From positions 1-64,000 of IMG/VR virus record IMGVR_UViG_3300020577_007420: a stretch of DNA of 64,000 nucleotides; one strand, 5' to 3'. How positions within the stretch are numbered: the stretch's first letter is position 1; every line of letters starts with the position of its first letter. A program made the translations under genes and the position numbers. Under the pieces are notes generated by a model. That model did not search any database. It worked only from the letters and a program-made list of their open reading frames with translations, and had not been told where the DNA came from. The stretch is from a virus. Taxonomy: Duplodnaviria; Caudoviricetes. This document shows, piece by piece, positions 1 through 64,000 of the stretch.

Positions 1-3000
1 TGGTGTGCCTTTATACTGAATGAGGATGTAGAGGAGATGCCTATCCATCATAGTAAGGAGAATCTTACTAAAGAGGAGATAGAGATAATCAGAGCTTATA
101 GGAGAAATGATGTGAGGGTAACTGAAAAATTGTTTCAGCTAACCTTAGGTAACGTCGATATTCCTGAGTTAAAGGATTACAAGGGTAAGAACAAGATTCA
201 AGATAGATTCGACGTAATGCAGGAGACTGGTTTACAGTGTCTTAACTGGAGTGATGTAAAGATTGGTGAAGAGTGGAATAAGTTGGATTATATAAAGGAA
301 GAGAATATCTCTGACCCTAGAGATTTGTTCCCAAAGAAGGTAAAACATCCATTTGGTCAGAAGTTTAAGAACTACTTTCCTAAGCACGTTGAATTTGAGA
401 CTGACCAGCTTAAGGAGTTTGTGAAAAAGCTTGGTAATGAGTATGTTAAGAATATTAAGCAGGAATTTCCCATTAAGATAGGGAATACCACTTATACAGT
501 AGCCAAGGGAGGTTTGCATAGTACTGAGAAGCATAGACATATAACTGTACCAGAAGGATTTAGGTATGATGATGAGGATATTGGGTTAAATTGTGGCCCA
601 AGTAAAACCCTTTAAATTGACTGGGACAGCTTTAGAGTTTCATACACTCCCTCAAACAGTAATGATTTGAGTATAGTAAAAGAGATGAAAATTAGCCAAT
701 CAGCAGCCAAGTTACCAAGTTTGGTAAAAGGTTCAGAGACTAAACAGAGGGAATTTTTAACAATTTATTAACATGCATTACTTATCAGTATCCATAGAAT
801 ATCCTATATTGGATATATGAAATTGAGTACTGAACATAAGGGAAAAACTGGTATTTATGCTATAAGGAACAAAAGCAATGGGAAGGTATATATAGGAAAA
901 GCTCTTGATATTTATAGAAGAGTAAAGCACCATATAACAAGTCTCAATACTAAGAACAAAGATGAAAATAGACATCTGATAAATTCTTGGCATAAATACG
1001 GGAAAGAAAACTTTGAGTATTTTGTAGTTGAGTTTTGCAACACAGACGAAATCTCAGAACGAGAATTACATTGGATTAAATCCTTTGATTCTCTTAACAG
1101 AGAAAAGGGATATAACCTAAGACTTGATTCTTCAACTGGATTGGTAGTTTCTCAGGAAACGAGAGAAAAATTAAGACAGGCTCAAATTAAGAGATTTGAG
1201 AACCCAGAAGAGAGAAAAAAGTGTTCTCACACTTTCTGGAAAGATAATCCGGAAAAGCTAAAGGATATGGGTAAGAAAGTTGCAAAATTGAATGTAAGAT
1301 ATAAAATAGAACAAAGTGATAAGATAACAGGACAGATAATAAGGATATGGGAGTCTATTATTGAACTAATGGAAGTATACCCTGAGTATAAGAAGCATAA
1401 TATATATGCTGTTTGTTCTGGAGAAAAACCCTCAATGTATGGTTATAAATGGAAGAAAATTATGATATAGTCCGACCTTACTGGAGACAGTAAGATTAAC
1501 AAGGATATGCACAGTATCCTAATAGTATGGTAAAGTTTGAGATTTGTCCCCCTCACTTAAAGAAGACGTTCCTTCATCAGTATAAGGGCAAGATATCTAA
1601 GAGAATCTCATATAAGAAGACTGCAAAGGATTTGATAAAGGATGGTCAGAAAGAGAAGGCTCGTCCCCTTATGTCAGTTCAGGAGATGCTTAAGCTATGT
1701 CTTAATGGTGGTAATCTGAATTAAAACATAACTTTATTTGGTATTCTTAAAGCATTAGGAGAAAATAAACCATATAAAGGTTTGATTATAAAAGACAGCC
1801 TCCAATAAAAAATCGGATAAATTGCTGGAAACCCCTTAGTGAAAAGGGCAATCAGCAGCCAACCTACTGAATAGTATAAAAGTAAGTAGAAGGTTCAACG
1901 ACTAACTGGTGAGTAGCTAAAACAATAAACCAGACACGAACATCCGACACTAGAAATAGTGATGATATAGTCTGAACCACAGGTATATATAAAGCTGTGG
2001 ATATGAAGGATAAAGAGCCTTCATGATAACAAAATGGGTTACGGTAAGTTAGGACAAAGAGGCTCATTCCTTGAGTATCCGGAAGGTATGCTTAGAGTAA
2101 CTATGGGAAATCAGATGGAGATTCTGATGCTTATAGAAAAGCTAGAAATGTCTGGTTTTCAGGTACTTAGTGGAAACACTGAAACATTGGTGTTTTAAAA
2201 TTTGGTTAATTGCTGGGACACCCTTAGAGTCCTTAAGCTAAAACAAAAGAATGAAATATGTCTAAGTGTAAATGCTTAAAAATTAAGGAATTGGGCAATC
2301 AGCAGGGAAGCTCCGAACAGGAGAACCTTCAACGACTATCCCGGAAGGGAGTACTCTGAAAAAGAGGAAAAGCCAAATATTATACCATCTGTATAAAATA
2401 ATACTACAGATGGTTTGGTAATTTCGTAAAATTTTTGTAAATTAGTAGAAATACTAATTATGAAAATAGAAGTTACTCAAGAAGTTCTAAAAAAATGGGG
2501 AGTTTATAAAATAACAAATATAATAAGCGGAAAATTTTATATAGGTTCCACTATAGAATCCTTTAAAAAAAGATTATCAAAACATATAAGTTGCTATTCA
2601 TTATGGAGTATAGGATTAAGAGATACGTGCGATTGTCCTATCTTATATAATGCTCTGAAGAAATACGGAGTTGATAATTTTAAATTTGAGATTCTCAGGT
2701 GCTTTGAAAAAAAGAAAGAATCAAAAATATGTAAAAAGATAGCTAATTATTTAGAGGAAAAATATATAAATAGCTTATCTCCAGAATATAATATTTGTAG
2801 ATTACCTACGCTGTCAGGCTGTCCAAATCTTGGTAGAAAATTATCGCAAGAATGGAAAGACGCTATAGCTAGTAAGTCTAAATTGTATAAACACTCAAAT
2901 AACCAAAATATATATCTAAATAAAAAACAGCAAAATAAAGATTTAAGTTCTATATATGAAGTAACGAAGGGAGGTAAAGTGTTTAAAGGTTCTGCAGTAG

Positions 3001-3981
3001 ATTGTTCACAACACCTTAACATATCACTTCCTATATTTTATTCCCCTTCTTCTAAGAAAAAATATAGAATTGTAAAAATTAAATCTCAAAAGAAGAAAAT
3101 TAAAATATCAGATGGCAAAGATGTTAAAATTTTTAATTCTTTTGGCGAGTGTGACAGATTTCTAAATATGTGGAGAGGATTTACTTCTACACAAGTTGTT
3201 AATAAAAAAGATAGAATACTTGGTTATAAATATGAACTTTTATAATAAAGATATAGTCTAATCCTTAGAGAAATTTAAGGTAGTAATGGATGGTATATCA
3301 GTTTATTATCCTGAGAGTAAACGTCAGGAGTTTCTTGAAATATGTGAGTGGTGGGAGAAGAAGGTTGGGAACTTTGAGATGGGTAAGTTGGAAGAAACTC
3401 CATTTAAAGAAGTATGGCAGGAATCTATCAACCACTATATTGCAAAGAAGGAAGATGGAGTGAAGAAGAAGGGTAGATTTGCCACAGAATTTGAACTGCA
3501 CAAAAATAAGAGTAAGCGTATAATTCCTATGGCTTTAGAAGCTTACTTTATTAATAAGAAAGACCCTGCAGAGTTTATCAGAAGTCATAAGAATATATAT
3601 GATTTCTGTATAGCAAAGAAGGCTGCTGGTAAAATGTACTATGAAGAACAGTGGCAGGAGGATGGCAAGACGATGACAAAAACGCACAAGAAGCTGGTAA
3701 GATATTTTATCTCAACCAATGGAACTGTTCTGTATAAAAGAGGGTTAAACAATAACGGTGACCCCGTGAACAATCACTGTGAAGCAGAAACAGATATTGG
3801 ACAACCTCTTGTGACGTATTTTAATAAGTTCTTTGAGAGTGATGATTATCACATTGATTATGACTACTATATACTGGAAACTTTAGAGAGAATAGATGCT
3901 ATTGAGAAAACAAGAAAAGCAAAAGCATTTGTAGATTCTATAAGGAGTAAGACAGGAGGTAGTCAATTAAGTTTATTTTAA
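1..3981 (+). CDS. polB: Family B DNA polymerase (5' end outside window), split by three group I introns; exons <1..586, 1510..1712, 2037..2180, 3289..3981
   Basis: Frame is open from base 1. Joining the exons restores motif A (DEDIG-S-QYPNS), motif B (KLCLNGG-GYGKLG) and motif C (SGNT-DGISV) in frame. Each junction follows the exon-U / intron-terminal-G rule. Confidence 0.9.
587..1509 (+). mobile_element. Group I intron 1 in polB motif A
   Basis: P1: exon TTGGGT pairs with GCCCAA (U.G at splice site). Core elements AATCAGCAGCC, GTTCAGAGACTA and GATATAGTCC; ends in G before CACAGTATCCT. Confidence 0.9.
817..1470 (+). CDS. Intron-encoded GIY-YIG homing endonuclease
   Basis: GIYAIRNKSNGKVYIG motif and NUMOD-like C-terminus. 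The stop codon overlaps the intron S element (ATGATATAG). Confidence 0.9.
   Translation: MKLSTEHKGKTGIYAIRNKSNGKVYIGKALDIYRRVKHHITSLNTKNKDENRHLINSWHKYGKENFEYFVVEFCNTDEISERELHWIKSFDSLNREKGYNLRLDSSTGLVVSQETREKLRQAQIKRFENPEERKKCSHTFWKDNPEKLKDMGKKVAKLNVRYKIEQSDKITGQIIRIWESIIELMEVYPEYKKHNIYAVCSGEKPSMYGYKWKKIMI
1713..2036 (+). mobile_element. Group I intron 2 in polB motif B, without an intact ORF
   Basis: Core AAATTGCTGGAAA, AATCAGCAGCC, GTTCAACGACTA and GATATAGTCTG; ends ...ACAAAATG before GGTTACGGTAAG (GYGK). The 5' splice site could be 1709 instead of 1712. Confidence 0.85.
2181..3288 (+). mobile_element. Group I intron 3 in polB motif C (NT|DG)
   Basis: P1: GGAAACACT pairs with GGTGTTTT. Core AATTGCTGGGA, AATCAGCAGGG, TTCAACGACTA and AAGATATAGTCT; terminal G precedes GATGGT. 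Confidence 0.9.
2460..3245 (+). CDS. Intron-encoded GIY-YIG homing endonuclease
   Basis: GVYKITNIISGKFYIG motif; lies inside intron 3, preceded by TTTG-N20-TAAATTAG (2414-2445). Confidence 0.88.
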   Translation: MKIEVTQEVLKKWGVYKITNIISGKFYIGSTIESFKKRLSKHISCYSLWSIGLRDTCDCPILYNALKKYGVDNFKFEILRCFEKKKESKICKKIANYLEEKYINSLSPEYNICRLPTLSGCPNLGRKLSQEWKDAIASKSKLYKHSNNQNIYLNKKQQNKDLSSIYEVTKGGKVFKGSAVDCSQHLNISLPIFYSPSSKKKYRIVKIKSQKKKIKISDGKDVKIFNSFGECDRFLNMWRGFTSTQVVNKKDRILGYKYELL

Positions 3982-3989
3982 AGAAGGTA

Positions 3990-4104
3990 AGTTAGATGGT
4001 GGAATTGGTAGACACAGAGTTTATGGTTGTAATGCAGATAACAACTGGTCACGCAGCGAGATAGCGTACTCTTTCTGTTGCAGGTTCGAATCCTGCTCTA
4101 ACTA
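3990..4104 (+). ncRNA. tRNA-like RNA with an expanded (47-nt) anticodon region
   Basis: 7-bp acceptor stem AGTTAGA/TCTAACT; D arm GTG-GAATTGGTAGA-CAC; T arm GCAGG-TTCGAAT-CCTGC; stem AGAGT/ACTCT encloses 47 nt instead of 7. Confidence 0.7.
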
Positions 4105-4117
4105 CAAAATCAATAGT

Positions 4118-4321
4118 ATGGAATATATTATACCAAAAGAAAAATTAACATCAATAATATTTGATGATGAGAAAAATGAACTATCAATAAACTGGTGGAC
4201 GGGTGGTCATGAGGGTGCCGTGTGTGGGATAGTAGTAAAAGCAGAGTTAGTAGATAAGAAAATATCTCCATATAGAGCACCTGTTATTGAACATGACCCA
4301 AACTATAATAATTCATTTTAA
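4118..4321 (+). CDS. Hypothetical protein
   Basis: Compact ORF in a co-directional gene run. Confidence 0.6.
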   Translation: MEYIIPKEKLTSIIFDDEKNELSINWWTGGHEGAVCGIVVKAELVDKKISPYRAPVIEHDPNYNNSF

Positions 4322-4330
4322 TTTATAATT

Positions 4331-4636
4331 ATGAAAGCAGAACCTAGCGTACTTAACCAGAAACTTAAAGAAGCTGGTTATAAGTTTCTTGGATGGCAGA
4401 ATGGCTGGAAACACGTCTATTTTGATGAGGATGGAAACCAGACTACTGGAGATGCATCTAAGGGAGAAAAGCCAAAGAGAACATTTGGTTATACCAAGGA
4501 AGACTATCCTGAGTATGGAAATTGTGTAGATAGTGGTCACCAGCGTGATAATATATCTCATGATAATAGAGGCAGTGAGCATACTGTGAGCTGTGATATT
4601 TGTAAGATTTACTGGAAATACGATTCAAGTGACTAA
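4331..4636 (+). CDS. Hypothetical protein with C-terminal Cys/His cluster
   Basis: ORF track; C..H and CxxC residues near the C-terminus. Confidence 0.65.
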   Translation: MKAEPSVLNQKLKEAGYKFLGWQNGWKHVYFDEDGNQTTGDASKGEKPKRTFGYTKEDYPEYGNCVDSGHQRDNISHDNRGSEHTVSCDICKIYWKYDSSD

Positions 4637-4646
4637 AAACAATAAT

Positions 4647-4889
4647 ATGAAACAAATACTTTTAATTGATGAGTGTGGTTCCCCTGAGCACCAACTCATA
4701 TTTACAACATTTCCCGAAGACAAGGAGGATAATTTTGTGTATATACAGATACATCTGTGTAAGGCCCCTTTCTGGAAGAGATTAATAAGAGGTATCAAGT
4801 ATATCTTTGGTCATACGTCCAGATATGGTCACTTTGATGAGATGATATTTGACAAGGATGAACTAAAAAGTACAATAAACGAGTTATGA
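4647..4889 (+). CDS. Hypothetical protein
   Basis: Likely ATG start at 4647 within track ORF 4593..4889; stop overlaps next start. Confidence 0.6.
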   Translation: MKQILLIDECGSPEHQLIFTTFPEDKEDNFVYIQIHLCKAPFWKRLIRGIKYIFGHTSRYGHFDEMIFDKDELKSTINEL

Positions 4890-5113
4890 GAAAATTATTT
4901 CTGGATGATTTCAGAACAGTAACAATGGCCCAAACATATGCTCATCCTAGAGATAGGCATTTCTATAATGGAGAATGGGATATTGTTAGGAGCTATACTC
5001 CCGAACAGGAGGAAGAAGGAGCACTTTTAACAGTTTTCTTAGATGGAAAGTTGGTAAAAGAGTATACCTTAGAAGAAATAAGAGAACGAATTAAACGTAA
5101 TTTATATGAGTAA
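4886..5113 (+). pseudogene. Chimeric ORF: N-terminus of a receiver-like (LFLDD) protein fused to a NAMPT-like C-terminal tail
   Basis: MRKLFLDDFR...WDIVRSY is followed abruptly by TPEQEEEGALLTVFLDGKLVKEYTLEEIRERI, which resembles the end of nicotinamide phosphoribosyltransferases. Confidence 0.55.
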
Positions 5114-5411
5114 AGCAGAGATAAAACACCTGAGAGCTCTTATTAAACATATGAGAGTTGTGAAATACTCGGAAGGTATATGTGTAGCTTTGGGTGATAT
5201 AGCATACAAGAAAAAAGGAGGTTATATGAACTGTCCATGGACTGGTTGGAATGGGCTACTAAGATATTATCCTATATTCAAAAAGTATAAGGCCCCTAAA
5301 CATAGTACGTTTTCTCAGTCAACAAGAAAGAAGGTAATTGAGAGTTTGGCTGCTAAGCTAAATAAAAAGAAGGACCCTTATATTAATTCACACATCTTCA
5401 ATGACTTATAA
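5106..5411 (+). CDS. Hypothetical protein
   Basis: ORF track; start overlaps upstream stop. Confidence 0.6.
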   Translation: MSKAEIKHLRALIKHMRVVKYSEGICVALGDIAYKKKGGYMNCPWTGWNGLLRYYPIFKKYKAPKHSTFSQSTRKKVIESLAAKLNKKKDPYINSHIFNDL

Positions 5412-5422
5412 AATTTGAATAA

Positions 5423-5833
5423 ATGAAATATGAAGTTGATAGTCAATTCATCAGAGAGGCTTATAAAGATGCCTGTCCTGAGTGGAAAGAAAGAATTAAG
5501 GCAAAATTTCCACAAGTATTCGATATAGAAAAACAAGTAAGTGAATTAGAGGAATACAAAGAATTCAAAAAGGTATCTTTTGGAACAGATTCTTTATTAT
5601 TCATAGATGACTCTATTCTAATAGAGCTTCCTAAATCCAATTCAGGATGGAGTAAAGCAGCTTTTAAATTAGCCATAAAGTTAATGGATGAACGTATTGC
5701 TTACCCAGAACATACTGATTATAGGGAAGGATTCATAAGTAGAAATAATGATATATCCTTCAAACAAGGTAAGATAAGTAATAGGAATGAAGTAGACTTT
5801 ATACTAATGAAATCAATTAAGAAGGGGTCATAA
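5423..5833 (+). CDS. Hypothetical protein
   Basis: ORF track; followed by terminator. Confidence 0.65.
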   Translation: MKYEVDSQFIREAYKDACPEWKERIKAKFPQVFDIEKQVSELEEYKEFKKVSFGTDSLLFIDDSILIELPKSNSGWSKAAFKLAIKLMDERIAYPEHTDYREGFISRNNDISFKQGKISNRNEVDFILMKSIKKGS

Positions 5834-5848
5834 GCCCCTTCTTTTTTT
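5821..5848 (+). terminator. Intrinsic terminator
   Basis: GAAGGGG-loop-CCCCTTC followed by a T run. Confidence 0.8.
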
Positions 5849-5869
5849 CAAATTAAAAACTAAAATTGT

Positions 5870-6067
5870 ATGGCAAAGAAAGAAATTGTTAGTATCTTTA
5901 CAGTTACTGAACTGAAGACTGGTAAGCAAATTGAAGAGGCTATTATTGGATGTGGACAGGAGGCTATACGATATCTACGTAAGCAGTACCCTAAGTTTAC
6001 CAAATTTGTATTGGATGGCTTTGAGGTAGATGGCCAATTTTTCCCTCTACAGTTAAAGATAAAATAG
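5870..6067 (+). CDS. Hypothetical protein
   Basis: ORF track. Confidence 0.6.
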   Translation: MAKKEIVSIFTVTELKTGKQIEEAIIGCGQEAIRYLRKQYPKFTKFVLDGFEVDGQFFPLQLKIK

Positions 6068-6068
6068 T

Positions 6069-6686
6069 ATGATTGATATTGAAAAGTACAAGGAGATTTT
6101 AAATCAGGGACTTCTTCTTGACCACTATAATCTTCTCCAATCTATTCACAACAAGACTGAAATTCTTGACAACAAGAGAATTAGAGGATTTTCTAATCTT
6201 CTTAGTAAGAAGGGATACCTAGATGAGGGTGAGCTTACTGATAAGGCAAAGAATCTTATTGCTACAGTTCCTGTAATCCCTACAAAAGTTGCAGTTGTTG
6301 CAAATACTCCACCCAAAATAAAGATGGATTATGGCTCTTGGATAGTTTCTTTACATAAGAAGTGTGAAGAAAAACTATTGCTAGCTACAGGCAAGAGACA
6401 AGTAAGGGACTCAATAAATGGGAAACCTTATTCATTTCTTCCAAATGCAACCGATTTGGGAAAGGTCATACTTAGAGCTATGAAAATGTATTCTCTTGAT
6501 GAGTATGATAGAATTGAGAGAACAATTCTTCTGTATATTGATAAGTGTATAAAGGCAAAGAATTGGTTTCCAATACTTCAATATTACATTTTTAAGAATA
6601 ATATGAGCCCTATGGTTACAGATATGGAAAATCTTGAGAGTGACGAGAATGAGGCAAAATCTGATGATACAATTGTAAACATATGA
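6069..6686 (+). CDS. Hypothetical protein upstream of the replicative helicase (possible initiator/loader)
   Basis: 205-aa ORF with ATGA overlap to the helicase; function inferred from position only. Confidence 0.6.
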   Translation: MIDIEKYKEILNQGLLLDHYNLLQSIHNKTEILDNKRIRGFSNLLSKKGYLDEGELTDKAKNLIATVPVIPTKVAVVANTPPKIKMDYGSWIVSLHKKCEEKLLLATGKRQVRDSINGKPYSFLPNATDLGKVILRAMKMYSLDEYDRIERTILLYIDKCIKAKNWFPILQYYIFKNNMSPMVTDMENLESDENEAKSDDTIVNI

Positions 6687-9535
6687 GTGAATTTGATAAA
6701 CTTACGCAAGAGGTAGCTGATGGTATGCAGGGTAAGAATGAAGCTATCCCAATTGGACTACCTAGACTAGGTAAATATGCCAACTGGAGGAAGAGAATTT
6801 TTACATTACTATTTTCATCTACTGGTGCTGGTAAAAGTAGCCTTGCTGATGATATGATTCTTAACGCCTGTGAATGGTGTATAAAGAATTCAAAAACAAC
6901 AGGAAGGAAGATTAAATTTATCCTTTTCTCAATGGAGAGAGCAAAACATTACCGAATAGCAAAGTGGGTAAGCAGGAGGATATTTCTTGATGAGGGATTG
7001 GTTATACCTATTCCCAAACTGCTTGGTTGGTGGCATGAAAAGCTAACAGACCAAGAATTTGAGTTATTCTCAAGATATAAGGATTATGTTGAGGCACTAC
7101 TTGAGGAGTACATTGATATATATGAGGGAGCCAGAAGTGGCCCGGATATATACCGTATTCTAAAGGAGTACTTTGAGAAAAATGGGGAGTATAAAACTCA
7201 CCCTGACAATCCCTATAAGAAGATTTATATCCCTGATGACCCTAACATCATTGTTGTTCCTGTAATAGACCACGGTAACCTTACTAAGAGAACAAAGGAG
7301 TATCCTACTAAGAAACAAGCAGTAGATAATCTTTGTGAGTTGATGCAGGGATTCCGTGACTTGGAGGGAGCATCTCCCTTCTGGATTGCTCAGGTAGGTA
7401 GAAGTATCTCTAATCCATTGAGATTGAAGGATACAGAGGCAGAATTGACACTGGATGATAAACTAAAATAAATTTGGAAATGTCGTCTAGAAGTGTTAAA
7501 TTAATCTAGAAATAACACTTATAGATATATGCAAAAGGAAAAACACACTGCAAAGTATGCAGAAATAGAAGCTCTTTGGAAAGAAGGAAAAAGTAGAAAT
7601 TTTATAAAGGAAAAGTTTGGATTAAGTTCCTCAATAGTTCATACTATACTTAAAAGACTTAATCTAGAAAATAAACCTAAAAGGTCAGTAAATCTTACTG
7701 CTCATCAGAAAAGTGTCTTGATTGGTACTATATTAGGTGATACACATATATTGAAAGGTAGTAAGTTTACAAGTAGTATTAATTTTGCTCACTGTGAAAA
7801 ACAGAAAGATTTTTATGATGGCAAAGTTGAAATACTTAGCTCATTAGGTATATCTTATAATAAAGAACATAACTATTTTGATAAAAGAACAAACAGATAC
7901 TACAAAAGATATGTTTTTACATCGCATAGTTGTATCGAGCTTAAAGAATTACGTTATATATTTTATCCAGATGGTAAAAAAGTTCTGCCTATAGAATATC
8001 TGAGAGATAATTTTAATATAGTGTCTTTAGCTTACCTTTATATGGATGATGGAAATACATCTAAGTATAATACTATAATTTCTACACAATCTTTTGATTT
8101 AGAAAATCTTAAAGATTTTGTCTTGTTGTTAAAAGATAAATTTAATTTAGATTTTACCATACAAAAAAATGGTACAATAAGATTAAAACAAAAAGATGTT
8201 CCTAAATTTAAAGAATTAATAAAAGAAGAAGTTTCTAAATTTCCTTGCATGACATACAAACTTTAATGTCATCTCTAAACTCCGTTAAACGGGGAAAGTC
8301 TGTAGTGAAACAGATAATCCCGTGCTAAATTAAGTAGGAATACTTATAAATGCCTAACGACTAGTAAAATCATATTTTAGTACATCAGTAAATAATTACA
8401 AAGATGGAAGAATTGAATAAAGAGCAAATTTTAGTTTTAAATCTTTGTTTAGGAGATGGACATTTAAAAAAAGATTACACAATTTCTTTTGTACACTCTC
8501 CTAAGCAGTTGGATTATCTTAATTACAAAAAAGAACTATTAGAAAAAACAGAGTCGTTTAAACGAGCAACTGGAAAAAAGACAATTGGGATTAAATCCTA
8601 TATTACAAATTTTGAAGGTAAATCGTTTTTACAATATAGGTACTCTCTTACTAAGGTAAGTATTGTAAAACCTGTTTATAATCTATTAGTAAAAAATGGT
8701 AAAAAGACAATCTCAGAGAATATAATTAAATACTTCAATTTACAAACATTAGTCTTTTTGATGTTTGATGATGGAGGAGAAGTACGAGCCAAAAAAAGAA
8801 GGTATTCAATTAAAAGGAATATTGAATATATTTATAATGAACCACCTTCTTACAGGCTTAACACTCACTCTTTCTCAAGAGAAGAAAATGTGTTAATCAT
8901 TCAATGGTTAAAAGATATGTTCCAAATTGAAGGAAAATTGTATTTAAATAAAGAAAGGTTTATTATTAGATTTAATTCTAAGGAAAGTTTGAAAATTTGG
9001 AATCTTATTAAAAGTGAAGTTTCCAAAATTGATAGTATGAAAATCAAATTTTCTTGGAGTATTCAAAAATATGGTTTGCAGTGAGTCCAGACCGGACAAT
9101 AAAATCTGCCAAGAAAGCGGGGGAACGCCTTAGAAAGGACGAAGATATAGTCTGAACCATAGATATATGTAAAACTATGGATGTGAAAGATAAACAGCTT
9201 TCACGATAACAAAAATGGTTAAAGAATCAGGTGATATGGGAGATGCCTGTGATATTGCATTGTCATTATTTGACCCAGTTAAGTATAAGCAGGGCAGTAA
9301 AACAGGTTATAATCCTATGGAGTTTCTTGACAAAACAAACGGTGCAAAATATTTTAGAAGTATCCAGATATGTAAATCATCTTATGGTGAGGATGACCTA
9401 CGTATACCTTTGGCTTTCAATGGTTTCTGTGGTCAGTTCAAAGAATTACCAAGGAGAGATTCTCTATCAGATGGAGCACTTCACTCATTAGTAGAAAGTG
9501 TGAAAGATAGGTCATTCTTTCTACAACAACCATAA
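6683..9535 (+). CDS. dnaB: DnaB-like replicative helicase; exons 6683..7459 and 9218..9535
   Basis: Walker A SSTGAGKS; AQVGRS motif. Splicing restores ELTLDD-VKESGDMGDACD (DnaB-type motif). Confidence 0.85.
7529..8266 (+). CDS. LAGLIDADG homing endonuclease (first ORF of intron 4)
   Basis: LIGTILGDTHI and LAYLYMDDG motifs; N-terminal HTH-like segment. Confidence 0.82.
   Translation: MQKEKHTAKYAEIEALWKEGKSRNFIKEKFGLSSSIVHTILKRLNLENKPKRSVNLTAHQKSVLIGTILGDTHILKGSKFTSSINFAHCEKQKDFYDGKVEILSSLGISYNKEHNYFDKRTNRYYKRYVFTSHSCIELKELRYIFYPDGKKVLPIEYLRDNFNIVSLAYLYMDDGNTSKYNTIISTQSFDLENLKDFVLLLKDKFNLDFTIQKNGTIRLKQKDVPKFKELIKEEVSKFPCMTYKL
8404..9084 (+). CDS. LAGLIDADG homing endonuclease (second ORF of intron 4)
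   Basis: VLNLCLGDGHL and LVFLMFDDG motifs. Confidence 0.82.
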   Translation: MEELNKEQILVLNLCLGDGHLKKDYTISFVHSPKQLDYLNYKKELLEKTESFKRATGKKTIGIKSYITNFEGKSFLQYRYSLTKVSIVKPVYNLLVKNGKKTISENIIKYFNLQTLVFLMFDDGGEVRAKKRRYSIKRNIEYIYNEPPSYRLNTHSFSREENVLIIQWLKDMFQIEGKLYLNKERFIIRFNSKESLKIWNLIKSEVSKIDSMKIKFSWSIQKYGLQ

Positions 9536-9538
9536 TCA

Positions 9539-9829
9539 ATGACAAAGGATGAATATTTAGAGCTATTGAAGCTCCCAGAGATACCCATTTCTATATGGTT
9601 TGAGTACTATAGAGAAAGAGGTGGTATTGTTGACGACATTAATGAATTTCAGAAGATGTTCTTTACAGCTATCTCAAATGAGTGGGTCACTGATAGTCCA
9701 TCTGGTGTTAAGAAGATTACTCTAACCAGTGCTCTTCATAATTTTTATTCCTATTATAACAAAAAATTTGAAATGGATGAATATAAGAGACCTGAGACAG
9801 AAGGAGGCCGTCAGTTCGTATTTATATGA
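9539..9829 (+). CDS. Hypothetical protein
   Basis: ORF track. Confidence 0.6.
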   Translation: MTKDEYLELLKLPEIPISIWFEYYRERGGIVDDINEFQKMFFTAISNEWVTDSPSGVKKITLTSALHNFYSYYNKKFEMDEYKRPETEGGRQFVFI

Positions 9830-10856
9830 TTCAGACCATAGGTCTATACTTAACTGTTGTCCACGTTTTGGAAAGATTAGGGTTGCTATTGGTATAATAA
9901 AGGAGCTAAATGCTGAGAAAGTTCTTCTCCTAATGCCCAGAAATGATATTTGGGCAGGTTGGGATAATGAATTTAATATTACTAATATAAGACCTTCTAT
10001 TATTCAGAAAAGTACCTTTGCATCAATAGGAAAGATAAAGAAAGACGAATGGGACTTGGTTATAATTGATGAGCCTCATGAGTTGAGTATTAATCAGCAG
10101 GAGAAATTGGCACCTATTATTGAGAACCAGAAGGTTTTAGGACTTACTGGTACAATGACCCAGAAGACAAGGAATGAGCTGTATGATAATTTAACATTAG
10201 ATGTCTGTTATAAGTATACTATAAATCAAGGAGTTGATGAGGGTATACTTACTGACTATGATATGTATATACATCAAGTACGGCTTGATAATAAGAAACC
10301 TCTGTATAGGACCTCAAAAGGTAGAAGCTATACGGAGAAAGGTTACTTTGATTTGTATACATACATAAGAAAGGATGCTAAGATGAAGCATTTTATAGAC
10401 ATGATATTGATAAATATCATACAGAATTCCTACTCTAAGATGATGAAAACCAAGGAATTACTTGGAAAATTCTCAAGAGAAAGGGTTCTTGTATTCTGTG
10501 GAGTTACTAAGGTAGCTGATAATTTAGGAATACCTGTATATCACTCTAAGAAGAAGGAGGAGGAGATATTCTCCTCATTCTGTGGAGGGGTAAAGTACAA
10601 TCAGTTAGCAACTATTAAGATGATGCAAGCTGGTATAACGGTTCTTCCTATAAATAAGGGTATCATTAATTATATGTCTGGCAACCCTGAGGATAGTGCT
10701 CAGAAGATATGTAGGTTCCTTGGATTTGAGTACGATAACCCTGAGAAGAAGGCAGAAATTCACATTATCTCTACTGATGAAGTGTTTGAAACTGACCGTC
10801 TTAAGACAGGTTTATTGTTCTTTGATGATAGGAAAATTCACCACATAACTCCTTGA
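9777..10856 (+). CDS. Superfamily 2 (DExH-type) helicase
   Basis: CPRFGKIR Walker A variant, IIDEPH, GLTGT and QKICR motifs; ATG start at 9777. Confidence 0.8.
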   Translation: MNIRDLRQKEAVSSYLYDSDHRSILNCCPRFGKIRVAIGIIKELNAEKVLLLMPRNDIWAGWDNEFNITNIRPSIIQKSTFASIGKIKKDEWDLVIIDEPHELSINQQEKLAPIIENQKVLGLTGTMTQKTRNELYDNLTLDVCYKYTINQGVDEGILTDYDMYIHQVRLDNKKPLYRTSKGRSYTEKGYFDLYTYIRKDAKMKHFIDMILINIIQNSYSKMMKTKELLGKFSRERVLVFCGVTKVADNLGIPVYHSKKKEEEIFSSFCGGVKYNQLATIKMMQAGITVLPINKGIINYMSGNPEDSAQKICRFLGFEYDNPEKKAEIHIISTDEVFETDRLKTGLLFFDDRKIHHITP

Positions 10857-11029
10857 TAATCAATTAAAAATTCTGCAAAAAATGCCAAAGAAAAGAAGGA
10901 AAAAACAGAAAAAAGTTGTAAATTTGTCTTCCAGTTATCCTAGCTTTTGTGGCTTCAGGTTGATTGAGAAAAATCGAAACCAGCTATGGAGATGGGATAC
11001 CTTAGAAGACGTAAAACTTTAAACTACAT

Positions 11030-11833
11030 ATGGCAAAAGCAATGACATTAACAGAAAAAAGCAGTGAATTTGATTTACCAAAAGAATTAAGTAATCCCAC
11101 AGTAAACATGGAGAGTTGTATTCTCTTTGGGTTACCTAAATGTGGGAAAACAACCCTTCTATCTAAGCTACCTAACTGTCTTATTATTGACACTGAAAAT
11201 GGAACCAATAAGATTAAAGCATTAGTTAAGAAGGTTCCAGATGACAGAGGTCCTGTAGGCAGAATGAAGTGGCTTGAGGAATTTGCAGATTATCTTATTG
11301 CCCAAGGTCGTCCATACGACTACATAGCAATTGATACCTTTAGTGAGGTAAATGAGTGGGCAGAGTGGAGTGGTACATATAGATATATGAATACTACTCA
11401 AGGTCAAAAATTCAACAGAGATGATGCAGGAAATCCTCTATCTCCTAAATCAGAAGACTATCAATCTGTTCATACCTTAGGTCAAGGATTTGGCTATAGA
11501 TGGTCAAGAGAGGATACTTTACGTGTATTTGAGAAGTTTAAGAGAGCAGCTAAGAAATGTGTATTCTATGTTTGTCACGTAGAAGATAAGTATCTGGCAA
11601 CCAAAGAAAATACAGAAGTTGTAGCTCCTAAACAGCTTTCACTTACAGGTAAGGTGAGAGATATCCTACCAAGAAAAGTAGATGGTATTGGATATGTTTA
11701 TAATGATGAAGGTGTTATTAAAATCAACTTTACCGGAAATGAGGAAAGAGTTGGTGGAAACAGATGTCCTCATCTTCAAGGCTATAATGATGTAGCTGAT
11801 TTGTCAAAAATCTTTATTGAAGAAAAAAACTAA
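11030..11833 (+). CDS. AAA_24/Sak4-like P-loop ATPase
   Basis: GLPKCGKTT Walker A; IIDTE and IAIDT motifs. Confidence 0.75.
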   Translation: MAKAMTLTEKSSEFDLPKELSNPTVNMESCILFGLPKCGKTTLLSKLPNCLIIDTENGTNKIKALVKKVPDDRGPVGRMKWLEEFADYLIAQGRPYDYIAIDTFSEVNEWAEWSGTYRYMNTTQGQKFNRDDAGNPLSPKSEDYQSVHTLGQGFGYRWSREDTLRVFEKFKRAAKKCVFYVCHVEDKYLATKENTEVVAPKQLSLTGKVRDILPRKVDGIGYVYNDEGVIKINFTGNEERVGGNRCPHLQGYNDVADLSKIFIEEKN

Positions 11834-11836
11834 GAG

Positions 11837-12118
11837 ATGGCAAAAGCTGTAAAAAAGACTGCTAAGAAAGCAGCAGCTATTAACAAGGCTCAAAGCTGGG
11901 GAGTATCAAGAGGTAATACTATGACATTCTCTGATGATAGTAGAGGCGTTAAGATGAGCATGAAGAAATCTACGCTCACAAGAACAGCCTACTATGCTGC
12001 AGCTACTGGCACAAGTGGGTTTAGTGGAGCAAGTGGACAAACACTTGATAACCTTCTTTCCAGTGTTAAGGATGACGAAGATGAAAAACTCAACAATGTA
12101 ACTAATAAAACAAAGTAA
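11837..12118 (+). CDS. Hypothetical protein
   Basis: ORF track; tightly packed in operon. Confidence 0.55.
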   Translation: MAKAVKKTAKKAAAINKAQSWGVSRGNTMTFSDDSRGVKMSMKKSTLTRTAYYAAATGTSGFSGASGQTLDNLLSSVKDDEDEKLNNVTNKTK

Positions 12119-12119
12119 T

Positions 12120-12680
12120 ATGGCAGACTATTCAAAATTGAAACCCGGCTGTAAGCTGAGTGAGACACAGTACTACGTAGTAGATAAAGTAGGTAATGGA
12201 CAAGTTTTCCTTAAAAATGATTTTGGGGAAGATATTGTTGTTGACAGCACTTATGCTGAAAAGTGTCTTGTATCTGCAGACCAGTACAAGGATGAGAAAA
12301 CAATGAGCAGAACAGATATTACCAATCTGTTTCTGTCCTCTACAAATGTTGCACTGACTGTTAACTATAACAAGCAGGTAAAAGAAGATGAGGTAAAGAA
12401 GCAATTGTATGCTCTTTATCCTAACAAAGGTGGTAAAATCCTCAGTGAGGCAGAATTTAAGAAGAAAATTGCTTCTGCCGTAAGTGATGCCTTGGTTGGA
12501 GAAGAAAGAACTATGGTTGGAAGACACTATGGTAGTCAGGACGAATTTGGAAGGATTCGTTTCATTGACATGGAAGAGAAGAAAGATGACACAAAGGATT
12601 ATGATACACGTCAACGATTGGTAGACCCTCGTACTATCCGTTGGCTCATTTTGAGAGGAGTTAAGTACAAGGTAAAGTAA
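12120..12680 (+). CDS. Hypothetical protein
   Basis: ORF track; tightly packed in operon. Confidence 0.7.
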   Translation: MADYSKLKPGCKLSETQYYVVDKVGNGQVFLKNDFGEDIVVDSTYAEKCLVSADQYKDEKTMSRTDITNLFLSSTNVALTVNYNKQVKEDEVKKQLYALYPNKGGKILSEAEFKKKIASAVSDALVGEERTMVGRHYGSQDEFGRIRFIDMEEKKDDTKDYDTRQRLVDPRTIRWLILRGVKYKVK

Positions 12681-12681
12681 A

Positions 12682-12713
12682 TTTGGTAATTTCCTACATA
12701 ATACTTATCTTTA
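12682..12713 (+). promoter_or_regulatory. Bacteroidota-type promoter
   Basis: TTTG-N20-TATCTTTA. Confidence 0.65.
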
Positions 12714-12778
12714 ATGCCCTAAGTGCCCCGTAAAAGGGGCCTCGGCCACAATGAAGTGGCAACTTAAAAACAAGTAAT

Positions 12779-13714
12779 ATGGCAGTAAAAGGTAAACAAA
12801 GAGAACAAAAAGAGTTTGCAAAAAAGTTTTATGTAGGTTTCACAACTGTAAAAGTTGTAGCAGTAAATCCCTCAAGAGAGGAAATTAACAAGCTGGTTGG
12901 TAAAGAAGATTCTCCTGATGACAAAGAAATGGTCTATCTTGGAGAAGACCAAGAAGGTAACGAAAGGCTGAGATTGGCTTTCTGGCTTAAGGATGTTAAA
13001 ACTGGGGAATTGTATCCCTATTCCTTTAACCTCACTAATAAGGAGAGGAGAAATAAGGATAACACCAAGGTTCAGATTATCAATAGCACCTGTGGTACAA
13101 CTTGGGTACCTGTAGACGAGAACGGAAAAGTAGACGAGTCTGCTATTCCTAACTGGTTTACTACATTTACTGACAGAGAAAATCAGGTTCTTGGAACTAA
13201 GAAGTGGAGAAAAGCACTTGCTGGTGAAGAGGAACTGGGAACTCTGCTGAGAAGCTGGCTTGGTAAGCTCAACTTTATGGATGCTGACACAGAAGTACTC
13301 GTTGATACGAAGAAACTGTTTAAGGAAAACTATAAAGAACTGAGAGAATTAATCACCCTTGACGAGAAGGATGAATTTACAGGAGAAGGATATGATACTC
13401 CATTTGTTGCATTGCTTGGTGTGAGAACAGATGAAACTGACTCTACTAAGAAGTATCAGCAAGTATGGGGTAAAGGATTCCTCTCTGAGAGCTTTATGAA
13501 GTATATTAACAACGGTGGCGAGAACGGTCCTAAGTTCAGCTCCGAATATACTAAGAAAGTTTGGAAGAAATTCAAAGATGAGGTCACTGGTGATTATGGA
13601 TTTGATGGCTACACTGAGTTGGTAGCTCTTAAGGAGTATGATGAAAGTAAGGATATCTCTGGTGGTCTAAAGACTGGCAAAGAGGTTCCTGCACCGACAT
13701 CTAGTGATTACTAA
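12779..13714 (+). CDS. Putative single-stranded DNA-binding protein
   Basis: Position in replication module after the Sak4-like ATPase, own promoter and terminator, acidic tail (SSDY); family not confirmed. Confidence 0.5.
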   Translation: MAVKGKQREQKEFAKKFYVGFTTVKVVAVNPSREEINKLVGKEDSPDDKEMVYLGEDQEGNERLRLAFWLKDVKTGELYPYSFNLTNKERRNKDNTKVQIINSTCGTTWVPVDENGKVDESAIPNWFTTFTDRENQVLGTKKWRKALAGEEELGTLLRSWLGKLNFMDADTEVLVDTKKLFKENYKELRELITLDEKDEFTGEGYDTPFVALLGVRTDETDSTKKYQQVWGKGFLSESFMKYINNGGENGPKFSSEYTKKVWKKFKDEVTGDYGFDGYTELVALKEYDESKDISGGLKTGKEVPAPTSSDY

Positions 13715-13735
13715 ATTGTTATCTTGACTGAACAG

Positions 13736-13767
13736 AAGGAGGGCACAGAAATGTGTCCTCCTTTTTT
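13736..13767 (+). terminator. Intrinsic terminator
   Basis: AAGGAGGGCAC-loop-GTGTCCTCCTT followed by a T run. Confidence 0.8.
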
Positions 13768-13800
13768 GTTTTAAATTATTTAACCTACAAATTAATTGTT

Positions 13801-14199
13801 ATGTGTTTTGATGTAACAAATCCAAAAAGAAAGAAAGCAAGATATGATATAATCTGCTTTAAGCTTGTAGATGATGACTCTACTATTCCGGTAGCTAAAT
13901 CCCCAATTCAAGGTTTTAAATGGACTGCAGGTGAAGAATATGAATGTGAATTAGATATGTCCACGTATAATGAAATACATCAAGGTTTTCATGCATGTAA
14001 AACAATAAGGGGATGTAGAAATCTCCAAAGACAATGGGGTGACGGAGATGATTTGAGTTATAACATTGGTATATTTGTAATCCCTAAGGGTGCAGAATAC
14101 TACGAGAACGATACACAATATGTATCTAATAGGATGAAGATGCTCATCGGTGATTACAGATATGCTAAACAAATAATCAAGGCGTTAACTACAAAATAA
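13801..14199 (+). CDS. Hypothetical protein (paralog of downstream gene)
   Basis: MCF start, DIICFK, SP, GFH and IPKG..Y pattern shared with 14207..14605. Confidence 0.65.
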   Translation: MCFDVTNPKRKKARYDIICFKLVDDDSTIPVAKSPIQGFKWTAGEEYECELDMSTYNEIHQGFHACKTIRGCRNLQRQWGDGDDLSYNIGIFVIPKGAEYYENDTQYVSNRMKMLIGDYRYAKQIIKALTTK

Positions 14200-14206
14200 A
14201 AATACT

Positions 14207-14605
14207 ATGTGTTTTACAAGAAAACCTTATGACAAAGTTCGTGCAAATATTGCAAAAGAAGATATATTTGCATATAAGTGGTTAAGTAGAAGTAATTCAA
14301 ATAAACCACCTCATTCTCCAGTCTATTTTCAACACTGGGTTGAGGGTAAGGTATATTCAGAGAAAGACTTCCAAAAGGAGTTAAAAGAAAATGAGAGAAC
14401 TATAGAAGCTGGATTTCATAGCCTTAGAGACATAAATGGAGCAGTAGAATATAAAGACAGTAATATTCATCACATTGATGTTAATATACATCTTTATAAA
14501 GTCTGTATTCCAAAAGGTTCATATTATTATATGAACGGTTCTCAAATTGTATCTAATAAGTGTTATTTAGTTAGTAGTAAGGCAGTTAGGATAAGAAAGA
14601 AATAA
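14207..14605 (+). CDS. Hypothetical protein (paralog of upstream gene)
   Basis: MCF start, DIFAYK, SP, GFH and IPKG..Y pattern. Confidence 0.65.
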   Translation: MCFTRKPYDKVRANIAKEDIFAYKWLSRSNSNKPPHSPVYFQHWVEGKVYSEKDFQKELKENERTIEAGFHSLRDINGAVEYKDSNIHHIDVNIHLYKVCIPKGSYYYMNGSQIVSNKCYLVSSKAVRIRKK

Positions 14606-14616
14606 AATATTATCAT

Positions 14617-15651
14617 ATGATTAAGGGAAAGGTTAAACAAACTCTGACAAAGGAAGCAATTCTGGAGAGGATATCTACATATGATATCTATCGCTTTTAT
14701 CAGGGTCCGTTTATTATAAATAGACCTTGTGTAAATAGACACCGTGGAGAGAAAGACCCCTCCCTTATCATTGGTAATAAGGTCAGCAATGATTTGACAC
14801 ACAAGGACTTTGGAGACTATAGTTGGAGGGGAGATGCATTTGCATTTGTTAAGAAGATACACAATTGTGATTTTCAGACAGCTCTTCGAATTATAGACAG
14901 AGACTTTGGATTGGGTCTATGTTCTGGTGTAAAAACAAATAAGAAGCCTGAGGTTATTGTTTGGAAGGAGCCAAATATAGAGATTAAGAGACCTCCTCTT
15001 ATTCAGGTCGTATACTACTCAAAAATGTCCAAAAGAGCACTAGATTACTGGGCTAAATTTGGGCAGGGAGAAGATGACTTGAAGATGGAGAAAATCTACC
15101 AACCAAAGGAGATATGGAGAAATAGGAAGAGGATTCCTATGGGTGATTTACTCACCTTTGCTTATCATTATGAGGATATAGATAAATGGAAGATATATCG
15201 TCCATTTGCTCCTAAAAAGACAGAGACTACTTCTATAAACCAATGGAAATGGGATAGCAATGTTCCATTTGATTATGTAGATAACTTACAGGGAATTCAT
15301 CCCTCTTGTGATAGGGTATATATGACCAAATCCAAGAAGGATAGAATGGTTCTGATGACTGCCTTACAGACTAACTGCATAGCAGACGTTCAGGCAGAGG
15401 ACCCTGCATGTATATCTTCGGAGGTTTTAGATTTGTATGTTGCTGTTGAGAATAGGTATATTATATCTGATAATGATAAAAAGGGCAAAGAATTTAGCTG
15501 GTGGTTAACAAAACACCATGGCTTTAAGCATGTAAATGTCCCTGATAAGTATCTATCTGAGGAACCTAAGTGTACAGATTTTGCTGACCTCTGTTATCAT
15601 CATGGGATAGAGGCAGTTATTAATCACTTTAAAAGAAAGAAGTTAATATGA
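14617..15651 (+). CDS. dnaG: DNA primase (DnaG/TOPRIM type)
   Basis: N-terminal C..HR.EKDPS and DFG zinc-binding-like region; KSKKD and ISDNDKKG TOPRIM-like motifs. Confidence 0.8.
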   Translation: MIKGKVKQTLTKEAILERISTYDIYRFYQGPFIINRPCVNRHRGEKDPSLIIGNKVSNDLTHKDFGDYSWRGDAFAFVKKIHNCDFQTALRIIDRDFGLGLCSGVKTNKKPEVIVWKEPNIEIKRPPLIQVVYYSKMSKRALDYWAKFGQGEDDLKMEKIYQPKEIWRNRKRIPMGDLLTFAYHYEDIDKWKIYRPFAPKKTETTSINQWKWDSNVPFDYVDNLQGIHPSCDRVYMTKSKKDRMVLMTALQTNCIADVQAEDPACISSEVLDLYVAVENRYIISDNDKKGKEFSWWLTKHHGFKHVNVPDKYLSEEPKCTDFADLCYHHGIEAVINHFKRKKLI

Positions 15652-15950
15652 TTGACCCTAAACATTTGCAATACGCACAGGATGCAATAAACAGAGTTGC
15701 AAAAAGTTCCGAAAAGCTTTATATGGCATTTTATAACGGAAGACTTTTAGATGTGGGAAAAATAGGATACATCAGAAGAGGGGACCTTATATTATCCTTA
15801 TCTAAGACTTTTATGTCTAATGTATATACTGACTTAAGTAGAGCTACTGCTGGCTACAAACCAGAAAACTGGAGAATTGCACAGGGAAAGTGCAAAGAAG
15901 TAATCGAAGAGATGATAAAAGATAATATTATAGAAATCAAACACATATGA
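15648..15950 (+). CDS. Hypothetical protein
   Basis: ORF track; overlapping start/stop. Confidence 0.6.
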   Translation: MIDPKHLQYAQDAINRVAKSSEKLYMAFYNGRLLDVGKIGYIRRGDLILSLSKTFMSNVYTDLSRATAGYKPENWRIAQGKCKEVIEEMIKDNIIEIKHI

Positions 15951-16645
15951 ATTATCAGATAGTAAAAGACGAGAAGTTGCTTAAGGATTTTATAGATTGG
16001 TTGCCAGAATTAGCTCCTCAGGAACGCTACTACCTGTGCTTATTTGCACGGAATAAATACTGCAAGGAGTTAACTCACATTAAGAGTGATAAGGCTCAGT
16101 TAAAGAGGTTTGTTACGGATAAGGAGCGTATGTTCCAGAAAATCAAGCAGTTAGAGATAGAAGTGGGTGGGTATAAACAAAAGCACATGGACGTTCCTGA
16201 GGAGGCATTAGCTCTCTATATTACTCCTAACCCAAGAGATATGTTCAAGGCTACAGTAAATACTATGGTCAAATTGGCCCAAAGTATACGTGACCAAAAT
16301 ATATCCATGAATCCTCATCAGGAGGCCATGTCTGAGATACAGAAAGCCAAGAGTCGTAATTGCTGGATAGATTTTGATATTGATACAAAAGGTGTATCCC
16401 CTGACTATTCTCATTACTTAAAGGAAAGTGTATATAATATAGTTGGTAAGGACACCGAGGTAAAATTTCTTGAAACTAGAGGAGGATATCATGTTCTAGT
16501 TAATCCAGAAACTGTACCTTTAGAGTTTAAGAGAACATTCTATGTATCAATGATGGAGGTGCCACATTGTGACCAAGCTGGTGAGAATATGATACCTGTT
16601 CCCGGCTGTACCCAAGGGATGTTTGTGCCACACTTTATAAACTAA
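15947..16645 (+). CDS. Hypothetical protein, possible AEP (primase-polymerase) superfamily
   Basis: WIDFDID and ETRGGYHV resemble AEP motifs I and II. Confidence 0.45.
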   Translation: MNYQIVKDEKLLKDFIDWLPELAPQERYYLCLFARNKYCKELTHIKSDKAQLKRFVTDKERMFQKIKQLEIEVGGYKQKHMDVPEEALALYITPNPRDMFKATVNTMVKLAQSIRDQNISMNPHQEAMSEIQKAKSRNCWIDFDIDTKGVSPDYSHYLKESVYNIVGKDTEVKFLETRGGYHVLVNPETVPLEFKRTFYVSMMEVPHCDQAGENMIPVPGCTQGMFVPHFIN

Positions 16646-16650
16646 TAACT

Positions 16651-16896
16651 ATGACATTAGATAAAAAGATTGAAGAAGTTGCTACTCTCTTAGGTTTTGA
16701 GGTAGAGAGTCAGAACTGGTCAGACAAAAGTAAAGGCTGGATGCGATTAAGGCACATGAAGGCTACACAGGAAAGAGAATGGGCACTAATCATCTATAAG
16801 GAAGATGGTTGGGACGGAGCCGTAGGAAAGATGGGAGAAATGCTATTAAAAGTAGGACAACTAATTAAAATTCAACACATAAACTCAATTTTATGA
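16651..16896 (+). CDS. Hypothetical protein
   Basis: ORF track. Confidence 0.55.
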   Translation: MTLDKKIEEVATLLGFEVESQNWSDKSKGWMRLRHMKATQEREWALIIYKEDGWDGAVGKMGEMLLKVGQLIKIQHINSIL

Positions 16897-17050
16897 CGAC
16901 TTGGAACACTAATCCTTTTCTGAAAAAGAAAACCAAGATTGCTACAGAAGCAAAACTCAACTCTCAAGTAAAGGGAGAAAATCCCAATAAACAAGAGTAT
17001 AAGAAATCTCTTCTTGAGATGTCTTTATCACAACTTAAAAAATATTTCAA

Positions 17051-17509
17051 ATGCGTGTAACACCTGAAAATATGACAAAGGAAGATATAGATAATAAGAG
17101 TATCTTTGTCTTCGGAAGTAATGAGGGAGGTGTACATGGTGCAGGAGCTGCACGTTTTGCTATGTCTCTCGGTGCAAGTATGGGGCAAGGCTTTGGGCAA
17201 AGTGGTAATACATTTGCAATACCTACTAAAGATTGGACTATACAGCAGCTTGATTTACAGACAATTAAATTCTATGTTGATAGATTTATTGTCTATGCAA
17301 AGGAGATGTGGAATAGATATCCTCCCTTATTTAAGGATGTTAAGTTCTATGTCACAAAGATTGGATGCGGTTTGGCTGGATATACGCCAGAAGATATTGC
17401 TCCTCTCTTTACTGAGTGTATAGACATGGAGAATGTATATCTTCCTCAGGAATTTATTGATATTATTAACTCTGAAAAAGAAGTGACTGTGAGTCACGCA
17501 AACATATGA
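17051..17509 (+). CDS. Macrodomain-like phage protein (A1S_2505-like)
   Basis: IFVFGSNEGGVHGAGAA and TKIGCGLAG resemble macrodomain phosphate-binding loops. Confidence 0.65.
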   Translation: MRVTPENMTKEDIDNKSIFVFGSNEGGVHGAGAARFAMSLGASMGQGFGQSGNTFAIPTKDWTIQQLDLQTIKFYVDRFIVYAKEMWNRYPPLFKDVKFYVTKIGCGLAGYTPEDIAPLFTECIDMENVYLPQEFIDIINSEKEVTVSHANI

Positions 17510-18249
17510 CAGAAAAGCTTGATTTTAATAGCTTTGCTGGGAAGTTCGGAGAATGGGCTGATAAATTCAGACCCTTTATAGAGGGGAAGGAGATGTGGGA
17601 CATTATGCAGAAGATAAAGGCAGACAGTGCAAAGGAAACAATTGTTCCTGCAAGCAAGGATACCTTTAGAGCTTTTGCTACCACATCTCCCTCCAATCTG
17701 AAGGTTGTATTTTACTTACTTGACCCATATCCTCGCAAATATTCTAATGGTAATTTTCAAGCAGACGGTATAGCAATGAGTTGCTCAAATACTCCAGATA
17801 ATAAGTTGCAACCTTCTCTTACTCAGTGGTATGATGCCATAAGTAGGAGTGAGGGAAGAAAAGTAAATTATAGTCCATCTTTAGAGTACCTTCACCAGCA
17901 AGGAGTTATGCTGTTAAATACAGATTTAACATGCAAACTAAATAAGACACAATCTCATGAAGGATTATGGGAACCATTCCAGAAGTACTTTCTGGAGGAG
18001 GTTGTTGGCAGTGATACAGGAATAGTTTATGTATTATGTGGAAAGGCTTCTCTAAAGATGGAGAGGTATATTAATCCTTTCTGCAAAATATATAAGTTAG
18101 CACATCCTGCAGCAGCTGCACATACCAATACGGATTGGGACGACAAAGGTATTTTTAAGACAATTAATAGAATCCTTGGAGAGAACAATGGGTATACAAT
18201 CTATTGGGACAAGGATAAATGGGACGAAATAAATGAGCCACCTTTTTAA
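17506..18249 (+). CDS. ung: Uracil-DNA glycosylase, family 1-like
   Basis: KVVFYLLDPYP (cf. GQDPY), QQGVMLLN and AHPAA (cf. HPS) motifs. Confidence 0.75.
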   Translation: MTEKLDFNSFAGKFGEWADKFRPFIEGKEMWDIMQKIKADSAKETIVPASKDTFRAFATTSPSNLKVVFYLLDPYPRKYSNGNFQADGIAMSCSNTPDNKLQPSLTQWYDAISRSEGRKVNYSPSLEYLHQQGVMLLNTDLTCKLNKTQSHEGLWEPFQKYFLEEVVGSDTGIVYVLCGKASLKMERYINPFCKIYKLAHPAAAAHTNTDWDDKGIFKTINRILGENNGYTIYWDKDKWDEINEPPF

Positions 18250-18257
18250 CTAAAACT

Positions 18258-18488
18258 ATGACAACTAAACAATTGAGAAAGAGCGCACTTAAAAGAGTAC
18301 CTTGGCACTTCTGGTTCTGTATTGGATGGTGGAAATATCTCTTAGATAGTAAAACAAAGCGTGCTAGTTACGCTACTTGGTGGCATCGGTTATGGTGCCG
18401 TGCAGCAGGTCATCCCGAAGGCCCTTGGTGGTATAGTTGGGGACCAGAACCAGATATGACATGTAAAGGTTGTGGTGATGAACTTTAA
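18258..18488 (+). CDS. Hypothetical Trp/Cys-rich protein
   Basis: ORF track. Confidence 0.55.
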   Translation: MTTKQLRKSALKRVPWHFWFCIGWWKYLLDSKTKRASYATWWHRLWCRAAGHPEGPWWYSWGPEPDMTCKGCGDEL

Positions 18489-18756
18489 TTATAATTATAT
18501 GGAAAAATTACAAAAGATTATAAGAACTATCGACTATACTTTAGAAACTGGAAATCCTGATTTCTATGAGTGTAATGAAGAAGATGTCAAAGAGTTTCTA
18601 GATATATCTGTAGACGCATATGCACTTATTCAATGGCCTGAGTCTCAGGAGTATATGGAAAAAGAATGGTTTGATGATGAAGCTATTCTTGCATTAGGTT
18701 CAGAAGATAAAACTGGAGGAAGTGCTTATTTTATACCAATTAAATATTTGATATGA
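18472..18756 (+). CDS. Hypothetical protein
   Basis: ORF track; start may be further downstream. Confidence 0.55.
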   Translation: MVMNFNYNYMEKLQKIIRTIDYTLETGNPDFYECNEEDVKEFLDISVDAYALIQWPESQEYMEKEWFDDEAILALGSEDKTGGSAYFIPIKYLI

Positions 18757-19247
18757 GATTTATACTGAAAGTAAAAGATAAAGGTCCCAATGTAAAGGGC
18801 CCTCGTTATATCCATACAGTTGAGGATGATACTGGAAAAGTTCATGCTACAAGAAAATCAATGAACAGAAAGTATGTAGCATGTTTGTTAAAGCCGTTTA
18901 AAAATGGAGAATACGTAGCAGAAATGTACTTTGGGAGACCAGATTTGGTAGGTAGAGGATGGAACAGTACATATTTTAAATGGCTAAATAAGAATAACAT
19001 TCCTCACTATGTAGTATATACTAAAGAGGTTATTGAGCAATTAGTTAGACGTGCATACGATGATATATGTATACAAGCTGCTATAAATGAGGCAGATAAG
19101 CATGCTACTGTGATTGATAAATATTGCAGTGGCTGTGATAATTATCATCCTGCCTTTAAGGATGAGGAATTTTGTCTTATATGTGGAGGTGCTCATACCA
19201 AAAGAAAGGACCCAGATTTATTAATACCTTTAGAAAATAAAGAATAA
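18753..19247 (+). CDS. Hypothetical protein with C-terminal CxxC...CxxC zinc ribbon
   Basis: CSGC and CLIC motifs. Confidence 0.6.
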   Translation: MRFILKVKDKGPNVKGPRYIHTVEDDTGKVHATRKSMNRKYVACLLKPFKNGEYVAEMYFGRPDLVGRGWNSTYFKWLNKNNIPHYVVYTKEVIEQLVRRAYDDICIQAAINEADKHATVIDKYCSGCDNYHPAFKDEEFCLICGGAHTKRKDPDLLIPLENKE

Positions 19248-19266
19248 AGTAAATTTGGTAGTTTGA

Positions 19267-19587
19267 ATATCTTTTGTTAAGGGAACTTTACTAAAAGCCT
19301 TAATTATAGGATTTATTGATGGTGACGGATTTATATCAAAACAGTACAAAAGGGATAGCTGTTTTATATCAATCAAGTGTCATAAGGTTTGGAAAGATAA
19401 TCTTGATATATTTTCACAATTTCTACTTAAAAGAAAGCAATCCTATATAAACAAAAGAGGATATGTAGTTCTTAATATAGGCACAATGAAGATTATTCAA
19501 GACCTTAGGCGATTTATTATTAATGAAAATATCCCTGTACTAGAAAGAAAATGGAAACTAGTAAAACTGATAAAGGAGGCAGTCTGA
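19267..19587 (+). pseudogene. 5'-truncated LAGLIDADG endonuclease remnant
   Basis: Open frame reads LLKALIIGFIDGDGFIS...KEAV-stop with no upstream ATG. Confidence 0.65.
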
Positions 19588-20187
19588 AGGAGGGTAAACT
19601 AGGTGTTTATTTCTCTTCAGACTTTCCATTTAGGCCATGTCAATATACTTAAGTATGATAAGCGTCCATTCAAAACCATAACGGAAATGGATGAGACAAT
19701 TATCAAGAATGTAGTCGGAAGGCTAAAGAAAGGAGATGATTTGTATTATCTTGGAGATTTCTCTCTAACTAAGAGTCATGGAGAAATGGAGGGTTATATG
19801 CTTGCGTTAGCATTAACTGGAGCAAATCTGTTCTTCATAAAGGGGAATCATGATAAGCGTGATATTATTAAACTGTACCAGAAATATGGTATATATCTTG
19901 GAGAACAGAAGACCATACAAGTTCTTGATGGTGACGCAAGAGATGGAATACAGAATATAGTTCTGAATCACTATGCTATGAGGGTGTGGGACAGAAGTCA
20001 CCACGGAACATGGCATTTATATGGACATTCTCATCATACATTACCTGAATTAAGTGATAGTTTATCATTTGATGTAGGTATAAATGGTTGGAATTATGAA
20101 CTTCTTAGCTATCAACAAGTTAAGGAGAAAATGTCCAAGAAAACATATAAACCTATTGACCATCACGGAAAAACTGGAAGAGTATGA
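19551..20187 (+). CDS. Calcineurin-like metallophosphoesterase with a +1 frameshift at 19623-19626
   Basis: The ATG 19551 frame gives YFSSDF and the +1 frame continues HLGHVNI; YLGDF, KGNHD and LYGHSH motifs follow. Confidence 0.75.
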
Positions 20188-20393
20188 TTAACCCTGAAAA
20201 ACAAAGACTCGAAGCCAAACTGAAGTTGTGGGAAACTCCCGGATTTCTTCAGTTCATACAAGACCTAGCTGATTATTCTGGTCCAGTGATTAATACATGG
20301 AATAATGTTAATGTGCTGAAAAGAAAATATGAAAAAAAGCTAGAAGACTTAAAACCCAAATCTAAATTTAAACAAGGAAAATTACCGTTATGA
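20184..20393 (+). CDS. Hypothetical protein
   Basis: ORF track; ATGA overlaps. Confidence 0.55.
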   Translation: MINPEKQRLEAKLKLWETPGFLQFIQDLADYSGPVINTWNNVNVLKRKYEKKLEDLKPKSKFKQGKLPL

Positions 20394-20683
20394 GCTATTG
20401 TAAAGACTTGAAGGCAGGTGACCTTATAATGGTTGCCTACTCTAATAAGATGCACCCAGCTGTTTTTTCGAGTGTTGGTATTAGACAAAACCCACGATTT
20501 TATCTAATGTCACAGGGAAAAATAGATTATCTCAGACAGCATGGTACAATATATAGGGATTATCTTACTAGAGATAACTGGCAAAAATCTATAGTAAAGG
20601 TTAACCCTAACGATATGGATGATTCTGTTAGGCATATGTATGATGAATTTATTAATTTATTACAGGAAAAAGGTAAACTATGA
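20390..20683 (+). CDS. Hypothetical protein
   Basis: ORF track; ATGA overlaps. Confidence 0.6.
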   Translation: MSYCKDLKAGDLIMVAYSNKMHPAVFSSVGIRQNPRFYLMSQGKIDYLRQHGTIYRDYLTRDNWQKSIVKVNPNDMDDSVRHMYDEFINLLQEKGKL

Positions 20684-23600
20684 TTATACAGGAGCAAGTA
20701 AAGGATGTAGTAGTTATTGGAGAGGATACCTCAAAGAAGGCTAAGATAAGCCAAGATAAGCTGGCAAAGCTACAGTACCTGCTCACTAAGGGGTTATATA
20801 AGGACCCAATTACAGCAGTGATAGCTGAGTGGACTAACAATGGAATTGATAGTGTTGTTCAGGCAGGAAAGGACCCTATTGAGAATCCGGTTTTGGTAAA
20901 GATTGAGAAAGATATAGCTGGTCAACATATATTCTCTGTAGAGGATAAAGGTGTCGGATTGGATAACCACGACTTCGAGGATATCTGTATGAACTATCTG
21001 GAGAGTACCAAAGAGAACGATAATGATACTATTGGTCATTTCGGTAAACCTATGCCGACTTGGGGAGTAATCCCCTCGATTAAACTGGAAGAATTTTTGG
21101 AAATCCCTTGCAAATGTCAATAATTTTCCGTATATTGTAGTATGGAAAAACAATGTATAAACTGTAAAAAGGTCTTTGAATGTAAAACTTCAAAGGCAAG
21201 ATATTGTTCTGATAAATGTAGATATTCTTATAAGTATACAAACTATAAAAATCACACCTTTACATGTAAAGGATGTGGTAAAGAAGTTAAATCTAATAGG
21301 AATGGTTTACAATATTGTTCAAAAAAATGTTCTAAGATTGGTAATAAGGAAGTTACATTAGAAAAAATAGTAGAAGAAATTGAGAAAAACCCTCAAATTT
21401 CTGCTAAGAAACTGTGTACAAAATTAAAGACTTCTTTGAGAAACTTATACTACTTAATGGAATCCTCTGGATACAGGTCCTACAAGGAACTTATAGGAGT
21501 AGTAAAAGGAGTGTACTTGGAAAAACAGAGAAGTGATACTTCAATAGCTGCCTTAAATTGTTTTGATTATATTTCATCCCTCATAGGTGAACCATACAAA
21601 ACTGAGATTACTTTTGAAGGACTTATAAATCCAAGAACTGGAAGAGAATTAAGAGTAGATTGTTTGTTTGAAAAGGAGAATCTTGTAATTGAGTATCATG
21701 GTATTCAACATTACAAAATTATCCCTTATTTTCACAAGGAGCAAAATACTCTTGAATATCAACAATTTAAAGATAGTGTAAAAGAACAATATTTTAAGGA
21801 AAGAAAGATGAAATACATTGTGATACCATATTGGTATACAGAAAAAGACATTTATGCCGAGACAATCAAAAGCCGAGCCTCAGGGAAGACTGAGGAAGGT
21901 TTAGAGACTAAGGACACTACGGTGAGCCTACAGCCTCCAGCCCCTATTTTATAGGGTGATGATATAGTCCGACACTCTGGGAAACCAGAGATAACAATTC
22001 CGATAGGAATGAAGAGTTTTTTGAGTTTAGAGAGGTCTGCTTCCTTTATTTGTAGGAAGAATGGAGTAGAGAGGAAGTATCTGGTATATGAGGGTGCAGA
22101 GTTTGTTAATTATGACCTTGTATATGAGAAACCTACAACCGAGGAAAATGGTGTAAAAGCAGAATTAGTAATTAATGGATGGTCCGAGAAAAACTTATTC
22201 GTAGATAAGGCAAAGCAAAAGCTGGCATATTATGATACTGCTGTTCTAATTATTGATGGAAATATTATAGAGAGCAAAATCTTTAGAAGTGAGGATTTTC
22301 AGTACTCTTCCCTTAGTACCAGCAGCAATATACATATATGTCTTAAGGATGTATACTACGCTATAGACTGGGAAGCTCTTGGAATTAAGCCAATTGATGT
22401 GAGAATTGGATTGAGGATGTCACTTAGTGACGGAATTACTCCTACTCCTTCTAGAGAAAGCTATATTACCAACGAGAAGACTAAGCAGCTGATTCTGGAT
22501 AAAATTCAGAAGGTAGCTAACTGGTTTGTAGAGAAGTATAATGATAATGTAAAGGAGTTTGATACATTCCTTGATGCATATGAGCATTTAGGAGTATCTA
22601 CCTATAATGTAAAAGTAGGAGATAGTTCATTCTGTATCAATCCTTTAGTTAATTATGCTACTACGAAGATAGTCACCCCAAAGGTAAAAGGGATAACTCA
22701 AAGAGATGCTGTATTCTATAAGAAGGAGAAGGACCATCTTCTTACAGGTTATCAGATTTCTGCCTATCTGGATGACTATGGGACAATGAAGAATGCTGGA
22801 AGGAGATTATGGGTAAGTAAGGATAACTATATTATGAATCATAAAGGTAAGACCATATTGGTAAAGTCTCCTTTTGCAGGAAATGTTAAGGAATTCTTAA
22901 AGCAGAAGTATAAGAAAAGTGCATTATTTGTCTCAGATAGCGGATTTAGGAGAAAGCTAGGTGGTAAAAAAGGAGTAACCGATTATGAGTCCTACTATAG
23001 TATTTTGCAACTCTATTCTGTTAAAAAGCACCTTTGGAGAAAGCATATAGATGAGTTTAATTTTGTTACCTCAACAATTGTTAGTACCTTTATAGATGAA
23101 ACAGATGTCACTTCTGACCCAGCTTTTATCAAGTGGATGGATGACAAGAAGGAAGCACAGAAGCAGAAGAGACTTCTTGGTATTAAGAATGGCACATATA
23201 AGGGATTAAACAAGCAGTTAGGAGATGTCACGTTAGCATACTCGTATAAGAGTATAAGGGGTATATCCTTCAAGAAAGAAGCTTTCCCTATAGCAAATCT
23301 ACATAAGAATCACTTTGTAACAGTACTGATTGAAGAAGGGGATGATATTGAGAAGCTCAAAGAGATTATTCCGGGATTCAACTTTACTGGTTCTACTGTA
23401 AAGTTTGCTACAGTTGGTAAGAAAGAGAGTAAAAAGATTCCAGAATGTTCACAATTCATTAATGTTAAGAAATTTATGAGCAGAGATTGTAAACCGTTTT
23501 CCAGATTGGCATCAGCCATTGTATTCCAGAAAGCTCTGGAAGAGCTAGATAGTGTAAAGAAGTATAAGTCTGAGGTATTTAGGAAGTTTGTTAGTCACTT

Positions 23601-23910
23601 ACATAAGGATGAGATTGCCTTGAGGGGTTATGTCAACATAAATATGGCATATCTTGACGATAAGGCAAAGACTGCAATCCTTGAAGTGGCAGATGAGAAC
23701 AAACTTTATGACTATTCTCTTTGGGATGTATATACTCGTATTAAAGAGGGAGCAAAGAAATATGACTTTATTAATCTTTTAGCAGAACCTCCTTACTATA
23801 ATAAGGAAATGCAGGAAAGATACCAAAAGTTAATAAATCAGATACTCCTTTTTAGGATGAAGTATTATAATGACTTACCTGAGGGAACAAAAATTGTAAT
23901 TGAAAATTAA
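20680..23910 (+). CDS. rIIA: rIIA-like protein with N-terminal GHKL ATPase; exons 20680..21045 and 22003..23910
   Basis: EWTNNGID and VEDKGVG motifs; splicing restores IGHFG-IGMKS (GHKL G-box); followed by an rIIB-like gene. Confidence 0.8.
21046..22002 (+). mobile_element. Group I intron 5 in rIIA
   Basis: P1: TTCGGT pairs with GCCGA. P4 TTTTG/CAAAA, GGTTTAGAGACTA and GATATAGTCC; terminal G precedes ATAGGAATG. Confidence 0.85.
21142..21954 (+). CDS. Intron-encoded endonuclease with zinc-finger repeats and a PD-(D/E)xK/Vsr-like C-terminal domain
   Basis: Two CxxC...YCSxxC repeats; LRVDCLF..LVIEYHGIQHY. Confidence 0.7.
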   Translation: MEKQCINCKKVFECKTSKARYCSDKCRYSYKYTNYKNHTFTCKGCGKEVKSNRNGLQYCSKKCSKIGNKEVTLEKIVEEIEKNPQISAKKLCTKLKTSLRNLYYLMESSGYRSYKELIGVVKGVYLEKQRSDTSIAALNCFDYISSLIGEPYKTEITFEGLINPRTGRELRVDCLFEKENLVIEYHGIQHYKIIPYFHKEQNTLEYQQFKDSVKEQYFKERKMKYIVIPYWYTEKDIYAETIKSRASGKTEEGLETKDTTVSLQPPAPIL

Positions 23911-23921
23911 AAATAAAAACT

Positions 23922-26353
23922 ATGAATTGGTTTAAAACACTGTGGCTTTCCTCTGAGGAAAGAGAAATCCTTAGAAAAGCAAAAAACAACGAGTTAGTAG
24001 AGAAACCTTCTCCACTCTCAGCACTTATACCTGAGGATATGTATAAGAAACCGTACCAGAAGATTATCTATTCTAATGGTACTGTGACAGTTATCTTTAA
24101 TGATGGGACTACAATTAGTAAGTCCGGGGTGGATGCTCTCTTTCTGGATAGGGTAAAGAATGCATATTCTCAATATGCAATTGAGGAAATGATGGTGAAT
24201 AAGCAGCCTGAGCCTACTAAACAGAATATTGAGACTGAGGAAGAGAGGAAGATTGTCTCAAACAATCTTGGAATATTTGATAAGAATCCTGATTTCACGG
24301 TATCTGGTAATCAAGTATTTCTGAAAGGTGTAAATCTGGCAATGCCAGCAGTTGTTGCTGCAAGTTTTATTGAGATTCTTGAAAAGATGCAGTATGGAAC
24401 ACCGACTCCTACTCTTACAGACCAGCTTCAGGCTCTGAAGATGTTTTGGCTTAAGCTGGCACTGAACAGTCTTCCTCAAAGCAGGGAGGATTTGCTTGCA
24501 TTTGTAAGGAAGAATGATGTAAGAATTACCAGAAATGGTAACCTTATTCTGTACAGAAGAATTGTTAGTAAGGGGAATACCGATAAGGAACTGGTTACCT
24601 ATGTAACTCAGGAGTACTATCGTATTAAGAAGAACGGTCTTGACCCTCGTGAGTACGCAATCTATAAGCTTGATGGTAAGTATGGAACTATTGATTTGAA
24701 GACATATGACCCCTTCAATAAGCCTACTGATATCATTCCTTTCTGCAATCTGCAGCAGATGTATCTTGAGTTACCTACTTACGATAGCAATGACTTTACT
24801 GCATGGCATGGTAGAGGTACATCAATTAAGTTGGGTGGCATTTACCGCATTCCTGAGGACGAAATTAATCTAGATAATAGTATCTGCGCTGCTGGTGGGC
24901 TAAGATGTGTGGCCTCTCTATAAGTAATTATGGAGTAATAAATCGAGCAAATTCGATGAAGTCTAAAAATAAATTTGTTTATGTGGTGGTAATTATGTAT
25001 ATTTAATTATGAAAAAATATACAAAAATTACTAAAGAATTAATAGATAAAGTCGTTCTTTTAAATAAAAATGGTCATTCCTATAGTGAAATAGGAAAGAT
25101 TTTAGAATTATCCTCAGTAAGGGGAATTCAAAATTTTATAAGAAAGAATAAGATAAAGTTTGTTAACAATTCCTCTCTTATAACAATAAGGGATAAAAAA
25201 TACAAAAGCCAAGATGATTATTTTGATATAATAGATAATCATAAAAAGGCATATATATTAGGATTTATTTATAGTGATGGGTGTGTTTATGACAATAAAA
25301 GATTTGGATTTTGTATATCCGAACAAGATTCTGAAATCTTAGATTTTATAAGACAAGAAGTTTGTCCAAATAAACCCTATAAAGTAATAAATCACTTAAA
25401 TAAAAAACCTCAGGTTGTATTAAGAATAGGAAATAAAAGAATTGTTAAAACACTTATTGAGAAGTGGGGAGTTGTTCCTAATAAAACAAAGAATCCAAAA
25501 TTGGTATTCCCAAAAATAGAGGATTCTTTTATATGGTCTTTTTTACGAGGAATTGTTGATGGAGATGGTCATATAAGAATTAGAACAACTAAATCATTTT
25601 ATGTAGAAATATGCATGTCAGACTTAAATTTTCTATCTGATTTACAAAAATTTCTAGATAAGAATAATATGAAATCTAAAATAAAAACAATAGTTGGTAA
25701 AACTTGTAATTATTATAGAATATATATTCCAAACTCAATAACTTTTTTGAATAAACTTTATGAAAACAAAGACTTTTTCTGTTTAAAAAGAAAACTTCAT
25801 AAATATTTAATTATTCACGATAATATCGAGCTAACTTCTTCAATTACGAAAGGTGAAGAAGTAGTGTAACGCATAGAGGATGAATAAATATAATTCCTCC
25901 ACGAGTGTTCGACATCCTTATAAATAGGATGAAAATATATGCTGAACTTTAGAGAAATCTAAAGAACTAAAGGATAAAAAGCCTTTAGGTTAACAAATTT
26001 GACATGCTGCAGCTGTAGATTATGATTATTCTGGATTTGGAGACGTTCCTGTTGTAGTACTGGTAAATCCCTCAAAGGCTATTACTGTTCCTCTTGGGGA
26101 AACAGGAAAGCTGAGAACTACTGAGATGTTTGTTGCTTGTGTAAACGACAAACCCCATGGTACTCACTTTGATGAGAGTGCTATTGCTGCATTTGATGAA
26201 GAATATCATGATTTGACACTGGAAGAACTTGAGGAAGCTGCAAAGACAAAGAACTTTAGCAACCTGTCTGTTCAGGATAAAGTTCCTGCAATTTCTCTTG
26301 TAGACCTTAACCAAATCAGACAACTTCTGAGGAGCAGGATACAGAAGGTTTAA
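23922..26353 (+). CDS. rIIB: rIIB-like protein; exons 23922..24901 and 26002..26353
   Basis: ITRNGNLILYRR motif; splicing restores CAAGG-L-HAA (rIIB-type C..GLH motif), in frame with track ORF 26126..26353. Confidence 0.75.
24902..26001 (+). mobile_element. Group I intron 6 in rIIB
   Basis: P1: GGGCT pairs with GGCCT. P4 TTCGAT/ATCGAG and P7 GCATA/TATGC; ends ...AACAAATTTG. Confidence 0.82.
25009..25869 (+). CDS. Intron-encoded LAGLIDADG homing endonuclease with N-terminal HTH
   Basis: AYILGFIYSDG and FLRGIVDGDG motifs; promoter TTTG-N20-TATATTTA at 24974-25005. Confidence 0.88.
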   Translation: MKKYTKITKELIDKVVLLNKNGHSYSEIGKILELSSVRGIQNFIRKNKIKFVNNSSLITIRDKKYKSQDDYFDIIDNHKKAYILGFIYSDGCVYDNKRFGFCISEQDSEILDFIRQEVCPNKPYKVINHLNKKPQVVLRIGNKRIVKTLIEKWGVVPNKTKNPKLVFPKIEDSFIWSFLRGIVDGDGHIRIRTTKSFYVEICMSDLNFLSDLQKFLDKNNMKSKIKTIVGKTCNYYRIYIPNSITFLNKLYENKDFFCLKRKLHKYLIIHDNIELTSSITKGEEVV

Positions 26354-26361
26354 TGATTAAG

Positions 26362-26393
26362 AAGTGCCCATGGTTATTCTGTGGGCACTTTTT
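26362..26393 (+). terminator. Intrinsic terminator
   Basis: AAGTGCCCA-loop-TGGGCACTT followed by a T run. Confidence 0.8.
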
Positions 26394-26406
26394 TAAATTT
26401 AATATT

Positions 26407-27120
26407 ATGAGAATCATAGCATTAGGTGATATACATGGTCACAAATCGTGGAAGGATATTGTAAACAATGAGCAATTTGATAAGATTGTATTTGTTGGAG
26501 ATTACTTTGATAGTTTTACAGTGAAAACTGAAGACCAAGTAAATAACTTCCTTGATATAATTGAGTTTAAGAAATCTAGACCAGATGACGTGATTCTCTT
26601 AATAGGAAATCATGACCATCATTATTTTCCCTTTGTAGGATATACTGGTACATCTGGTTATCAACAAGCAGGTAAGTTCTTAATAGAACCTGTACTTAAC
26701 GAGAATAAGGACTATCTACAAATGGCTTATCAATTTGATAATGTGCTATTTACACATGCTGGGTTTAGCCCTCTGTGGGCAGGTGCTGTTTTAGGAGACG
26801 ATTGGGAAAAAGAATTGACAGGAAATTATGCGGATTTGATTAACGATATATGGCTACATAAGCCAAAAGCATTCTGTCATAACGGAAGGGACCCATATGG
26901 GGATGATAAATACCAGACTCCTATCTGGATACGTCCAAGAGCATTGATGTATATAGCAAGACCTATTAGCAGGAAGATAATTCAGATAGTAGGTCATACT
27001 TACCAGAACCAGATTGACATAAAGGGAAAATCTACAGGAGGAAGATACTATTTTATTGACTGTCTGCCAAAAGAATACCTTATCATAGATAATGGTAAGT
27101 TTGAGGTAGGAAAATTATAA
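26407..27120 (+). CDS. Calcineurin-like metallophosphoesterase
   Basis: GDIHG, GDYFD, GNHD, THAG and GHT motifs; ATG start at 26407. Confidence 0.85.
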   Translation: MRIIALGDIHGHKSWKDIVNNEQFDKIVFVGDYFDSFTVKTEDQVNNFLDIIEFKKSRPDDVILLIGNHDHHYFPFVGYTGTSGYQQAGKFLIEPVLNENKDYLQMAYQFDNVLFTHAGFSPLWAGAVLGDDWEKELTGNYADLINDIWLHKPKAFCHNGRDPYGDDKYQTPIWIRPRALMYIARPISRKIIQIVGHTYQNQIDIKGKSTGGRYYFIDCLPKEYLIIDNGKFEVGKL

Positions 27121-27122
27121 CT

Positions 27123-28226
27123 ATGAGTAAGAAATCGTTTCCAATTTTATTTAAATATGATACAAGAGGGAGAATACAGCAGTGGCAAATTCATGTAAAG
27201 GATGACCATTTTTGGACAGAAGAGGGTATAAAGGGAGGTGCAATAACTACCTCTCTACCAACCTATTGTAAAGCAAAGAATATAGGAAGGGCAAATGAGA
27301 CTACTCCTCAGGAACAGGCACTAGCTGAAGCCCAATCTAAGTGGCAGAAGAAAGTAGATAAGGGATATAATGAAGTCCTGACAGATAAGAAGAAGTTTTT
27401 CGAGCCTATGCTGGCTCATGAGGTAAGCAAGTATGAGAAGCTACTGTTTACTGTACCTACTTTTATACAGCCAAAATTAGATGGACTTAGATGTATTTCA
27501 CAAGATAATACACTGATGTCCAGAAATGGGAAGCCGTATTTGGCATGTCCACATCTACATCAGGATAGGTTTACGTTGGATGGTGAACTGTATAATCATG
27601 AGTTCCACGACGACTTTAATAAGATTGTGAGCCTGTGTAAGAAGCAGAAACCCACAGCCGAGGACCTAAAGGAAAGTATGCAGAAGGTACAGTTCTGGGC
27701 CTATGATATGCCTGAGATTGAGGGAGAGTTCTCTGAGAGATATAAGGCTCTTGAGAAGGCTATCAATGAGTTAAAGAAGGCACAAGGAAAGTGTCCCTAT
27801 AAGTTGGTTCCTACATATCGTGTTCATAATCAAGCGGATGTGGAGAAATATCACGAGAAGTTCCTTGAAGATGGATACGAGGGTTCTATCTTACGTCTTG
27901 ATTTGGGAGAATATGAGAATAAGAGAAGTAAGCAGTTATTGAAGAAAAAGGACTTTGTGGATGAAGAATTTACAATCGTAGGGGCAGAAGAAGGCGAAGG
28001 AGGCAGAGCTGGAACAATTGGTTACTTTATTATGGCACACGATAAGATTAAGGATAAGACCTTTAAGTCAAATGTCAAGGGAGACTTTGAGTATCTGGCA
28101 GAGGTTTGGAAGGACAGGAAGAAATATATAGGCACAAAAGCTACAGTAAAGTACTTTAACAGGACTCCAGATGATGTTCCTCGGTTTCCGTATATTATCA
28201 AACTAAACAGAGAAGAATATGAATAG
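27123..28226 (+). CDS. lig: ATP-dependent DNA ligase with N-terminal WGR-like domain
   Basis: QPKLDG (KxDG), SRNGK, LDGELY, EGSIL, LLKKK and PRFP motifs. Confidence 0.9.
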   Translation: MSKKSFPILFKYDTRGRIQQWQIHVKDDHFWTEEGIKGGAITTSLPTYCKAKNIGRANETTPQEQALAEAQSKWQKKVDKGYNEVLTDKKKFFEPMLAHEVSKYEKLLFTVPTFIQPKLDGLRCISQDNTLMSRNGKPYLACPHLHQDRFTLDGELYNHEFHDDFNKIVSLCKKQKPTAEDLKESMQKVQFWAYDMPEIEGEFSERYKALEKAINELKKAQGKCPYKLVPTYRVHNQADVEKYHEKFLEDGYEGSILRLDLGEYENKRSKQLLKKKDFVDEEFTIVGAEEGEGGRAGTIGYFIMAHDKIKDKTFKSNVKGDFEYLAEVWKDRKKYIGTKATVKYFNRTPDDVPRFPYIIKLNREEYE

Positions 28227-28647
28227 TGTAATAGCAGCCGATGTTAATTCTCTACTACAGACAACGGGAGGTACTATAGTATCTCCCGTTTACGTTGGTA
28301 CAGTTAGTACGAGTTTACAGTATGTTGTTCCTCAACCAACAACTACGCCTCCGCCCAAAAGAAGGTTGACGGGTAAACCTAAAGGTAAAACGGAAGAACA
28401 ACAGAAGGAAAACATAAGGAAAAGAGTAAGCTATAGATGGATTGTACAAGAAGCTCAGTATTTTAGAAGTAAAGGAGTCCCTCTGCACTCAATTTCTGTA
28501 GTAATGAAGTATATCATTGAACTAAGATGTTCGTACAAAGGAGGATTTGCCTATAATTCTAATAGGCATTGGGCAAGACAGAGTCTTTATTTGTTCCTTG
28601 GGGATATTAAAGACCATAAAATGGTAGAAGAACTTAAACTTAATTAA
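28219..28647 (+). CDS. Hypothetical protein
   Basis: ORF track. Confidence 0.55.
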   Translation: MNSVIAADVNSLLQTTGGTIVSPVYVGTVSTSLQYVVPQPTTTPPPKRRLTGKPKGKTEEQQKENIRKRVSYRWIVQEAQYFRSKGVPLHSISVVMKYIIELRCSYKGGFAYNSNRHWARQSLYLFLGDIKDHKMVEELKLN

Positions 28648-28649
28648 AT

Positions 28650-28922
28650 ATGAATAATTTAAAAGTAGGAGATTTAATATACTTTAAGGATTACTTCTGT
28701 GAGATTTTTGCTATACAACCTGATAAAAGTGGTGAGTCTCGTTTTGATATACTTAAAATTCACAGAAAGTATAGAAGTGATGGCACAAAAATGATGTCCA
28801 TTTGGACATCATGGGTATATAGGTGCTGGGTAAAGTCACCTGATGAGAAGTTTGACGATGAAATTAAAGAACGTATTCAATTATTAGAAATCTATAAAAA
28901 TTTAACAAGTAAAAAATTGTAG
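28650..28922 (+). CDS. Hypothetical protein
   Basis: ORF track. Confidence 0.55.
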   Translation: MNNLKVGDLIYFKDYFCEIFAIQPDKSGESRFDILKIHRKYRSDGTKMMSIWTSWVYRCWVKSPDEKFDDEIKERIQLLEIYKNLTSKKL

Positions 28923-28923
28923 T

Positions 28924-29043
28924 ATGAGTACAAAATTATATATAGTAGTAAAAGCTGATACAAAGTTTTGGAAAGGAAAAAAGTTTTCTGAAGAACATAA
29001 ACAAAACTTAAGAAAACCAAAAATAAGAAAGAATGCAAAATAG
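28924..29043 (+). pseudogene. 39-codon ORF containing a NUMOD3-like endonuclease remnant
   Basis: Reads MSTKLYIVVKADTKFWKGKKFSEEHKQNLRKPK...; KGKKFSEEHK is NUMOD3-like. Confidence 0.45.
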
Positions 29044-30223
29044 ATATGTCAAACTTATTATGGTTGATGAAAATAATCGAAATAAATACTATGAGATGAA
29101 TTGGGATGGTGGCAGTAATTTTACAGTAAAGTACGGCAGAGTTGAGAGCACTACGCAGACTGCCACCTACCCCTATAGTAAGTGGTCATCCAAGTATAAT
29201 GAGAAGATTAGGAAGGGGTATAAGGATGTTACAGATTTAGTTTCTGTAAAAGTTGAAGAGAAGAAACAGGAGAAGGAGACATTTGCAGCTATCAAGGATA
29301 GGTTGGTAAATGAATTCCTCAACTTGATGAAGAGCTACACAGATAAGCTCGTAAAGGCTACGTATAGTGTTAAGGCTGAGGCAGTTAGCCAAAAGCAGGT
29401 AGATGAGGCACAGAAGCTCATTGATGAAATTAATGCTATGGATGCCAAGCTGGTTAGTAATATTAACCAGAAGTTAACAGAACTGTATATGGTTATTCCA
29501 AGATATATGGGACATGTAAGAGATTACTTGCTTCCTAATATCAGTCTGGCCAAACATATGCAACAGGAGCAGGATAATTTAGATGCCATGGCTGCTCAGG
29601 TTAGCATGATTAAACCTAAGACCAAGAAGGAGTTAACTGCCGAGAAAAAGAAGGCACAGACTCTTCTTGATAAGTTAGGTATTACTAATATGAAGGAGTG
29701 TAGTGGTGTTCCTAAAGAGGTGGAATATCTTATTAAGCAAAATCATGGTAGAAAGGTAAATGCCATATTTGAGTTGGAAAAACCAACAGAAGATGCTATC
29801 TTTGAGAGCTGGATGAAGAAACAGAAGAATAAGAGTACTCGTATTCTTATTCACGGTACACGCTGTACCTCTGTCATTCCTATTCTAGAGATAGGATTGA
29901 AGATTCGTCCTACTGGTAATTTCCAGTTTAGTGGTAAGGCATATGGAGACGGTAACTACTTCTCAGAACATATGCACAAATCATTAGGGTATACGGGTTA
30001 CGACGCTGATAAGGTCATACTTGTATATGAAGTACATACAGGTAATCCCTTTACATATGATGGATGGTTTAGAGGAAACTCTTTCCCATTGAATTATAAG
30101 GAGCTATCTAGTAGAGGATATGATTCTACTTATGTAAAAGCTGGTCATGGTCTTATGAATAGTGAGATTATTGCATACAAAGAGGAACAAGCAAGAATTA
30201 AATTTATCATTTGGTTAACCTGA
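29033..30223 (+). CDS. Poly(ADP-ribose) polymerase-like ADP-ribosyltransferase (WGR, regulatory helical and catalytic domains)
   Basis: WGR-like N-terminus (KYYEM...YGRV...KIRKGY); LYMVIP helical segment; IHGTR, GKAYGDGNYFS, KSLGY and NSEIIAY motifs give an H-Y-E triad. Confidence 0.88.
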   Translation: MQNRYVKLIMVDENNRNKYYEMNWDGGSNFTVKYGRVESTTQTATYPYSKWSSKYNEKIRKGYKDVTDLVSVKVEEKKQEKETFAAIKDRLVNEFLNLMKSYTDKLVKATYSVKAEAVSQKQVDEAQKLIDEINAMDAKLVSNINQKLTELYMVIPRYMGHVRDYLLPNISLAKHMQQEQDNLDAMAAQVSMIKPKTKKELTAEKKKAQTLLDKLGITNMKECSGVPKEVEYLIKQNHGRKVNAIFELEKPTEDAIFESWMKKQKNKSTRILIHGTRCTSVIPILEIGLKIRPTGNFQFSGKAYGDGNYFSEHMHKSLGYTGYDADKVILVYEVHTGNPFTYDGWFRGNSFPLNYKELSSRGYDSTYVKAGHGLMNSEIIAYKEEQARIKFIIWLT

Positions 30224-30226
30224 TTA

Positions 30227-30258
30227 TTTGGTAAATTCAAATAATTTTCGTATATTTG
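30227..30258 (+). promoter_or_regulatory. Bacteroidota-type promoter
   Basis: TTTG-N20-TATATTTG, matching the -33/-7 consensus. Confidence 0.8.
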
Positions 30259-30277
30259 TCCTATAAATATTCAGGAT

Positions 30278-30931
30278 ATGTACAAAAAGAAAATTACCAG
30301 TAAACTATCAGATTTAACAGGTCAAACCTTTGGAAGACTTACAGTTATAGGAATAACCTACTCAGAAACTCTTAAACATAGAGTTTGGGAATGTAAATGT
30401 AAGTGTGGAAAAATAGTAGGTGTTCCTTCAACTTCTCTTACCAAAGGTAGAACTATGTCTTGTGGGTGTTTGAGAAACGAAAATGCACCTAACATCAACC
30501 GTTCTCATGCAGATACAGGAAAGGCTATCTACAATAGGTGGCTTGCAATGAGAAATCGTTGTAAGCACAACAAAAAATACTATGTTGATAGAGGTATTAC
30601 AGTCTGTAAAGAATGGAATGACTATCTGAACTTCAGGAAAGATATGGTTGAGAGCTTCTTGGTTCACAGTAGGGAACATGGTGAGAGAAATACAACTCTT
30701 GAAAGGATAGATTCTAACAAAGGATACTACCTTGAGAATTGCAGGTGGGCTACTCCAACTGAGCAAAACCAGAATACAAGGACTCCCTACAAAATCACCA
30801 ATTACAAGAAGCTAAAAGTTTTCCTACAAGAGTTAGGAAAGCTAAAAGGTATACAAATAACCCTCTCAGAAGAGGAATTTTTAACACTTTCTTATAACAT
30901 AAGGAAGAAAATTTATAAAGAGAAGAATTAA
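30278..30931 (+). CDS. Free-standing HNH-family homing endonuclease
   Basis: FGRLTV, CKCKCG and SCGC motifs; TLERIDSNKGYYLENCRWAT. Confidence 0.8.
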   Translation: MYKKKITSKLSDLTGQTFGRLTVIGITYSETLKHRVWECKCKCGKIVGVPSTSLTKGRTMSCGCLRNENAPNINRSHADTGKAIYNRWLAMRNRCKHNKKYYVDRGITVCKEWNDYLNFRKDMVESFLVHSREHGERNTTLERIDSNKGYYLENCRWATPTEQNQNTRTPYKITNYKKLKVFLQELGKLKGIQITLSEEEFLTLSYNIRKKIYKEKN

Positions 30932-31627
30932 ATGAAAGTAAAAATTGGCACTGAGGTGCAAATAATGAGACCGTTCAAAATATTCCGTCAACTTAATGAT
31001 GGAAGCTATGATGCATGTGATGCACATGGAAATTGTCTCAAAGTAAACCCAAATGAAATTAACATTTTAACTAAAAATCAATCAGAAATGAAAGCAATGA
31101 AAGATGCAGTGCTCAAAGTAGCACGAGACTTAGCAAGGGCAAACAACACAGTTACTACTCTGGAAATCAAGACAGAATTGAGGAGAGATTATCCCTACTA
31201 CTTCTGGGACCAAGCAACTGTAAGCAATTATATGGCTCAGTTGGCAGGTGATGGTATCTTTAACTACACAGACAATGGTACATACCGCACCTATAGTCTG
31301 GCTAAGACCCCTGCAACTAAGACTATATCAAGTGCAAAAACACTTAATATAGTTGTTACAAAATCTCTTGGAGTGAGTGGTAGTGCAGGTGTAGTTGGTA
31401 CGGCTGGTACTAAGAGTAAGAAGAAGTCTAAGAATGTAGTTACGAGAAATAGTGTTATACTTTTCTCATGTAGTCCAAAATTTGAGTCAGTGACTCTGGC
31501 AAGTGGAAAGGTAGTGGATAAACACACTATCCGTGGCCAGAAGAAATCTCCTGAAGGATACATTACTCCTAAACTGCATAATGTTACGGCAATTACAGTT
31601 AATGGAATTACTTATCAAGTTCAGTAA
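30932..31627 (+). CDS. Hypothetical basic protein
   Basis: ORF track. Confidence 0.65.
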   Translation: MKVKIGTEVQIMRPFKIFRQLNDGSYDACDAHGNCLKVNPNEINILTKNQSEMKAMKDAVLKVARDLARANNTVTTLEIKTELRRDYPYYFWDQATVSNYMAQLAGDGIFNYTDNGTYRTYSLAKTPATKTISSAKTLNIVVTKSLGVSGSAGVVGTAGTKSKKKSKNVVTRNSVILFSCSPKFESVTLASGKVVDKHTIRGQKKSPEGYITPKLHNVTAITVNGITYQVQ

Positions 31628-31649
31628 TCAATCTGACAACCAAGTTAAT

Positions 31650-31680
31650 AGAGGGGGCTATACACCCCCTCTTTTCTTTT
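31650..31680 (+). terminator. Intrinsic terminator
   Basis: AGAGGGGG-loop-CCCCCTCT followed by a T run. Confidence 0.8.
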
Positions 31681-31683
31681 TAT

Positions 31684-32391
31684 ATGGATTTAAGTTATTT
31701 TGACAAAAAAGACCTATTAACTAGCGGAAAAAGTAATACTAAGACAGCTAAGAATAGCACACCTACGTATTATCTATCTCTCCAACCTACAAATTTGAAT
31801 ACAAAGAAAGAGAATTTATGTAAGTTCAGTACTAAGGAATGTCGTGCTGCCTGCCTTCAATTTGCAGGCAGACAATCATTCTCTAATGTAGTACAGAGCA
31901 GAAGCAGAAAGACTGAGTTCTTTGTTAACCATAAAGGTTTGTTTATCAAGAAGTTATGGAAAGAGTTGGAAGAATTAAATGAAGGTAAGGCTGCTATAAG
32001 ATTAAATCTATTAAGTGATGTAGATTGGGAAATGGAGTTTTTATCTGTAGATAAGTCTTTTAAAATGGAAGATTTATCTAATATTCAATGGTACGATTAT
32101 ACAAAAGACCATTTTAAGATATACAGAGGTGTTCCTAAAAATTATAATTTAACCTTCTCATTTTCAGGACATAACTGGAAGCACGCTGACCATTTCCTTA
32201 AAAATAAGATGGCTAACGTGGCTGTAGTATTTAAAAATGCATTACCTTTGGTATGGCAGGGCTATTCCGTAATTAACGGTGACGAGAGTGATGAGAGGTT
32301 TTTAGACGATAGAGGTGTAATAGTCGGGCTCAAGTATAAAACTCCAAAAGGAGTTAAGTACGAGAAAACAAAGTTTGTAATAGATGAGTAG
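31684..32391 (+). CDS. GP88-like protein
   Basis: C-x6-C-x3-C cluster; IRLN..SD..WE, YDYTK, NY.LTFS and DERFLD motifs. Confidence 0.7.
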   Translation: MDLSYFDKKDLLTSGKSNTKTAKNSTPTYYLSLQPTNLNTKKENLCKFSTKECRAACLQFAGRQSFSNVVQSRSRKTEFFVNHKGLFIKKLWKELEELNEGKAAIRLNLLSDVDWEMEFLSVDKSFKMEDLSNIQWYDYTKDHFKIYRGVPKNYNLTFSFSGHNWKHADHFLKNKMANVAVVFKNALPLVWQGYSVINGDESDERFLDDRGVIVGLKYKTPKGVKYEKTKFVIDE

Positions 32392-33037
32392 AAAAACTAA
32401 AAAGAAATCAACAAGAAAAACTCCAACTAAAAGAATTAAGAAACCAACTGAGCCAAAGGTTGGAAAATATATAGGAGTAGAGTACGAGAGCTTTTGCGAA
32501 TTATCATGTTTGTTCTTTGCAGAAGAATTGATGAAGGATGGATATGTAGAGAAAATAGAGAGGAGTCCTTCATATATGTTATGTGACCCTGTTCAGAGCA
32601 CATATGCAGTACAATTAAAACGAGGAAGTAAGCATGAAACTCAAACAATCAGTAATGGTGTAACCTACACCCCAGACTATGACATTTATTTTACAGCTAA
32701 AGCTTTAGATAAATTCTGTTGGGAGTTAGGTAGTGGGACAAAGTGGAATAAGAATTTACTTGTTGCACAAAAGCTTAATGTTCATGGTAAGATTCTCTAT
32801 AGAGCATGTATAGAGGTCAAACCAGATTTCAGTAGAAATTCAACAACTCCGAAGAGTGTGCAGAGCATGAAATGGCTTATGCAGAGACATGGAGTATTTG
32901 TTAACCTATTCCGTCCGAACCGTATCTTTGAGGGACTGTTCACACCGGGGAAATATCTCATTACAGAGAGAGGTACTCCTCGTAAATTAAAGTTCCGTCC
33001 AAAGAGTTTAGGGGAATATTTAAAACATAAGAAATGA
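32384..33037 (+). CDS. PD-(D/E)xK nuclease, possible Holliday junction resolvase
   Basis: YTPDY...IEVKP motif. Confidence 0.65.
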   Translation: MSRKTKKKSTRKTPTKRIKKPTEPKVGKYIGVEYESFCELSCLFFAEELMKDGYVEKIERSPSYMLCDPVQSTYAVQLKRGSKHETQTISNGVTYTPDYDIYFTAKALDKFCWELGSGTKWNKNLLVAQKLNVHGKILYRACIEVKPDFSRNSTTPKSVQSMKWLMQRHGVFVNLFRPNRIFEGLFTPGKYLITERGTPRKLKFRPKSLGEYLKHKK

Positions 33038-33375
33038 GTGATGGAGATTTTCAGGTACCAGATGGATTAATGCCATGCATTGAGAAACATTTTCATTATC
33101 CTATGTCTACACTAGGTACACATCTTATAAATCATGAGAGAATAAGACAAATCAATTATAAGAAAAGAACTATAGAAGATGACTATAAGTTGAATGCCGA
33201 TTATCAACTAGTTGATGCAGCAATTAAGCTATTAAAGGGTGGACAACATGAACCTCCTGAGGGATGGGATAGTGAGATGTGGAATAAGATGCTAGCTAAA
33301 GATGACTATAAAAGACTAGCTATAGCTGGTGCACTTATAGCTGCAGAGATTGATAGACTAAATTATACACAATGA
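33034..33375 (+). CDS. Hypothetical phage protein
   Basis: ORF ending in LAIAGALIAAEIDRL, a motif recurrent in small phage proteins. Confidence 0.65.
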   Translation: MSDGDFQVPDGLMPCIEKHFHYPMSTLGTHLINHERIRQINYKKRTIEDDYKLNADYQLVDAAIKLLKGGQHEPPEGWDSEMWNKMLAKDDYKRLAIAGALIAAEIDRLNYTQ

Positions 33376-34520
33376 TAAAAGGGAAGAAAGTTCAACCAAG
33401 GGTAATTGTTGATAAACCAAACGTGAATTATAGAAAGCTGGATGCCCTCAACCAGTCTATGATTAAGTTGTTTGACAGTGACCCTGTAAGATTCTATGAA
33501 GAATTTAAACTTGGTAAGAGAAGAAGAGATAAGAAGAATGTAGCTACTACAATTGGAGATTTAGTAGACTTCTATCTTCTTTCCTGTAAAGGTGACGAGT
33601 TAGAATTCAATAATAGACTTGAGGAGAAATTTGTACTATTTGAGGGAAATAAGGGAAGTGGACAAGTATTTGTTTTGGCTGATTATCTATTTGAGGAAGC
33701 AGAAAGTTGTATGAATGATAAGGGAGAAATAACCTGTTCGTTTGATACAATGTTTACTGTAGCCTTCAATAGAGTTCAGGCAGATGGCAAGTACAGAGGA
33801 AAGGATAAAGATAAAGTGCTGGAGGATTTTTATGAGAATGGTAAGTCTTACTATGACAAGAAGATTGAGAATATCGGTAAGACAGTTGTTGATGCAAGTC
33901 TTGTTGATAAAGCAAGATTTGTAGCTGACAGACTTAAATCAGATGACTTCACTAGGCATATCTTTACAGAACATGATGATATTGAGAGACTTACGCACTT
34001 TGCTATAGAGTGGAAGTATCCTCTTCCAATGAATAAGTATTATCCATGTAAGAGTGAGTTGGATATTCTACTTATAGACCATGACCATAGAATAATCCAA
34101 CCAATGGACTTAAAAACTACATATGATAACGAGTCATTCGATTATATGTATATCAAGAATGCATACTATTTACAGAATGCATTTTATGTAAGAGCTGTAG
34201 AAGAGTGGGCAAAGACATCTGGATTAGATGGTTATGAGGTTCGTCCTATGAAGTTTGTTGTAGGAGATACCTCTGCAAATAACAGACGACCTCTCATCTA
34301 TGAAACATCTAATATGGATGTAGAGAATGGATTGCATGGATTTTCCCTAAGAGGTACCTACTATAAGGGTGTTGATGAGTTGATAAATGATATTGTGTGG
34401 GCTGAGGAACAAGACATCTGGAATTGTAGTAGGGATGCTTATGGGAATAATGGTAAAATGAAACTAAATATTCAGTACGATGGAGAAGAGCAATATGAGG
34501 AGGATGGCCAATTAGTTTAA
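33372..34520 (+). CDS. PD-(D/E)xK exonuclease (RecE/DUF3799-like)
   Basis: CKSELDILL...PMDLKTT...YYLQ motifs. Confidence 0.75.
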   Translation: MIKGKKVQPRVIVDKPNVNYRKLDALNQSMIKLFDSDPVRFYEEFKLGKRRRDKKNVATTIGDLVDFYLLSCKGDELEFNNRLEEKFVLFEGNKGSGQVFVLADYLFEEAESCMNDKGEITCSFDTMFTVAFNRVQADGKYRGKDKDKVLEDFYENGKSYYDKKIENIGKTVVDASLVDKARFVADRLKSDDFTRHIFTEHDDIERLTHFAIEWKYPLPMNKYYPCKSELDILLIDHDHRIIQPMDLKTTYDNESFDYMYIKNAYYLQNAFYVRAVEEWAKTSGLDGYEVRPMKFVVGDTSANNRRPLIYETSNMDVENGLHGFSLRGTYYKGVDELINDIVWAEEQDIWNCSRDAYGNNGKMKLNIQYDGEEQYEEDGQLV

Positions 34521-34683
34521 TACTAACTTTTATATTTATAACATTAAAGCTAGTTGGTGAGATTACTTGGAGTTGGTGGTGGGTATTTGCCCCATCTGGA
34601 TACCGATAGCATTAGTTTTGTTTGGACTATTAATATTTGTAATATATGTTACTAGGGATAAATGGAAAAATTGGTTCAGGTAA
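34480..34683 (+). pseudogene. Frameshifted small membrane-protein gene
   Basis: Segments MEKSN / GGWPISLILTFIFITLKLVGEITWSWWWVFAP / IWIPIALVLFGLL...FR lie in different frames. Confidence 0.5.
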
Positions 34684-34717
34684 TTTGCTAATTTGAGAAA
34701 ATATAAATAATATTATT

Positions 34718-35413
34718 ATGTCAATAATAGGTATATCAGGTAGAATTAATAGCGGAAAGGATACTGTAGGTAAAATTATACAGTATCTAGATGCAAAATC
34801 AAAGAAAGAGAGAGAAAAAGAAATAGCACCAAAGTTATTTCTTCCTGATGTTGAGTATCCTACATTTGAAGATTGGTGTAAACCAAGACTTCATGAAAGT
34901 GGATATGATATAGGACACCTCTCAATGTATGAGATGCATTCTAACTCTTGGGTTATTAAGAAGTTTGCAGGAAAACTAAAGCAGATAGCAACAATTCTTA
35001 CAGGTATCCCTATAGAAAAGTTTGAGGACCAAGAGTTTAAGAAGACTGAGATGGATGATGTGTGGGCAATCAATAGAATACCAGTTACTGTCAGACAATT
35101 TCTACAACGTCTTGGAACTGAAGCAATTAGAGATAATCTACATACAAATGCTTGGGTAAATGCACTACTTGCAGACTATAAGGGTGATAATTGGATTATT
35201 ACAGACTTGAGGTTCCCAAATGAGTTTGCTGCACTAAAGAGAAAGGATGCTCTTCTTATAAGAGTTATAAGACCCGGATTAGAATGTGCAGACCATATCT
35301 CCGAAACAGCACTTGACTCATATGTATTTGATGAAGAAATAGTTAATGATGGAACAATAGATGATTTAATAAATAAGGTTAAAACGATGATGGAGAGAAG
35401 GAATTTACTCTGA
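34718..35413 (+). CDS. Deoxynucleoside monophosphate kinase
   Basis: GISGRINSGKDT, FAGKLK, RQFLQRLGTE and ITDLRFPNE motifs. Confidence 0.85.
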   Translation: MSIIGISGRINSGKDTVGKIIQYLDAKSKKEREKEIAPKLFLPDVEYPTFEDWCKPRLHESGYDIGHLSMYEMHSNSWVIKKFAGKLKQIATILTGIPIEKFEDQEFKKTEMDDVWAINRIPVTVRQFLQRLGTEAIRDNLHTNAWVNALLADYKGDNWIITDLRFPNEFAALKRKDALLIRVIRPGLECADHISETALDSYVFDEEIVNDGTIDDLINKVKTMMERRNLL

Positions 35414-35430
35414 AAAATTAACAATATTAT

Positions 35431-35462
35431 TTTGATAATTTGGGAGTAAGACCTTATCTTAG
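35431..35462 (+). promoter_or_regulatory. Bacteroidota-type promoter upstream of RNR
   Basis: TTTG-N20-TATCTTAG. Confidence 0.55.
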
Positions 35463-35469
35463 TATTCCG

Positions 35470-35500
35470 AGCAGGGGTTAGCAATAGCCCCTGCTTTTTT
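35470..35500 (+). terminator. Terminator-like hairpin immediately before the RNR start
   Basis: AGCAGGGG-loop-CCCCTGCT followed by a T run. Confidence 0.7.
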
Positions 35501-35519
35501 AATCTAAATACGTAAACAT

Positions 35520-38500
35520 ATGCAGAAAGGAAAGAAGTTTTTGAGTGATTTAAAGTTATATTCCGACTATTTTAAATGGAATGAAGAATTAGAGAGATAC
35601 GAGAACTGGAACGAGGCTTGTGAGTCTATTATAGATGGTCATAGGAGAAAGTATCTAGGTCTGGATATCGAGAAATACCTTAATGAAGCTGAGAAAGGTA
35701 TCAAAGAAATGCTGGTATTAGCCAGCCAGAGAAACCTACAGTATAGATATCCTCAAATTATGAGAAATAATGAGAGAATGTATAACTGTTTTTCTGGTGA
35801 TACTAGAGTTATTACACAATGTGGAGTTAAAACATTTGATGAATTATCAAAAGAACCAGCTGGTAATGAGATTAAAGTTTGGACACATAAAGGAAGGTGG
35901 ATGAATGCTAATCTAGGTTACTACGGAAAACAAAAATTGCAGAGAGTAACTATAGCTTATGGTAATAATAGACAAGAAATAAGAGTAACTCCTAACCATA
36001 GATGGCTATTGTCTGATAATACAGAAACCACCTCCTTAAAAGTTGGAGATAAACTATTGAAAGTTAATGATATATTTAATTTTGACTTTGATACGGCCTC
36101 TCCTTTTCAAAAGTTATATTGGTGTTATGGTTATGTATATGGAGATGGAACAAAAGTAAAAAATGATGGAAAATATACACATAGTATGGTAAGATTGTGT
36201 GGAGAACAAGTAAAATTTGCTAGTAGATTTGAAGAAATGGGATTTTCCTCATCGTCTTCATTATCTATTGATGGAGATTTAATATTTTATACAGGAAAAT
36301 ACCTAAAGACATTACCTTCTTTGAATGAAAACAACGATTTACTTCAGGCATTTATATGCGGATATCTTGATGCAGACGCTACAAAGAATAAAAGCAAAAG
36401 TAAAAAAGCTTATGATTATATACAATGCTCAGATATAGAAGGGATTGAGTTTCTCAGAAGGGCACTACCTTTATGTGGATTTTTTATCTTAAAAGAAGAT
36501 GACTTAACTGGTCAAGAAACAAATTTTGGAGTAAGACCTTATACTATTAAGTTTTCTATAACGAATACTTTTAATGGAAAAAATCCGAACATAGAAGTAG
36601 TCGATATTCAAGAAGATGTGATAGATGATGTTTACTGTTTTATGGTGGATGAAGATAAATCTTTTACTCTATCTGGAGGTATAGTTACTGGTAATTGTGT
36701 GGGTGTATTATTTGATAAGAACGATTACTTCCAGAAGTGTTTTCATGTACTCCTGAGTGGATGTGGATTGGATTTTTCTATTAGGAGAATGTTTATAGAT
36801 AAACTGTCTCCCATCTACAGAAGAACTCTTGGTACTAAGACGTTCGTAATAGATGATAGTATAGAGGGATGGTCTGATGCACTTGGAGTATTAATGAGTA
36901 GCTATCTTGGTGATAATCAACCATTTCCAGAATATGCAGGATATGAGATTAAGTTTGATTATTCTCTTATCCGTCCTAAAGGTTCCTATATTTCTGGTGG
37001 GTTTAAGGCTCCCGGACATGAAGGACTGAAGCAGAGTCTTGAGAGAATTGAGAGCCTTCTTGAGAAATGGATTACTAATGAGGGTAGCGTAATCAGGCCC
37101 ATCTTAGTATATGATATTATCATGCATGCAGCTAATGCTGTATTGAGTGGTGGTGTTAGAAGAAGTGCATGCAGTGTACTTATAGATGAGGATGATGAGG
37201 AGATGATTTACGCAAAGATTGGAAACTGGAGAGTTGAGAATCCTCAGCGTGCCAGAAGTAATAACGCTGTAGGTTTAATCAGAAGAGAGTTTTCATATGA
37301 TAAGTTAAAGGAAATCATTGACTTAAATCAGGGAGATAACGATATATCCTTCATATTTGTATTTGATGAATATGAGGTAAGTAATCCTTGTAGAGAGATA
37401 ACTTTCCGTCCAGTATTGGAGGACGGCAGAAGTGGCTTCCAAATGTGTAATCTAACCGAGATAAATGCCTCTAAGTGCACAACAGAACAGGAGTTCTATA
37501 GAGCATGTAGAGTTGGTGCTATTTTGGGTACCTTACAGGCAGGATATACAGATTTCCCATATCTAGGAAGAGATACCGAAGAGATTGTTAGAAGAGAGGC
37601 TCTGCTTGGTGTGTCTATTACAGGATGGATGAATCAGCCATATCTCTTTGATGCTGAGATACTTAGAACTGGTGCACACATTGTTGTAGGAACAAATAAG
37701 GAAGTAGCTGCAGCTATAGGTATAAATCCTGCAGCCCGTACAACAACTGTTAAACCTTCTGGTAATGCATCTGTGGTACTAGGTACAGCTAGTGGTATCC
37801 ATCCTGAGCACAGTGAGCAGTATTTCAGAATAATGCAGCTAAATAAGGAGAGTGATACGGCTAAATATCTTGAGGAAAATATGCCATTCCTACTTGAGGA
37901 AAGTGTATGGTCAGCTACAAACAGTGACTACGTTGTATTTGTGCCCATAGTTAATCCTAAGACTGGTCTCTTCAAGAAAGATATGAAGGGAGTTAAACAT
38001 CTAGAGTTAATTAAGCTGGTACAGGAAAACTGGGTCAATGCTGGTACAAATGTAGAGGCATGTCTCAAACCTTGGCTAAGACATTCTGTATCATGTACAG
38101 TAATCATTGATAATCAGGATGAAATAACTAAGTACATTTATGATAATCAGGATTCCTTTAAGGCAGTTTCCTTCCTCTCAGATTATGGTGATAAGGACTT
38201 TAACCAAGCTCCCTTTACATCTGTTCTGACTATGGATGAGATTGTTAAGGAGTATGGAGATGGTGCACTATTGGCCTCAGGATTGATTGTAGATGGATTG
38301 CACGTATTTGACCAAAACCTGTGGGAAGCCTGTGACTTAGTATTAGATACTGATAAGAAGATTAAAATTACGGGCACAAGACAAGAGGTCTGGCTGAAGG
38401 GTGACTGGATTAAGAGGGCTAAGAAGTTTGCTAAGAATTACTTTAAGGGTGACTTAAGAAAACTTGTATACTGTCTCAAGGATATTCATCTCTTTCATAA

Positions 38501-38636
38501 GTGGAAAACTATTAATAGACAGATGAAAGACGTTGATTTCCAAGAGATTCTGAGTATGCCAACTTATAAGGAAGTTAGTGAATATTCTAGCATGGCTTGC
38601 TCTGGACAAGGAAGTTGTGAGATTGTAAGAATATAA
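35520..38636 (+). CDS. nrdJ: Ribonucleotide reductase, probably class II (B12-dependent, monomeric), containing an intein
   Basis: YN-C, SGGVRRSA, SNPCREI, MCNLTEI and VKPSG motifs; C-terminal CSGQGSC; no beta subunit nearby. Confidence 0.85.
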   Translation: MQKGKKFLSDLKLYSDYFKWNEELERYENWNEACESIIDGHRRKYLGLDIEKYLNEAEKGIKEMLVLASQRNLQYRYPQIMRNNERMYNCFSGDTRVITQCGVKTFDELSKEPAGNEIKVWTHKGRWMNANLGYYGKQKLQRVTIAYGNNRQEIRVTPNHRWLLSDNTETTSLKVGDKLLKVNDIFNFDFDTASPFQKLYWCYGYVYGDGTKVKNDGKYTHSMVRLCGEQVKFASRFEEMGFSSSSSLSIDGDLIFYTGKYLKTLPSLNENNDLLQAFICGYLDADATKNKSKSKKAYDYIQCSDIEGIEFLRRALPLCGFFILKEDDLTGQETNFGVRPYTIKFSITNTFNGKNPNIEVVDIQEDVIDDVYCFMVDEDKSFTLSGGIVTGNCVGVLFDKNDYFQKCFHVLLSGCGLDFSIRRMFIDKLSPIYRRTLGTKTFVIDDSIEGWSDALGVLMSSYLGDNQPFPEYAGYEIKFDYSLIRPKGSYISGGFKAPGHEGLKQSLERIESLLEKWITNEGSVIRPILVYDIIMHAANAVLSGGVRRSACSVLIDEDDEEMIYAKIGNWRVENPQRARSNNAVGLIRREFSYDKLKEIIDLNQGDNDISFIFVFDEYEVSNPCREITFRPVLEDGRSGFQMCNLTEINASKCTTEQEFYRACRVGAILGTLQAGYTDFPYLGRDTEEIVRREALLGVSITGWMNQPYLFDAEILRTGAHIVVGTNKEVAAAIGINPAARTTTVKPSGNASVVLGTASGIHPEHSEQYFRIMQLNKESDTAKYLEENMPFLLEESVWSATNSDYVVFVPIVNPKTGLFKKDMKGVKHLELIKLVQENWVNAGTNVEACLKPWLRHSVSCTVIIDNQDEITKYIYDNQDSFKAVSFLSDYGDKDFNQAPFTSVLTMDEIVKEYGDGALLASGLIVDGLHVFDQNLWEACDLVLDTDKKIKITGTRQEVWLKGDWIKRAKKFAKNYFKGDLRKLVYCLKDIHLFHKWKTINRQMKDVDFQEILSMPTYKEVSEYSSMACSGQGSCEIVRI
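35787..36695 (+). mobile_element. Intein (303 aa) with LAGLIDADG domain
   Basis: Starts CFSGDT and ends GIVTGN before a +1 Cys; YGYVYGDG and FICGYLDAD blocks. Confidence 0.9.
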
Positions 38637-38665
38637 TTTGATAATGATTCTAAAATTTAGTAACT

Positions 38666-38860
38666 TTGAAAGTAACAATTCTTGAAAATGGACCTGCTAT
38701 TATTGAGGCAGAAGGAAATTTAGAAATTTTGAGTCCAGTACCTCCTGCAAATGAGTTTGCCAAAAAGGTAGCTATCTGCAGATGTGGAAGGTCACAAAAT
38801 GGTGTATGGTGTGATGGAAGTCACTCCAAAAAGAAGGAAGAAAATAAAACACAAGAGTAA
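38666..38860 (+). CDS. CDGSH iron-sulfur domain protein
   Basis: [17 protein letters not shown] motif; TTG start. Confidence 0.8.
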
Positions 38861-38861
38861 T

Positions 38862-39929
38862 ATGGCAAAAGCAAAAGAACCAAAAAATGATGGAAAACTC
38901 TCAAAGATTGAGCTGATAAAGCAAAAACTTGAGAAAGATTACGGAAAGGGTGCTCTTATAGGAGCAAAGGATAAACCTGTAGCACATGACTTTGTATCTA
39001 CAGGTTCTCTTGGATTGAATTTGGCACTTGGGATTGGTGGACTACCTAAGGGAAGAATCGTAGAGATTTATGGACCAGAGAGTAGTGGTAAAACTACACT
39101 GTGCCTTGAGGTAATTGCAGAAGCTCATAGAGCAGATGAAAATATTCACTGTGCTATTATAGATGCAGAGCATGCAATTGACTTGGGATATGCAGAGAAA
39201 TTAGGTGTAGATTTGGATAGGTTAGAGATTGCTCAACCTGACCACGGTGAACAAGCCTTGGATATTGCAGAAAAGGTAATTGCATCTGGAGAGTTCTCTG
39301 TAGTAGTTGTGGATAGTGTTGCCGCACTTGTTCCCAAAGCTGAGTTGGAGGGAGATATGGGAGATAGTAATATGGGTAAACAAGCTCGTCTCATGTCTCA
39401 GGCAATGAGAAAGTTAACTGGGGTTGTAGCAAAAACCAATACTCTTCTTATCTTTACAAATCAGATGCGTGATAAGATTGGGGTTATGTTTGGTAGTCCT
39501 GAAACAACTACTGGAGGAAATGCCCTAAAGTATTATGCATCTGTAAGATTGGATGTACGAAGAAGTATTACTAAGGAAAATAGTGTAATGGATGGTGAGA
39601 CAAAGATTGGTAATCAGGTTACTGTAAAGGTTATCAAGAATAAGGTTGCACCTCCCTTTAGACAAGCACAATTTGATATCTTATATGGAGAAGGAATTGA
39701 TACAGCGGGTGAACTACTGGATATGGCAATTGAAGCAGATGTCATCTCCAAATCTGGAGCTTGGTTCTCTTACAATGATACTAATATTGCACAAGGTAGG
39801 GAAGCTGCTAGGACTCTCCTAAAAGATAATGAGGAGATGGCTGAGGAGATTAAGGAAAAGATTATTAATTCATTTAAACCAGTAGAATTTAAGGCTACAC
39901 AGAAGGAGGTTGAAGATGCAACAGTTTAA
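38862..39929 (+). CDS. recA: RecA recombinase
   Basis: [34 protein letters not shown] and [12 protein letters not shown] motifs; ATG at 38862. Confidence 0.95.
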
Positions 39930-39974
39930 TGAGAAAAATTTGGCAGTTTAATGATTATTTCGTATATTGGACTT

Positions 39975-40517
39975 ATGGAAGTAATATATAAAATAACGAA
40001 TATAGTTACACAGCAGTGTTATATTGGGTCAGCTATTAATTTTCAAAAAAGGAAGATAAAACACTTACATCACCTGAGAAAAGGTAATCATCATTCTTTA
40101 TACCTACAAAATGCATGGAATAAGTATGGCGAGAGCAATTTTTTGTTCGAGGTTATTACAAAATGCCCAAAAGAATATCTGATAAAACTAGAACAATGGT
40201 TCATAGATACTTTGAAACCTGTTTATAATATGACAAATATAGCTGGTAAGAATATTAATACTGGTAGAAAGTTCTCAGATGAACACAGAGATAGAATTTC
40301 AAAGGCAAGAAAAGGAAGTACAATTCCAAAAGCTCAGAGAATCAAGATGGCTGAGGTGAAGAAAAAACGAGTATTACAATATGACAAAGTTGGAAACTTC
40401 ATAAAAGAATGGCCAAGTATGAAAGAAGCCGAACAAACATTAGGTTTATATTCTATATCTAATGCTTGTTCAGGAAGAAATAAAACAATAGGAGGATTTA
40501 TATGGAAGAAAAAATAG
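39975..40517 (+). CDS. Free-standing GIY-YIG homing endonuclease
   Basis: VIYKITN...CYIGS motif with NUMOD3/NUMOD1-like tail; promoter TTTG-N20-TATATTGG at 39939-39970. Confidence 0.85.
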   Translation: MEVIYKITNIVTQQCYIGSAINFQKRKIKHLHHLRKGNHHSLYLQNAWNKYGESNFLFEVITKCPKEYLIKLEQWFIDTLKPVYNMTNIAGKNINTGRKFSDEHRDRISKARKGSTIPKAQRIKMAEVKKKRVLQYDKVGNFIKEWPSMKEAEQTLGLYSISNACSGRNKTIGGFIWKKK

Positions 40518-40831
40518 AATTTTTCAATCAATATCAGGAATTTGTGAAAGGCATGAAGGTGTATCCTGAGAAATATGCTATCATCTATCCAGCCTTAGGT
40601 ATTGCAGGTGAAGGTGGAGAGGTAGCTGAGAAGGTGAAAAAGTGGCTTAGAGGAGACAGAGAGCTTGACAAGCTCGAATTACTGAAGGAAGCAGGTGATG
40701 TACTTTGGTATCTGGCCAGTATGGCAGATGACTTAGGATATACCCTACAGGATTTAGTAAACGAAAATGTCAAAAAGCTAAGCAGCAGAAAGGAACGAGG
40801 AGTTCAGAAAGGTAATGGAGATAATCGCTAA
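40502..40831 (+). CDS. mazG: MazG-like nucleotide pyrophosphohydrolase
   Basis: GIAGEGGEVAEKVKK...EAGDVLWY motif. Confidence 0.85.
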   Translation: MEEKIEFFNQYQEFVKGMKVYPEKYAIIYPALGIAGEGGEVAEKVKKWLRGDRELDKLELLKEAGDVLWYLASMADDLGYTLQDLVNENVKKLSSRKERGVQKGNGDNR

Positions 40832-40871
40832 ATAAATTTGGAAATATCGGTTAATTTCCGACCTTTGTCTT

Positions 40872-41366
40872 ATGGAAAATTGGATATGGATACAAGGTTA
40901 CAAGTATGATTACTATGTAAGTGATAAAGGTAATGTAACTAACCGACATGGAAAAGTTTTAACACCTGTTCTTGACAAAGATGGTTATTTCAGAATAAGA
41001 TTAGTGGATAGTAATGGTGTCCGAAAGTTCAGAGCAATACATAGACTTGTAGCTCAGTACTTTATCGGGCACCATTGCTTTGATACTATGACTGTAAATC
41101 ATAAGGATGGAAACAAGCAGAATAATATTGCTGAAAACCTTGAGATTATTACAAATTCTGAGAACATAAAACATGCATATGCTAATAACTTAAAAAATAA
41201 TAAAGGTGAGGCTCATGGTAAGGCTCGGTTTACAGAAGTTGATATTAACAATATCAGAGATATGTATGCTAACGGAAAGAAACAAGTAGAGATAGCCAAG
41301 TTGTTTAAGACAACACAACCTCGAATTTATGAAATAGTTAATAGGATAACATGGAGTCATCTATAA
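40872..41366 (+). CDS. NUMOD4-HNH homing endonuclease
   Basis: YYVSDKGNV, IHRLVA and VNHKDGNKQNN..NLE motifs. Confidence 0.88.
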   Translation: MENWIWIQGYKYDYYVSDKGNVTNRHGKVLTPVLDKDGYFRIRLVDSNGVRKFRAIHRLVAQYFIGHHCFDTMTVNHKDGNKQNNIAENLEIITNSENIKHAYANNLKNNKGEAHGKARFTEVDINNIRDMYANGKKQVEIAKLFKTTQPRIYEIVNRITWSHL

Positions 41367-41379
41367 CAGATAAATAAAC

Positions 41380-41417
41380 ACTCCCTCTGGCTGAGAGGTC
41401 AGGGGGAGTTTTCTTTT
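41380..41417 (+). terminator. Intrinsic terminator
   Basis: ACTCCCTCTGGC-loop-GTCAGGGGGAGT followed by a T-rich tract. Confidence 0.7.
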
Positions 41418-41420
41418 ATT

Positions 41421-41606
41421 ATGAATTGGGTACAAATAAATGAACGTCTCTTTGAGTTAGAGAAAAGAGAAAAATCCTCAAAGGAGATGGAAGAATGGAA
41501 TAAGTTATTATCTTTGAATGTTGCGGGAATAATTAAAAGAAAGAAAATAAGTGAAGAAGATATCAGAAAAGCAAAAAAAGAAGAACGAGGAGAAAAAACG
41601 ACTTAA
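41421..41606 (+). CDS. Hypothetical protein
   Basis: ORF track. Confidence 0.45.
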   Translation: MNWVQINERLFELEKREKSSKEMEEWNKLLSLNVAGIIKRKKISEEDIRKAKKEERGEKTT

Positions 41607-41916
41607 TCAGATTATGCTCTCTGTCTTTATGGATATATGGCACAAGAGAAGACACTATTCGGAGATATCTGGTAGATGGTTAGGTAAGGAACCTCTTACT
41701 ATCTTCTTCCATCATATTCTTCCCAAAAGCAAATATCCTGATGCAGCATTCGATGAGGAGAATATTATTCTTCTCACAGGAGATGAGCACACAAAGGTCG
41801 AGAATGACCCAACCTTCTATCCTGAGATAAATGATAGAAGAGAAAAATTAAAGCAAAAGTATGGAAAAAATAATAGAGGTAATAAAGAAAGTGCCAGAGG
41901 GACAGTATTGGAGTAA
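41551..41916 (+). CDS. HNH-like (NinG-type) nuclease
   Basis: FHHILPKSKYP...ENIILL...EH motif. Confidence 0.6.
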   Translation: MKKISEKQKKKNEEKKRLNQIMLSVFMDIWHKRRHYSEISGRWLGKEPLTIFFHHILPKSKYPDAAFDEENIILLTGDEHTKVENDPTFYPEINDRREKLKQKYGKNNRGNKESARGTVLE

Positions 41917-42493
41917 ATCCGAGAACTTTCTGCTTCCTCTGACAGGACTTTCTAAATCTCATAAGTTTCCAATAAAAACATACCTGTTTTGGAGAGACTA
42001 CTCTATCGAAGATTATCAACTTATAGTTGTATTTTCTTATGACAAGTATGAGGAATTTCTTGTATATTGCAATAGGATAGTATTTCCTATTCTTGATAAA
42101 AATCTCTATTGCATAGAGTCTTATGACTTTGATAAAGAGAGCATATTTATACTAGATTTATCAGAGTGGGCTCTGGATATAGAGATGTTCTTAAAGGGTA
42201 AATATTCTAAGTTCTCAAGAGATGCCAAGGAAAAGATTGTAGAGTATCATACATATTTTGATAAAGGTGCAAAGATTCCAATTGAAGTATCAGTTGTAAT
42301 TGAGCCTAATGTAAAGTATGGATTACTTGGAGGAGTTACTGCACTGGAGTATGTATCAGATAAATATGGTATTCCTTATGAGCACATTAAGGAAATTGGT
42401 GAGTTGGGGAATATTTATGAAAAAGAAAAAGAAACATTGAATGACTATCTTATTACAGAAGAAGGAAGTACACTTCAGCAATCCAACTCTTGA
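41861..42493 (+). CDS. Hypothetical protein
   Basis: ORF track. Confidence 0.7.
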   Translation: MEKIIEVIKKVPEGQYWSKSENFLLPLTGLSKSHKFPIKTYLFWRDYSIEDYQLIVVFSYDKYEEFLVYCNRIVFPILDKNLYCIESYDFDKESIFILDLSEWALDIEMFLKGKYSKFSRDAKEKIVEYHTYFDKGAKIPIEVSVVIEPNVKYGLLGGVTALEYVSDKYGIPYEHIKEIGELGNIYEKEKETLNDYLITEEGSTLQQSNS

Positions 42494-42561
42494 GGAATTG
42501 GCTTATGGAGTAATGTACATTAGAAGCAAACCAGAATTTGATAATTTTAAAGTGATGATAG

Positions 42562-42876
42562 ATGGATTTGACGAGAACACAACTATTGAAGGGGGAATAC
42601 ATATATCCAAAGGACCTGATATACCTCAAACCGACTAAACATTTTGTTGAGAGGCTTGAGCAAAGAGGTTTGGGATTAGAATGTATTCCAACAATGGTAA
42701 GAGTCACAAAAGATAATGTGCACTCTGCCAAAACAGATAATGGAAAGGAGTTGAGAAGTGTTGTGGTGAGACTTAAATATAGCAGTACCAGATACATTTT
42801 TCTCTGCTTCAATCCATTTGACGGGAGCCTAAAAACCCTCTGGTTTAGGGACAAAAACAAAAAGGGGAGCCAATAG
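42562..42876 (+). CDS. Hypothetical protein
   Basis: ORF track; last gene of the + strand arm. Confidence 0.55.
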   Translation: MDLTRTQLLKGEYIYPKDLIYLKPTKHFVERLEQRGLGLECIPTMVRVTKDNVHSAKTDNGKELRSVVVRLKYSSTRYIFLCFNPFDGSLKTLWFRDKNKKGSQ

Positions 42877-42892
42877 CTCCCCTTCTTTTTTT
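42859..42892. terminator. Bidirectional terminator between convergent genome arms
   Basis: A run-GGGGAGC-loop-GCTCCCC-T run located at the strand switch. Confidence 0.8.
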
Positions 42893-42917
42893 CCCCACAA
42901 CTTCCGATTAAGGAGTT

Positions 42918-43077
42918 GTTGTAGTGGTAGTTGTTGATGAGGTTGATGTGGTAGTAGTTGTTTCTACAATCTCTGTGATATCTACCCAAACAGTACCGTT
43001 GTAGTGGTAGTTGTTGAGGTAGTAGTTGTAGTTGTTTCTACAATCTCTGTGATATCTACCCAAGCAGTACCGTTGTA
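42918..43077. repeat. Imperfect tandem duplication (about 74-80 nt unit)
   Basis: TAGTTGTTTCTACAATCTCTGTGATATCTACCCAA(A/G)CAGTACCGTTGTA at 42955 and 43029. Confidence 0.85.
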
Positions 43078-43320
43078 CTTCTCCATTCTCTTTAGAGACT
43101 CGTTCCATCTTACTGGATAGGTAATATCAGCAGCCTCTTCACAGCAATCGTCGTAAAACGGTACGTGAAGTTTGTTAAGATATTCCCAGAACATCTTTCT
43201 GAAACCAAAAAAACCTTTTGTCCAACCTCTTTTGTTTCTATCAGAGGTATTAAACTCTCTGATTAGACCTTTGTCTAGACCTTTGTCTTTCATAATTATA
43301 GCATGCATTTGTATCGCCAA
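42982..43320 (-). CDS. Small protein with Thr-rich C-terminal tail
   Basis: ORF track; DCC motif and TTTTTTSTTTTTT. Confidence 0.7.
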   Translation of the reverse strand: MAIQMHAIIMKDKGLDKGLIREFNTSDRNKRGWTKGFFGFRKMFWEYLNKLHVPFYDDCCEEAADITYPVRWNESLKRMEKYNGTAWVDITEIVETTTTTTSTTTTTTVLFG

Positions 43321-43352
43321 TGCAAGAAGCGTTTAAATTATTTATATTATAA

Positions 43353-43724
43353 TTATTCACATATTATTTCTACAAACAATACCCATGTATCAGTAATATT
43401 AACTGCTGGATTAGTTGCAACTAAATTATCATTAACAATGCTAAAAGTAAATCCAGTATTTAAGAAGTGTGCATTTATATCTACTAAGTAGTCTTCCCAA
43501 GTGGTTGAGCCATTACCTAGTGTTGATAATGGAACAATTGTCATACTATTTAGTTGCAATCTTATAATGATATAACACGGTGGTACAAATTCACCAAGAT
43601 TTTCGGAATTAACCAAAGTGACAGGAATAGTTCTACAACTACAACATATTTTTCTTTTTAATTTGTTGATATATCTCTCTATATCTGCTCTTGTTGAGTT
43701 ATATACATCTATTTTTGCTGCCAT
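43353..43724 (-). CDS. Hypothetical protein with CCSC motif
   Basis: ORF track. Confidence 0.65.
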   Translation of the reverse strand: MAAKIDVYNSTRADIERYINKLKRKICCSCRTIPVTLVNSENLGEFVPPCYIIIRLQLNSMTIVPLSTLGNGSTTWEDYLVDINAHFLNTGFTFSIVNDNLVATNPAVNITDTWVLFVEIICE

Positions 43725-43725
43725 T

Positions 43726-44277
43726 TTACGGAATTATACTTTCGTATTTAATAAGTATTTGAGCTATGGCACGGGCTAATTCCTTCTTTCTACTATTATA
43801 CTTGGCTAAATCATCCTCATTAGAGATGAATGCCAATTCAAGAAGACATACTAATCCATCTTCCTTCATTAGAGCAAGACGTTTGTGACGTGTGTCAGCT
43901 TCTGTTTTTACACCTCTATTTTTAATACCCAAGATGGATGATGTGGTATCAACCAGTTCTTTGGCAAAAGCTTTGTCTAAACGGTCAGCATCTATCTCTA
44001 TAAGAGAAGTAGAACCTGTAGCCGTTGATGGACCAGCATCGAAGTGAAATTCTAATACTACAGAACCGTTACCTGTTTGAATACGGTTTACGTACTGTTG
44101 CAGGGTTTCAGTATCAATATCCTTCTTATGAGGAGCTCCTAATATTGTAAGCTCGTGGCTTACTAAATCTCTAAATTCAATAGTCAAATCACCCTCTTTA
44201 ACCCCATTTTGGGAGATTGCCCCGGGGTCAGGATTTACCGGATGTTTACTATGATGTCCTGCTGATATAAATAACAT
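43726..44277 (-). CDS. N-acetylmuramoyl-L-alanine amidase (Amidase_3) endolysin
   Basis: ISAGH, EGDL, EFHFDA and LLELAFISN zinc-amidase motifs. Confidence 0.88.
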   Translation of the reverse strand: MLFISAGHHSKHPVNPDPGAISQNGVKEGDLTIEFRDLVSHELTILGAPHKKDIDTETLQQYVNRIQTGNGSVVLEFHFDAGPSTATGSTSLIEIDADRLDKAFAKELVDTTSSILGIKNRGVKTEADTRHKRLALMKEDGLVCLLELAFISNEDDLAKYNSRKKELARAIAQILIKYESIIP

Positions 44278-44325
44278 ATATTTAACTTTTAAATTTCCAA
44301 ATATATCCTCCTGCTGATATAAAAA

Positions 44326-44574
44326 TCATACGTCTCCTCCTTCTTGTTTTTCTTCTGTTTTTGTGATTTCTGGCTTATTTATTCCTAGCCACTTCTCTAC
44401 AAACTTCTCAATACTTCGAGGAGTATAAAGTAGTATGGTTCCCATTACGAAACCAGCTATGCCTTCCCAGATGAATGGGATAGCAGAAGCAAATACCAGT
44501 AATAATGTTGCCAATAATACTAATATTCCGATTAAGGACGATATCCATCCTTTTATTACATTAAGTACTTTCAT
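44326..44574 (-). CDS. Putative holin
   Basis: Two hydrophobic segments and a charged C-terminus; adjacent to the amidase. Confidence 0.55.
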   Translation of the reverse strand: MKVLNVIKGWISSLIGILVLLATLLLVFASAIPFIWEGIAGFVMGTILLYTPRSIEKFVEKWLGINKPEITKTEEKQEGGDV

Positions 44575-44584
44575 ATATAAAAGT

Positions 44585-44872
44585 TTATTCTATCAGCTTT
44601 GCCAGCTTTTCCTGTAAGTGCTCAATTTCTTGTCTAAGTCTATCATTTTCAGACCTTAATTCATTTACTAAAATCCTCAGTTCATCAACCTCTCTTTTAA
44701 GGTCTTCTGCCAGATTTCTCCAGATAGCAACAGCTTTTTCTGTTGCGTCTAGCTCACTAAATTGAGCCTGTGCAGCAGTAACTCTTGTTTCTGCGTCCTG
44801 TTTTTTCTTCCCAAGAAAATAGCCTACTACCATGGTGGCAATGCTGACTGCCCCACTAACGATTAGTTCCAT
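44585..44872 (-). CDS. Membrane-anchored coiled-coil protein (holin/spanin-like)
   Basis: N-terminal transmembrane segment followed by a heptad coiled coil; in lysis cassette. Confidence 0.55.
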   Translation of the reverse strand: MELIVSGAVSIATMVVGYFLGKKKQDAETRVTAAQAQFSELDATEKAVAIWRNLAEDLKREVDELRILVNELRSENDRLRQEIEHLQEKLAKLIE

Positions 44873-44946
44873 TCGATTGTAATTTAGAGGTTAATGATAC
44901 TATAATATAAGCTATTTCAACGATTTGTCAAAAATAACCTATTAAG

Positions 44947-45969
44947 TTATTTTACCTCTTTCATTGCCTCGACATAGAACCAAGATGCACTATCCTTCTT
45001 TACAGCATGATTTTTTCCCAGTGGAGATTTATCTATCCAGTCTCCTTTATAAAATAATCCCGGATGTCCTTTTGTGGCCCCAGCATTATGAAAGATGGGT
45101 TTCTTGTGGTACGTTTCTGCAGAATCTGTAGCCCAGCTAAAATCAAGCTCTGGTGTTACATCTGTAATCTTATTGCGTGACCATAGAGCCATATTAACGG
45201 CCCACATATCTGCACACCAGCTTTGGAATCCTTCAGCTTCAGACTTAAAGTATTTTTTATTTATGGAGTTGGGAACACTAAACGAGAAGGCTTTCCTAAT
45301 CTCAACACATTGTCTTTCTACATCTCTCCAGAAATCTCCATCTATCCCTTTTAGTATATATTGTGCTCCACCTGTCCTTCCTGTATAGGATTTTATTATA
45401 TCTACTGTTACGTTTCCTATCTTAGCCAAGGTCTCTATTGCCTCATGTTCTGGGATATTTCCCTGTTGCTCTTTTCTTCTTAGGTAATCGTAATCAAGAT
45501 AGTGAGAGGTATCTGATTGCCAGTTTATTGCACCTTCTGCAAGTGATTGAAAATCAGGAAGATAGTTAAATATGATGTCACTATCGTGGTAAAATATGAC
45601 CTCATTTTTAAGATGAGGATACATATCAAAGTGCTTAGCTAGTATCTGAGGTCTAAGCTGTGGAATATATAATCCCAAATCTACTCCCGTATCCTTATAG
45701 AAGGAAAAACTTACCTCTGGATATTTTCTAGCTAAAGCTACCCACTCATCAATCTTTATTTTCACAGGAGAGTGTCCCTGCTTTTGGAGCATTTCATTAT
45801 CTGGATACCAGACTAGTACATGCATGAGATGGGATATCTTATGCTTTCTAAAGTTTACTATATTTACCTCCACTTGCCATATAAAATATAAGTCATGAGG
45901 ACATGCTTGTATAAATTTTATATTAGATATATTTCCAGTCATATCCTCCTGCAAAGAATTTTTCTCCAT
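44947..45969 (-). CDS. Putative GT-A fold glycosyltransferase
   Basis: FYHDSDIIF (DxD), GGAQY, WCADMWA and FHNAG motifs. Confidence 0.6.
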   Translation of the reverse strand: MEKNSLQEDMTGNISNIKFIQACPHDLYFIWQVEVNIVNFRKHKISHLMHVLVWYPDNEMLQKQGHSPVKIKIDEWVALARKYPEVSFSFYKDTGVDLGLYIPQLRPQILAKHFDMYPHLKNEVIFYHDSDIIFNYLPDFQSLAEGAINWQSDTSHYLDYDYLRRKEQQGNIPEHEAIETLAKIGNVTVDIIKSYTGRTGGAQYILKGIDGDFWRDVERQCVEIRKAFSFSVPNSINKKYFKSEAEGFQSWCADMWAVNMALWSRNKITDVTPELDFSWATDSAETYHKKPIFHNAGATKGHPGLFYKGDWIDKSPLGKNHAVKKDSASWFYVEAMKEVK

Positions 45970-46504
45970 TCTTGTTGATTTTATTTGTTAAGGTAAGATG
46001 AATAGTTGAACGAGGTATTTTTAAAAATTTAGAAGCCTCAGATAATGTATCAAAAATTAATTCTTCACCTGTTAATATATTTATTGCTTTTGTTTTCTTT
46101 GAAATACTTTTATATGAACCTTTTAATATTTTTGTTTGTTTTGTTTTAAGTATTTCCTCTTTTGTTCTTTTAAACCCTTTTAAAGAATTAGAAGTTTTTA
46201 TTCTACTTTCTATTGAAGGAATATAACCAGTACTACCATCTCCACCATCTGTTAAATTTACTAATGTACCTTTTTTTAAATTTCTTCTCCCATAAAAAGA
46301 TATTAGATATTTCTCTATAACACAAGCTTCTTCCCATATTAAGTCTTTATGAGTTATTTCTACATCATAATCATATTTATTTACTATAAATTTCCACCAT
46401 CTATTTCTACTATCTTTACTATATGCTCTTTTTTCAAATTCTCCTATTCCAACATAGAATACTTCATTAGAATTTTTCTTTTTATGTATATATACTATTG
46501 CCAT
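45923..46504 (-). CDS. Free-standing GIY-YIG-like homing endonuclease
   Basis: VYIH...FYVGIG...RAY, LVNLTDGGDG and NUMOD-like tail. Confidence 0.8.
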   Translation of the reverse strand: MAIVYIHKKKNSNEVFYVGIGEFEKRAYSKDSRNRWWKFIVNKYDYDVEITHKDLIWEEACVIEKYLISFYGRRNLKKGTLVNLTDGGDGSTGYIPSIESRIKTSNSLKGFKRTKEEILKTKQTKILKGSYKSISKKTKAINILTGEELIFDTLSEASKFLKIPRSTIHLTLTNKINKNGEKFFAGGYDWKYI

Positions 46505-47223
46505 TATACTTTATAATAATGTTCTGCCCAAGATTTTGAGACTGGAGTTATTATTCCATCTCCAATATCCTTAGAATAACTTGCATAATTATTAAAATTT
46601 TCAGGATTATGGGGATTACCAGATGTCTTAAATGTTGGGATTTCCTGACTCCAGTCACATATATAAGTAGGTACTCCATCTGGGTCTACGAATATCTGCT
46701 TATCATATATAAGAGGATTTAACCATTTATGATGCTGGGCTACACTCTCATCTCCGAATCCATGCTCCTTTATATGCTTTGCATCTACAAAGATAGATGG
46801 TTCAAGTGTGTTCTCAACTAAAGTAAGTCTATTTCCAGTTTGCTTATAGTAGGACCTTTGTGGCTTATATGCCTTTTTTCCTCCCTTTATATACCCTTTT
46901 ACTCCTTCTTCTACATGATTTGGGAGAAATATATCGTCATCATCCATAAAGTTTACGATATCTACATCATCTGGAATAAACCTAATGGCATCATTATAAA
47001 TCTCACCCAACGTCCTATATGCTCTTCTTTCCTTTAAATGTGTATGATTGTTTATTAAAATAAACTTATTTGCAGGAAGATTAGTATTAAGTCTCTGTTG
47101 CTGAGGAGCATTATTATATATTAGATGCACATAGTTCTCATAAGTCTGCTCTAATACAAACCTAACAAGTCTTTCTAGCTGCTTGTGTCTATTCTTTGTT
47201 GCTGTGATGAGACATACTTTCAT
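46504..47223 (-). CDS. Glycosyltransferase family 2
   Basis: LITATKNR...LEQTY and FMDDDDIFLPNH motifs. Confidence 0.85.
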   Translation of the reverse strand: MKVCLITATKNRHKQLERLVRFVLEQTYENYVHLIYNNAPQQQRLNTNLPANKFILINNHTHLKERRAYRTLGEIYNDAIRFIPDDVDIVNFMDDDDIFLPNHVEEGVKGYIKGGKKAYKPQRSYYKQTGNRLTLVENTLEPSIFVDAKHIKEHGFGDESVAQHHKWLNPLIYDKQIFVDPDGVPTYICDWSQEIPTFKTSGNPHNPENFNNYASYSKDIGDGIITPVSKSWAEHYYKV

Positions 47224-47645
47224 TGTATAGTAATAATATTTGAAGTTAAATCAATCTTCATTCCTACCGATGCCATATGGTCAATACCTAAAATACCTCC
47301 TATTGGTAAATCTTTTACAATATACTCAATATCAGTAACATATATATCTCCATCCATCTTATGCTTGCCAAGTTTTATTGTAGATTGGTCAACTAACATA
47401 ATCTTCTTTGCTCCACCATAACCTGTTATCTCCTTTCCCCAAGATAACTTCTTGATATTCAATTTATTAACCACATCATCATCTAAGATAGTTATAGCTC
47501 CTCCTGTATCTAATATCATTTCAATAGGAACACCATCTATAGTTACAACTATTGTTGGTAAATGATATTGTCTATTTATCTGATGAGTATAGGTATCAGA
47601 TTTACAGGCTACAAATAGTAGCAATATTAGTAGTAGTTTTTTCAT
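47220..47645 (-). CDS. Retropepsin-like aspartic protease with lipoprotein signal peptide
   Basis: MKKLLLILLLFVA-C lipobox-like start; LDTGG and GILGID motifs. Confidence 0.8.
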   Translation of the reverse strand: MKKLLLILLLFVACKSDTYTHQINRQYHLPTIVVTIDGVPIEMILDTGGAITILDDDVVNKLNIKKLSWGKEITGYGGAKKIMLVDQSTIKLGKHKMDGDIYVTDIEYIVKDLPIGGILGIDHMASVGMKIDLTSNIITIQ

Positions 47646-49348
47646 TATAAGCAGTTACCATCGTTTACAGTAAGGGTTAAAGGAGATGGACCAGTCATAT
47701 CTACATTTGTCCAAGTTGCATTAGGTGAAGGGTCACCTGCTCCAACTGGTTCACATGTCAGAGGTGTTCCATATGTATCAACAAGTGTAATATTCTGACC
47801 ACCTATTGCATTTGACCAAACCACATATACATCAACTAATCCATCATTTGCTAAAGTATGGTTACTATCTGGGTCACCGGGACCAGCATAGCTTCCCGGA
47901 ACAGTAACTCCATCCAATTCAAATGTAGTGACAGTAACATCAAGAGATGTATTAGATACCACTATATTCTCATTTATACCAGATGTTGTAGTTGTAGTCG
48001 TAGAAGTTGTTGCAGGTTCTTGTGTAGTTGTAGTCGTAGTCGATGTTGTTGCCTCAGTTGTTGTTGTTGTTGTTGAGGTAGTAGCATCTGGTCCACAAGG
48101 CCCCATATTTGTTATTACAGGGTCACCACATGTAACATTAAGTGTTCCAGTTCTTGCACAAATTAGTGTAACACTTACTACAAAAATAGAGAATGGTGCT
48201 CCACTTTCACAATCTTCCCACTCTATACATGAACCACCATTGCCCTGAACTTGATAAGATGTACAATCAAGCGGAGCTTGTGTTGTTGTAGTTGAGGTAG
48301 AGGTTGTCGTAGATGTTGAAGTAGTTGTAGTTGTGGTAGTTGTTGTAGGCTCCTCAGTTGTGGTTGTAGTTGTTGAGGATGTAGTTGTAGTGGTTGTACC
48401 AGCACAAGGATATCCACCTACTCCATTATCAGTAACAGTAACTCCCGGAATCACAGTTATATTAAAATGCTCAGGACAGCTACACAAATAGTATGTAGAA
48501 CCTGCACCTAATGTAACATAAGTTATTACATCTGAACCACATGTCTTAAAGTTGAATGAGATAGGAACAGATGTCTCTATAAAGTAACCATGGCATTCAC
48601 ATGGAGCAGCAGTAGTAGTTGTAGTGGTAGATGAAGTTGTAGTCGTAGATGTGGATGTAGAAGTAGACGTGGTAGATGTCGTAGTGGTTGTTGTCGTATC
48701 TGGACAAAAAGAACCACAATCTGCAGAGTAAACTCCCGTATTTATTGTAACAAATGGTAAACTATAAGTTGTTAAGCCAACTATCTTATAGTAAGAAGTA
48801 GGAACTGTTACCCCTTGATAATAATAAAGTGGGCTATATATAAATCCAGAAGGTACCTGAATAACTACGTTCTTTGCAACTAATTGACAATCACCATCTA
48901 AGCAAGAATACTCATCCGCATAGTAATATGTAAATTCAGGAACAGTTGTAGTAGTTGTTGTAGAGGTCGTTGTAGTTGTTCCACAACAGTCACATTTTGC
49001 ATTTATAATTGCCTGTAGCTTCTCTTCGAAGGTTAAAGCTTGCCACGCTTCCTGACTCATCAGGCACTTGGGGTCAACGTCATCCAGCACATCGTTTAAT
49101 GCAACGGTTACATCGACAGTTGAGGTAGTTAAAAATCCATCTTCATCTCTATACTCTATAATGAGATTGTTTCCCTGAAAACGGAAACCTGACATGAAGG
49201 TAAGTGTCTCACAATCTTTAACCCATTTACATAAATCGGGTTGTTGTTCAAATATGAGACATAATGCCTTAACTATACCAACTCTCCATTCGAATGGTAT
49301 ATCGCATAGATAGGCATGCAAGTCTTTATGGCAATTACAAATTTTCAT
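47645..49348 (-). CDS. Cys-rich modular protein with mucin-like Thr/Ser runs
   Basis: Several Thr/Ser tracts separate small Cys-rich domains; Thr codons are mixed. Confidence 0.85.
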   Translation of the reverse strand: MKICNCHKDLHAYLCDIPFEWRVGIVKALCLIFEQQPDLCKWVKDCETLTFMSGFRFQGNNLIIEYRDEDGFLTTSTVDVTVALNDVLDDVDPKCLMSQEAWQALTFEEKLQAIINAKCDCCGTTTTTSTTTTTTVPEFTYYYADEYSCLDGDCQLVAKNVVIQVPSGFIYSPLYYYQGVTVPTSYYKIVGLTTYSLPFVTINTGVYSADCGSFCPDTTTTTTTSTTSTSTSTSTTTTSSTTTTTTAAPCECHGYFIETSVPISFNFKTCGSDVITYVTLGAGSTYYLCSCPEHFNITVIPGVTVTDNGVGGYPCAGTTTTTTSSTTTTTTEEPTTTTTTTTTSTSTTTSTSTTTTQAPLDCTSYQVQGNGGSCIEWEDCESGAPFSIFVVSVTLICARTGTLNVTCGDPVITNMGPCGPDATTSTTTTTTEATTSTTTTTTQEPATTSTTTTTTSGINENIVVSNTSLDVTVTTFELDGVTVPGSYAGPGDPDSNHTLANDGLVDVYVVWSNAIGGQNITLVDTYGTPLTCEPVGAGDPSPNATWTNVDMTGPSPLTLTVNDGNCL

Positions 49349-49743
49349 GAAGGATGTGCTATTGTTGTAGTTGTTGTAGAAGTCGAACAGCAGTCACAGT
49401 GACTATCTATAAGCAATTGAATCTGCTGAGATAAAGTCAGGTTACTCCAAGTTGTTTCATCTGTTAAACAGTTGGGGTCCAAATCAAGGGACTGTTTTAT
49501 TATCTCAGATAATGAGAAACAACGATTTACTGGCACACTATCTTCTCCAGTATATGTAATACATACTGTCTCACCCGATATGGTGAAGTTCGATAGAGTG
49601 GTAAGCGTCTCACAATCCTTAACAATATTACAGTCAGGTTCTACTTTCTCCTCTTTTATCTCACAGAGTAACTGAACCAGCTGATTTTTCCACTTCGAGG
49701 GAATATCACTTAGATATTCTTCTATTTGTTGCTTGAATGTCAT
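49345..49743 (-). CDS. Paralog of the N-terminal domain of the Thr-rich protein
   Basis: Shared L.DIP..W, CETLT, DP.C and CDCC motifs followed by a Thr run. Confidence 0.8.
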   Translation of the reverse strand: MTFKQQIEEYLSDIPSKWKNQLVQLLCEIKEEKVEPDCNIVKDCETLTTLSNFTISGETVCITYTGEDSVPVNRCFSLSEIIKQSLDLDPNCLTDETTWSNLTLSQQIQLLIDSHCDCCSTSTTTTTIAHPS

Positions 49744-49850
49744 TTTATTATTATTTTAGTCCTAATTTTTGTTTTAATATTTCTGCATCATCCTGAATAT
49801 TATTACAGCCATAAGGATTTGGACCTTATGTTTTTTAAATGGTTTCTCTC

Positions 49851-50270
49851 TCATCTAATAAAAATTGTATATAATGATGTAAATAATATAATTAATGTCC
49901 ACTTTATGACCATTTGTTCTTTTGGAGAAAATTGTTGCAGGAAGTTATCAGATTTGGCATCATCTGCATCATCACTTCCATTATATCTCCAAGAGTATCC
50001 TCTCATCTTGTTTAGCCATCCATCAAAGAATTCCCACCACCAAGCTGCCATCATAGCAGCAGTAATTAATATTTTTATCATTACTGTTGGTATAGATTCA
50101 TCATCAACTGGTAGCATAAAACATGCAAAAGACGGAAGAAGGGCAAGTATTCTAAGTACCTGCCCTCTTCCGTGAGATACTCTGCCTGTAGGAATTCTTT
50201 TATAGTCTGATTTTACATCAAAATACATAACAGTCACAAAAGTCAATATGCCGAGTATTACTCCTAACAT
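49851..50270 (-). CDS. Membrane protein
   Basis: Several hydrophobic segments. Confidence 0.65.
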   Translation of the reverse strand: MLGVILGILTFVTVMYFDVKSDYKRIPTGRVSHGRGQVLRILALLPSFACFMLPVDDESIPTVMIKILITAAMMAAWWWEFFDGWLNKMRGYSWRYNGSDDADDAKSDNFLQQFSPKEQMVIKWTLIILFTSLYTIFIR

Positions 50271-50701
50271 TATTTAGGGTTTTGTAATTTAATAATATCT
50301 TCTGCTGACATTCTTGTTGAATCAATCTTGGCAGGAACAGGACGACCCTTACCTGCAGTCACACCATCATTTACTTTATCTGTACAAGCTTTGCCCCAAG
50401 CTATTGCTATAAATATTATGATTGGTAAAAATATGTTTAGTGAAACTCCATATCCACCAACACTCTTTATATACTTAACTATAAAATACATGCCAACAGC
50501 AGATAAGGCTGTCAATCCAATTGCCCATACCCAAAAATCTCCAGTTTGCTGCTGCAGAGCTTGGAGTCCTGTAATAGCACCTTCATCATCTTCCTTTGTG
50601 AAGAGAAATGTATAAATGGCAATACCTACCATTATTACAATGGCTGATAATACTCCAAACATGAATTTGTTTTCCTTAATCCAATTTACTAAATTTTTCA
50701 T
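50270..50701 (-). CDS. Membrane protein
   Basis: Three hydrophobic segments. Confidence 0.65.
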   Translation of the reverse strand: MKNLVNWIKENKFMFGVLSAIVIMVGIAIYTFLFTKEDDEGAITGLQALQQQTGDFWVWAIGLTALSAVGMYFIVKYIKSVGGYGVSLNIFLPIIIFIAIAWGKACTDKVNDGVTAGKGRPVPAKIDSTRMSAEDIIKLQNPK

Positions 50702-50713
50702 ATATTTTCAATT

Positions 50714-52495
50714 TTAATTAATGATTTGTTTTAAACTATCTATCACTCTTGATGAGGATATGAATCTTGAACACTCAAACTGTCTAGGTGTTCCTTTGTG
50801 GTCTGGACACCACCACCAATCCTGTGATTCTAACTTATGTCTGTTAAAGCAACCTCGGCACTTTCCTACTGGTGCATCTATTCTTATACAGGATTGCATT
50901 TCCGTATAGCTCTCGGAGAATCCTGAGACTAAAATAACAGGAATATTGCATGCCCAAGCTACCCAACTTAATCCGGTACCTACTCCTACATATGCCTTAC
51001 ATGCACAGATTTCTTTTATTAGTGTCTCCAGATTTCCTTCTGGAAGCTGTACAGCATTTTGTGGATTACTGTTTCCATTATGCCCGTCAGCTTCTTTACT
51101 TAATAGAAGAGGTGTATATCCTATGTTATTTATATAATCTACTACATCTTGCCATCCTGTTGGATTATTCCAGTACTTTGCTTGAGTAGTGGAATGCATC
51201 CCAATTCCTATAGTATTTGTTTTCTGCACATCTGGTAAATCCAGCATTGGCTTTATCTCTATATAAGGAAGCCCAAGTATATCACTTGCAGTCTTCTGCA
51301 TAGGTTGGGTACGTGGGTCAAGCGGATGCTTATTGAAATCAATTCTATCATCCTTATAGTACCAGCTTATATTATATTGAGCCTCAAGGTCATATAGAGG
51401 TTGTCCTATTTCTGAAAACTGAATGTCAGGATAATGTTTCCTAAAGAGACTATTGTGCCTTGTTGTACAAATCATATGACACTTATGTCTCTTTCTGAAT
51501 TCCTCTATATATGGGAACCAAGCCACCGTGTCACCTAAACTATTCGACTCTATCCTAACATGAATCCTCTTTCCCTCAAAGTCAGTTTTGTATTCTGCAC
51601 GATACTCTCCCTTCTGTATACGAATCTTCCATTTTACGAAATACTCAGGATTGGCTCTTGCCCATTCACCTGTTGCGATGGATGATGAGTAAACTATCTC
51701 ATCTGTGTCTTCATTTATGAACTGGATATCATACTTACCAAGTCCAGCCGTCATATCAACTCTACATCCGTTGACATAACTTATTGTAAATGAAGGCTCT
51801 ATATCAAATTTTGAGGATGGTAATATAAAGAATATGATTTCTCTATAGTAGTCTAGCTTTGATTCTAGCTCTTCTCTAGTCATCATTCTCCCATCTACAG
51901 AGGTAAGTATTACATCCATATTGTAATCTTCAAGCATCTGCATCATATACATTATATATGCTTTATGCTTTCTGCTATGAATATGTAATTCTCCAGTTAT
52001 CTTTCTTACATTTTCCTTTATCCAAGGCATGTTCTCTCTTGTGAAGATATCGTACTCTCCTCCCTCGCAATCTACTTTTAAGAAATCTATCCTTTGGATA
52101 TTGTTTTTCTCTATAAATGACTTAAATGTCATTGTTGAGATTTCTATATCTCCATTACCAATCTCATTTGCGTGTCCATCAGATGTAATAACTGATGTAC
52201 CATCTTTTCCAGATATAGCAGAGCCGATTACTACTAGTTTTTCATCATTAAGCTTTTTTAAATCCTCGATGAACATGGGGTCTGGTTCTAAAGCATACAC
52301 CTTAGATGCTTTCTTTATGGCCAGCTTTGATAATATTCCAACATGAGCACCCACATCTACGACTACATCTCCATCTTCTATTTCAAAGAACTTTTCGTAA
52401 ATACCTTCTTCTTCTATTTCTCTCTTGGCAACATCAACCATCAGTTGATAGTTTCCCTCAACTGTGTCTCTCTTCTTGAGATTTTTATAAATCAT
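50714..52495 (-). CDS. FkbM-type methyltransferase fused to an Aah/TibC-like protein O-glycosyltransferase
   Basis: N-terminal VVDVGAHVG, LEPD and KVDCEGGE motifs; C-terminal SLGDTVAW, AKYWNNPTGW, GLSWVAW, SGFS, CRGC and CP.H...FEC motifs. Confidence 0.8.
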   Translation of the reverse strand: MIYKNLKKRDTVEGNYQLMVDVAKREIEEEGIYEKFFEIEDGDVVVDVGAHVGILSKLAIKKASKVYALEPDPMFIEDLKKLNDEKLVVIGSAISGKDGTSVITSDGHANEIGNGDIEISTMTFKSFIEKNNIQRIDFLKVDCEGGEYDIFTRENMPWIKENVRKITGELHIHSRKHKAYIMYMMQMLEDYNMDVILTSVDGRMMTREELESKLDYYREIIFFILPSSKFDIEPSFTISYVNGCRVDMTAGLGKYDIQFINEDTDEIVYSSSIATGEWARANPEYFVKWKIRIQKGEYRAEYKTDFEGKRIHVRIESNSLGDTVAWFPYIEEFRKRHKCHMICTTRHNSLFRKHYPDIQFSEIGQPLYDLEAQYNISWYYKDDRIDFNKHPLDPRTQPMQKTASDILGLPYIEIKPMLDLPDVQKTNTIGIGMHSTTQAKYWNNPTGWQDVVDYINNIGYTPLLLSKEADGHNGNSNPQNAVQLPEGNLETLIKEICACKAYVGVGTGLSWVAWACNIPVILVSGFSESYTEMQSCIRIDAPVGKCRGCFNRHKLESQDWWWCPDHKGTPRQFECSRFISSSRVIDSLKQIIN

Positions 52496-52504
52496 ATGTT
52501 GGTT

Positions 52505-53392
52505 TTATATATAAGTAACTAATGGATTATTGTCATAATCGCTTCCATATGTTAGAAACTTTCTTATCTTGCATGGTAATCCATAAGATAATGCTTCTTT
52601 TATACAGATTGGGTTTAGTTCGAATGTGCTTGGGAAATAAAACTCATCACAAGCCTGATAAAATAAATCTACATCGTCCTTTTCTCCCCAAACTACACAG
52701 TTAGCTGGCTTATTCTGCATAAGAGGTCCCCAGTAATTCTCAAAGTTAGGTGCCTGATTCCCAACAAAATGATAGGTATTTTGAGGATTTACTCTAGCAA
52801 TCTCAAATAATTCTCCTTGATTCTTGCCCGGAGTAAATAATCCCACATTTAGGATATGTTTTCTATTAATATCCATTCCCAGTTCTAGCTTCTTCTGTAT
52901 CTTCTGTTCTGGTGTAACTTCCTTACTTTCAATAGGAAATTCCCATATATCACAGGGAACAGTAGGCAACTGGGTTAAGAATAGATTCTTTTGCCAGTTA
53001 TTTACTGCAACTAGCTTATCTGGGTATCTATCAAATGACTGCCCGTATGTTAAAGAGCTATGAGATGTAACTACTACAAACCAAGTTCTATCCTGTTTGT
53101 ATAGATACTCTAAGTTTGGCTGGTCTAGGAATTTCTCTGGAAGTTCCTGACAATGAATGACTTCTGGACTTATTTGCTCTATTTTGCTCTGTAGAAGTGC
53201 TTGATTTCCATATAGAGAATCAAACGTACACATAGCTTGTAGTCTGTTTCTCTGGACTACATACTGCTCTCCATAAAAGTCTACTTCCAGTACAAATATC
53301 TCGTTTCCCTCAAGAAAATCCTGAACCTGTCTTACGACATATTGGGGCATTCCTCCTGTCGAACAATGTGGTAATAGATATAATATTCTCAT
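52505..53392 (-). CDS. Glycosyltransferase family 4 (GT-B)
   Basis: MRILYLLPH.STGG, VGLFTPGKNQ and FPSTFELNPICIKEALSYGLP motifs. Confidence 0.85.
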   Translation of the reverse strand: MRILYLLPHCSTGGMPQYVVRQVQDFLEGNEIFVLEVDFYGEQYVVQRNRLQAMCTFDSLYGNQALLQSKIEQISPEVIHCQELPEKFLDQPNLEYLYKQDRTWFVVVTSHSSLTYGQSFDRYPDKLVAVNNWQKNLFLTQLPTVPCDIWEFPIESKEVTPEQKIQKKLELGMDINRKHILNVGLFTPGKNQGELFEIARVNPQNTYHFVGNQAPNFENYWGPLMQNKPANCVVWGEKDDVDLFYQACDEFYFPSTFELNPICIKEALSYGLPCKIRKFLTYGSDYDNNPLVTYI

Positions 53393-53396
53393 TACG

Positions 53397-53428
53397 CAAA
53401 TATATGAAATTATATATTATTCTCCAAA
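53397..53428 (-). promoter_or_regulatory. Bacteroidota-type promoter driving the glycosyltransferase block
   Basis: Minus strand reads TTTG-N20-TATATTTG, 5 nt upstream of the GT4 start. Confidence 0.75.
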
Positions 53429-53716
53429 TTAATAAAATGTTGGGCCACTCCTATAGTAATGTGCACCAGTTGGGGAGAAATAATCATCCTGACAGTACTT
53501 AATTATTACCATTCCATCACCACCCGGAGCACCGCCATTTCCAAATTGATAAAAGTCACCACCGCCACCGTATGCGATGAATGTTGTTGCAAATGATGTG
53601 TTTCCACCAACAGCACCAGAACCAAGATTTGTTCTTGCTGTTGTTGTATTTGTTAAATCAGACAAATTATTTGTCTTGATGAGTTCTCTTGAATTGATTG
53701 AGTTATTTGTTGCCAT
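53429..53716 (-). CDS. Small Gly-rich protein, possibly an internally deleted fibre-associated gene
   Basis: NNLSDL...ARTNLG joined to a GGGG...GGDGMVIIKY segment. Confidence 0.55.
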   Translation of the reverse strand: MATNNSINSRELIKTNNLSDLTNTTTARTNLGSGAVGGNTSFATTFIAYGGGGDFYQFGNGGAPGGDGMVIIKYCQDDYFSPTGAHYYRSGPTFY

Positions 53717-53717
53717 A

Positions 53718-55316
53718 TTATGTTATTGTTATATTACCTTGACTACTTAATACCATCCACTCTGTATCAGCCACGATACAAAGTAATTCAACTGCATCAT
53801 TTGTATCTGTCGAATCAAGTCTTCCGCCAACACCAGTAGTTGTGTCTACATTTCCAAAATGAATTATTTCAGATGCGTTTTGTGCAATTCTCCAACCACC
53901 TGCACCCTTACCAGCAACACGCACAACAGAACCAACAGCAGCTGTATCTGGTAGTGTTACTGTGACGAGTGAAGCATTGTTGCATATATATCCATTGTTT
54001 ACAGAAGCAGCCTGACTTGTTCCAGTAACCTCATTCCAAGTAAAACCACCAGCAGACATTGACTCTATTTTATCTCGTATAGCATTTTTGGTTGGAACTT
54101 CTAATGAACCATTCCAGTTTGTTGCGTCATACGCTTCATCTGCTACTTCTAGGTCTGTATAAGCACTGTCATCAGCAAGTCTAGCTTGTAGAATTGTCGA
54201 GCTTCTTTTAATTGCAGGAAATGAAGACGTTGTCCCATGAAATTGTATCAAACCAGATGTATTTATTTGTAAATAACCAGCAGTATTCCCAGAACCAAGC
54301 ATTAGAGGAACACCTGCAGATGGATATATACTCCATGTTGAACCAAGTTTTAAATAACCAGTATTTCCACCATAAATAACATTAAAGTCTGTTGATACTC
54401 CTGCATTTGGGTTAATGGTTAAGCCCTGAGAACCAGAAAATAGTCTAATCACACCACCATGACTACCAGCACCATTGTTCGTTGTTATATATATTCCAGT
54501 AGTATTACCAGTTCTTGATGTATCATTATATATTTCAGATGCAGTTCCATAATCTCTTATATCAAAAGTTGGTGTTCTAACTTTTCCAGAACCACCCAAT
54601 GTAATATCTGTTCCATCAAAAGTAAGGTTAGCACTTGTTTGTAATGTATTTGAATCAGAACCATAGGGGATACGATTAGATACCATTGTTCCGTCTATCT
54701 TTCCGTCTATTTGTGTTTGGATTCCAGATGTAACACCTTTAACGTAAGCTACTTCTGCAAGTGAAGGATACGTTGCGGTATCTAGGTATGAAATTGTATC
54801 AACATCTGTCCAGTAAGTTAGTCGGTTTGAAACACCAGAACCATCAATAGTTCCACCTCCAGAAGTACCTGATGTACCTGTTGACCCCGATGTACCACTT
54901 GTTCCATTAGAACCATTAGCACCACTTGTACCAGAAGTACCGTTGGTTCCAGAGGTTCCGCTTACACCACTTGTACCAGATGTACCAGAAGCTCCAGAAG
55001 AACCTGTGGCTCCAGAAGTACCAGAAGTGCCTGATAATCCGCTAGTTCCAGAGGTGCCTGAGGCACCTGAGGAACCAGTAGCACCACTTGTCCCGGATGT
55101 ACCGGATTGACCTGAGGTACCTGATGTTCCAGATGTTCCAGCTACTCCACTTCCCTGAGAGCCAACCTTTTCACATATTTTATTTAAAATAGAAGACAAA
55201 GGCTCCCCTTTTGTAGCGGGAACGCACAAATCAGAACAGTCATTGACAACTCCAGAAAGAGGTATCTTTGACTTGTTTACGAGAATATATTTCTTTTGGT
55301 CATTTGTTTCTGCCAT
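53718..55316 (-). CDS. Fibre-like protein with a (Gly-X-Ser/Thr)n repeat
   Basis: 31 consecutive G-X-Y triplets; beta-rich C-terminal domains. Confidence 0.75.
   Translation of the reverse strand: MAETNDQKKYILVNKSKIPLSGVVNDCSDLCVPATKGEPLSSILNKICEKVGSQGSGVAGTSGTSGTSGQSGTSGTSGATGSSGASGTSGTSGLSGTSGTSGATGSSGASGTSGTSGVSGTSGTNGTSGTSGANGSNGTSGTSGSTGTSGTSGGGTIDGSGVSNRLTYWTDVDTISYLDTATYPSLAEVAYVKGVTSGIQTQIDGKIDGTMVSNRIPYGSDSNTLQTSANLTFDGTDITLGGSGKVRTPTFDIRDYGTASEIYNDTSRTGNTTGIYITTNNGAGSHGGVIRLFSGSQGLTINPNAGVSTDFNVIYGGNTGYLKLGSTWSIYPSAGVPLMLGSGNTAGYLQINTSGLIQFHGTTSSFPAIKRSSTILQARLADDSAYTDLEVADEAYDATNWNGSLEVPTKNAIRDKIESMSAGGFTWNEVTGTSQAASVNNGYICNNASLVTVTLPDTAAVGSVVRVAGKGAGGWRIAQNASEIIHFGNVDTTTGVGGRLDSTDTNDAVELLCIVADTEWMVLSSQGNITIT
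54861..55139 (-). repeat. (GTS)n collagen-like coding repeat
   Basis: 31 triplets, mostly GTS, encoded with varied codons. Confidence 0.9.
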
Positions 55317-55440
55317 TTCTCGAAGACGGGAGATAGTAATCCCCTCTATTTAGGGTTATAGATATTGTTAATATAATCAGAAATCCTGAAAATACAAAAT
55401 AATATAAGCTAATTTACGGAAATTAGGATAATATACCTAA

Positions 55441-55683
55441 TCAGGAAGATAGCTCACCATCCATGTATTTAACAGATTCGTCCTCTATTTCAGGGACTTC
55501 CTCCTCTACTTCTAGCTTTCCGGGGACTACCCTTTGAGAAAAGGGGTCATCTACAAATGAGCCTAAATCATCAGCCATACAGGACTGAAAGAACTCGTCT
55601 ACGTCCTTTTCCTCTAGCTGGAAGTAGTATTCGTAGGTTGATACGTAGATAACCTTTCCATTTGGTAATGAGATATTTGGCAT
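55441..55683 (-). CDS. Hypothetical acidic protein
   Basis: ORF track. Confidence 0.65.
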   Translation of the reverse strand: MPNISLPNGKVIYVSTYEYYFQLEEKDVDEFFQSCMADDLGSFVDDPFSQRVVPGKLEVEEEVPEIEDESVKYMDGELSS

Positions 55684-58600
55684 TATCGTACTTTATTTTG
55701 TATTTGAGTAAATGTCATTATATATGGTGCAGGTTCAAATGTATATCCTGTATAACCAATTGTGTTCCAAAGAGTTGCCATTAATTTAGAGTCACCCTTA
55801 TCTTTAATAGCACCTATTCCGTCCCACCAGTAGTTGTACTTTTTCTTATTCTTATAGTATAGGTCATTGGTATCTCCCATAAGGTGCTGAAAACTATACT
55901 TAAGTATAGCGGACATGTTATCTACTGCAGATTTTGGAGCACCAAATGGGTCAAATATTGCTCTCTTCATCTCCATATATCCCAATCCCCATACAGGAAG
56001 AGGTATAAATGTGCCCAACTCTCCCTGAACTCTCAGTGCTATAGTTATGGCTACTTGTTTTTCCCAAGACATTTTTGATAACTTCTTGTTTCTTTCATCA
56101 TCATCATCATCATATCCAAACACCATAGGAATTAATATACCCATTAAAATCAATAGTGCAATCTCAGTTATACTTCTTCTTGCAGCATGCTTATATAAAG
56201 GATTGGATGCCATCCATTTATAGTATTCTTTCTCCTCGTCTTTTCCAAATATAAACCCTTTAACAAAAGCTGCCAGAAGTTTTCCAAAAGCTCTATGATT
56301 TCCTATTCTCTCCCTTTCAAGGAAAACGTCCATTACTCTTCCTTGATATCTATTTAAAAGCATAGGAATCATGTACTTTTTCATCATTTCAAATGCTCTA
56401 CCAACAGAATATCTTGAAATCCAAGACTGCATATGGTCATAGTAGTTACCATGTAAAAGGGTATAGAATTGTAGTACTGCAGAACGTAATTTCTTAACTT
56501 GTTCACCATTTACTGGGTCCCAATCATTTTTCATATAAGAATATTCATCCTTTAGTGCAATAACTCCATCTTTAAGTGTATACAAATCGTAGAATTCTAA
56601 TTTTCTTCCATTATTATCTACAATATTTGACTTTCTCATTATGATAGTTATTGCTGTCTGTATACCTAATGCATTTTCAGGCTCGCTCCTAATCTTCATT
56701 AGGTAGGTTCTAACTCCGCTAGCCATATTCTTCCAAGATAGAAGACTTTGAAGATTTCTTGCACCCGGTAACATATTGAATGCCATTATCATCTGGCTAT
56801 GAAGTCCATGCTCCCCTGCATTAAAATAATCTTTCTCATATGCCGAGAAGAATTCAAGTGACTTTGTACTAGCCTTTCTAAATGTATCCATAGCACCATC
56901 ACCTATCATAGATTCAATTATCAACTGGGCTTCTCCACTAAGTACGTTTACAGCAGAACCAACTATATCACCAGCCAGTTTTAACCCAGCTATTGACATT
57001 GCAAAGTTTACAAAATTGGCAACTTGTGGAAGGTTAAATATACTTTCTGGAATCTTATCTAAGATAAGTCCATCGTACAACATCTTAGTAAGATTTGCTC
57101 TATTTTTTCCAGCAAGAGACCTTTCGTGTATAGATATATACATGTCTCTTATTGCTTTAACGATAGGTTTTGCAAAGTTCTTTTGTTTATATACATTTAA
57201 ATCTGTAATAAACATTGTAAGTGCTGCTATAGCATCTGCGGATGTTTCATCTATAGGAATATTTCTTATAGATTGAAGCTTTACATCATCGTCTTCTGTT
57301 CTTGATTTAGCCCCACCACTGAATCTATCATATACCTGTTGAGTAGCCAAGCCAATGTTTTCTAGTTCAGCTCTTGCTTCTTTCTCTGCATTAAACCATC
57401 CTGAAAAAGGAGTTCTACCAGCTGCATACTTAGCTGCCTTTTTTGGATTTTTAAGAAGCTTTATTTCCTCATACTCATCTATTCTCATAGCAGGAATTCT
57501 TAAATCAAATCTATCCTGCTCAAGTAATTCTTGTTGTCTTTGTAGAGAATATAACTTGAGTTTTTCAAGCAATTCAAATACAGGTCTTTTTGATGGGTTA
57601 TTCTTTAACTCATGATATTTATCATTCCAGTATTTTCCTTTTTTAGGTAATGGTAACCAGTTTCCATTAATATCTACAGTTGCAGATACTTGTCCGCTAA
57701 TAACTCTAGGGTCAGTATCATATATCTTCTCAGTTCTATGTTCATCCTTTACAACCCTATATGTTAAAAATTTTGGATATTCTTCTGTATAATACTTTTC
57801 ATCTGTGGGTTCAAATTTTGTAACAAGTCTTAAAGGACTAAATTGTTCATATCCATCAGGATTCATATCATCTCTTACAATCCTTGTAGTATGTAAATCA
57901 TTATAAAACTCTATCAGTTTTGCTAGGTTTTTTGCAGATAATTCTTCTAATTTATATTCTCTCTCCACACTTTCCTCATACCCATCTATAAACTTATTAA
58001 CTTCTTGTTCTACTTTCTCCTTTAATTCTTTTTGGTTTCTTAAATTATCACGAATAATAGTAGCAAGTTTATTAACATGACTTTTGTCATATTCATCATT
58101 ACTTAGATACTCACCAAAAATATTAAAATAGTTCTGTCTTGTTTCCTCTTTTGGATTATTTAAATACTCTGTAAGTGCAGATAGTAGATTACTCTTATAT
58201 TCAGATTTAATCTTTTCGAACCCTTCCAGTTTTTCAGTTCTCTTATTACTTGCATCACTTACTCTTTCAGAAGAAACATTTGCCATATAATTTACTACAG
58301 CAACAAATAATCCATCCTCTCTTCCGCCTAAAAGTTTTTCCCAATCGTACACAGCTGCCCTAAGAGTATCACCCTTACCTTTCATAAATGTATCATATGC
58401 CTCTTGATGAGCAGTCTTATATGAAGAATATGCAGTATCATCTTTTAAATATTGGTCAGCATAAGCCAAGAAAGATTGCATCATCATAGTATAATTATGT
58501 GTTACATTTCTTCCTGCCATTTCATCTAACTGAGCAAATAATTCATTTAATCTATCTTCATTTTCTCTACGGGCATTACTTTTTATATAAGGTACATTGC

Positions 58601-61600
58601 TTAAAAGAATATCAATAATTGATTGAACTCCCTCTAATAGAGGTACATCTGCAATAGTTTGAGTATTAGCATATTGTGCTAGAAGTGCTCTTGCTTGTCC
58701 GATTCCAGCTTGTTGTTCAAATGTCTTCGGTCCAAAATTTATGGTATTAAGCTTATCACCCAATTCACCAAGATTTGGAGACGAACGTACTATATCTATT
58801 AGCTTCTTTAACTCAACATCAGATATATCCCCTGTTGCTTTAAATATCTCTTTTATCTTATCTTCAATATTCTTTATGTTTGCTTTAGCAAAATCTATAC
58901 TCTCTCCATTTTTTAAATAGTTCTCATATTTAGTAAGAGCATCAGACATATATGAAATATATTGCAGTCCTGCAAGTATAGAGAACCCAGCTACTGCAGC
59001 CGGATTTCCAGCTGTAGCATTTATATATGTCATTATATTTCTGGCATTAGCTCTAAACCAAGAAGAATCCTGTTCCAATTGTTTGAACTCACTAATAAGA
59101 GTTTTATCAGAATCTAATTCTATAAACATTGCAGAGAACAGGTCAATCTCTCCTGATTCGGTATATAGATTTTTCTTTAGTCTTTTTTCAGTCTCTCTGA
59201 TGTCTTCTAGTAAAAACTTATATGGAGTAAATTCTCCTGCACTAAACATCAGTTCAGAAATTTCATTATAAATCTCCTCTCTAACTTTCCAAAATTCCTC
59301 AGTAGGTCTATTTATCTTATAAATTGCATTATATGATTTCTCTAAATCATTTCTTATTTCTGAATCGGTTTTATTAGCATAAAGTCTTGCCTCTTTAATT
59401 TTTGCAAGAGCATCGGATATTACCTTTTCTTTATGGTTAGCTCTGATTCTCTCTGTACCCTTCTCATCTACTGTATATAGTGCATCTACTTCTTCCATGA
59501 GTGCCTTATCCATAGGAGGCAAATCTTGTTGTAGACGACTTAGTTTTCTCTCAAGCATAGCCAACTCCATGGAATCCTTTATAAATGATTCTAAGTCCGA
59601 GAAATCAATATTTACACTATCCTCTATATTGAGCATAAATATTGATGAGTGTCTATTTCTAAGAGTTCTTATTCTTTGTTTCAGTATTTTTACCTGCTTT
59701 AATGTTTCTGAGTCACCTCTGTTTTCATTAAGTTTAGCAATAGTATCGTAATAGTAGTTAGTGTATGGCCTATTTGACCATTCTTTCAAGAAGTTATTAA
59801 GTTCTTCTTTTTTATCGGCTATTTCTTTTTGTTTTTCTTTTATTTTAGCTACTATTTCTGCATCTCCGGGCTTCTCCAACCAAGCTCTATTAAGGTTTCC
59901 TAAATCAGATTGCAGAGTACTTAATTCGTTTTGTATTACAGACTTGTCAAAAAAGAATTGAAACCTCTTTGTTTCAGAAAGAAATACACGAACCTCTCTC
60001 ATTTTATCTTTAGCAGAAGGTGAGAATATAGGTTGCACATCTTGGAGCATATTATTTAAATCATACCACTCCATTCCTGTCTTCTTTTGTAGGGGTGTTA
60101 TATCTCTCAGGAAAGAGATAGATTCTCCATATGCTATTGTTTTTCCCTTCAATATACTTTCGATAATAAACTTTACTGTAGTTGTTACAAGAGGGTCTTT
60201 CAATAAAGCTGGAGATGAACCAAAGAATATACCCATGTCTATATTATCTGTATCCAGTATGGGGCTCATATCTACTTTTAGACCTCCTCTCAACACCTCA
60301 AAATCTTTAAGATTTTCATCAAGCTTTCCTGTAGGATTAACATGAACAAATCTATTTAACCTATTTGTTAACATCTTCCAAACAGCTTCTTTATTAAGGA
60401 GTGGGTCAGAATATATTTGTTTTAATAGTGTATCTTTTAGCTTGCCATGTTCTGCCTCGTTGTATCCCTTAATAGTATTTTTTAATACATCTTCTGTCCA
60501 AGTTCCTGCATACTTTTGGATAAATGTAGTATAAAATCTCTTAAATTCCTCCTCTACTGTTGCTTCTACTTCCTTAAAAGTCAAGACCCCTTTCTCAATT
60601 ACAGACTTAACCAAGTCGAGAAGTCTTTCTTTTTTTCTCATATCTTCGTCGGTTTCACCGGGAAACTTTAGCTTTAGGTCTCTAAGTAATACCTGCAACT
60701 CTTTGGTTAGCTTATCAAAATTCTGAGCCATGTTGGAGTAATCAGCTAACTCTCTCATGTTATTAAGAAAATCATCAGCTCCATTTTGTTTTGATAACAT
60801 TACTTTTACTGCCTCTTTTATAGCATGAGGCAATACCTCAAATGCCTTATAAGATGCTGCTACATTCTCAAGAGCATTGATAATTGATATATAACTGAAT
60901 GTAGTATCAGAAAGCATTAACTTAAGAATATCATCTGCTGCCTTCATTCTATCAATAATAGCATATGCTTTATTAATATCTCCATCCTGAAGCTCTTGTC
61001 TAAAAGCATCATATTTACTGTCCTTTAAATCTTCATTGAAAAGACGGCCAAGTCTATTCTTCATGGCAGATGTGAAGATTTGGAGCTGCTTTACTACAGG
61101 TCCAAGTTCGTGGCCCTCTTCTTTATTATCTTCTACTATTGAGAAGAATATTGAATCATATGGAGTTGGAGCCCTTTTTAAGTCAAGCTGAGAGATGTCT
61201 TGGTTGATAATCTGCTGGGCAGCTTCCTTGAATGGGTTCTGGGTATGTTCATAGTATACAGGAACCTTTATGAAGAGCAGTTTTCTTATTGCCTTAAGGA
61301 TACCATTTACCAATCTCTTTATAAAAGACCTTTTCTTACCATATTTTTCATCAGCTTTATCGGTAAATGCAGCATTTACATAATCTCCTATTAACTGGGC
61401 AGCTGCTTCTCTTTTGATTTTATCAATATCAGGTTTCCCGTTCTTTTGATAAAAGATATTATCCTTGTACTTTCTGTATACTTCAGCATATTTAGGAAGG
61501 TCTATTATAGACTTTAGCATCTCCTTCTTAAGAGGATGAGAATCTGGAAGCAATTCTAAAAAGAAGTGGGCAACTTCGTGTGGAATTTCCTCAAAAGTAT

Positions 61601-62318
61601 CCCCAGCCTTTAGCATTATTATATAATCTGATATAAGTGAGACAGCCTTTGCATCTAAATCTGCAAACATTGAGACTCTTGCCTTAGGATTAAGCTTCTT
61701 CATAAACTTCATGAGCGTCTGAAGCTTTGGGTCTGCAAGCTCTCTGAAGTTTACCCAGTTATGCTCCTCGATAAGGTTTACAGATATACCCATCTTTTTA
61801 ATGTACTCCTCTCTTGCGTAAGCTGCAACTGTCTCAAAACCATCAGGGTCCATTGCAGCATATGCCATAGATAGATGTTTTGGGACATCCATCTTCCACT
61901 TATTAGGAGCAATTCTTACGAGTACATCTGCTTTAAAATCCTTATTTATTTTGTTTATAAAAGAAATATGAGGGGATTCCTTTCCTTCATACGGGAATAA
62001 CTTCTTTGCAAGTCCTACTATATAGGGACTAGCTACATCAAGAGCCTCTGTCTCATCAACAGAAGCAGAATATGCCAGTTGTTTCAAGAACATAACTGGT
62101 TCATTTTCAAGGTATTCTCTATGACTTTCCTTTACTTCTCCAGAAAATTTCACAGCCTCATTTACAATATCCATGTTTGGCTCAAACATTACTTCTCCTA
62201 TATCTTCGGAGGGTACAAGTGTATCTCCCTGAATAGAGAAAAGGTTCGTAGGAACCTGAGTTGCTATCTTTTCCTTTATAGCGGAAGTAATTTTATCTAT
62301 GTTAATTGAACACTTCAT
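55683..62318 (-). CDS. Giant (2211 aa) putative virion cargo protein with HExxH metallopeptidase-like motif
   Basis: Uninterrupted ORF; PHEVAH motif; long helical regions and a hydrophobic segment near the C-terminus. Confidence 0.8.
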   Translation of the reverse strand: MKCSINIDKITSAIKEKIATQVPTNLFSIQGDTLVPSEDIGEVMFEPNMDIVNEAVKFSGEVKESHREYLENEPVMFLKQLAYSASVDETEALDVASPYIVGLAKKLFPYEGKESPHISFINKINKDFKADVLVRIAPNKWKMDVPKHLSMAYAAMDPDGFETVAAYAREEYIKKMGISVNLIEEHNWVNFRELADPKLQTLMKFMKKLNPKARVSMFADLDAKAVSLISDYIIMLKAGDTFEEIPHEVAHFFLELLPDSHPLKKEMLKSIIDLPKYAEVYRKYKDNIFYQKNGKPDIDKIKREAAAQLIGDYVNAAFTDKADEKYGKKRSFIKRLVNGILKAIRKLLFIKVPVYYEHTQNPFKEAAQQIINQDISQLDLKRAPTPYDSIFFSIVEDNKEEGHELGPVVKQLQIFTSAMKNRLGRLFNEDLKDSKYDAFRQELQDGDINKAYAIIDRMKAADDILKLMLSDTTFSYISIINALENVAASYKAFEVLPHAIKEAVKVMLSKQNGADDFLNNMRELADYSNMAQNFDKLTKELQVLLRDLKLKFPGETDEDMRKKERLLDLVKSVIEKGVLTFKEVEATVEEEFKRFYTTFIQKYAGTWTEDVLKNTIKGYNEAEHGKLKDTLLKQIYSDPLLNKEAVWKMLTNRLNRFVHVNPTGKLDENLKDFEVLRGGLKVDMSPILDTDNIDMGIFFGSSPALLKDPLVTTTVKFIIESILKGKTIAYGESISFLRDITPLQKKTGMEWYDLNNMLQDVQPIFSPSAKDKMREVRVFLSETKRFQFFFDKSVIQNELSTLQSDLGNLNRAWLEKPGDAEIVAKIKEKQKEIADKKEELNNFLKEWSNRPYTNYYYDTIAKLNENRGDSETLKQVKILKQRIRTLRNRHSSIFMLNIEDSVNIDFSDLESFIKDSMELAMLERKLSRLQQDLPPMDKALMEEVDALYTVDEKGTERIRANHKEKVISDALAKIKEARLYANKTDSEIRNDLEKSYNAIYKINRPTEEFWKVREEIYNEISELMFSAGEFTPYKFLLEDIRETEKRLKKNLYTESGEIDLFSAMFIELDSDKTLISEFKQLEQDSSWFRANARNIMTYINATAGNPAAVAGFSILAGLQYISYMSDALTKYENYLKNGESIDFAKANIKNIEDKIKEIFKATGDISDVELKKLIDIVRSSPNLGELGDKLNTINFGPKTFEQQAGIGQARALLAQYANTQTIADVPLLEGVQSIIDILLSNVPYIKSNARRENEDRLNELFAQLDEMAGRNVTHNYTMMMQSFLAYADQYLKDDTAYSSYKTAHQEAYDTFMKGKGDTLRAAVYDWEKLLGGREDGLFVAVVNYMANVSSERVSDASNKRTEKLEGFEKIKSEYKSNLLSALTEYLNNPKEETRQNYFNIFGEYLSNDEYDKSHVNKLATIIRDNLRNQKELKEKVEQEVNKFIDGYEESVEREYKLEELSAKNLAKLIEFYNDLHTTRIVRDDMNPDGYEQFSPLRLVTKFEPTDEKYYTEEYPKFLTYRVVKDEHRTEKIYDTDPRVISGQVSATVDINGNWLPLPKKGKYWNDKYHELKNNPSKRPVFELLEKLKLYSLQRQQELLEQDRFDLRIPAMRIDEYEEIKLLKNPKKAAKYAAGRTPFSGWFNAEKEARAELENIGLATQQVYDRFSGGAKSRTEDDDVKLQSIRNIPIDETSADAIAALTMFITDLNVYKQKNFAKPIVKAIRDMYISIHERSLAGKNRANLTKMLYDGLILDKIPESIFNLPQVANFVNFAMSIAGLKLAGDIVGSAVNVLSGEAQLIIESMIGDGAMDTFRKASTKSLEFFSAYEKDYFNAGEHGLHSQMIMAFNMLPGARNLQSLLSWKNMASGVRTYLMKIRSEPENALGIQTAITIIMRKSNIVDNNGRKLEFYDLYTLKDGVIALKDEYSYMKNDWDPVNGEQVKKLRSAVLQFYTLLHGNYYDHMQSWISRYSVGRAFEMMKKYMIPMLLNRYQGRVMDVFLERERIGNHRAFGKLLAAFVKGFIFGKDEEKEYYKWMASNPLYKHAARRSITEIALLILMGILIPMVFGYDDDDDERNKKLSKMSWEKQVAITIALRVQGELGTFIPLPVWGLGYMEMKRAIFDPFGAPKSAVDNMSAILKYSFQHLMGDTNDLYYKNKKKYNYWWDGIGAIKDKGDSKLMATLWNTIGYTGYTFEPAPYIMTFTQIQNKVR

Positions 62319-62321
62319 ATT

Positions 62322-63041
62322 TTAACATTTGATTTCAATAGAAGGAAGGTCACCCTCCTGCTCTGTATTATTTATTTGTGTATTAGTAATAGGAATGGTT
62401 GGTTCAGAAGGAACAGCTAGCAATTCATATCTTTCTTCTCCTTTGACGGCAAGTCCTGCTCTTACGAGCTTGTCCCACATTCCAGTAGCTGAATCAGTCA
62501 TTCTTTCTGCAAATTTATCACTTCTTAGGATTAATCCCAATTTATTTAATTCTGCCCCAGCTTTTATATAAGAAATTGCACCAATTCCTCTGCCAGTATA
62601 TCTGCTATCAATATTGCTCATCTCTACGTTGAAGTTACTACCATCAATGCTTCCGTAGATGTGACCTATCTTTTCTCCCAGATATGATATAAGCATGGTC
62701 CCCTCCTCACCAAGTTCTGTGATATTTATATCAATTTTGCTATCTAAATTATAAGGAATATTTACTATATTCTGAAATTCAGATACATCATCTATGGCAG
62801 AAAATGCACCCTCATTGGGAATTAGTTTCACAACATATCCATCTTTTGGGGATATATCTTGCCTCATAGAGAACAAGGAGCCATAATCTACAAAATAATT
62901 GGTTTTTGCAAGAGCTGTAAGCTTTTTTATTGCAGCTGAAACCTTATCAGTAGATGATGTTACGGTCATATTTTTATCAATAAGACCCTTCTTCATGAGA
63001 TATTTCTTTGCTGTATTTAATGAACAACTACTCATTAGCAC
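62322..63041 (-). CDS. Hypothetical protein with possible GNAT-like domain
   Basis: YTGRGIG motif followed by LRSD...SATGMWDKL. Confidence 0.6.
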   Translation of the reverse strand: MLMSSCSLNTAKKYLMKKGLIDKNMTVTSSTDKVSAAIKKLTALAKTNYFVDYGSLFSMRQDISPKDGYVVKLIPNEGAFSAIDDVSEFQNIVNIPYNLDSKIDINITELGEEGTMLISYLGEKIGHIYGSIDGSNFNVEMSNIDSRYTGRGIGAISYIKAGAELNKLGLILRSDKFAERMTDSATGMWDKLVRAGLAVKGEERYELLAVPSEPTIPITNTQINNTEQEGDLPSIEIKC

Positions 63042-64000
63042 TTAAGATTATCGTTTTTAGTAATTCTAAAACTGTTAACACCTCTTATTCCTCCCATTAT
63101 TTTGGCAAGATTACTTCTAAACTGCTCAATTACAGGTGAGCTTCCGTAGCCTTTTTCTCCATAGATTGCACCAGTATAGTACTTATAGTAGTTATCTGGT
63201 ACCTCTTTTTGTCTTGGATTCTTTGCCTTGAAAGAGGAAAGGGGGTCAAAATCTTCACCCATTGGATTTTCGATATATTGGTCAATATCATTATATGGAG
63301 AATAATCTTCCGTAATTTCCTCACCCTCCTCTGCCATTCTCTCCATTGCCTCTTGTCTCTTTTCTTCTGATTTTCTTTCCCAAACAGTTTGCTTGGTATA
63401 CCATTCTATATCAGGATTCATTGCACGGAAAGCCTTTTTAAATCCATCCATAAATTGGTCGAGAAGAATAGCTTTTGCCTTTGCATCCAAAGGAACACTC
63501 ACTGTGCCGTATTCTAGATATCTATGGAAATTATCAATAGAAGTTTCTATTATATGCTTCTTTAAATTAAAAGGAATTAGGTGTGAAAAAGATGAACCAC
63601 CTCTATGTAGAATAGATGATTGGGCCACCAATCTAAGAGATAGTACTCGTATAAACTCTCTTATTTCTGCAATATTATCTCCATTCTTATATACATCCAT
63701 TCTATCCTCACTTAAGAAGTCATTGATTTCTGGATACAGAGATATATCAAAGTCAATCAATTTCTCAAAATCTTCTCTGATTGTTCTTTCTTCTATACTT
63801 CTTGTTACAGGGTCTGAGTTGATATTAAACTTTAGGAAGTACTGAGGAAGAGCATTTAATTTCTCAGCCAACGTATCTCTTTTCTTAGAAAATATTATAG
63901 GATGAGATATCTCTGTTGAAAGTAGTGAGAATATTTTTAAATCTCTTAATTCTGGATACTTTGCTTTAAATATATCAATCTGCTCAGAGAACAGGTCACT
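63035..64000 (-). CDS. C-terminal part of a large protein (start outside window)
   Basis: Frame stays open upstream of the track TTG at 63871 towards the window edge. Confidence 0.75.
   Translation of the reverse strand, partial: SDLFSEQIDIFKAKYPELRDLKIFSLLSTEISHPIIFSKKRDTLAEKLNALPQYFLKFNINSDPVTRSIEERTIREDFEKLIDFDISLYPEINDFLSEDRMDVYKNGDNIAEIREFIRVLSLRLVAQSSILHRGGSSFSHLIPFNLKKHIIETSIDNFHRYLEYGTVSVPLDAKAKAILLDQFMDGFKKAFRAMNPDIEWYTKQTVWERKSEEKRQEAMERMAEEGEEITEDYSPYNDIDQYIENPMGEDFDPLSSFKAKNPRQKEVPDNYYKYYTGAIYGEKGYGSSPVIEQFRSNLAKIMGGIRGVNSFRITKNDNLKC

Follow-up and report, generated by a model that had tools for sequence, protein, structure and literature searches.

What does a poly(ADP-ribose) polymerase (PARP) with a sensor, a regulatory and a catalytic domain do in a phage, and on what does it act? 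The question is raised by a gene in a 64,000-nucleotide stretch of DNA ('the window'), positions 1 to 64,000 of the IMG/VR virus record IMGVR_UViG_3300020577_007420. The source is a large uncultured phage, probably of a Bacteroidota host; no GenBank phage matched the region by megablast. A phage PARP is not new as a kind: there are a homolog in phage phi4:1, a protein family (PHROG 23333) and two papers (PMC4245714, PMC7824862). Table 1 of PMC8120803 enters as unknown what prokaryotic and phage PARPs modify and which physiological roles they have. What is new here is that one small DNA-binding gene, for a winged-helix (wHTH) protein, stays with the PARP across phages and also in bacterial chromosomes with unrelated flanks. 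The reading we favor, at a probability of roughly 60%, is that of a PARP that senses nucleic acid through its WGR domain, is gated by its helical domain (HD), belongs to a two-gene module with the wHTH protein, and acts at phage DNA. Its basis is fold, domains, catalytic residues, conservation and gene linkage.

Table 1. The PARP locus in window coordinates; aa positions are those of the encoded proteins
Feature	Position	Strand	Description and evidence
Calcineurin-like metallophosphoesterase	26353..27120	+	Pfam Metallophos 43.9 bits; abuts ligase
ATP-dependent DNA ligase	27123..28226	+	Pfam DNA_ligase_A_M 56 bits; PHROG 114 257 bits
PARP gene	29033..30223	+	396 aa, ATG start, WGR-HD-ART architecture; ORF, Pfam, PHROG, AF2, Foldseek, VIA
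WGR domain	29033..29236	+	aa 1-68; Y34-G35-R36 replaces W-G-R
Helical (regulatory, HD) domain	29285..29677	+	aa about 85-215
ART catalytic domain	29678..30220	+	aa about 216-396
Catalytic-domain residues	H274 29852-29854; Y309 29957-29959; Y320 29990-29992; E378 30164-30166	+	
HNH homing endonuclease	30278..30931	+	PHROG 374 'HNH endonuclease', E 3e-53; inserted between PARP and partner
PARP partner	30932..31627	+	231 aa; winged helix at aa about 49-125, after a small N-terminal beta domain; wHTH models, gene linkage
Partner linker			aa 128-164; disordered, Ser/Thr/Lys-rich; AF2 model
Partner C-terminal domain			aa 170-231; beta-rich; AF2 model

The enzyme and its predicted fold

A preliminary description, made from the letters alone, had placed a PARP with WGR, regulatory and catalytic domains at 29033–30223, and the open reading frame lies exactly there (Table 1). 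To judge by sequence and model, its product is a true ADP-ribosyltransferase of the kind of PARP1-3 and the bacterial PARPs, and is probably active. Pfam PARP (PF00644) matches residues 228–338 with 56.5 bits (cutoff 26.7), and PHROG 23333 matches the ORF at 241 bits. In a phmmer search the catalytic fragment of chicken/human PARP1 aligns with residues 117–341 (E 1.4e-8), with H274, Y309 and Y320 in register. A profile of the family finds PARP2 at E 6.6e-36; WGR and HD+ART both align, the catalytic Glu is in register, and on PARP1/2 chains the alignment spans residues 77–395, up to the last residue but one of the 396. The H-Y-E triad of the preliminary description (reference: PARP1 H862/Y896/E988) is thus recovered in two steps, H274 and Y309 against PARP1 by phmmer, and E378, paired with the catalytic Glu of PARP2, by the family profile.

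The motifs on which that description relied are all present and align as it proposed. LIHGTR pairs with LLWHGSR, GKAYGDGNYFS with GYMFGKGIYFA, and KSLGY with KSANY in the phmmer alignment to the PARP1 catalytic fragment, and the helical segment LYMVIP pairs there with FYTLIP of the PARP1 helical domain. At the C-terminus MNSEIIAY pairs with PARP2 NYNEYIVY in the family profile, but the pairing is absent from single-sequence searches. The N-terminal WGR domain, also proposed at the outset, lies below threshold in Pfam (17.8 bits, cutoff 22) but is backed by the family profile (i-E 0.027 to the PARP2 WGR) and by structure, since model residues 1–68 superpose on the PARP1 WGR inside the whole-chain alignment described next. 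For the helical domain, Pfam PARP_reg (PF02877) is not significant (E 0.64); six helices occupy residues 90 to 203 of the AF2 model, and the HD helices have pLDDT above 90.

The AF2 model as a whole has pLDDT 91.9 and pTM 0.89, with low confidence in the D-loop region, residues 295–300. Comparison of a predicted structure with PARP1-3 had been proposed as a check, and the model superposes well. Its best Foldseek matches are PARP1/PARP2 WGR-HD-CAT chains on DNA breaks, and VIA lays residues 1–396 on residues 550–1006 of DNA-bound PARP1 (Z 26.5, rmsd 3.5 Å, 357 residues aligned), with residues 85–396 on 662–1006; PARP2 superposes at Z 23.3. Taken together, the sequence and structure matches lie far outside what chance would give.

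Among 76 diverse homologs, down to about 30% identity, H274 and Y309 are each present in 76/76 and E378 in 74/76. G275 and Y320 are likewise invariant, as are N17, K18, Y20, G35, R36, K58 and Y63 of the WGR domain. Conservation of H274, Y309, Y320, G35, R36 and E378 reflects purifying selection on function. In the family-profile alignment about 25 residues directly before the catalytic Glu are deleted relative to PARP2, so that the acceptor site probably differs from that of PARP2.

The preliminary description called this protein 'eukaryote-like', which is misleading: its architecture, size and Y-G-R are those of described bacterial PARPs, among which Y-G-R is the usual form of the WGR motif (PMC5966428), and its nearest cellular relatives are in the Bacteroidota. 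Nor do such genes occur 'only sporadically' in prokaryotes and phages, an estimate that proves too low. The family is abundant, very large, and common to phages and Bacteroidota: it comprises at least 291 clusters at 50% identity (E ≤ 1e-30), it is matched by 192 IMG/VR stretches, hundreds of metagenomic copies of the gene are intact, and annotated copies occur in Cellulophaga, Xanthomonas and Klebsiella phages.

The winged-helix gene and its linkage to PARP

The most informative feature of the locus, missed by the preliminary description, is the conserved gene for a wHTH protein downstream of the PARP. This partner is found near the PARP in 42 of 82 viral loci, in most loci on the same strand at a gap of 0–30 bp, and it accompanies every PARP of the window's own clade (26/26) in a tree from a quick IQ-TREE search. 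The linkage holds as PARP identity falls from 61% to 31%, phi4:1 gp030 included. Because the partner follows at 0–30 bp in most related loci, the HNH gene that lies between the two in the window is an insertion that splits the pair.

Within the phage clade this linkage may stem in part from shared ancestry and synteny. A profile search of genome contigs with a 12-sequence PARP alignment yielded 36 Bacteroidota loci, and in 27 of these the wHTH core lies directly downstream of the PARP, on the same strand (E 1e-14 to 1e-23). No gene other than the wHTH recurs in the 36 flanks, which are otherwise unrelated. PARP and wHTH gene thus appear to constitute a two-gene module, common to Bacteroidota chromosomes and their large phages; our literature search found no description of the pair. 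A small wHTH gene could, alternatively, be merely an operon autoregulator.

The wHTH fold is predicted with confidence (pLDDT above 90 for residues 60–125 of the AF2 model). By VIA it resembles the DNA-binding domain of FurB (Z 10.7, rmsd 2.0 Å, 74 aa), with many other wHTH chains at Z 9–10, and Foldseek returns proteins of the BlaI/MecI/ArsR/Fur kinds at E 4e-3 and weaker. Matches to wHTH domains fill the whole-model fold searches, which return none to the C-terminal domain. The partner belongs to no Pfam family; it matches PHROG 33401 and PHROG 2267, both function-unassigned, the second of which also matches its relatives. Its profile has no meaningful match among PDB sequences, an ESM Atlas feature search gave no usable match, and PADLOC and NCBIfam match neither PARP nor partner. 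A candidate identity for the C-terminal domain is WYL_2 (PF10902), an Sm-like SH3 barrel: two relatives match it below threshold, at E 0.008 and 0.05, the window protein itself giving no match, and it is present in 58% of the members of the structural-neighbor cluster in the ESM Atlas (TM 0.42/0.53). In some proteins the wHTH is fused to other domains, to WGR in L090 and L095 and to SWIB in P0302, and these fusions link it to DNA or chromatin.

The wider surroundings are less constant. The PARP lies in an early, same-strand gene block, with exonuclease VIII-like, DNMK and RecA genes also nearby. The metallophosphoesterase resembles SbcD/PdeM-type models only faintly, far below threshold, and its order with the ligase recurs in locus L003. 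Several phage lineages, phi4:1 included, have a DNA ligase gene no more than 2.5 kb from the PARP, but at a limit of 8 kb a ligase is present in just 24/82 viral loci and in 0/36 bacterial loci. The link is patchy and confined to phages; a 'phosphoesterase-ligase-PARP repair module', considered for a time, was dropped on these counts and the genes kept as context. Upstream of the HNH gene, about 20 bp from its start, is a TATATTTG box (30251–30258). The window contains 93 copies of the Bacteroidota −7 box TANNTTTG, against 77 ± 9 expected, which does not amount to enrichment, and there is none on the plus strand just upstream of the PARP.

How the pair might act

What follows on activity, dependence on DNA, length of the chains, targets and any contact between PARP and partner is inference. 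In the favored reading, the WGR domain would be an N-terminal sensor of nucleic acids, coupled through the autoinhibitory helical domain to the H-Y-E ART domain. By analogy with the bacterial enzymes HaPARP and CdPARP, binding of the WGR domain to a DNA discontinuity would unfold the helical domain and so open the NAD+ site, leading to automodification and to modification of DNA-associated proteins. The product would most likely be short or linear chains of ADP-ribose; the triad is no guarantee of polymer synthesis, since PARP3 and PARP4 possess it and yet are mono-transferases (PARP4 is so named in PDB titles). The wHTH protein would be a DNA-targeting or regulatory subunit of the PARP, or else its main substrate. 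The early DNA-metabolism genes around the PARP, among them RecA, an exonuclease VIII-like gene, the ligase and the phosphoesterase, suggest a role for it at nicks and ends of phage DNA or at intermediates of replication and recombination.

A narrower proposal is plausible, if short of probable: that this is a dedicated two-component ADP-ribosylation system, with the wHTH protein as targeting/activating subunit or principal acceptor, whose product is reversed in sister lineages, possibly on DNA, by a DarG-like macrodomain. In a sister phage clade a gene for a DarG/TARG1-like macrodomain overlaps the start of the PARP in 19/19 cases, with DarG as best match (PADLOC E 2.7e-14, NCBIfam 2e-11); the PARPs so linked are about 33% identical to that of the window. 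In the window's own record (76 kb, completeness about 60%) neither Macro (PF01661) nor bacterial PARG (PF10021) has a match; PARG_cat_C (PF05028) has none either, but its control also gave no match, so that result is uninformative. Pfam Macro is barely sensitive to PARP-linked macrodomains, and the search was repeated with a dedicated profile: it matched nothing in G000 or in relatives of 90% and 76% completeness, and weak macro-like matches turned up in two more distant relatives. ARH and Macro were found in none of five related records. Absence of an eraser, in records that are incomplete, is unusual for a reversible signaling system; the host could supply one.

A one-way modification of the host predicts just such an absence, and this brings us to the alternatives. 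Phage ADP-ribosyltransferases commonly serve takeover or anti-defense, T4 Alt, ModA and ModB and AcrIF11 being examples, and the window PARP, too, might modify host RNA polymerase, translation factors or defense proteins, with the WGR domain as a generic anchor. The early, same-strand position of the gene suits that role, which Iyer et al. proposed for jumbo-phage PARPs (PMC7824862). We nevertheless consider it unlikely. Many Bacteroidota carry the PARP-wHTH pair on the chromosome, in unrelated flanks, and therefore its function is not intrinsically host subversion; the conserved WGR and helical domains point to regulated, ligand-gated activity rather than to a constitutive effector; and the PARP has no similarity to the R-S-E type of phage enzyme.

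Might the acceptor be nucleic acid, instead? Terminal phosphates at nicks and ends would then be modified, as by PARP2 and PARP3 in vitro, so that phage termini are marked, capped or protected until ligase and phosphoesterase act. The architecture is that of PARP2/3, the ligase and metallophosphoesterase lie within 2 kb, a ligase recurs in several phage lineages, and DarG, which the sister-clade macrodomain matches best, is a DNA ADP-ribosyl glycohydrolase. DNA ADP-ribosylation by PARPs is reportedly established in vitro. DarG/TARG1-type macrodomains also remove protein-linked ADP-ribose, however; the macro-linked clade is distant from the window's lineage, in whose searched records no such macrodomain turned up; and ligase linkage, nil in bacteria, could be plain synteny of DNA-metabolism genes. 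We regard this as a doubtful alternative, somewhat behind host takeover.

NAD+ depletion is a common logic of abortive infection, and a compact two-gene module in variable chromosomal flanks, shared with phages, is typical of mobile defense genes. The WGR domain might sense incoming linear ends and the PARP drain NAD+, for defense in bacteria and superinfection exclusion in phages. But neither protein matches a PADLOC model, defense genes do not recur in the bacterial flanks, the autoinhibitory helical domain is conserved, and a lytic phage that drained NAD+ from its early block would harm itself, all of which makes a suicide module very improbable. That the protein is a silent relic, or a purely structural DNA-binding protein, is scarcely credible: activity has so far been shown for two bacterial enzymes only, and the D-loop is poorly modeled, but the triad and the NAD+-site glycines are invariant across homologs at 30–60% identity, and the gene persists intact in its many metagenomic copies.

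Should the pair indeed be a dedicated two-component system, the wHTH protein would correspond, in prokaryotes, to the accessory modules by which PARP1 binds DNA or to a substrate resembling histones, and would give a first concrete handle on the substrates of prokaryotic and phage PARPs. The window leaves the identity of the enzyme unchanged; it adds a hypothesis that can be tested in the culturable Cellulophaga baltica / phi4:1 (gp031, gp030), and that bears on break-sensing ADP-ribosylation outside eukaryotes and on its use by phages on their own DNA ends.

Comparison with known systems

T4 Alt, ModA and ModB are also phage-encoded, NAD+-dependent ADP-ribosyltransferases. They are R-S-E (cholera-toxin-like) mono-transferases devoid of WGR and helical domains (PMC8120803), whereas the window PARP, with its H-Y-E triad and PARP fold, belongs to the diphtheria-toxin/PARP class. 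The preliminary description was right to set the two apart. Human PARP2, PARP3 and the C-terminal module of PARP1 share the three domains and their order with the window PARP, and their catalytic residues align, at about 20–22% identity. The window PARP differs from the human enzymes in having no zinc fingers, BRCT, N-terminal tail or HPF1 context, and in its shorter WGR domain with Y-G-R.

Of the same organization, by their published descriptions, are HaPARP of Herpetosiphon aurantiacus and CdPARP of Clostridioides difficile CD160. These, too, are WGR-helical-ART proteins of ~400 aa with an H-Y-E triad and a Tyr first in the WGR motif, and Pfam PARP_reg often fails to recognize their helical domain. 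They are the only prokaryotic PARPs for which PARylation has been shown (PMC5966428, PMC8120803): HaPARP requires DNA and makes PAR, and CdPARP, assayed with activated DNA, PARylates itself (PMC8120803, PMC5966428). The genomes of their bacteria include a DUF2263-type PARG, which undoes the modification, whereas none was found in the phage record or the relatives searched. The papers on these two enzymes (PMC5966428, PMC8120803) mention no partner gene.

The chromosomal pairs of Saprospiraceae, Flexithrix dorotheae, Flavilitoribacter nigricans and other Bacteroidota have PARPs 30–36% identical to that of the window over the full length, and no ligase or macrodomain nearby. Their partners are mostly bare wHTH proteins of about 90–105 aa that lack the linker and C-terminal domain of the phage protein; two are WGR fusions.

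Among phages, the nearest described system is that of phi4:1, a Bacteroidota phage of ~145 kb. Gp031 of phi4:1 / phi17:2 (Lightbulbvirus), annotated 'poly (ADP-ribose) polymerase', is 34% identical to the window PARP over residues 1–395 (E 5e-62), and Perina et al. (2014) include it among viral PARPs, its triad being conserved (PMC4245714). The arrangement differs in detail: in phi4:1 the ligase is downstream of the PARP rather than upstream, a CCA-type nucleotidyltransferase is upstream, the pair is unsplit by HNH, and the partner has 154 aa instead of 231. The order there is gp031, directly followed by the partner-family homolog gp030, then DNA ligase.

PARP gene and its predicted fold

The preliminary description placed the PARP gene exactly (table below). 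Pfam recognizes the catalytic domain (PF00644, residues 228–338, 56.5 bits against a threshold of 26.7), and scores the other two domains below threshold: WGR, residues 11–66, at 17.8 versus 22 bits, and the helical domain, PARP_reg, at E 0.64. In direct phmmer searches, the only PDB sequences with a meaningful E-value are PARP1, PARP2 and PARP3. The alignment with the PARP1 catalytic fragment covers residues 117–341, and hence the helical domain as well; in it, LIHGTR falls opposite LLWHGSR, GKAYGDGNYFS opposite GYMFGKGIYFA, and KSLGY opposite KSANY, the motif correspondences given in the preliminary description. Single-sequence searches did not reach the C-terminal strand that carries the proposed glutamate, and for this reason an alignment of 76 diverse homologs was built and used as a profile. 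Against full-length PARP2, this profile gives E 6.6e-36 in two stretches—WGR (13–73, i-E 0.027) and helical plus catalytic (77–395, i-E 1e-29)—and aligns PARP2 LNYNEYIVY with the family motif LxNDEiivY. The glutamate claimed for the H-Y-E triad is in register with that of PARP2. E378 is kept in 74 of the 76 sequences, and H274, G275, Y309, Y320, G35 and R36 are invariant.

The AlphaFold2 model made from the same alignment (pLDDT 91.9, pTM 0.89) finds its top Foldseek matches in the PDB among WGR-HD-CAT chains of PARP1 and PARP2 on DNA breaks (4dqy_C, 7s6m, 6x0l; E about 1e-18). VIA-align superposes residues 1–396 on PARP1 550–1006 (Z 26.5, rmsd 3.5 Å, 357 aligned residues), and residues 85–396 on the catalytic fragments of PARP1–4 (Z 23–25). 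Given these superpositions, all three of the domains proposed earlier—WGR, helical (HD) and catalytic (ART)—are real.

Features of the PARP region of the window (nucleotide positions unless residues are stated)
Feature	Position	Strand	Details
LAGLIDADG homing endonuclease	25009–25869	+	PF14528, 49.7 bits; upstream in block
Metallophosphoesterase and ATP-dependent ligase	26353–28226		2 bp apart; order kept in relative L003
Small ORF	28219–28647		142 aa; no Pfam or PHROG match
Small ORF	28650–28922		90 aa; no Pfam or PHROG match
PARP	29033–30223	+	ATG start, 396 aa
TATATTTG	30251–30258		Bacteroidota-type -7 box, about 20 bp upstream of HNH start
HNH homing endonuclease	30278–30931	+	Free-standing; PHROG 374, E 3e-53
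Winged-helix partner	30932–31627	+	231 aa
Partner, winged helix	residues ~49–125		AF2
Partner, linker	residues 128–164		AF2; disordered, Ser/Thr/Lys-rich
Partner, C-terminal domain			AF2; beta-rich

A winged-helix partner in phages and bacteria

When all ORFs less than 8 kb from the PARP were clustered in 82 loci (80 from IMG/VR, the window, and phage phi4:1), the commonest neighbour proved to be, not the ligase, but a family without Pfam annotation: the winged-helix (wHTH) protein of the window. An HMM finds this partner in 42 of the 82, on the PARP strand in every case and mostly starting 0–30 bp past the PARP stop. The linkage spans PARP identities from 61% to 31%, phi4:1 gp030 included. 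In the window's clade, the partner accompanies 26 of 26 non-redundant PARPs, a count from a quick tree in which relatives share labels, so these are not 26 independent events. We found no description of the pair in the literature.

The ORF of an HNH homing endonuclease, and thus a mobile insertion, separates the two genes in the window and in its nearest relatives. It sits exactly between them, the partner's ATG following directly on the HNH stop, and it recurs in two 97%-identical relatives, L003 and L004. Together with the LAGLIDADG gene, it shows the phage to be rich in predicted mobile endonucleases.

As a check independent of phages, the phage-derived partner HMM was applied to 36 PARP loci in bacterial assemblies. 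In 27 of these, it picks out a single ORF (E 1e-14 to 1e-23), which in each case lies just downstream of the PARP and shares its strand. Of the nine partner-less loci, at least three (L102, L106, L116) stop at or just past the PARP, and four (L110, L111, L113, L116) encode PARPs of ~765 aa with a TPR-like N-terminal extension. In these Microscilla-type proteins, which have no wHTH gene downstream, the extension is ~365 aa long with weak TPR-like matches, and is possibly an alternative regulatory solution. If antisense ORFs within the PARP itself are set aside, the 36 bacterial flanks have no other recurrent gene.

Phage and bacterial partners have in common a ~75-residue core with the signature TTLE[IV]K..LR..Q..[IV]S..M..NG..R.Y, in which K80 and Q94 are invariant among 60 unique sequences. 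The AF2 model of the window partner has a pLDDT of 78 overall, and above 90 in its folded parts. VIA aligns its wHTH with FurB (Z 10.7, rmsd 2.0 Å, 74 aa), Foldseek matches it to BlaI/MecI/ArsR/Fur, and the C-terminal domain gives sub-threshold pointers to WYL_2 only. The partner wHTH is fused to WGR at two Bacteroidota chromosomal loci (L090:7127-8164, 27.6 bits, and L095:7319-8272, 25.8 bits; cutoff 22), and to an N-terminal SWIB/MDM2 domain in the phage-contig protein P0302 (76 bits). Such fusions tie it to predicted DNA or chromatin functions. Another phage-contig protein, P0325, is likewise a SWIB/MDM2–wHTH fusion.

Starting from the observed fold, residues and gene linkage of the PARP, we favor, at a probability of roughly 0.6, a regulated H-Y-E ADP-ribosyltransferase that would be gated by its WGR domain, would work with a dedicated wHTH DNA-binding partner, and would act on DNA-associated targets during phage DNA metabolism. 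That the PARP serves instead as an effector of host takeover or anti-defence seems doubtful, and is weakened by the chromosomal copies in bacteria.

Gene neighbourhood, macrodomains and other readings

The PARP lies inside a long same-strand block of a 76,379-bp IMG/VR record estimated to be about 60% complete. Its neighbours are, by Pfam, a LAGLIDADG endonuclease, a metallophosphoesterase, an ATP-dependent DNA ligase and GP88, along with an exonuclease VIII-like protein, a dNMP kinase and RecA. The phosphoesterase resembles SbcD only very weakly, as it does the ligase-associated PdeM model (19 bits, cutoff 150). Two small ORFs occupy the ~753 bp between ligase and PARP (28226–28978), in place of which L003, otherwise 96–98% identical, has ~75 bp, an apparent indel polymorphism; L003 also has ~180 bp extra between the phosphoesterase and ligase genes. 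Several phage lineages have a ligase less than 2.5 kb from the PARP, and in phi4:1 a single gene lies between the two, but a ligase is present within 8 kb in just 24 of the 82 viral loci and in none of the 36 bacterial; its proximity is suggestive, as context only.

A separate, fully supported clade of phage PARPs, 31–36% identical to that of the window, has a macro gene in 19 of 19 members; it is seen at loci L040, L050-L052, L056, L058-L066, L069, L071-L072, L076, L078-L079 and L081-L084. This gene, of ~140 aa and sometimes with an N-terminal extension of ~95 aa, runs over the start codon of the PARP by 3–18 bp, ending at about 7965–7990 in full-flank loci. It matches macrodomain PF01661 (22.7 and 22.5 bits versus 22); of the more specific models, DarG fits it best, both in PADLOC (E 2.7e-14) and in NCBIfam (2e-11, a score that falls far short of the cutoff set for that model at full length). 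DarG/TARG1-like macro and PARP form a predicted translationally coupled writer–eraser pair. The window's record, at that ~60% completeness, has no macro gene of this type, and neither have two closer relatives (90% and 76% complete); weak macro-like matches come from two relatives with about 57% PARP identity.

The DarG-like macro of the sister clade, and the nearness of the ligase, hint at ADP-ribosylation of DNA ends, which we regard as unlikely. An NAD+-depleting exclusion or defence module is more improbable again, there being neither a PADLOC match nor a defence context. Conservation contradicts an inactive relic, which we scarcely credit. As observation, then, the preliminary description—a PARP with WGR-HD-ART and an H-Y-E triad—is confirmed, and its interpretation is supported in part. 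The part worth follow-up is the conserved PARP–wHTH module, here split by a homing endonuclease.

Relation to known PARPs

PARPs have been described in four dsDNA viruses, Cellulophaga phage phi4:1 among them, of which all but one conserve the full triad (Perina et al. 2014, PMC4245714), and in a few jumbo phages (Iyer et al. 2021, PMC7824862). In reviews, bacterial PARPs comprise WGR, helical and ART domains; activity has been demonstrated only for those of Herpetosiphon aurantiacus (HaPARP, DNA-dependent) and Clostridioides difficile CD160 (CdPARP), and the targets are unknown (PMC8120803, PMC5966428). What we infer of activity, DNA dependence, chain length, targets and partner contact comes from these two and from PARP1–3.

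PHROG 23333 ('polymerase') matches the window PARP end to end (241 bits). More than 600 matches occur in a 90%-identity collection, many with the PARP name from JGI; clusters at 50% identity number 1546 at E <= 1e-3, 794 at E <= 1e-10 and 291 at E <= 1e-30, and IMG/VR holds 192 confirmed stretches. A family of this size contradicts the earlier remark that such genes occur 'only sporadically' in prokaryotes and phages. The window PARP is one more member of an already known kind. The nearest cellular homologs (30–36% identity) are almost all from Bacteroidota, the likely host group. A 99%-identical partial copy of the phage PARP (P0023, hypothetical protein at NCBI), on a 1-kb contig assigned to a 'Nitrososphaera sp.' MAG, probably reflects faulty binning and not a PARP of archaea. 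On a 212-kb viral contig (L026:7992-9248), the PARP reads as two ORFs of 234 and 181 aa, 7 bp apart, which could reflect a frameshift, a sequencing error or a split gene.

Compared with PARP1 and PARP2, the WGR motif of the window PARP is Y-G-R; tyrosine holds the first position in 54 of the 76 aligned homologs, and is the commonest residue there among bacterial PARPs (PMC5966428). Compared with PARP2, ~25 residues are absent directly before the catalytic glutamate, and for that reason we leave poly- versus mono-transfer uninferred. Phages of Xanthomonas and Klebsiella have weaker homologs that carry an annotation, and one Stenotrophomonas phage has a homolog that carries none. Of cultured phages, the nearest relatives are phi4:1 and phi17:2 of Cellulophaga (about 145 kb), in both of which the gene, 34% identical over its full length, is annotated as poly(ADP-ribose) polymerase.

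Follow-up and report, generated by a model that had tools for sequence, protein, structure and literature searches.

A candidate phage-encoded protein O-glycosylation island with two enzyme modules and neighbouring Ser/Thr-repeat proteins

The minus-strand block at 42908-55316 of the window (the whole stretch of 64,000 nucleotides analysed, from an uncultured marine-type phage) is probably a cytoplasmic protein O-glycosylation island, with two modules acting on the phage's own Ser/Thr-repeat proteins. As proposed, module A (50714-55316) would comprise a collagen-like fibre, a GT4 glycosyltransferase and a methyltransferase fused to a domain of the bacterial autotransporter heptosyltransferase (BAHT) family, and module B (42982-49743) the poly-Thr proteins, a GT2 glycosyltransferase and a GT-A enzyme of phrog_4417. 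The two enzyme sets adjoin each other in the window. Both pairings recur in hundreds of other phages, without a bench test of either. A signal peptide or membrane segment was found in none of the four enzymes and candidate substrates; hence enzymes and substrates would meet in the cytoplasm. In the proposed model, glycosylation would take place before or during particle assembly. It would leave the particle with fibres and linkers that are stiff, coated with sugar and resistant to proteases, an outcome that is inferred, as is any biological benefit.

Layout of the block

All items named in an earlier reading, made from the sequence alone, are present where it had placed them, and all lie on the minus strand (Table 1). 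The four glycosyltransferases that it listed (GT4, a methyltransferase-TibC/Aah fusion, GT2 and a second GT-A enzyme) were confirmed with Pfam, TIGR04414, 4RAP, phrog_4417 and Foldseek, and its three Thr/Ser-tract proteins (567, 132 and 112 aa) are there. Two membrane proteins and a lipoprotein protease exist too, but they are not conserved partners: a homologue of the 139-aa membrane protein stands beside the modules in one contig only (L087/L186), the 143-aa membrane protein has homologues in none of the anchor-locus sets, and the Asp_protease_2 lipoprotein was not found in related loci. These three are bystanders, as are the lysis cassette, which is outside the glycosylation system, and the homing endonuclease, a selfish element inserted between the GT2 and GT-A genes. 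The 95-aa Gly-rich protein gave no family match and has no homologue in BAHT loci. A 74-nt tandem duplication occupies 42918-43077, at the 3' end of the 112-aa gene, its second tail copy being out of frame (ORF 42908-43108). Lysis cassette, homing endonuclease, 95-aa ORF and duplication were all missing from the sequence-only reading.

Table 1. Features of the block and its boundary
Feature	Position	Strand	Basis or description
Two-way intrinsic terminator	42859..42887	.	13-pair stem, then T run; plus- and minus-strand gene arms converge there
112-aa protein, poly-Thr tail at end	42982-43320	-	Thr/Ser-tract protein
Lysis cassette	43726..44872	-	Spanin-like, holin-like and Amidase_3 endolysin genes
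Amidase (Amidase_3 endolysin)	43726-44277	-	Lysis cassette
Holin-like gene	44326-44574	-	Lysis cassette
Spanin-like gene	44585-44872	-	Lysis cassette
phrog_4417 GT-A glycosyltransferase (second GT-A enzyme)	44947-45969	-	phrog_4417 E 1.6e-50
GIY-YIG/NUMOD homing endonuclease	45923-46504	-	phrog_314 E 5.9e-12; weak NUMOD1 match
GT2 glycosyltransferase, 239 aa, soluble	46504-47223	-	Pfam E 2.7e-9; invariant DDDD motif
Retropepsin-like aspartyl protease, lipoprotein-type N-terminus	47220-47645	-	Pfam Asp_protease_2 E 4e-11
567-aa 'beads on a string' protein	47645-49348	-	Small Cys-rich domains between seven Thr/Ser tracts; 28 Cys
132-aa protein, short Ser/Thr tail at end	49345-49743	-	Thr/Ser-tract protein
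Small membrane protein, 139 aa	49851-50270	-	Three hydrophobic segments
Small membrane protein, 143 aa	50270-50701	-	Three hydrophobic segments
FkbM-type methyltransferase + TibC/Aah-type protein O-glycosyltransferase (BAHT) fusion	50714-52495	-	Pfam, TIGR04414, 4RAP
GT4 glycosyltransferase, 295 aa, soluble	52505-53392	-	Pfam Glycos_transf_1; phrog_2170
Gly-rich fibre-like protein, 95 aa	53429-53716	-	Tail-fibre-like 'ARTNLG' N-terminal motif
Collagen-like fibre protein, 532 aa	53718-55316	-	Pfam Collagen E 1e-12; tail-fibre PHROGs

The collagen-like fibre and its enzymes

The collagen-like fibre is, to judge by its sequence and its neighbours, most likely the substrate of module A. It contains 32 uninterrupted Gly-X-Y triplets at residues 57-152, all of them without Pro and 18 of them exactly GTS; this is the fibre-like protein that had been described as '(GTS)31'.

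The fusion is built of a methyltransferase (residues ~37-195) and a BAHT domain (residues ~237-591), with Pfam matches to Methyltransf_21 (E 9.8e-13) and GT9 (E 9.8e-6). Its BAHT part scores 257 bits against NCBIfam TIGR04414 (cut-off 200), and the TibC structure 4RAP aligns to fusion residues 237-585 (E 2.6e-53) over nearly the whole length of TibC. The residues needed for catalysis in TibC are Asp-110, Thr-226, Lys-230, Trp-305 and Cys-339/342/358/370 (PMC4358343). The window enzyme keeps the catalytic Asp, the Thr/Lys that bind phosphate, the Trp that binds the sugar and all four Cys of the iron finger; among 38 non-redundant viral homologues, these residues are each retained by 35-38. Arg-286, which in TibC reads the adenine of ADP-heptose, is replaced by Leu and is kept in only 21 of the 38 viral homologues, the stereoselectivity residue Pro-300 is replaced by Gly, and the thumb-tip residues on which the dodecamer depends are not conserved; because of these changes the donor sugar and the oligomer state may differ from those of TibC. 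Genes for synthesis of heptose or other sugar nucleotides were not found in the 76-kb record (~60% complete), the sugar donor is not identified from the record, and the sugars used are a matter of inference. The GT4 enzyme scores 27.0 bits against Pfam Glycos_transf_1 (cut-off 26.4) and carries an E-x7-E motif at residues 258-266.

Among the best 80 viral BAHT loci a GT4 homologue adjoins the BAHT gene in 57, and a Ser/Thr collagen, defined as a collagen-like gene with at least 40% of its triplets Gly-Ser/Thr-Ser/Thr, lies near it in 35; where at least 6 kb upstream of BAHT is available, the figure is 30 of 41 loci. Ordinary phage collagens in the other locus sets are of GPQ/GIQ type. A Peptidase_S74 tail-fibre chaperone domain ends two of eight linked collagen proteins. 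Moreover, the enzymes are joined in several ways in related loci (MT, methyltransferase): GT4-BAHT, GT4-MT, GT4-BAHT-MT (the methyltransferase here being of Methyltransf_24/TylF type), GT4-MT-BAHT and MT-BAHT. L066, L073-L079 and Microcystis phage Mel-JY01 carry GT4 and BAHT as parts of a single polypeptide. In the model, the TibC/Aah-type domain would begin the glycan of the proline-free (Gly-Thr-Ser)n fibre by attaching a sugar to its Ser/Thr hydroxyls, GT4 would add the second sugar or initiate at other sites, and the fused FkbM methyltransferase would O-methylate the glycan. The roles of initiator and extender are inferred in both modules.

Poly-Thr proteins, GT2 and phrog_4417

The phrog_4417 enzyme is confidently predicted to have a GT-A fold: its AlphaFold model has a pLDDT of 91.3, all Foldseek PDB matches examined were GT-A transferases, and among solved structures the closest to it are those of WbbM, the UGGT catalytic domain and alpha-1,3-galactosyltransferase (TM 0.4-0.5). 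The DxD motif, D129-x-D131, is invariant. Homologues align from about residue 11, so that translation probably begins at Met-10 (45942). We propose this enzyme, in the absence of biochemical data, as a putative poly-Thr O-glycosyltransferase that would start O-glycosylation on the poly-Thr tracts of the 567-, 132- and 112-aa proteins, GT2 extending the glycan so begun.

The 567-aa protein is the proposed module B substrate, and homologues of the same build lie upstream of phrog_4417 in related contigs. By alignment the 132-aa protein is a stand-alone copy of its N-terminal Cys-rich domain, with homologues in L087-L090 and L093, and poly-Thr-ended homologues of the 112-aa protein occur in L088 and L093. 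Thr codons are mixed within the tracts, which implies selection at the protein level. The N-terminal domain of the poly-Thr proteins was modelled with a pLDDT of 59 only, and the virion location of the window's poly-Thr proteins is inferred.

Poly-Thr ORFs occur in 52 of the best 80 phrog_4417 loci, against 2 of the best 80 BAHT loci and none of 17 endolysin-anchored controls (Fisher 1e-18), and all those near phrog_4417 are on the same strand. For 39 of the 52 anchors with such an ORF, the nearest is within 100 bp of the GT gene (39 of 87 when all phrog_4417 homologues are counted), and after clustering of the anchors at 70% identity poly-Thr ORFs remain in 12 of 15 clusters. GT2 behaves likewise: among its best 80 viral loci 48 contain phrog_4417 and 48 contain poly-Thr ORFs (both in 43, phrog_4417 only in 5, poly-Thr only in 5, neither in 27; p 1.6e-11), and none contains Ser/Thr collagen. 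The co-occurrence of transferases with Thr-run proteins, which had been suggested as a check, is thus borne out for phrog_4417 and GT2 but not for BAHT. These counts overstate independence, because the loci of each set are interrelated and are 'best 80' matches, and the neutral control consists of the 17 endolysin-anchored loci only.

Locus content upholds the link of enzymes to Ser/Thr-rich genes and divides into two separable modules what had been taken for one system. It is rather unlikely that one pathway unites the four transferases with the methyltransferase and assembles a single oligosaccharide on fibre and poly-Thr proteins alike. Within 10-kb flanks, 73 of 80 BAHT loci lack phrog_4417, 78 lack poly-Thr ORFs and in none of the 80 was a GT2 homologue detected. 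Of 80 GT2 loci, 78 lack BAHT/GT4; the gene sets occur apart, hence each module can stand alone. A single pathway would nevertheless account for the one co-directional block seen in the window and in contig L093, for a GT4 or GT4-BAHT gene at 6 kb or less from phrog_4417 in 17 of its best 80 loci, and for the relatives L092 and L094, where phrog_4417 directly precedes a (Gly-Tyr-Thr)n or (Gly-Tyr-Ser)n collagen fibre gene. The assignment of enzyme to substrate is not clean across loci.

All seven of the cultured phages that were sampled have poly-Thr tails on or beside capsid or tail-tube genes, adjoining phrog_4417; the distance from the poly-Thr genes to the phrog_4417 gene is about 2.5 kb or less in each, and in five they directly precede it. 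A Thr run ends the capsid protein of Lactobacillus phage PLE3 and is followed by a 126-aa poly-Thr protein, the C-terminus of gp18 of Clostridium phage phiCTP1 (tail-tube gene position) is poly-Thr, annotated major tail proteins of Staphylococcus phage vB-SscS-F1 and Enterococcus phage VPE25 have a poly-Thr end, and poly-Thr proteins are present too in Lactobacillus phage Semele and Chryseobacterium phage MA9V-3. The pairing is seen in phages with hosts of other phyla, on known particle proteins.

Two other targets must be weighed against these data. The transferases could act on the host during infection and alter LPS, capsule or another surface glycan of its envelope, for example in superinfection block, the Ser/Thr-rich proteins being unmodified flexible fibres that share a host-recognition region. 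Pelagimyophages have glycosyltransferases in their tail-fibre region that were so interpreted (PMC7029224), no families are commoner in polysaccharide synthesis than GT2 and GT4, and tail-fibre regions are accessory-gene hot spots, but we consider this improbable taking into account that: (i) for the TibC/Aah family, the only action shown so far is on proteins (PMC4358343); (ii) membrane segments are missing from the enzymes, and the small membrane proteins show no GtrA-type Pfam match; (iii) phrog_4417 matches occur in 0 of 14 control cellular genomes, and phrog_4417 follows poly-Thr tags in phages whose hosts, Gram-positive and Gram-negative, have unrelated envelopes, and (iv) chance co-location leaves unexplained the company of BAHT with Ser/Thr collagen and not with the GPQ type. 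Glycosylation of the phage DNA, evading restriction, is scarcely credible: a thymidylate-synthase-like hydroxymethylase was not found in the 76-kb record, the genes stand amid fibre and lysis genes and not in the replication arm, and phrog_4417 is placed between capsid and tail genes in cultured phages; that BAHT enzymes have so far been shown to act on proteins alone weighs here as well. In favour of this reading, DNA is the classical target of phage glycosyltransferases, as cited in PMC10202952 and PMC12619734. Glycosylation of co-encoded Ser/Thr-rich proteins by phage enzymes, the core of the sequence-only reading, is supported by comparative genomics, and its rivals fit poorly; the benefits suggested in that reading (shielding, mimicry or adhesion) are conjecture. 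Neither biochemistry nor proteomics yet backs any member of the two modules, and our literature search found no paper describing the collagen/BAHT/GT4 or the poly-Thr/phrog_4417 pairing.

Comparison with known glycosylation systems

In BclA-type glycoproteins of the Bacillus exosporium and in Riftia cuticle collagen, Gly-X-Thr repeats are O-glycosylated on Thr, the sugars are partly O-methylated, and the sugar adds to triple-helix stability. The window fibre shares collagen-like, Thr-bearing repeats with them; however, their repeats contain Pro and that of the window fibre does not, their transferases are of other families, and they are proteins of cells and not of viruses. Plant hydroxyproline O-arabinosyltransferases (HPAT, GT95; Pfam PF23452) resemble the proposed role of phrog_4417 in being GT-A enzymes that place the first sugar on hydroxy-amino acids of repetitive extended proteins. 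The match of phrog_4417 to the HPAT profile is weak and local (E 6.8e-4, 19.5 bits against a cut-off of 23.9, 50 residues only); membership of the family was rejected and only the analogy is retained.

The pairs TibC-TibA and Aah-AIDA-I of E. coli are BAHT systems (TIGR04414; PDB 4RAP/4RB4; PMC4358343). As with TibC/Aah, a cytoplasmic enzyme is encoded near a repetitive, Ser-rich, rod-shaped candidate substrate, and the C-terminal 355 residues of the fusion are above the curated family cut-off with key residues kept. The candidate substrate here is, in contrast, a Gly-Thr-Ser collagen repeat of a phage fibre and not an autotransporter beta-helix, and the BAHT domain has an FkbM methyltransferase joined to it and GT4 as its partner.

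Virion glycosylation is documented for mycobacteriophages Che8, Corndog and Myrna (Freeman et al. 2023, Cell Host Microbe 31:1216, as related in PMC12619734). As far as that account goes, the proposal there, too, is that phage-encoded transferases glycosylate particle proteins of the phage itself, and the tags of the cultured phages described above are also C-terminal on capsid and tail-tube subunits; the systems differ in that the hosts here are Bacteroidota-type, Firmicutes and cyanobacteria, and the tags consist of pure Thr runs or of Gly-Ser/Thr collagen.

Content of the proposed glycosylation block

Every component named by the sequence-only reading, which took the block for a candidate phage protein O-glycosylation system with mucin-like substrates, was recovered by sequence check and profile scans. 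The components fall into two modules. Module A comprises a collagen-like fibre, a GT4 glycosyltransferase and a methyltransferase fused to a TibC/Aah-type protein O-glycosyltransferase (BAHT, TIGR04414); module B comprises poly-threonine proteins of 567, 132 and 112 amino acids, a GT2 enzyme and a GT-A enzyme of family phrog_4417. The window is unusual in holding both modules, with the methyltransferase-BAHT fusion, within one 12-kb block. The membrane proteins and the lipoprotein protease, which had been listed along with the transferases, are conserved with neither module in related loci, and the same is true of the homing endonuclease and the lysis cassette that also lie inside the block. 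In a DNA search against cultured phages the whole block gave no match.

Coordinates of the features discussed (window positions unless a comparison locus, L, is named)
Feature	Position	Strand	Size or remark
Two-way terminator	42859-42887		convergence of the two arms
ORF ending out of frame	42908-43108	minus	second copy of WVDITEIVE plus poly-Thr
Tandem duplication	42918-43077		74 nt, 2.1 copies, 89% match
Poly-Thr protein	42982-43320	minus	112 aa
Sigma-70-like promoter match	44931-44902	minus	11 of 12
phrog_4417 GT-A enzyme	44947-45969	minus	340 aa
GIY-YIG/NUMOD homing endonuclease	45923-46504		overlaps annotated phrog_4417 start
GT2	46504-47223	minus
Poly-Thr protein	49345-49743	minus	132 aa
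Methyltransferase-BAHT	50714-52495	minus	593 aa
GT4	52505-53392	minus
Collagen-like fibre	53718-55316	minus
Giant ORF	55683-62318	minus	2,211 aa
Giant ORF	63035 to genome position 72556 (L266 36-9557)	minus	3,173 aa; L266, later stretch of the same record
Giant ORF	L266 9560-13378	minus	at least 1,272 aa
Microcystis phage Mel-JY01, collagen ORF	L002 1-3052	plus	176 Gly-Ser/Thr-Ser triplets
Mel-JY01, GT4-BAHT fusion	L002 4750-8430		1,226 aa
Enterococcus phage VPE25, hypothetical protein	L085 3550-4752		capsid-gene position
VPE25, poly-Thr coding stretch	L085 4764-4870		about 35 residues, unannotated
Staphylococcus phage vB-SscS-F1, major tail protein	L184 782-2484		pieces 782-1009 and 2212-2484
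Gly-Tyr collagen-like fibres of two relatives	L092 6939-9731; L094 6944-10036		125-152 triplets

The TibC-type enzyme and Ser/Thr-rich collagens

The fusion protein carries an FkbM methyltransferase domain (motif VVDVGAHVG) and a complete TibC-type domain. The latter spans positions 16-374 of the TIGR04414 profile and scores 257.3 bits, the curated cut-off being 200 (258.8 bits when the genome was searched). It matches the TibC structure 4RAP with an E value of 2.6e-53, 355 of the 406 TibC residues being aligned; as judged from these alignments, it is a true member of the BAHT family. The N-terminal β-barrel profile TibC_1st reaches 21.3 bits, under its cut-off of 27, and the pairwise alignment begins at TibC residue 25. 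In TibC the catalytic base is Asp-110, the donor is contacted by Thr-226, Lys-230, Arg-286 and Trp-305, stereoselectivity is determined by Pro-300, and Cys-339, Cys-342, Cys-358 and Cys-370 form the iron finger (PMC4358343). The window protein presents D322, T436, K440 and W511 as equivalents of Asp-110, Thr-226, Lys-230 and Trp-305, and Asp, Thr/Ser, Lys and Trp are kept at these positions in 37-38 of 38 non-redundant viral homologues. The cysteines of the iron finger are likewise present (C546, C549, C563 and C575), all four being kept in 35 of the 38. Arg-286, the adenine-N1 contact associated with ADP-sugar specificity, is Leu-492 here, an arginine being retained in only 21 of the 38 homologues; Pro-300 is replaced by Gly, and neither Phe-265 nor Val-266 of the thumb tip is retained. 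Since the catalytic residues are maintained while Arg-286 and Pro-300 are lost, the domain looks active, and the nucleotide sugar that it uses may be another than ADP-heptose. No genes for sugar-nucleotide synthesis, of heptose or otherwise (CTP_transf_like, SIS_2, NTP_transferase), were found in the 76-kb record, which is weak evidence given that the record is incomplete. The "cytidylyltransferase like protein" near the BAHT gene of Mel-JY01, considered as a sign of phage-made ADP-heptose, had no Pfam support and does not count as such. Pfam, PHROG and NCBIfam scans matched no protein of the block to an autotransporter family.

Assignment of the GT4 enzyme by Pfam is marginal (PF00534, 27.0 bits against a cut-off of 26.4); it also matches phrog_2170, annotated "glycosyltransferase" (E 3.1e-9), and an E258-x7-E266 motif can be read from its sequence. 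The fibre had been described as a (GTS)31 protein; the repeat stands, its count being 32 uninterrupted Gly-X-Y triplets without proline (PF01391, 48 bits against 27.2). Outside the collagen part, a protein search against cultured phages returned only three short local matches. Along transcription, fibre, small ORF, GT4 and methyltransferase-BAHT follow each other as they do in related loci.

An IMG/VR scan with the fusion protein yielded 88 relatives, from which 80 loci were kept. In 57 of these, the window's GT4 has a homologue next to the BAHT gene, and a collagen-like gene with at least 40% Gly-Ser/Thr-Ser/Thr triplets is found in 35, or in 30 of the 41 loci having at least 6 kb upstream. 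In nearly all such loci the collagen gene lies on the same strand, upstream of GT4 or just 3' of the BAHT gene. Of eight linked collagen proteins, two carry Peptidase_S74, the chaperone domain of trimeric tail fibres, at their C-terminus. The collagen-like genes of the phrog_4417 set are mostly of the GPQ/GIQ type; on this comparison of sequences, the Gly-Ser/Thr-Ser/Thr repeat is not a phage default. Fusion of the enzyme domains in many orders, a classical sign of a single pathway, is seen as GT4-BAHT (L073-L079 and Mel-JY01), GT4-FkbM, GT4-BAHT-Methyltransf_24/TylF, GT4-methyltransferase-BAHT, FkbM-GT4 and methyltransferase-BAHT. In Mel-JY01 the plus-strand collagen ORF, followed by the GT4-BAHT gene, runs through two minus-strand CDSs of the deposited annotation, which is probably on the wrong strand there.

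phrog_4417, GT2 and poly-threonine proteins

The phrog_4417 family, of unknown function, comprises no fewer than 1,497 sequence clusters without an informative name for any of them, and had no match in 14 control cellular genomes. The AlphaFold model of the window protein (pLDDT 91.3) has a GT-A fold. Foldseek against the PDB returned 291 matches at E ≤ 0.001, the top-ranked among the matches listed being GT-A transferases, with WbbM, the UGGT catalytic domain and α-1,3-galactosyltransferase as the nearest solved neighbours; viral models place it near GT8-like enzymes and phage proteins without characterisation. The D129-x-D131 (DxD) motif is invariant in 16 sequences of the family. Assignment to HPAT/GT95 (PF23452) was rejected, the match covering residues 243-293 only and reaching 19.5 bits against a cut-off of 23.9. 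The GT2 enzyme is a clearer case (PF00535, 37.6 bits against 23.3), its DDDD motif, D94-D97, being invariant in six homologues.

Co-occurrence of the transferases with threonine runs across phage genomes, proposed as a check by the sequence-only reading, is seen with the module B enzymes and hardly at all with BAHT. With poly-Thr ORFs defined by at least 8 Thr in 10 residues, they occur in 52 of 80 phrog_4417-anchored viral loci, always on the same strand, against 2 of the 80 loci anchored on BAHT. The nearest one lies within 100 bp of 39 of 87 phrog_4417 anchor genes, and when the anchor is clustered they are present in 27 of 38 clusters (90% identity) or 12 of 15 (70% identity). A locus scan with the single GT2 sequence found nothing, loci being obtained only with an alignment as query. 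The 80 GT2-anchored loci contain phrog_4417 in 48, poly-Thr ORFs in 48 and both in 43; where phrog_4417 is missing, poly-Thr is found in only 5 of 32 loci (p 1.6e-11). Ser/Thr collagens are absent from all 80, and BAHT/GT4 appears in only two. The gene order is common to the window phage and its close relatives (L087-L094): the 132-aa domain protein comes first, then the poly-Thr protein with several tracts, GT2, phrog_4417, the lysis genes and the 112-aa poly-Thr protein. Threonine codons are mixed in the tracts of the 567-, 132- and 112-aa proteins, implying selection at the protein level. The N-terminal domain shared by the poly-Thr proteins was predicted with a pLDDT of 59, and the 132-aa domain had no match in a protein search against cultured phages.

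Homologues of phrog_4417 are present in 77 deposited phage genomes, from which seven cultured phages were examined. The major capsid protein of Lactobacillus phage PLE3 has seven Thr at its C-terminus and is followed by a 126-aa poly-Thr protein and phrog_4417; in vB-SscS-F1 the last piece of the major tail protein ends in nine Thr and is followed by a 121-aa poly-Thr protein and phrog_4417; the major tail protein of VPE25 closes with ten Thr. In Clostridium phage phiCTP1, gp18, at the tail-tube gene position, has a poly-Thr end and lies directly 5' of phrog_4417. Lactobacillus phage Semele and Chryseobacterium phage MA9V-3 each have two poly-Thr proteins directly upstream of it, and in Arcanobacterium phage TPWB06 the one region that matches the window's poly-Thr gene at the DNA level is just upstream of phrog_4417. 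That the envelopes of the hosts are unrelated argues for a phage-encoded target.

Two of these genomes deserve comment. The unannotated poly-Thr stretch of VPE25 lies in another frame, without a start codon of its own, just 3' of the stop of the hypothetical protein encoded upstream of phrog_4417, and may be a frameshift extension of it. The annotated major tail gene of vB-SscS-F1 is interrupted by a 296-aa Cys-rich ORF, apparently through insertion of an intron or a mobile element; its second piece bears the poly-Thr tail.

Proposed systems, alternatives and further features of the record

We propose, as a possibility to be taken seriously without being considered probable, that tailed phages of many lineages sugar-coat their own particles by two undescribed and independent enzyme-tag systems. 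In the first, BAHT, GT4 and a sugar methyltransferase would act on proline-free Gly-Ser/Thr-Ser/Thr collagen fibres, the glycan replacing the helix-stabilising Pro/hydroxyproline; in the second, phrog_4417, with a GT2 helper in some lineages, would act on bare poly-Thr tags of capsid, tail-tube and fibre proteins. For the window itself, glycosylation of the phage's own Ser/Thr-repeat proteins is the favoured reading, inferred from sequence and gene linkage. Its enzymes and candidate substrates have neither signal peptide nor membrane segment, hence modification would be cytoplasmic, before assembly. The TibC-type domain would O-glycosylate Ser/Thr of the Gly-Thr-Ser repeat, GT4 would add to the glycan and the methyltransferase would cap the sugar; in module B, phrog_4417 would start on the Thr runs and GT2 would extend. 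The role of the TibC-type domain as initiator is inferred only from the activity of TibC itself, and initiation by GT4 enzymes is also possible, as on serine-rich repeat adhesins. The likely outcome, with no bench evidence, is that fibres and linkers become stiffer and resistant to proteases. Glycosylated threonine is known in other collagens; stabilisation of a proline-free triple helix by the glycan is plausible by this analogy and untested, triple-helix formation being itself an inference.

The fibre-region transferases of pelagimyophages have been read as modifiers of the host surface (PMC7029224). Seroconversion of the GtrA/GtrB type was rejected for the window, the membrane proteins having no GtrA match and GT2 no membrane segment. 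No ThyA-like hydroxymethylase was found in the 76-kb record, again weak evidence in an incomplete record. For virion glycosylation in these phages the evidence is gene linkage alone. Moreover, the loci within each set are related to one another, and the endolysin-anchored neutral control amounts to 17 loci only, for which reason comparison was chiefly made between one anchor set and another. Independence of the two systems may also be imperfect: modules A and B are neighbours in 17 of 80 loci, and two close relatives have a gene for a Gly-Tyr-Thr or Gly-Tyr-Ser collagen fibre immediately after phrog_4417, which makes cross-talk possible. This aromatic collagen repeat is unusual.

Full-text literature searches found no paper joining BAHT enzymes with phages or collagen-like fibres, nor one joining the phrog_4417-type GT-A family with poly-Thr tags. 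Particle glycosylation is documented for mycobacteriophages only, according to work cited in PMC12619734. If the two proposed systems exist, it would be no peculiarity of mycobacteriophages, being common also among phages of the environment, dairy, the gut and staphylococci, and would involve enzyme families never before linked to phage particles; poly-Thr would be a portable "glycosylate me" tag, and the window phage would have both systems side by side. Glycan coats could then alter antibody recognition and clearance in phage therapy, marine and freshwater phages could owe their adsorption and the stability of their particles to fibre chemistry, collagen biophysics would gain proline-free triple helices, and glycoengineering could gain as tools short poly-Thr or Gly-Thr-Ser tags with their matching soluble transferases. 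The existence of cultured carriers of the modules (PLE3, Semele, VPE25, phiCTP1, vB-SscS-F1, MA9V-3 and Mel-JY01) makes the idea directly testable.

The record is a linear IMG/VR viral contig of 76,379 bp, of which the window is the first 64 kb, with a CheckV completeness of about 60%, a GC content of about 35% and no tRNA genes found. Its plus-strand genes reach about 42.9 kb, where they converge with the minus-strand arm at the two-way terminator. Promoter-like sites are overall no commoner than in shuffled sequence, the best sigma-70-like match of the block lying between phrog_4417 and the lysis cassette. The homing endonuclease sits between GT2 and phrog_4417, which are adjacent without it in L091, L092 and L094. 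The gene for the 112-aa poly-Thr protein has the 74-nt duplication at its 3' end; a recent event, an artefact of assembly or a site of frameshifting could each account for it. Beyond the block, the minus-strand arm continues with the three giant ORFs and one of 239 aa, without a family match for any of the four; the giant ones match neither Pfam nor PHROG. Their sole match is a short one by tblastn, between the 2,211-aa ORF and a protein of Leptolyngbya phage Lbo-JY46 annotated as hypothetical. By size and position alone they are reminiscent of the giant particle proteins of crAss-like phages.
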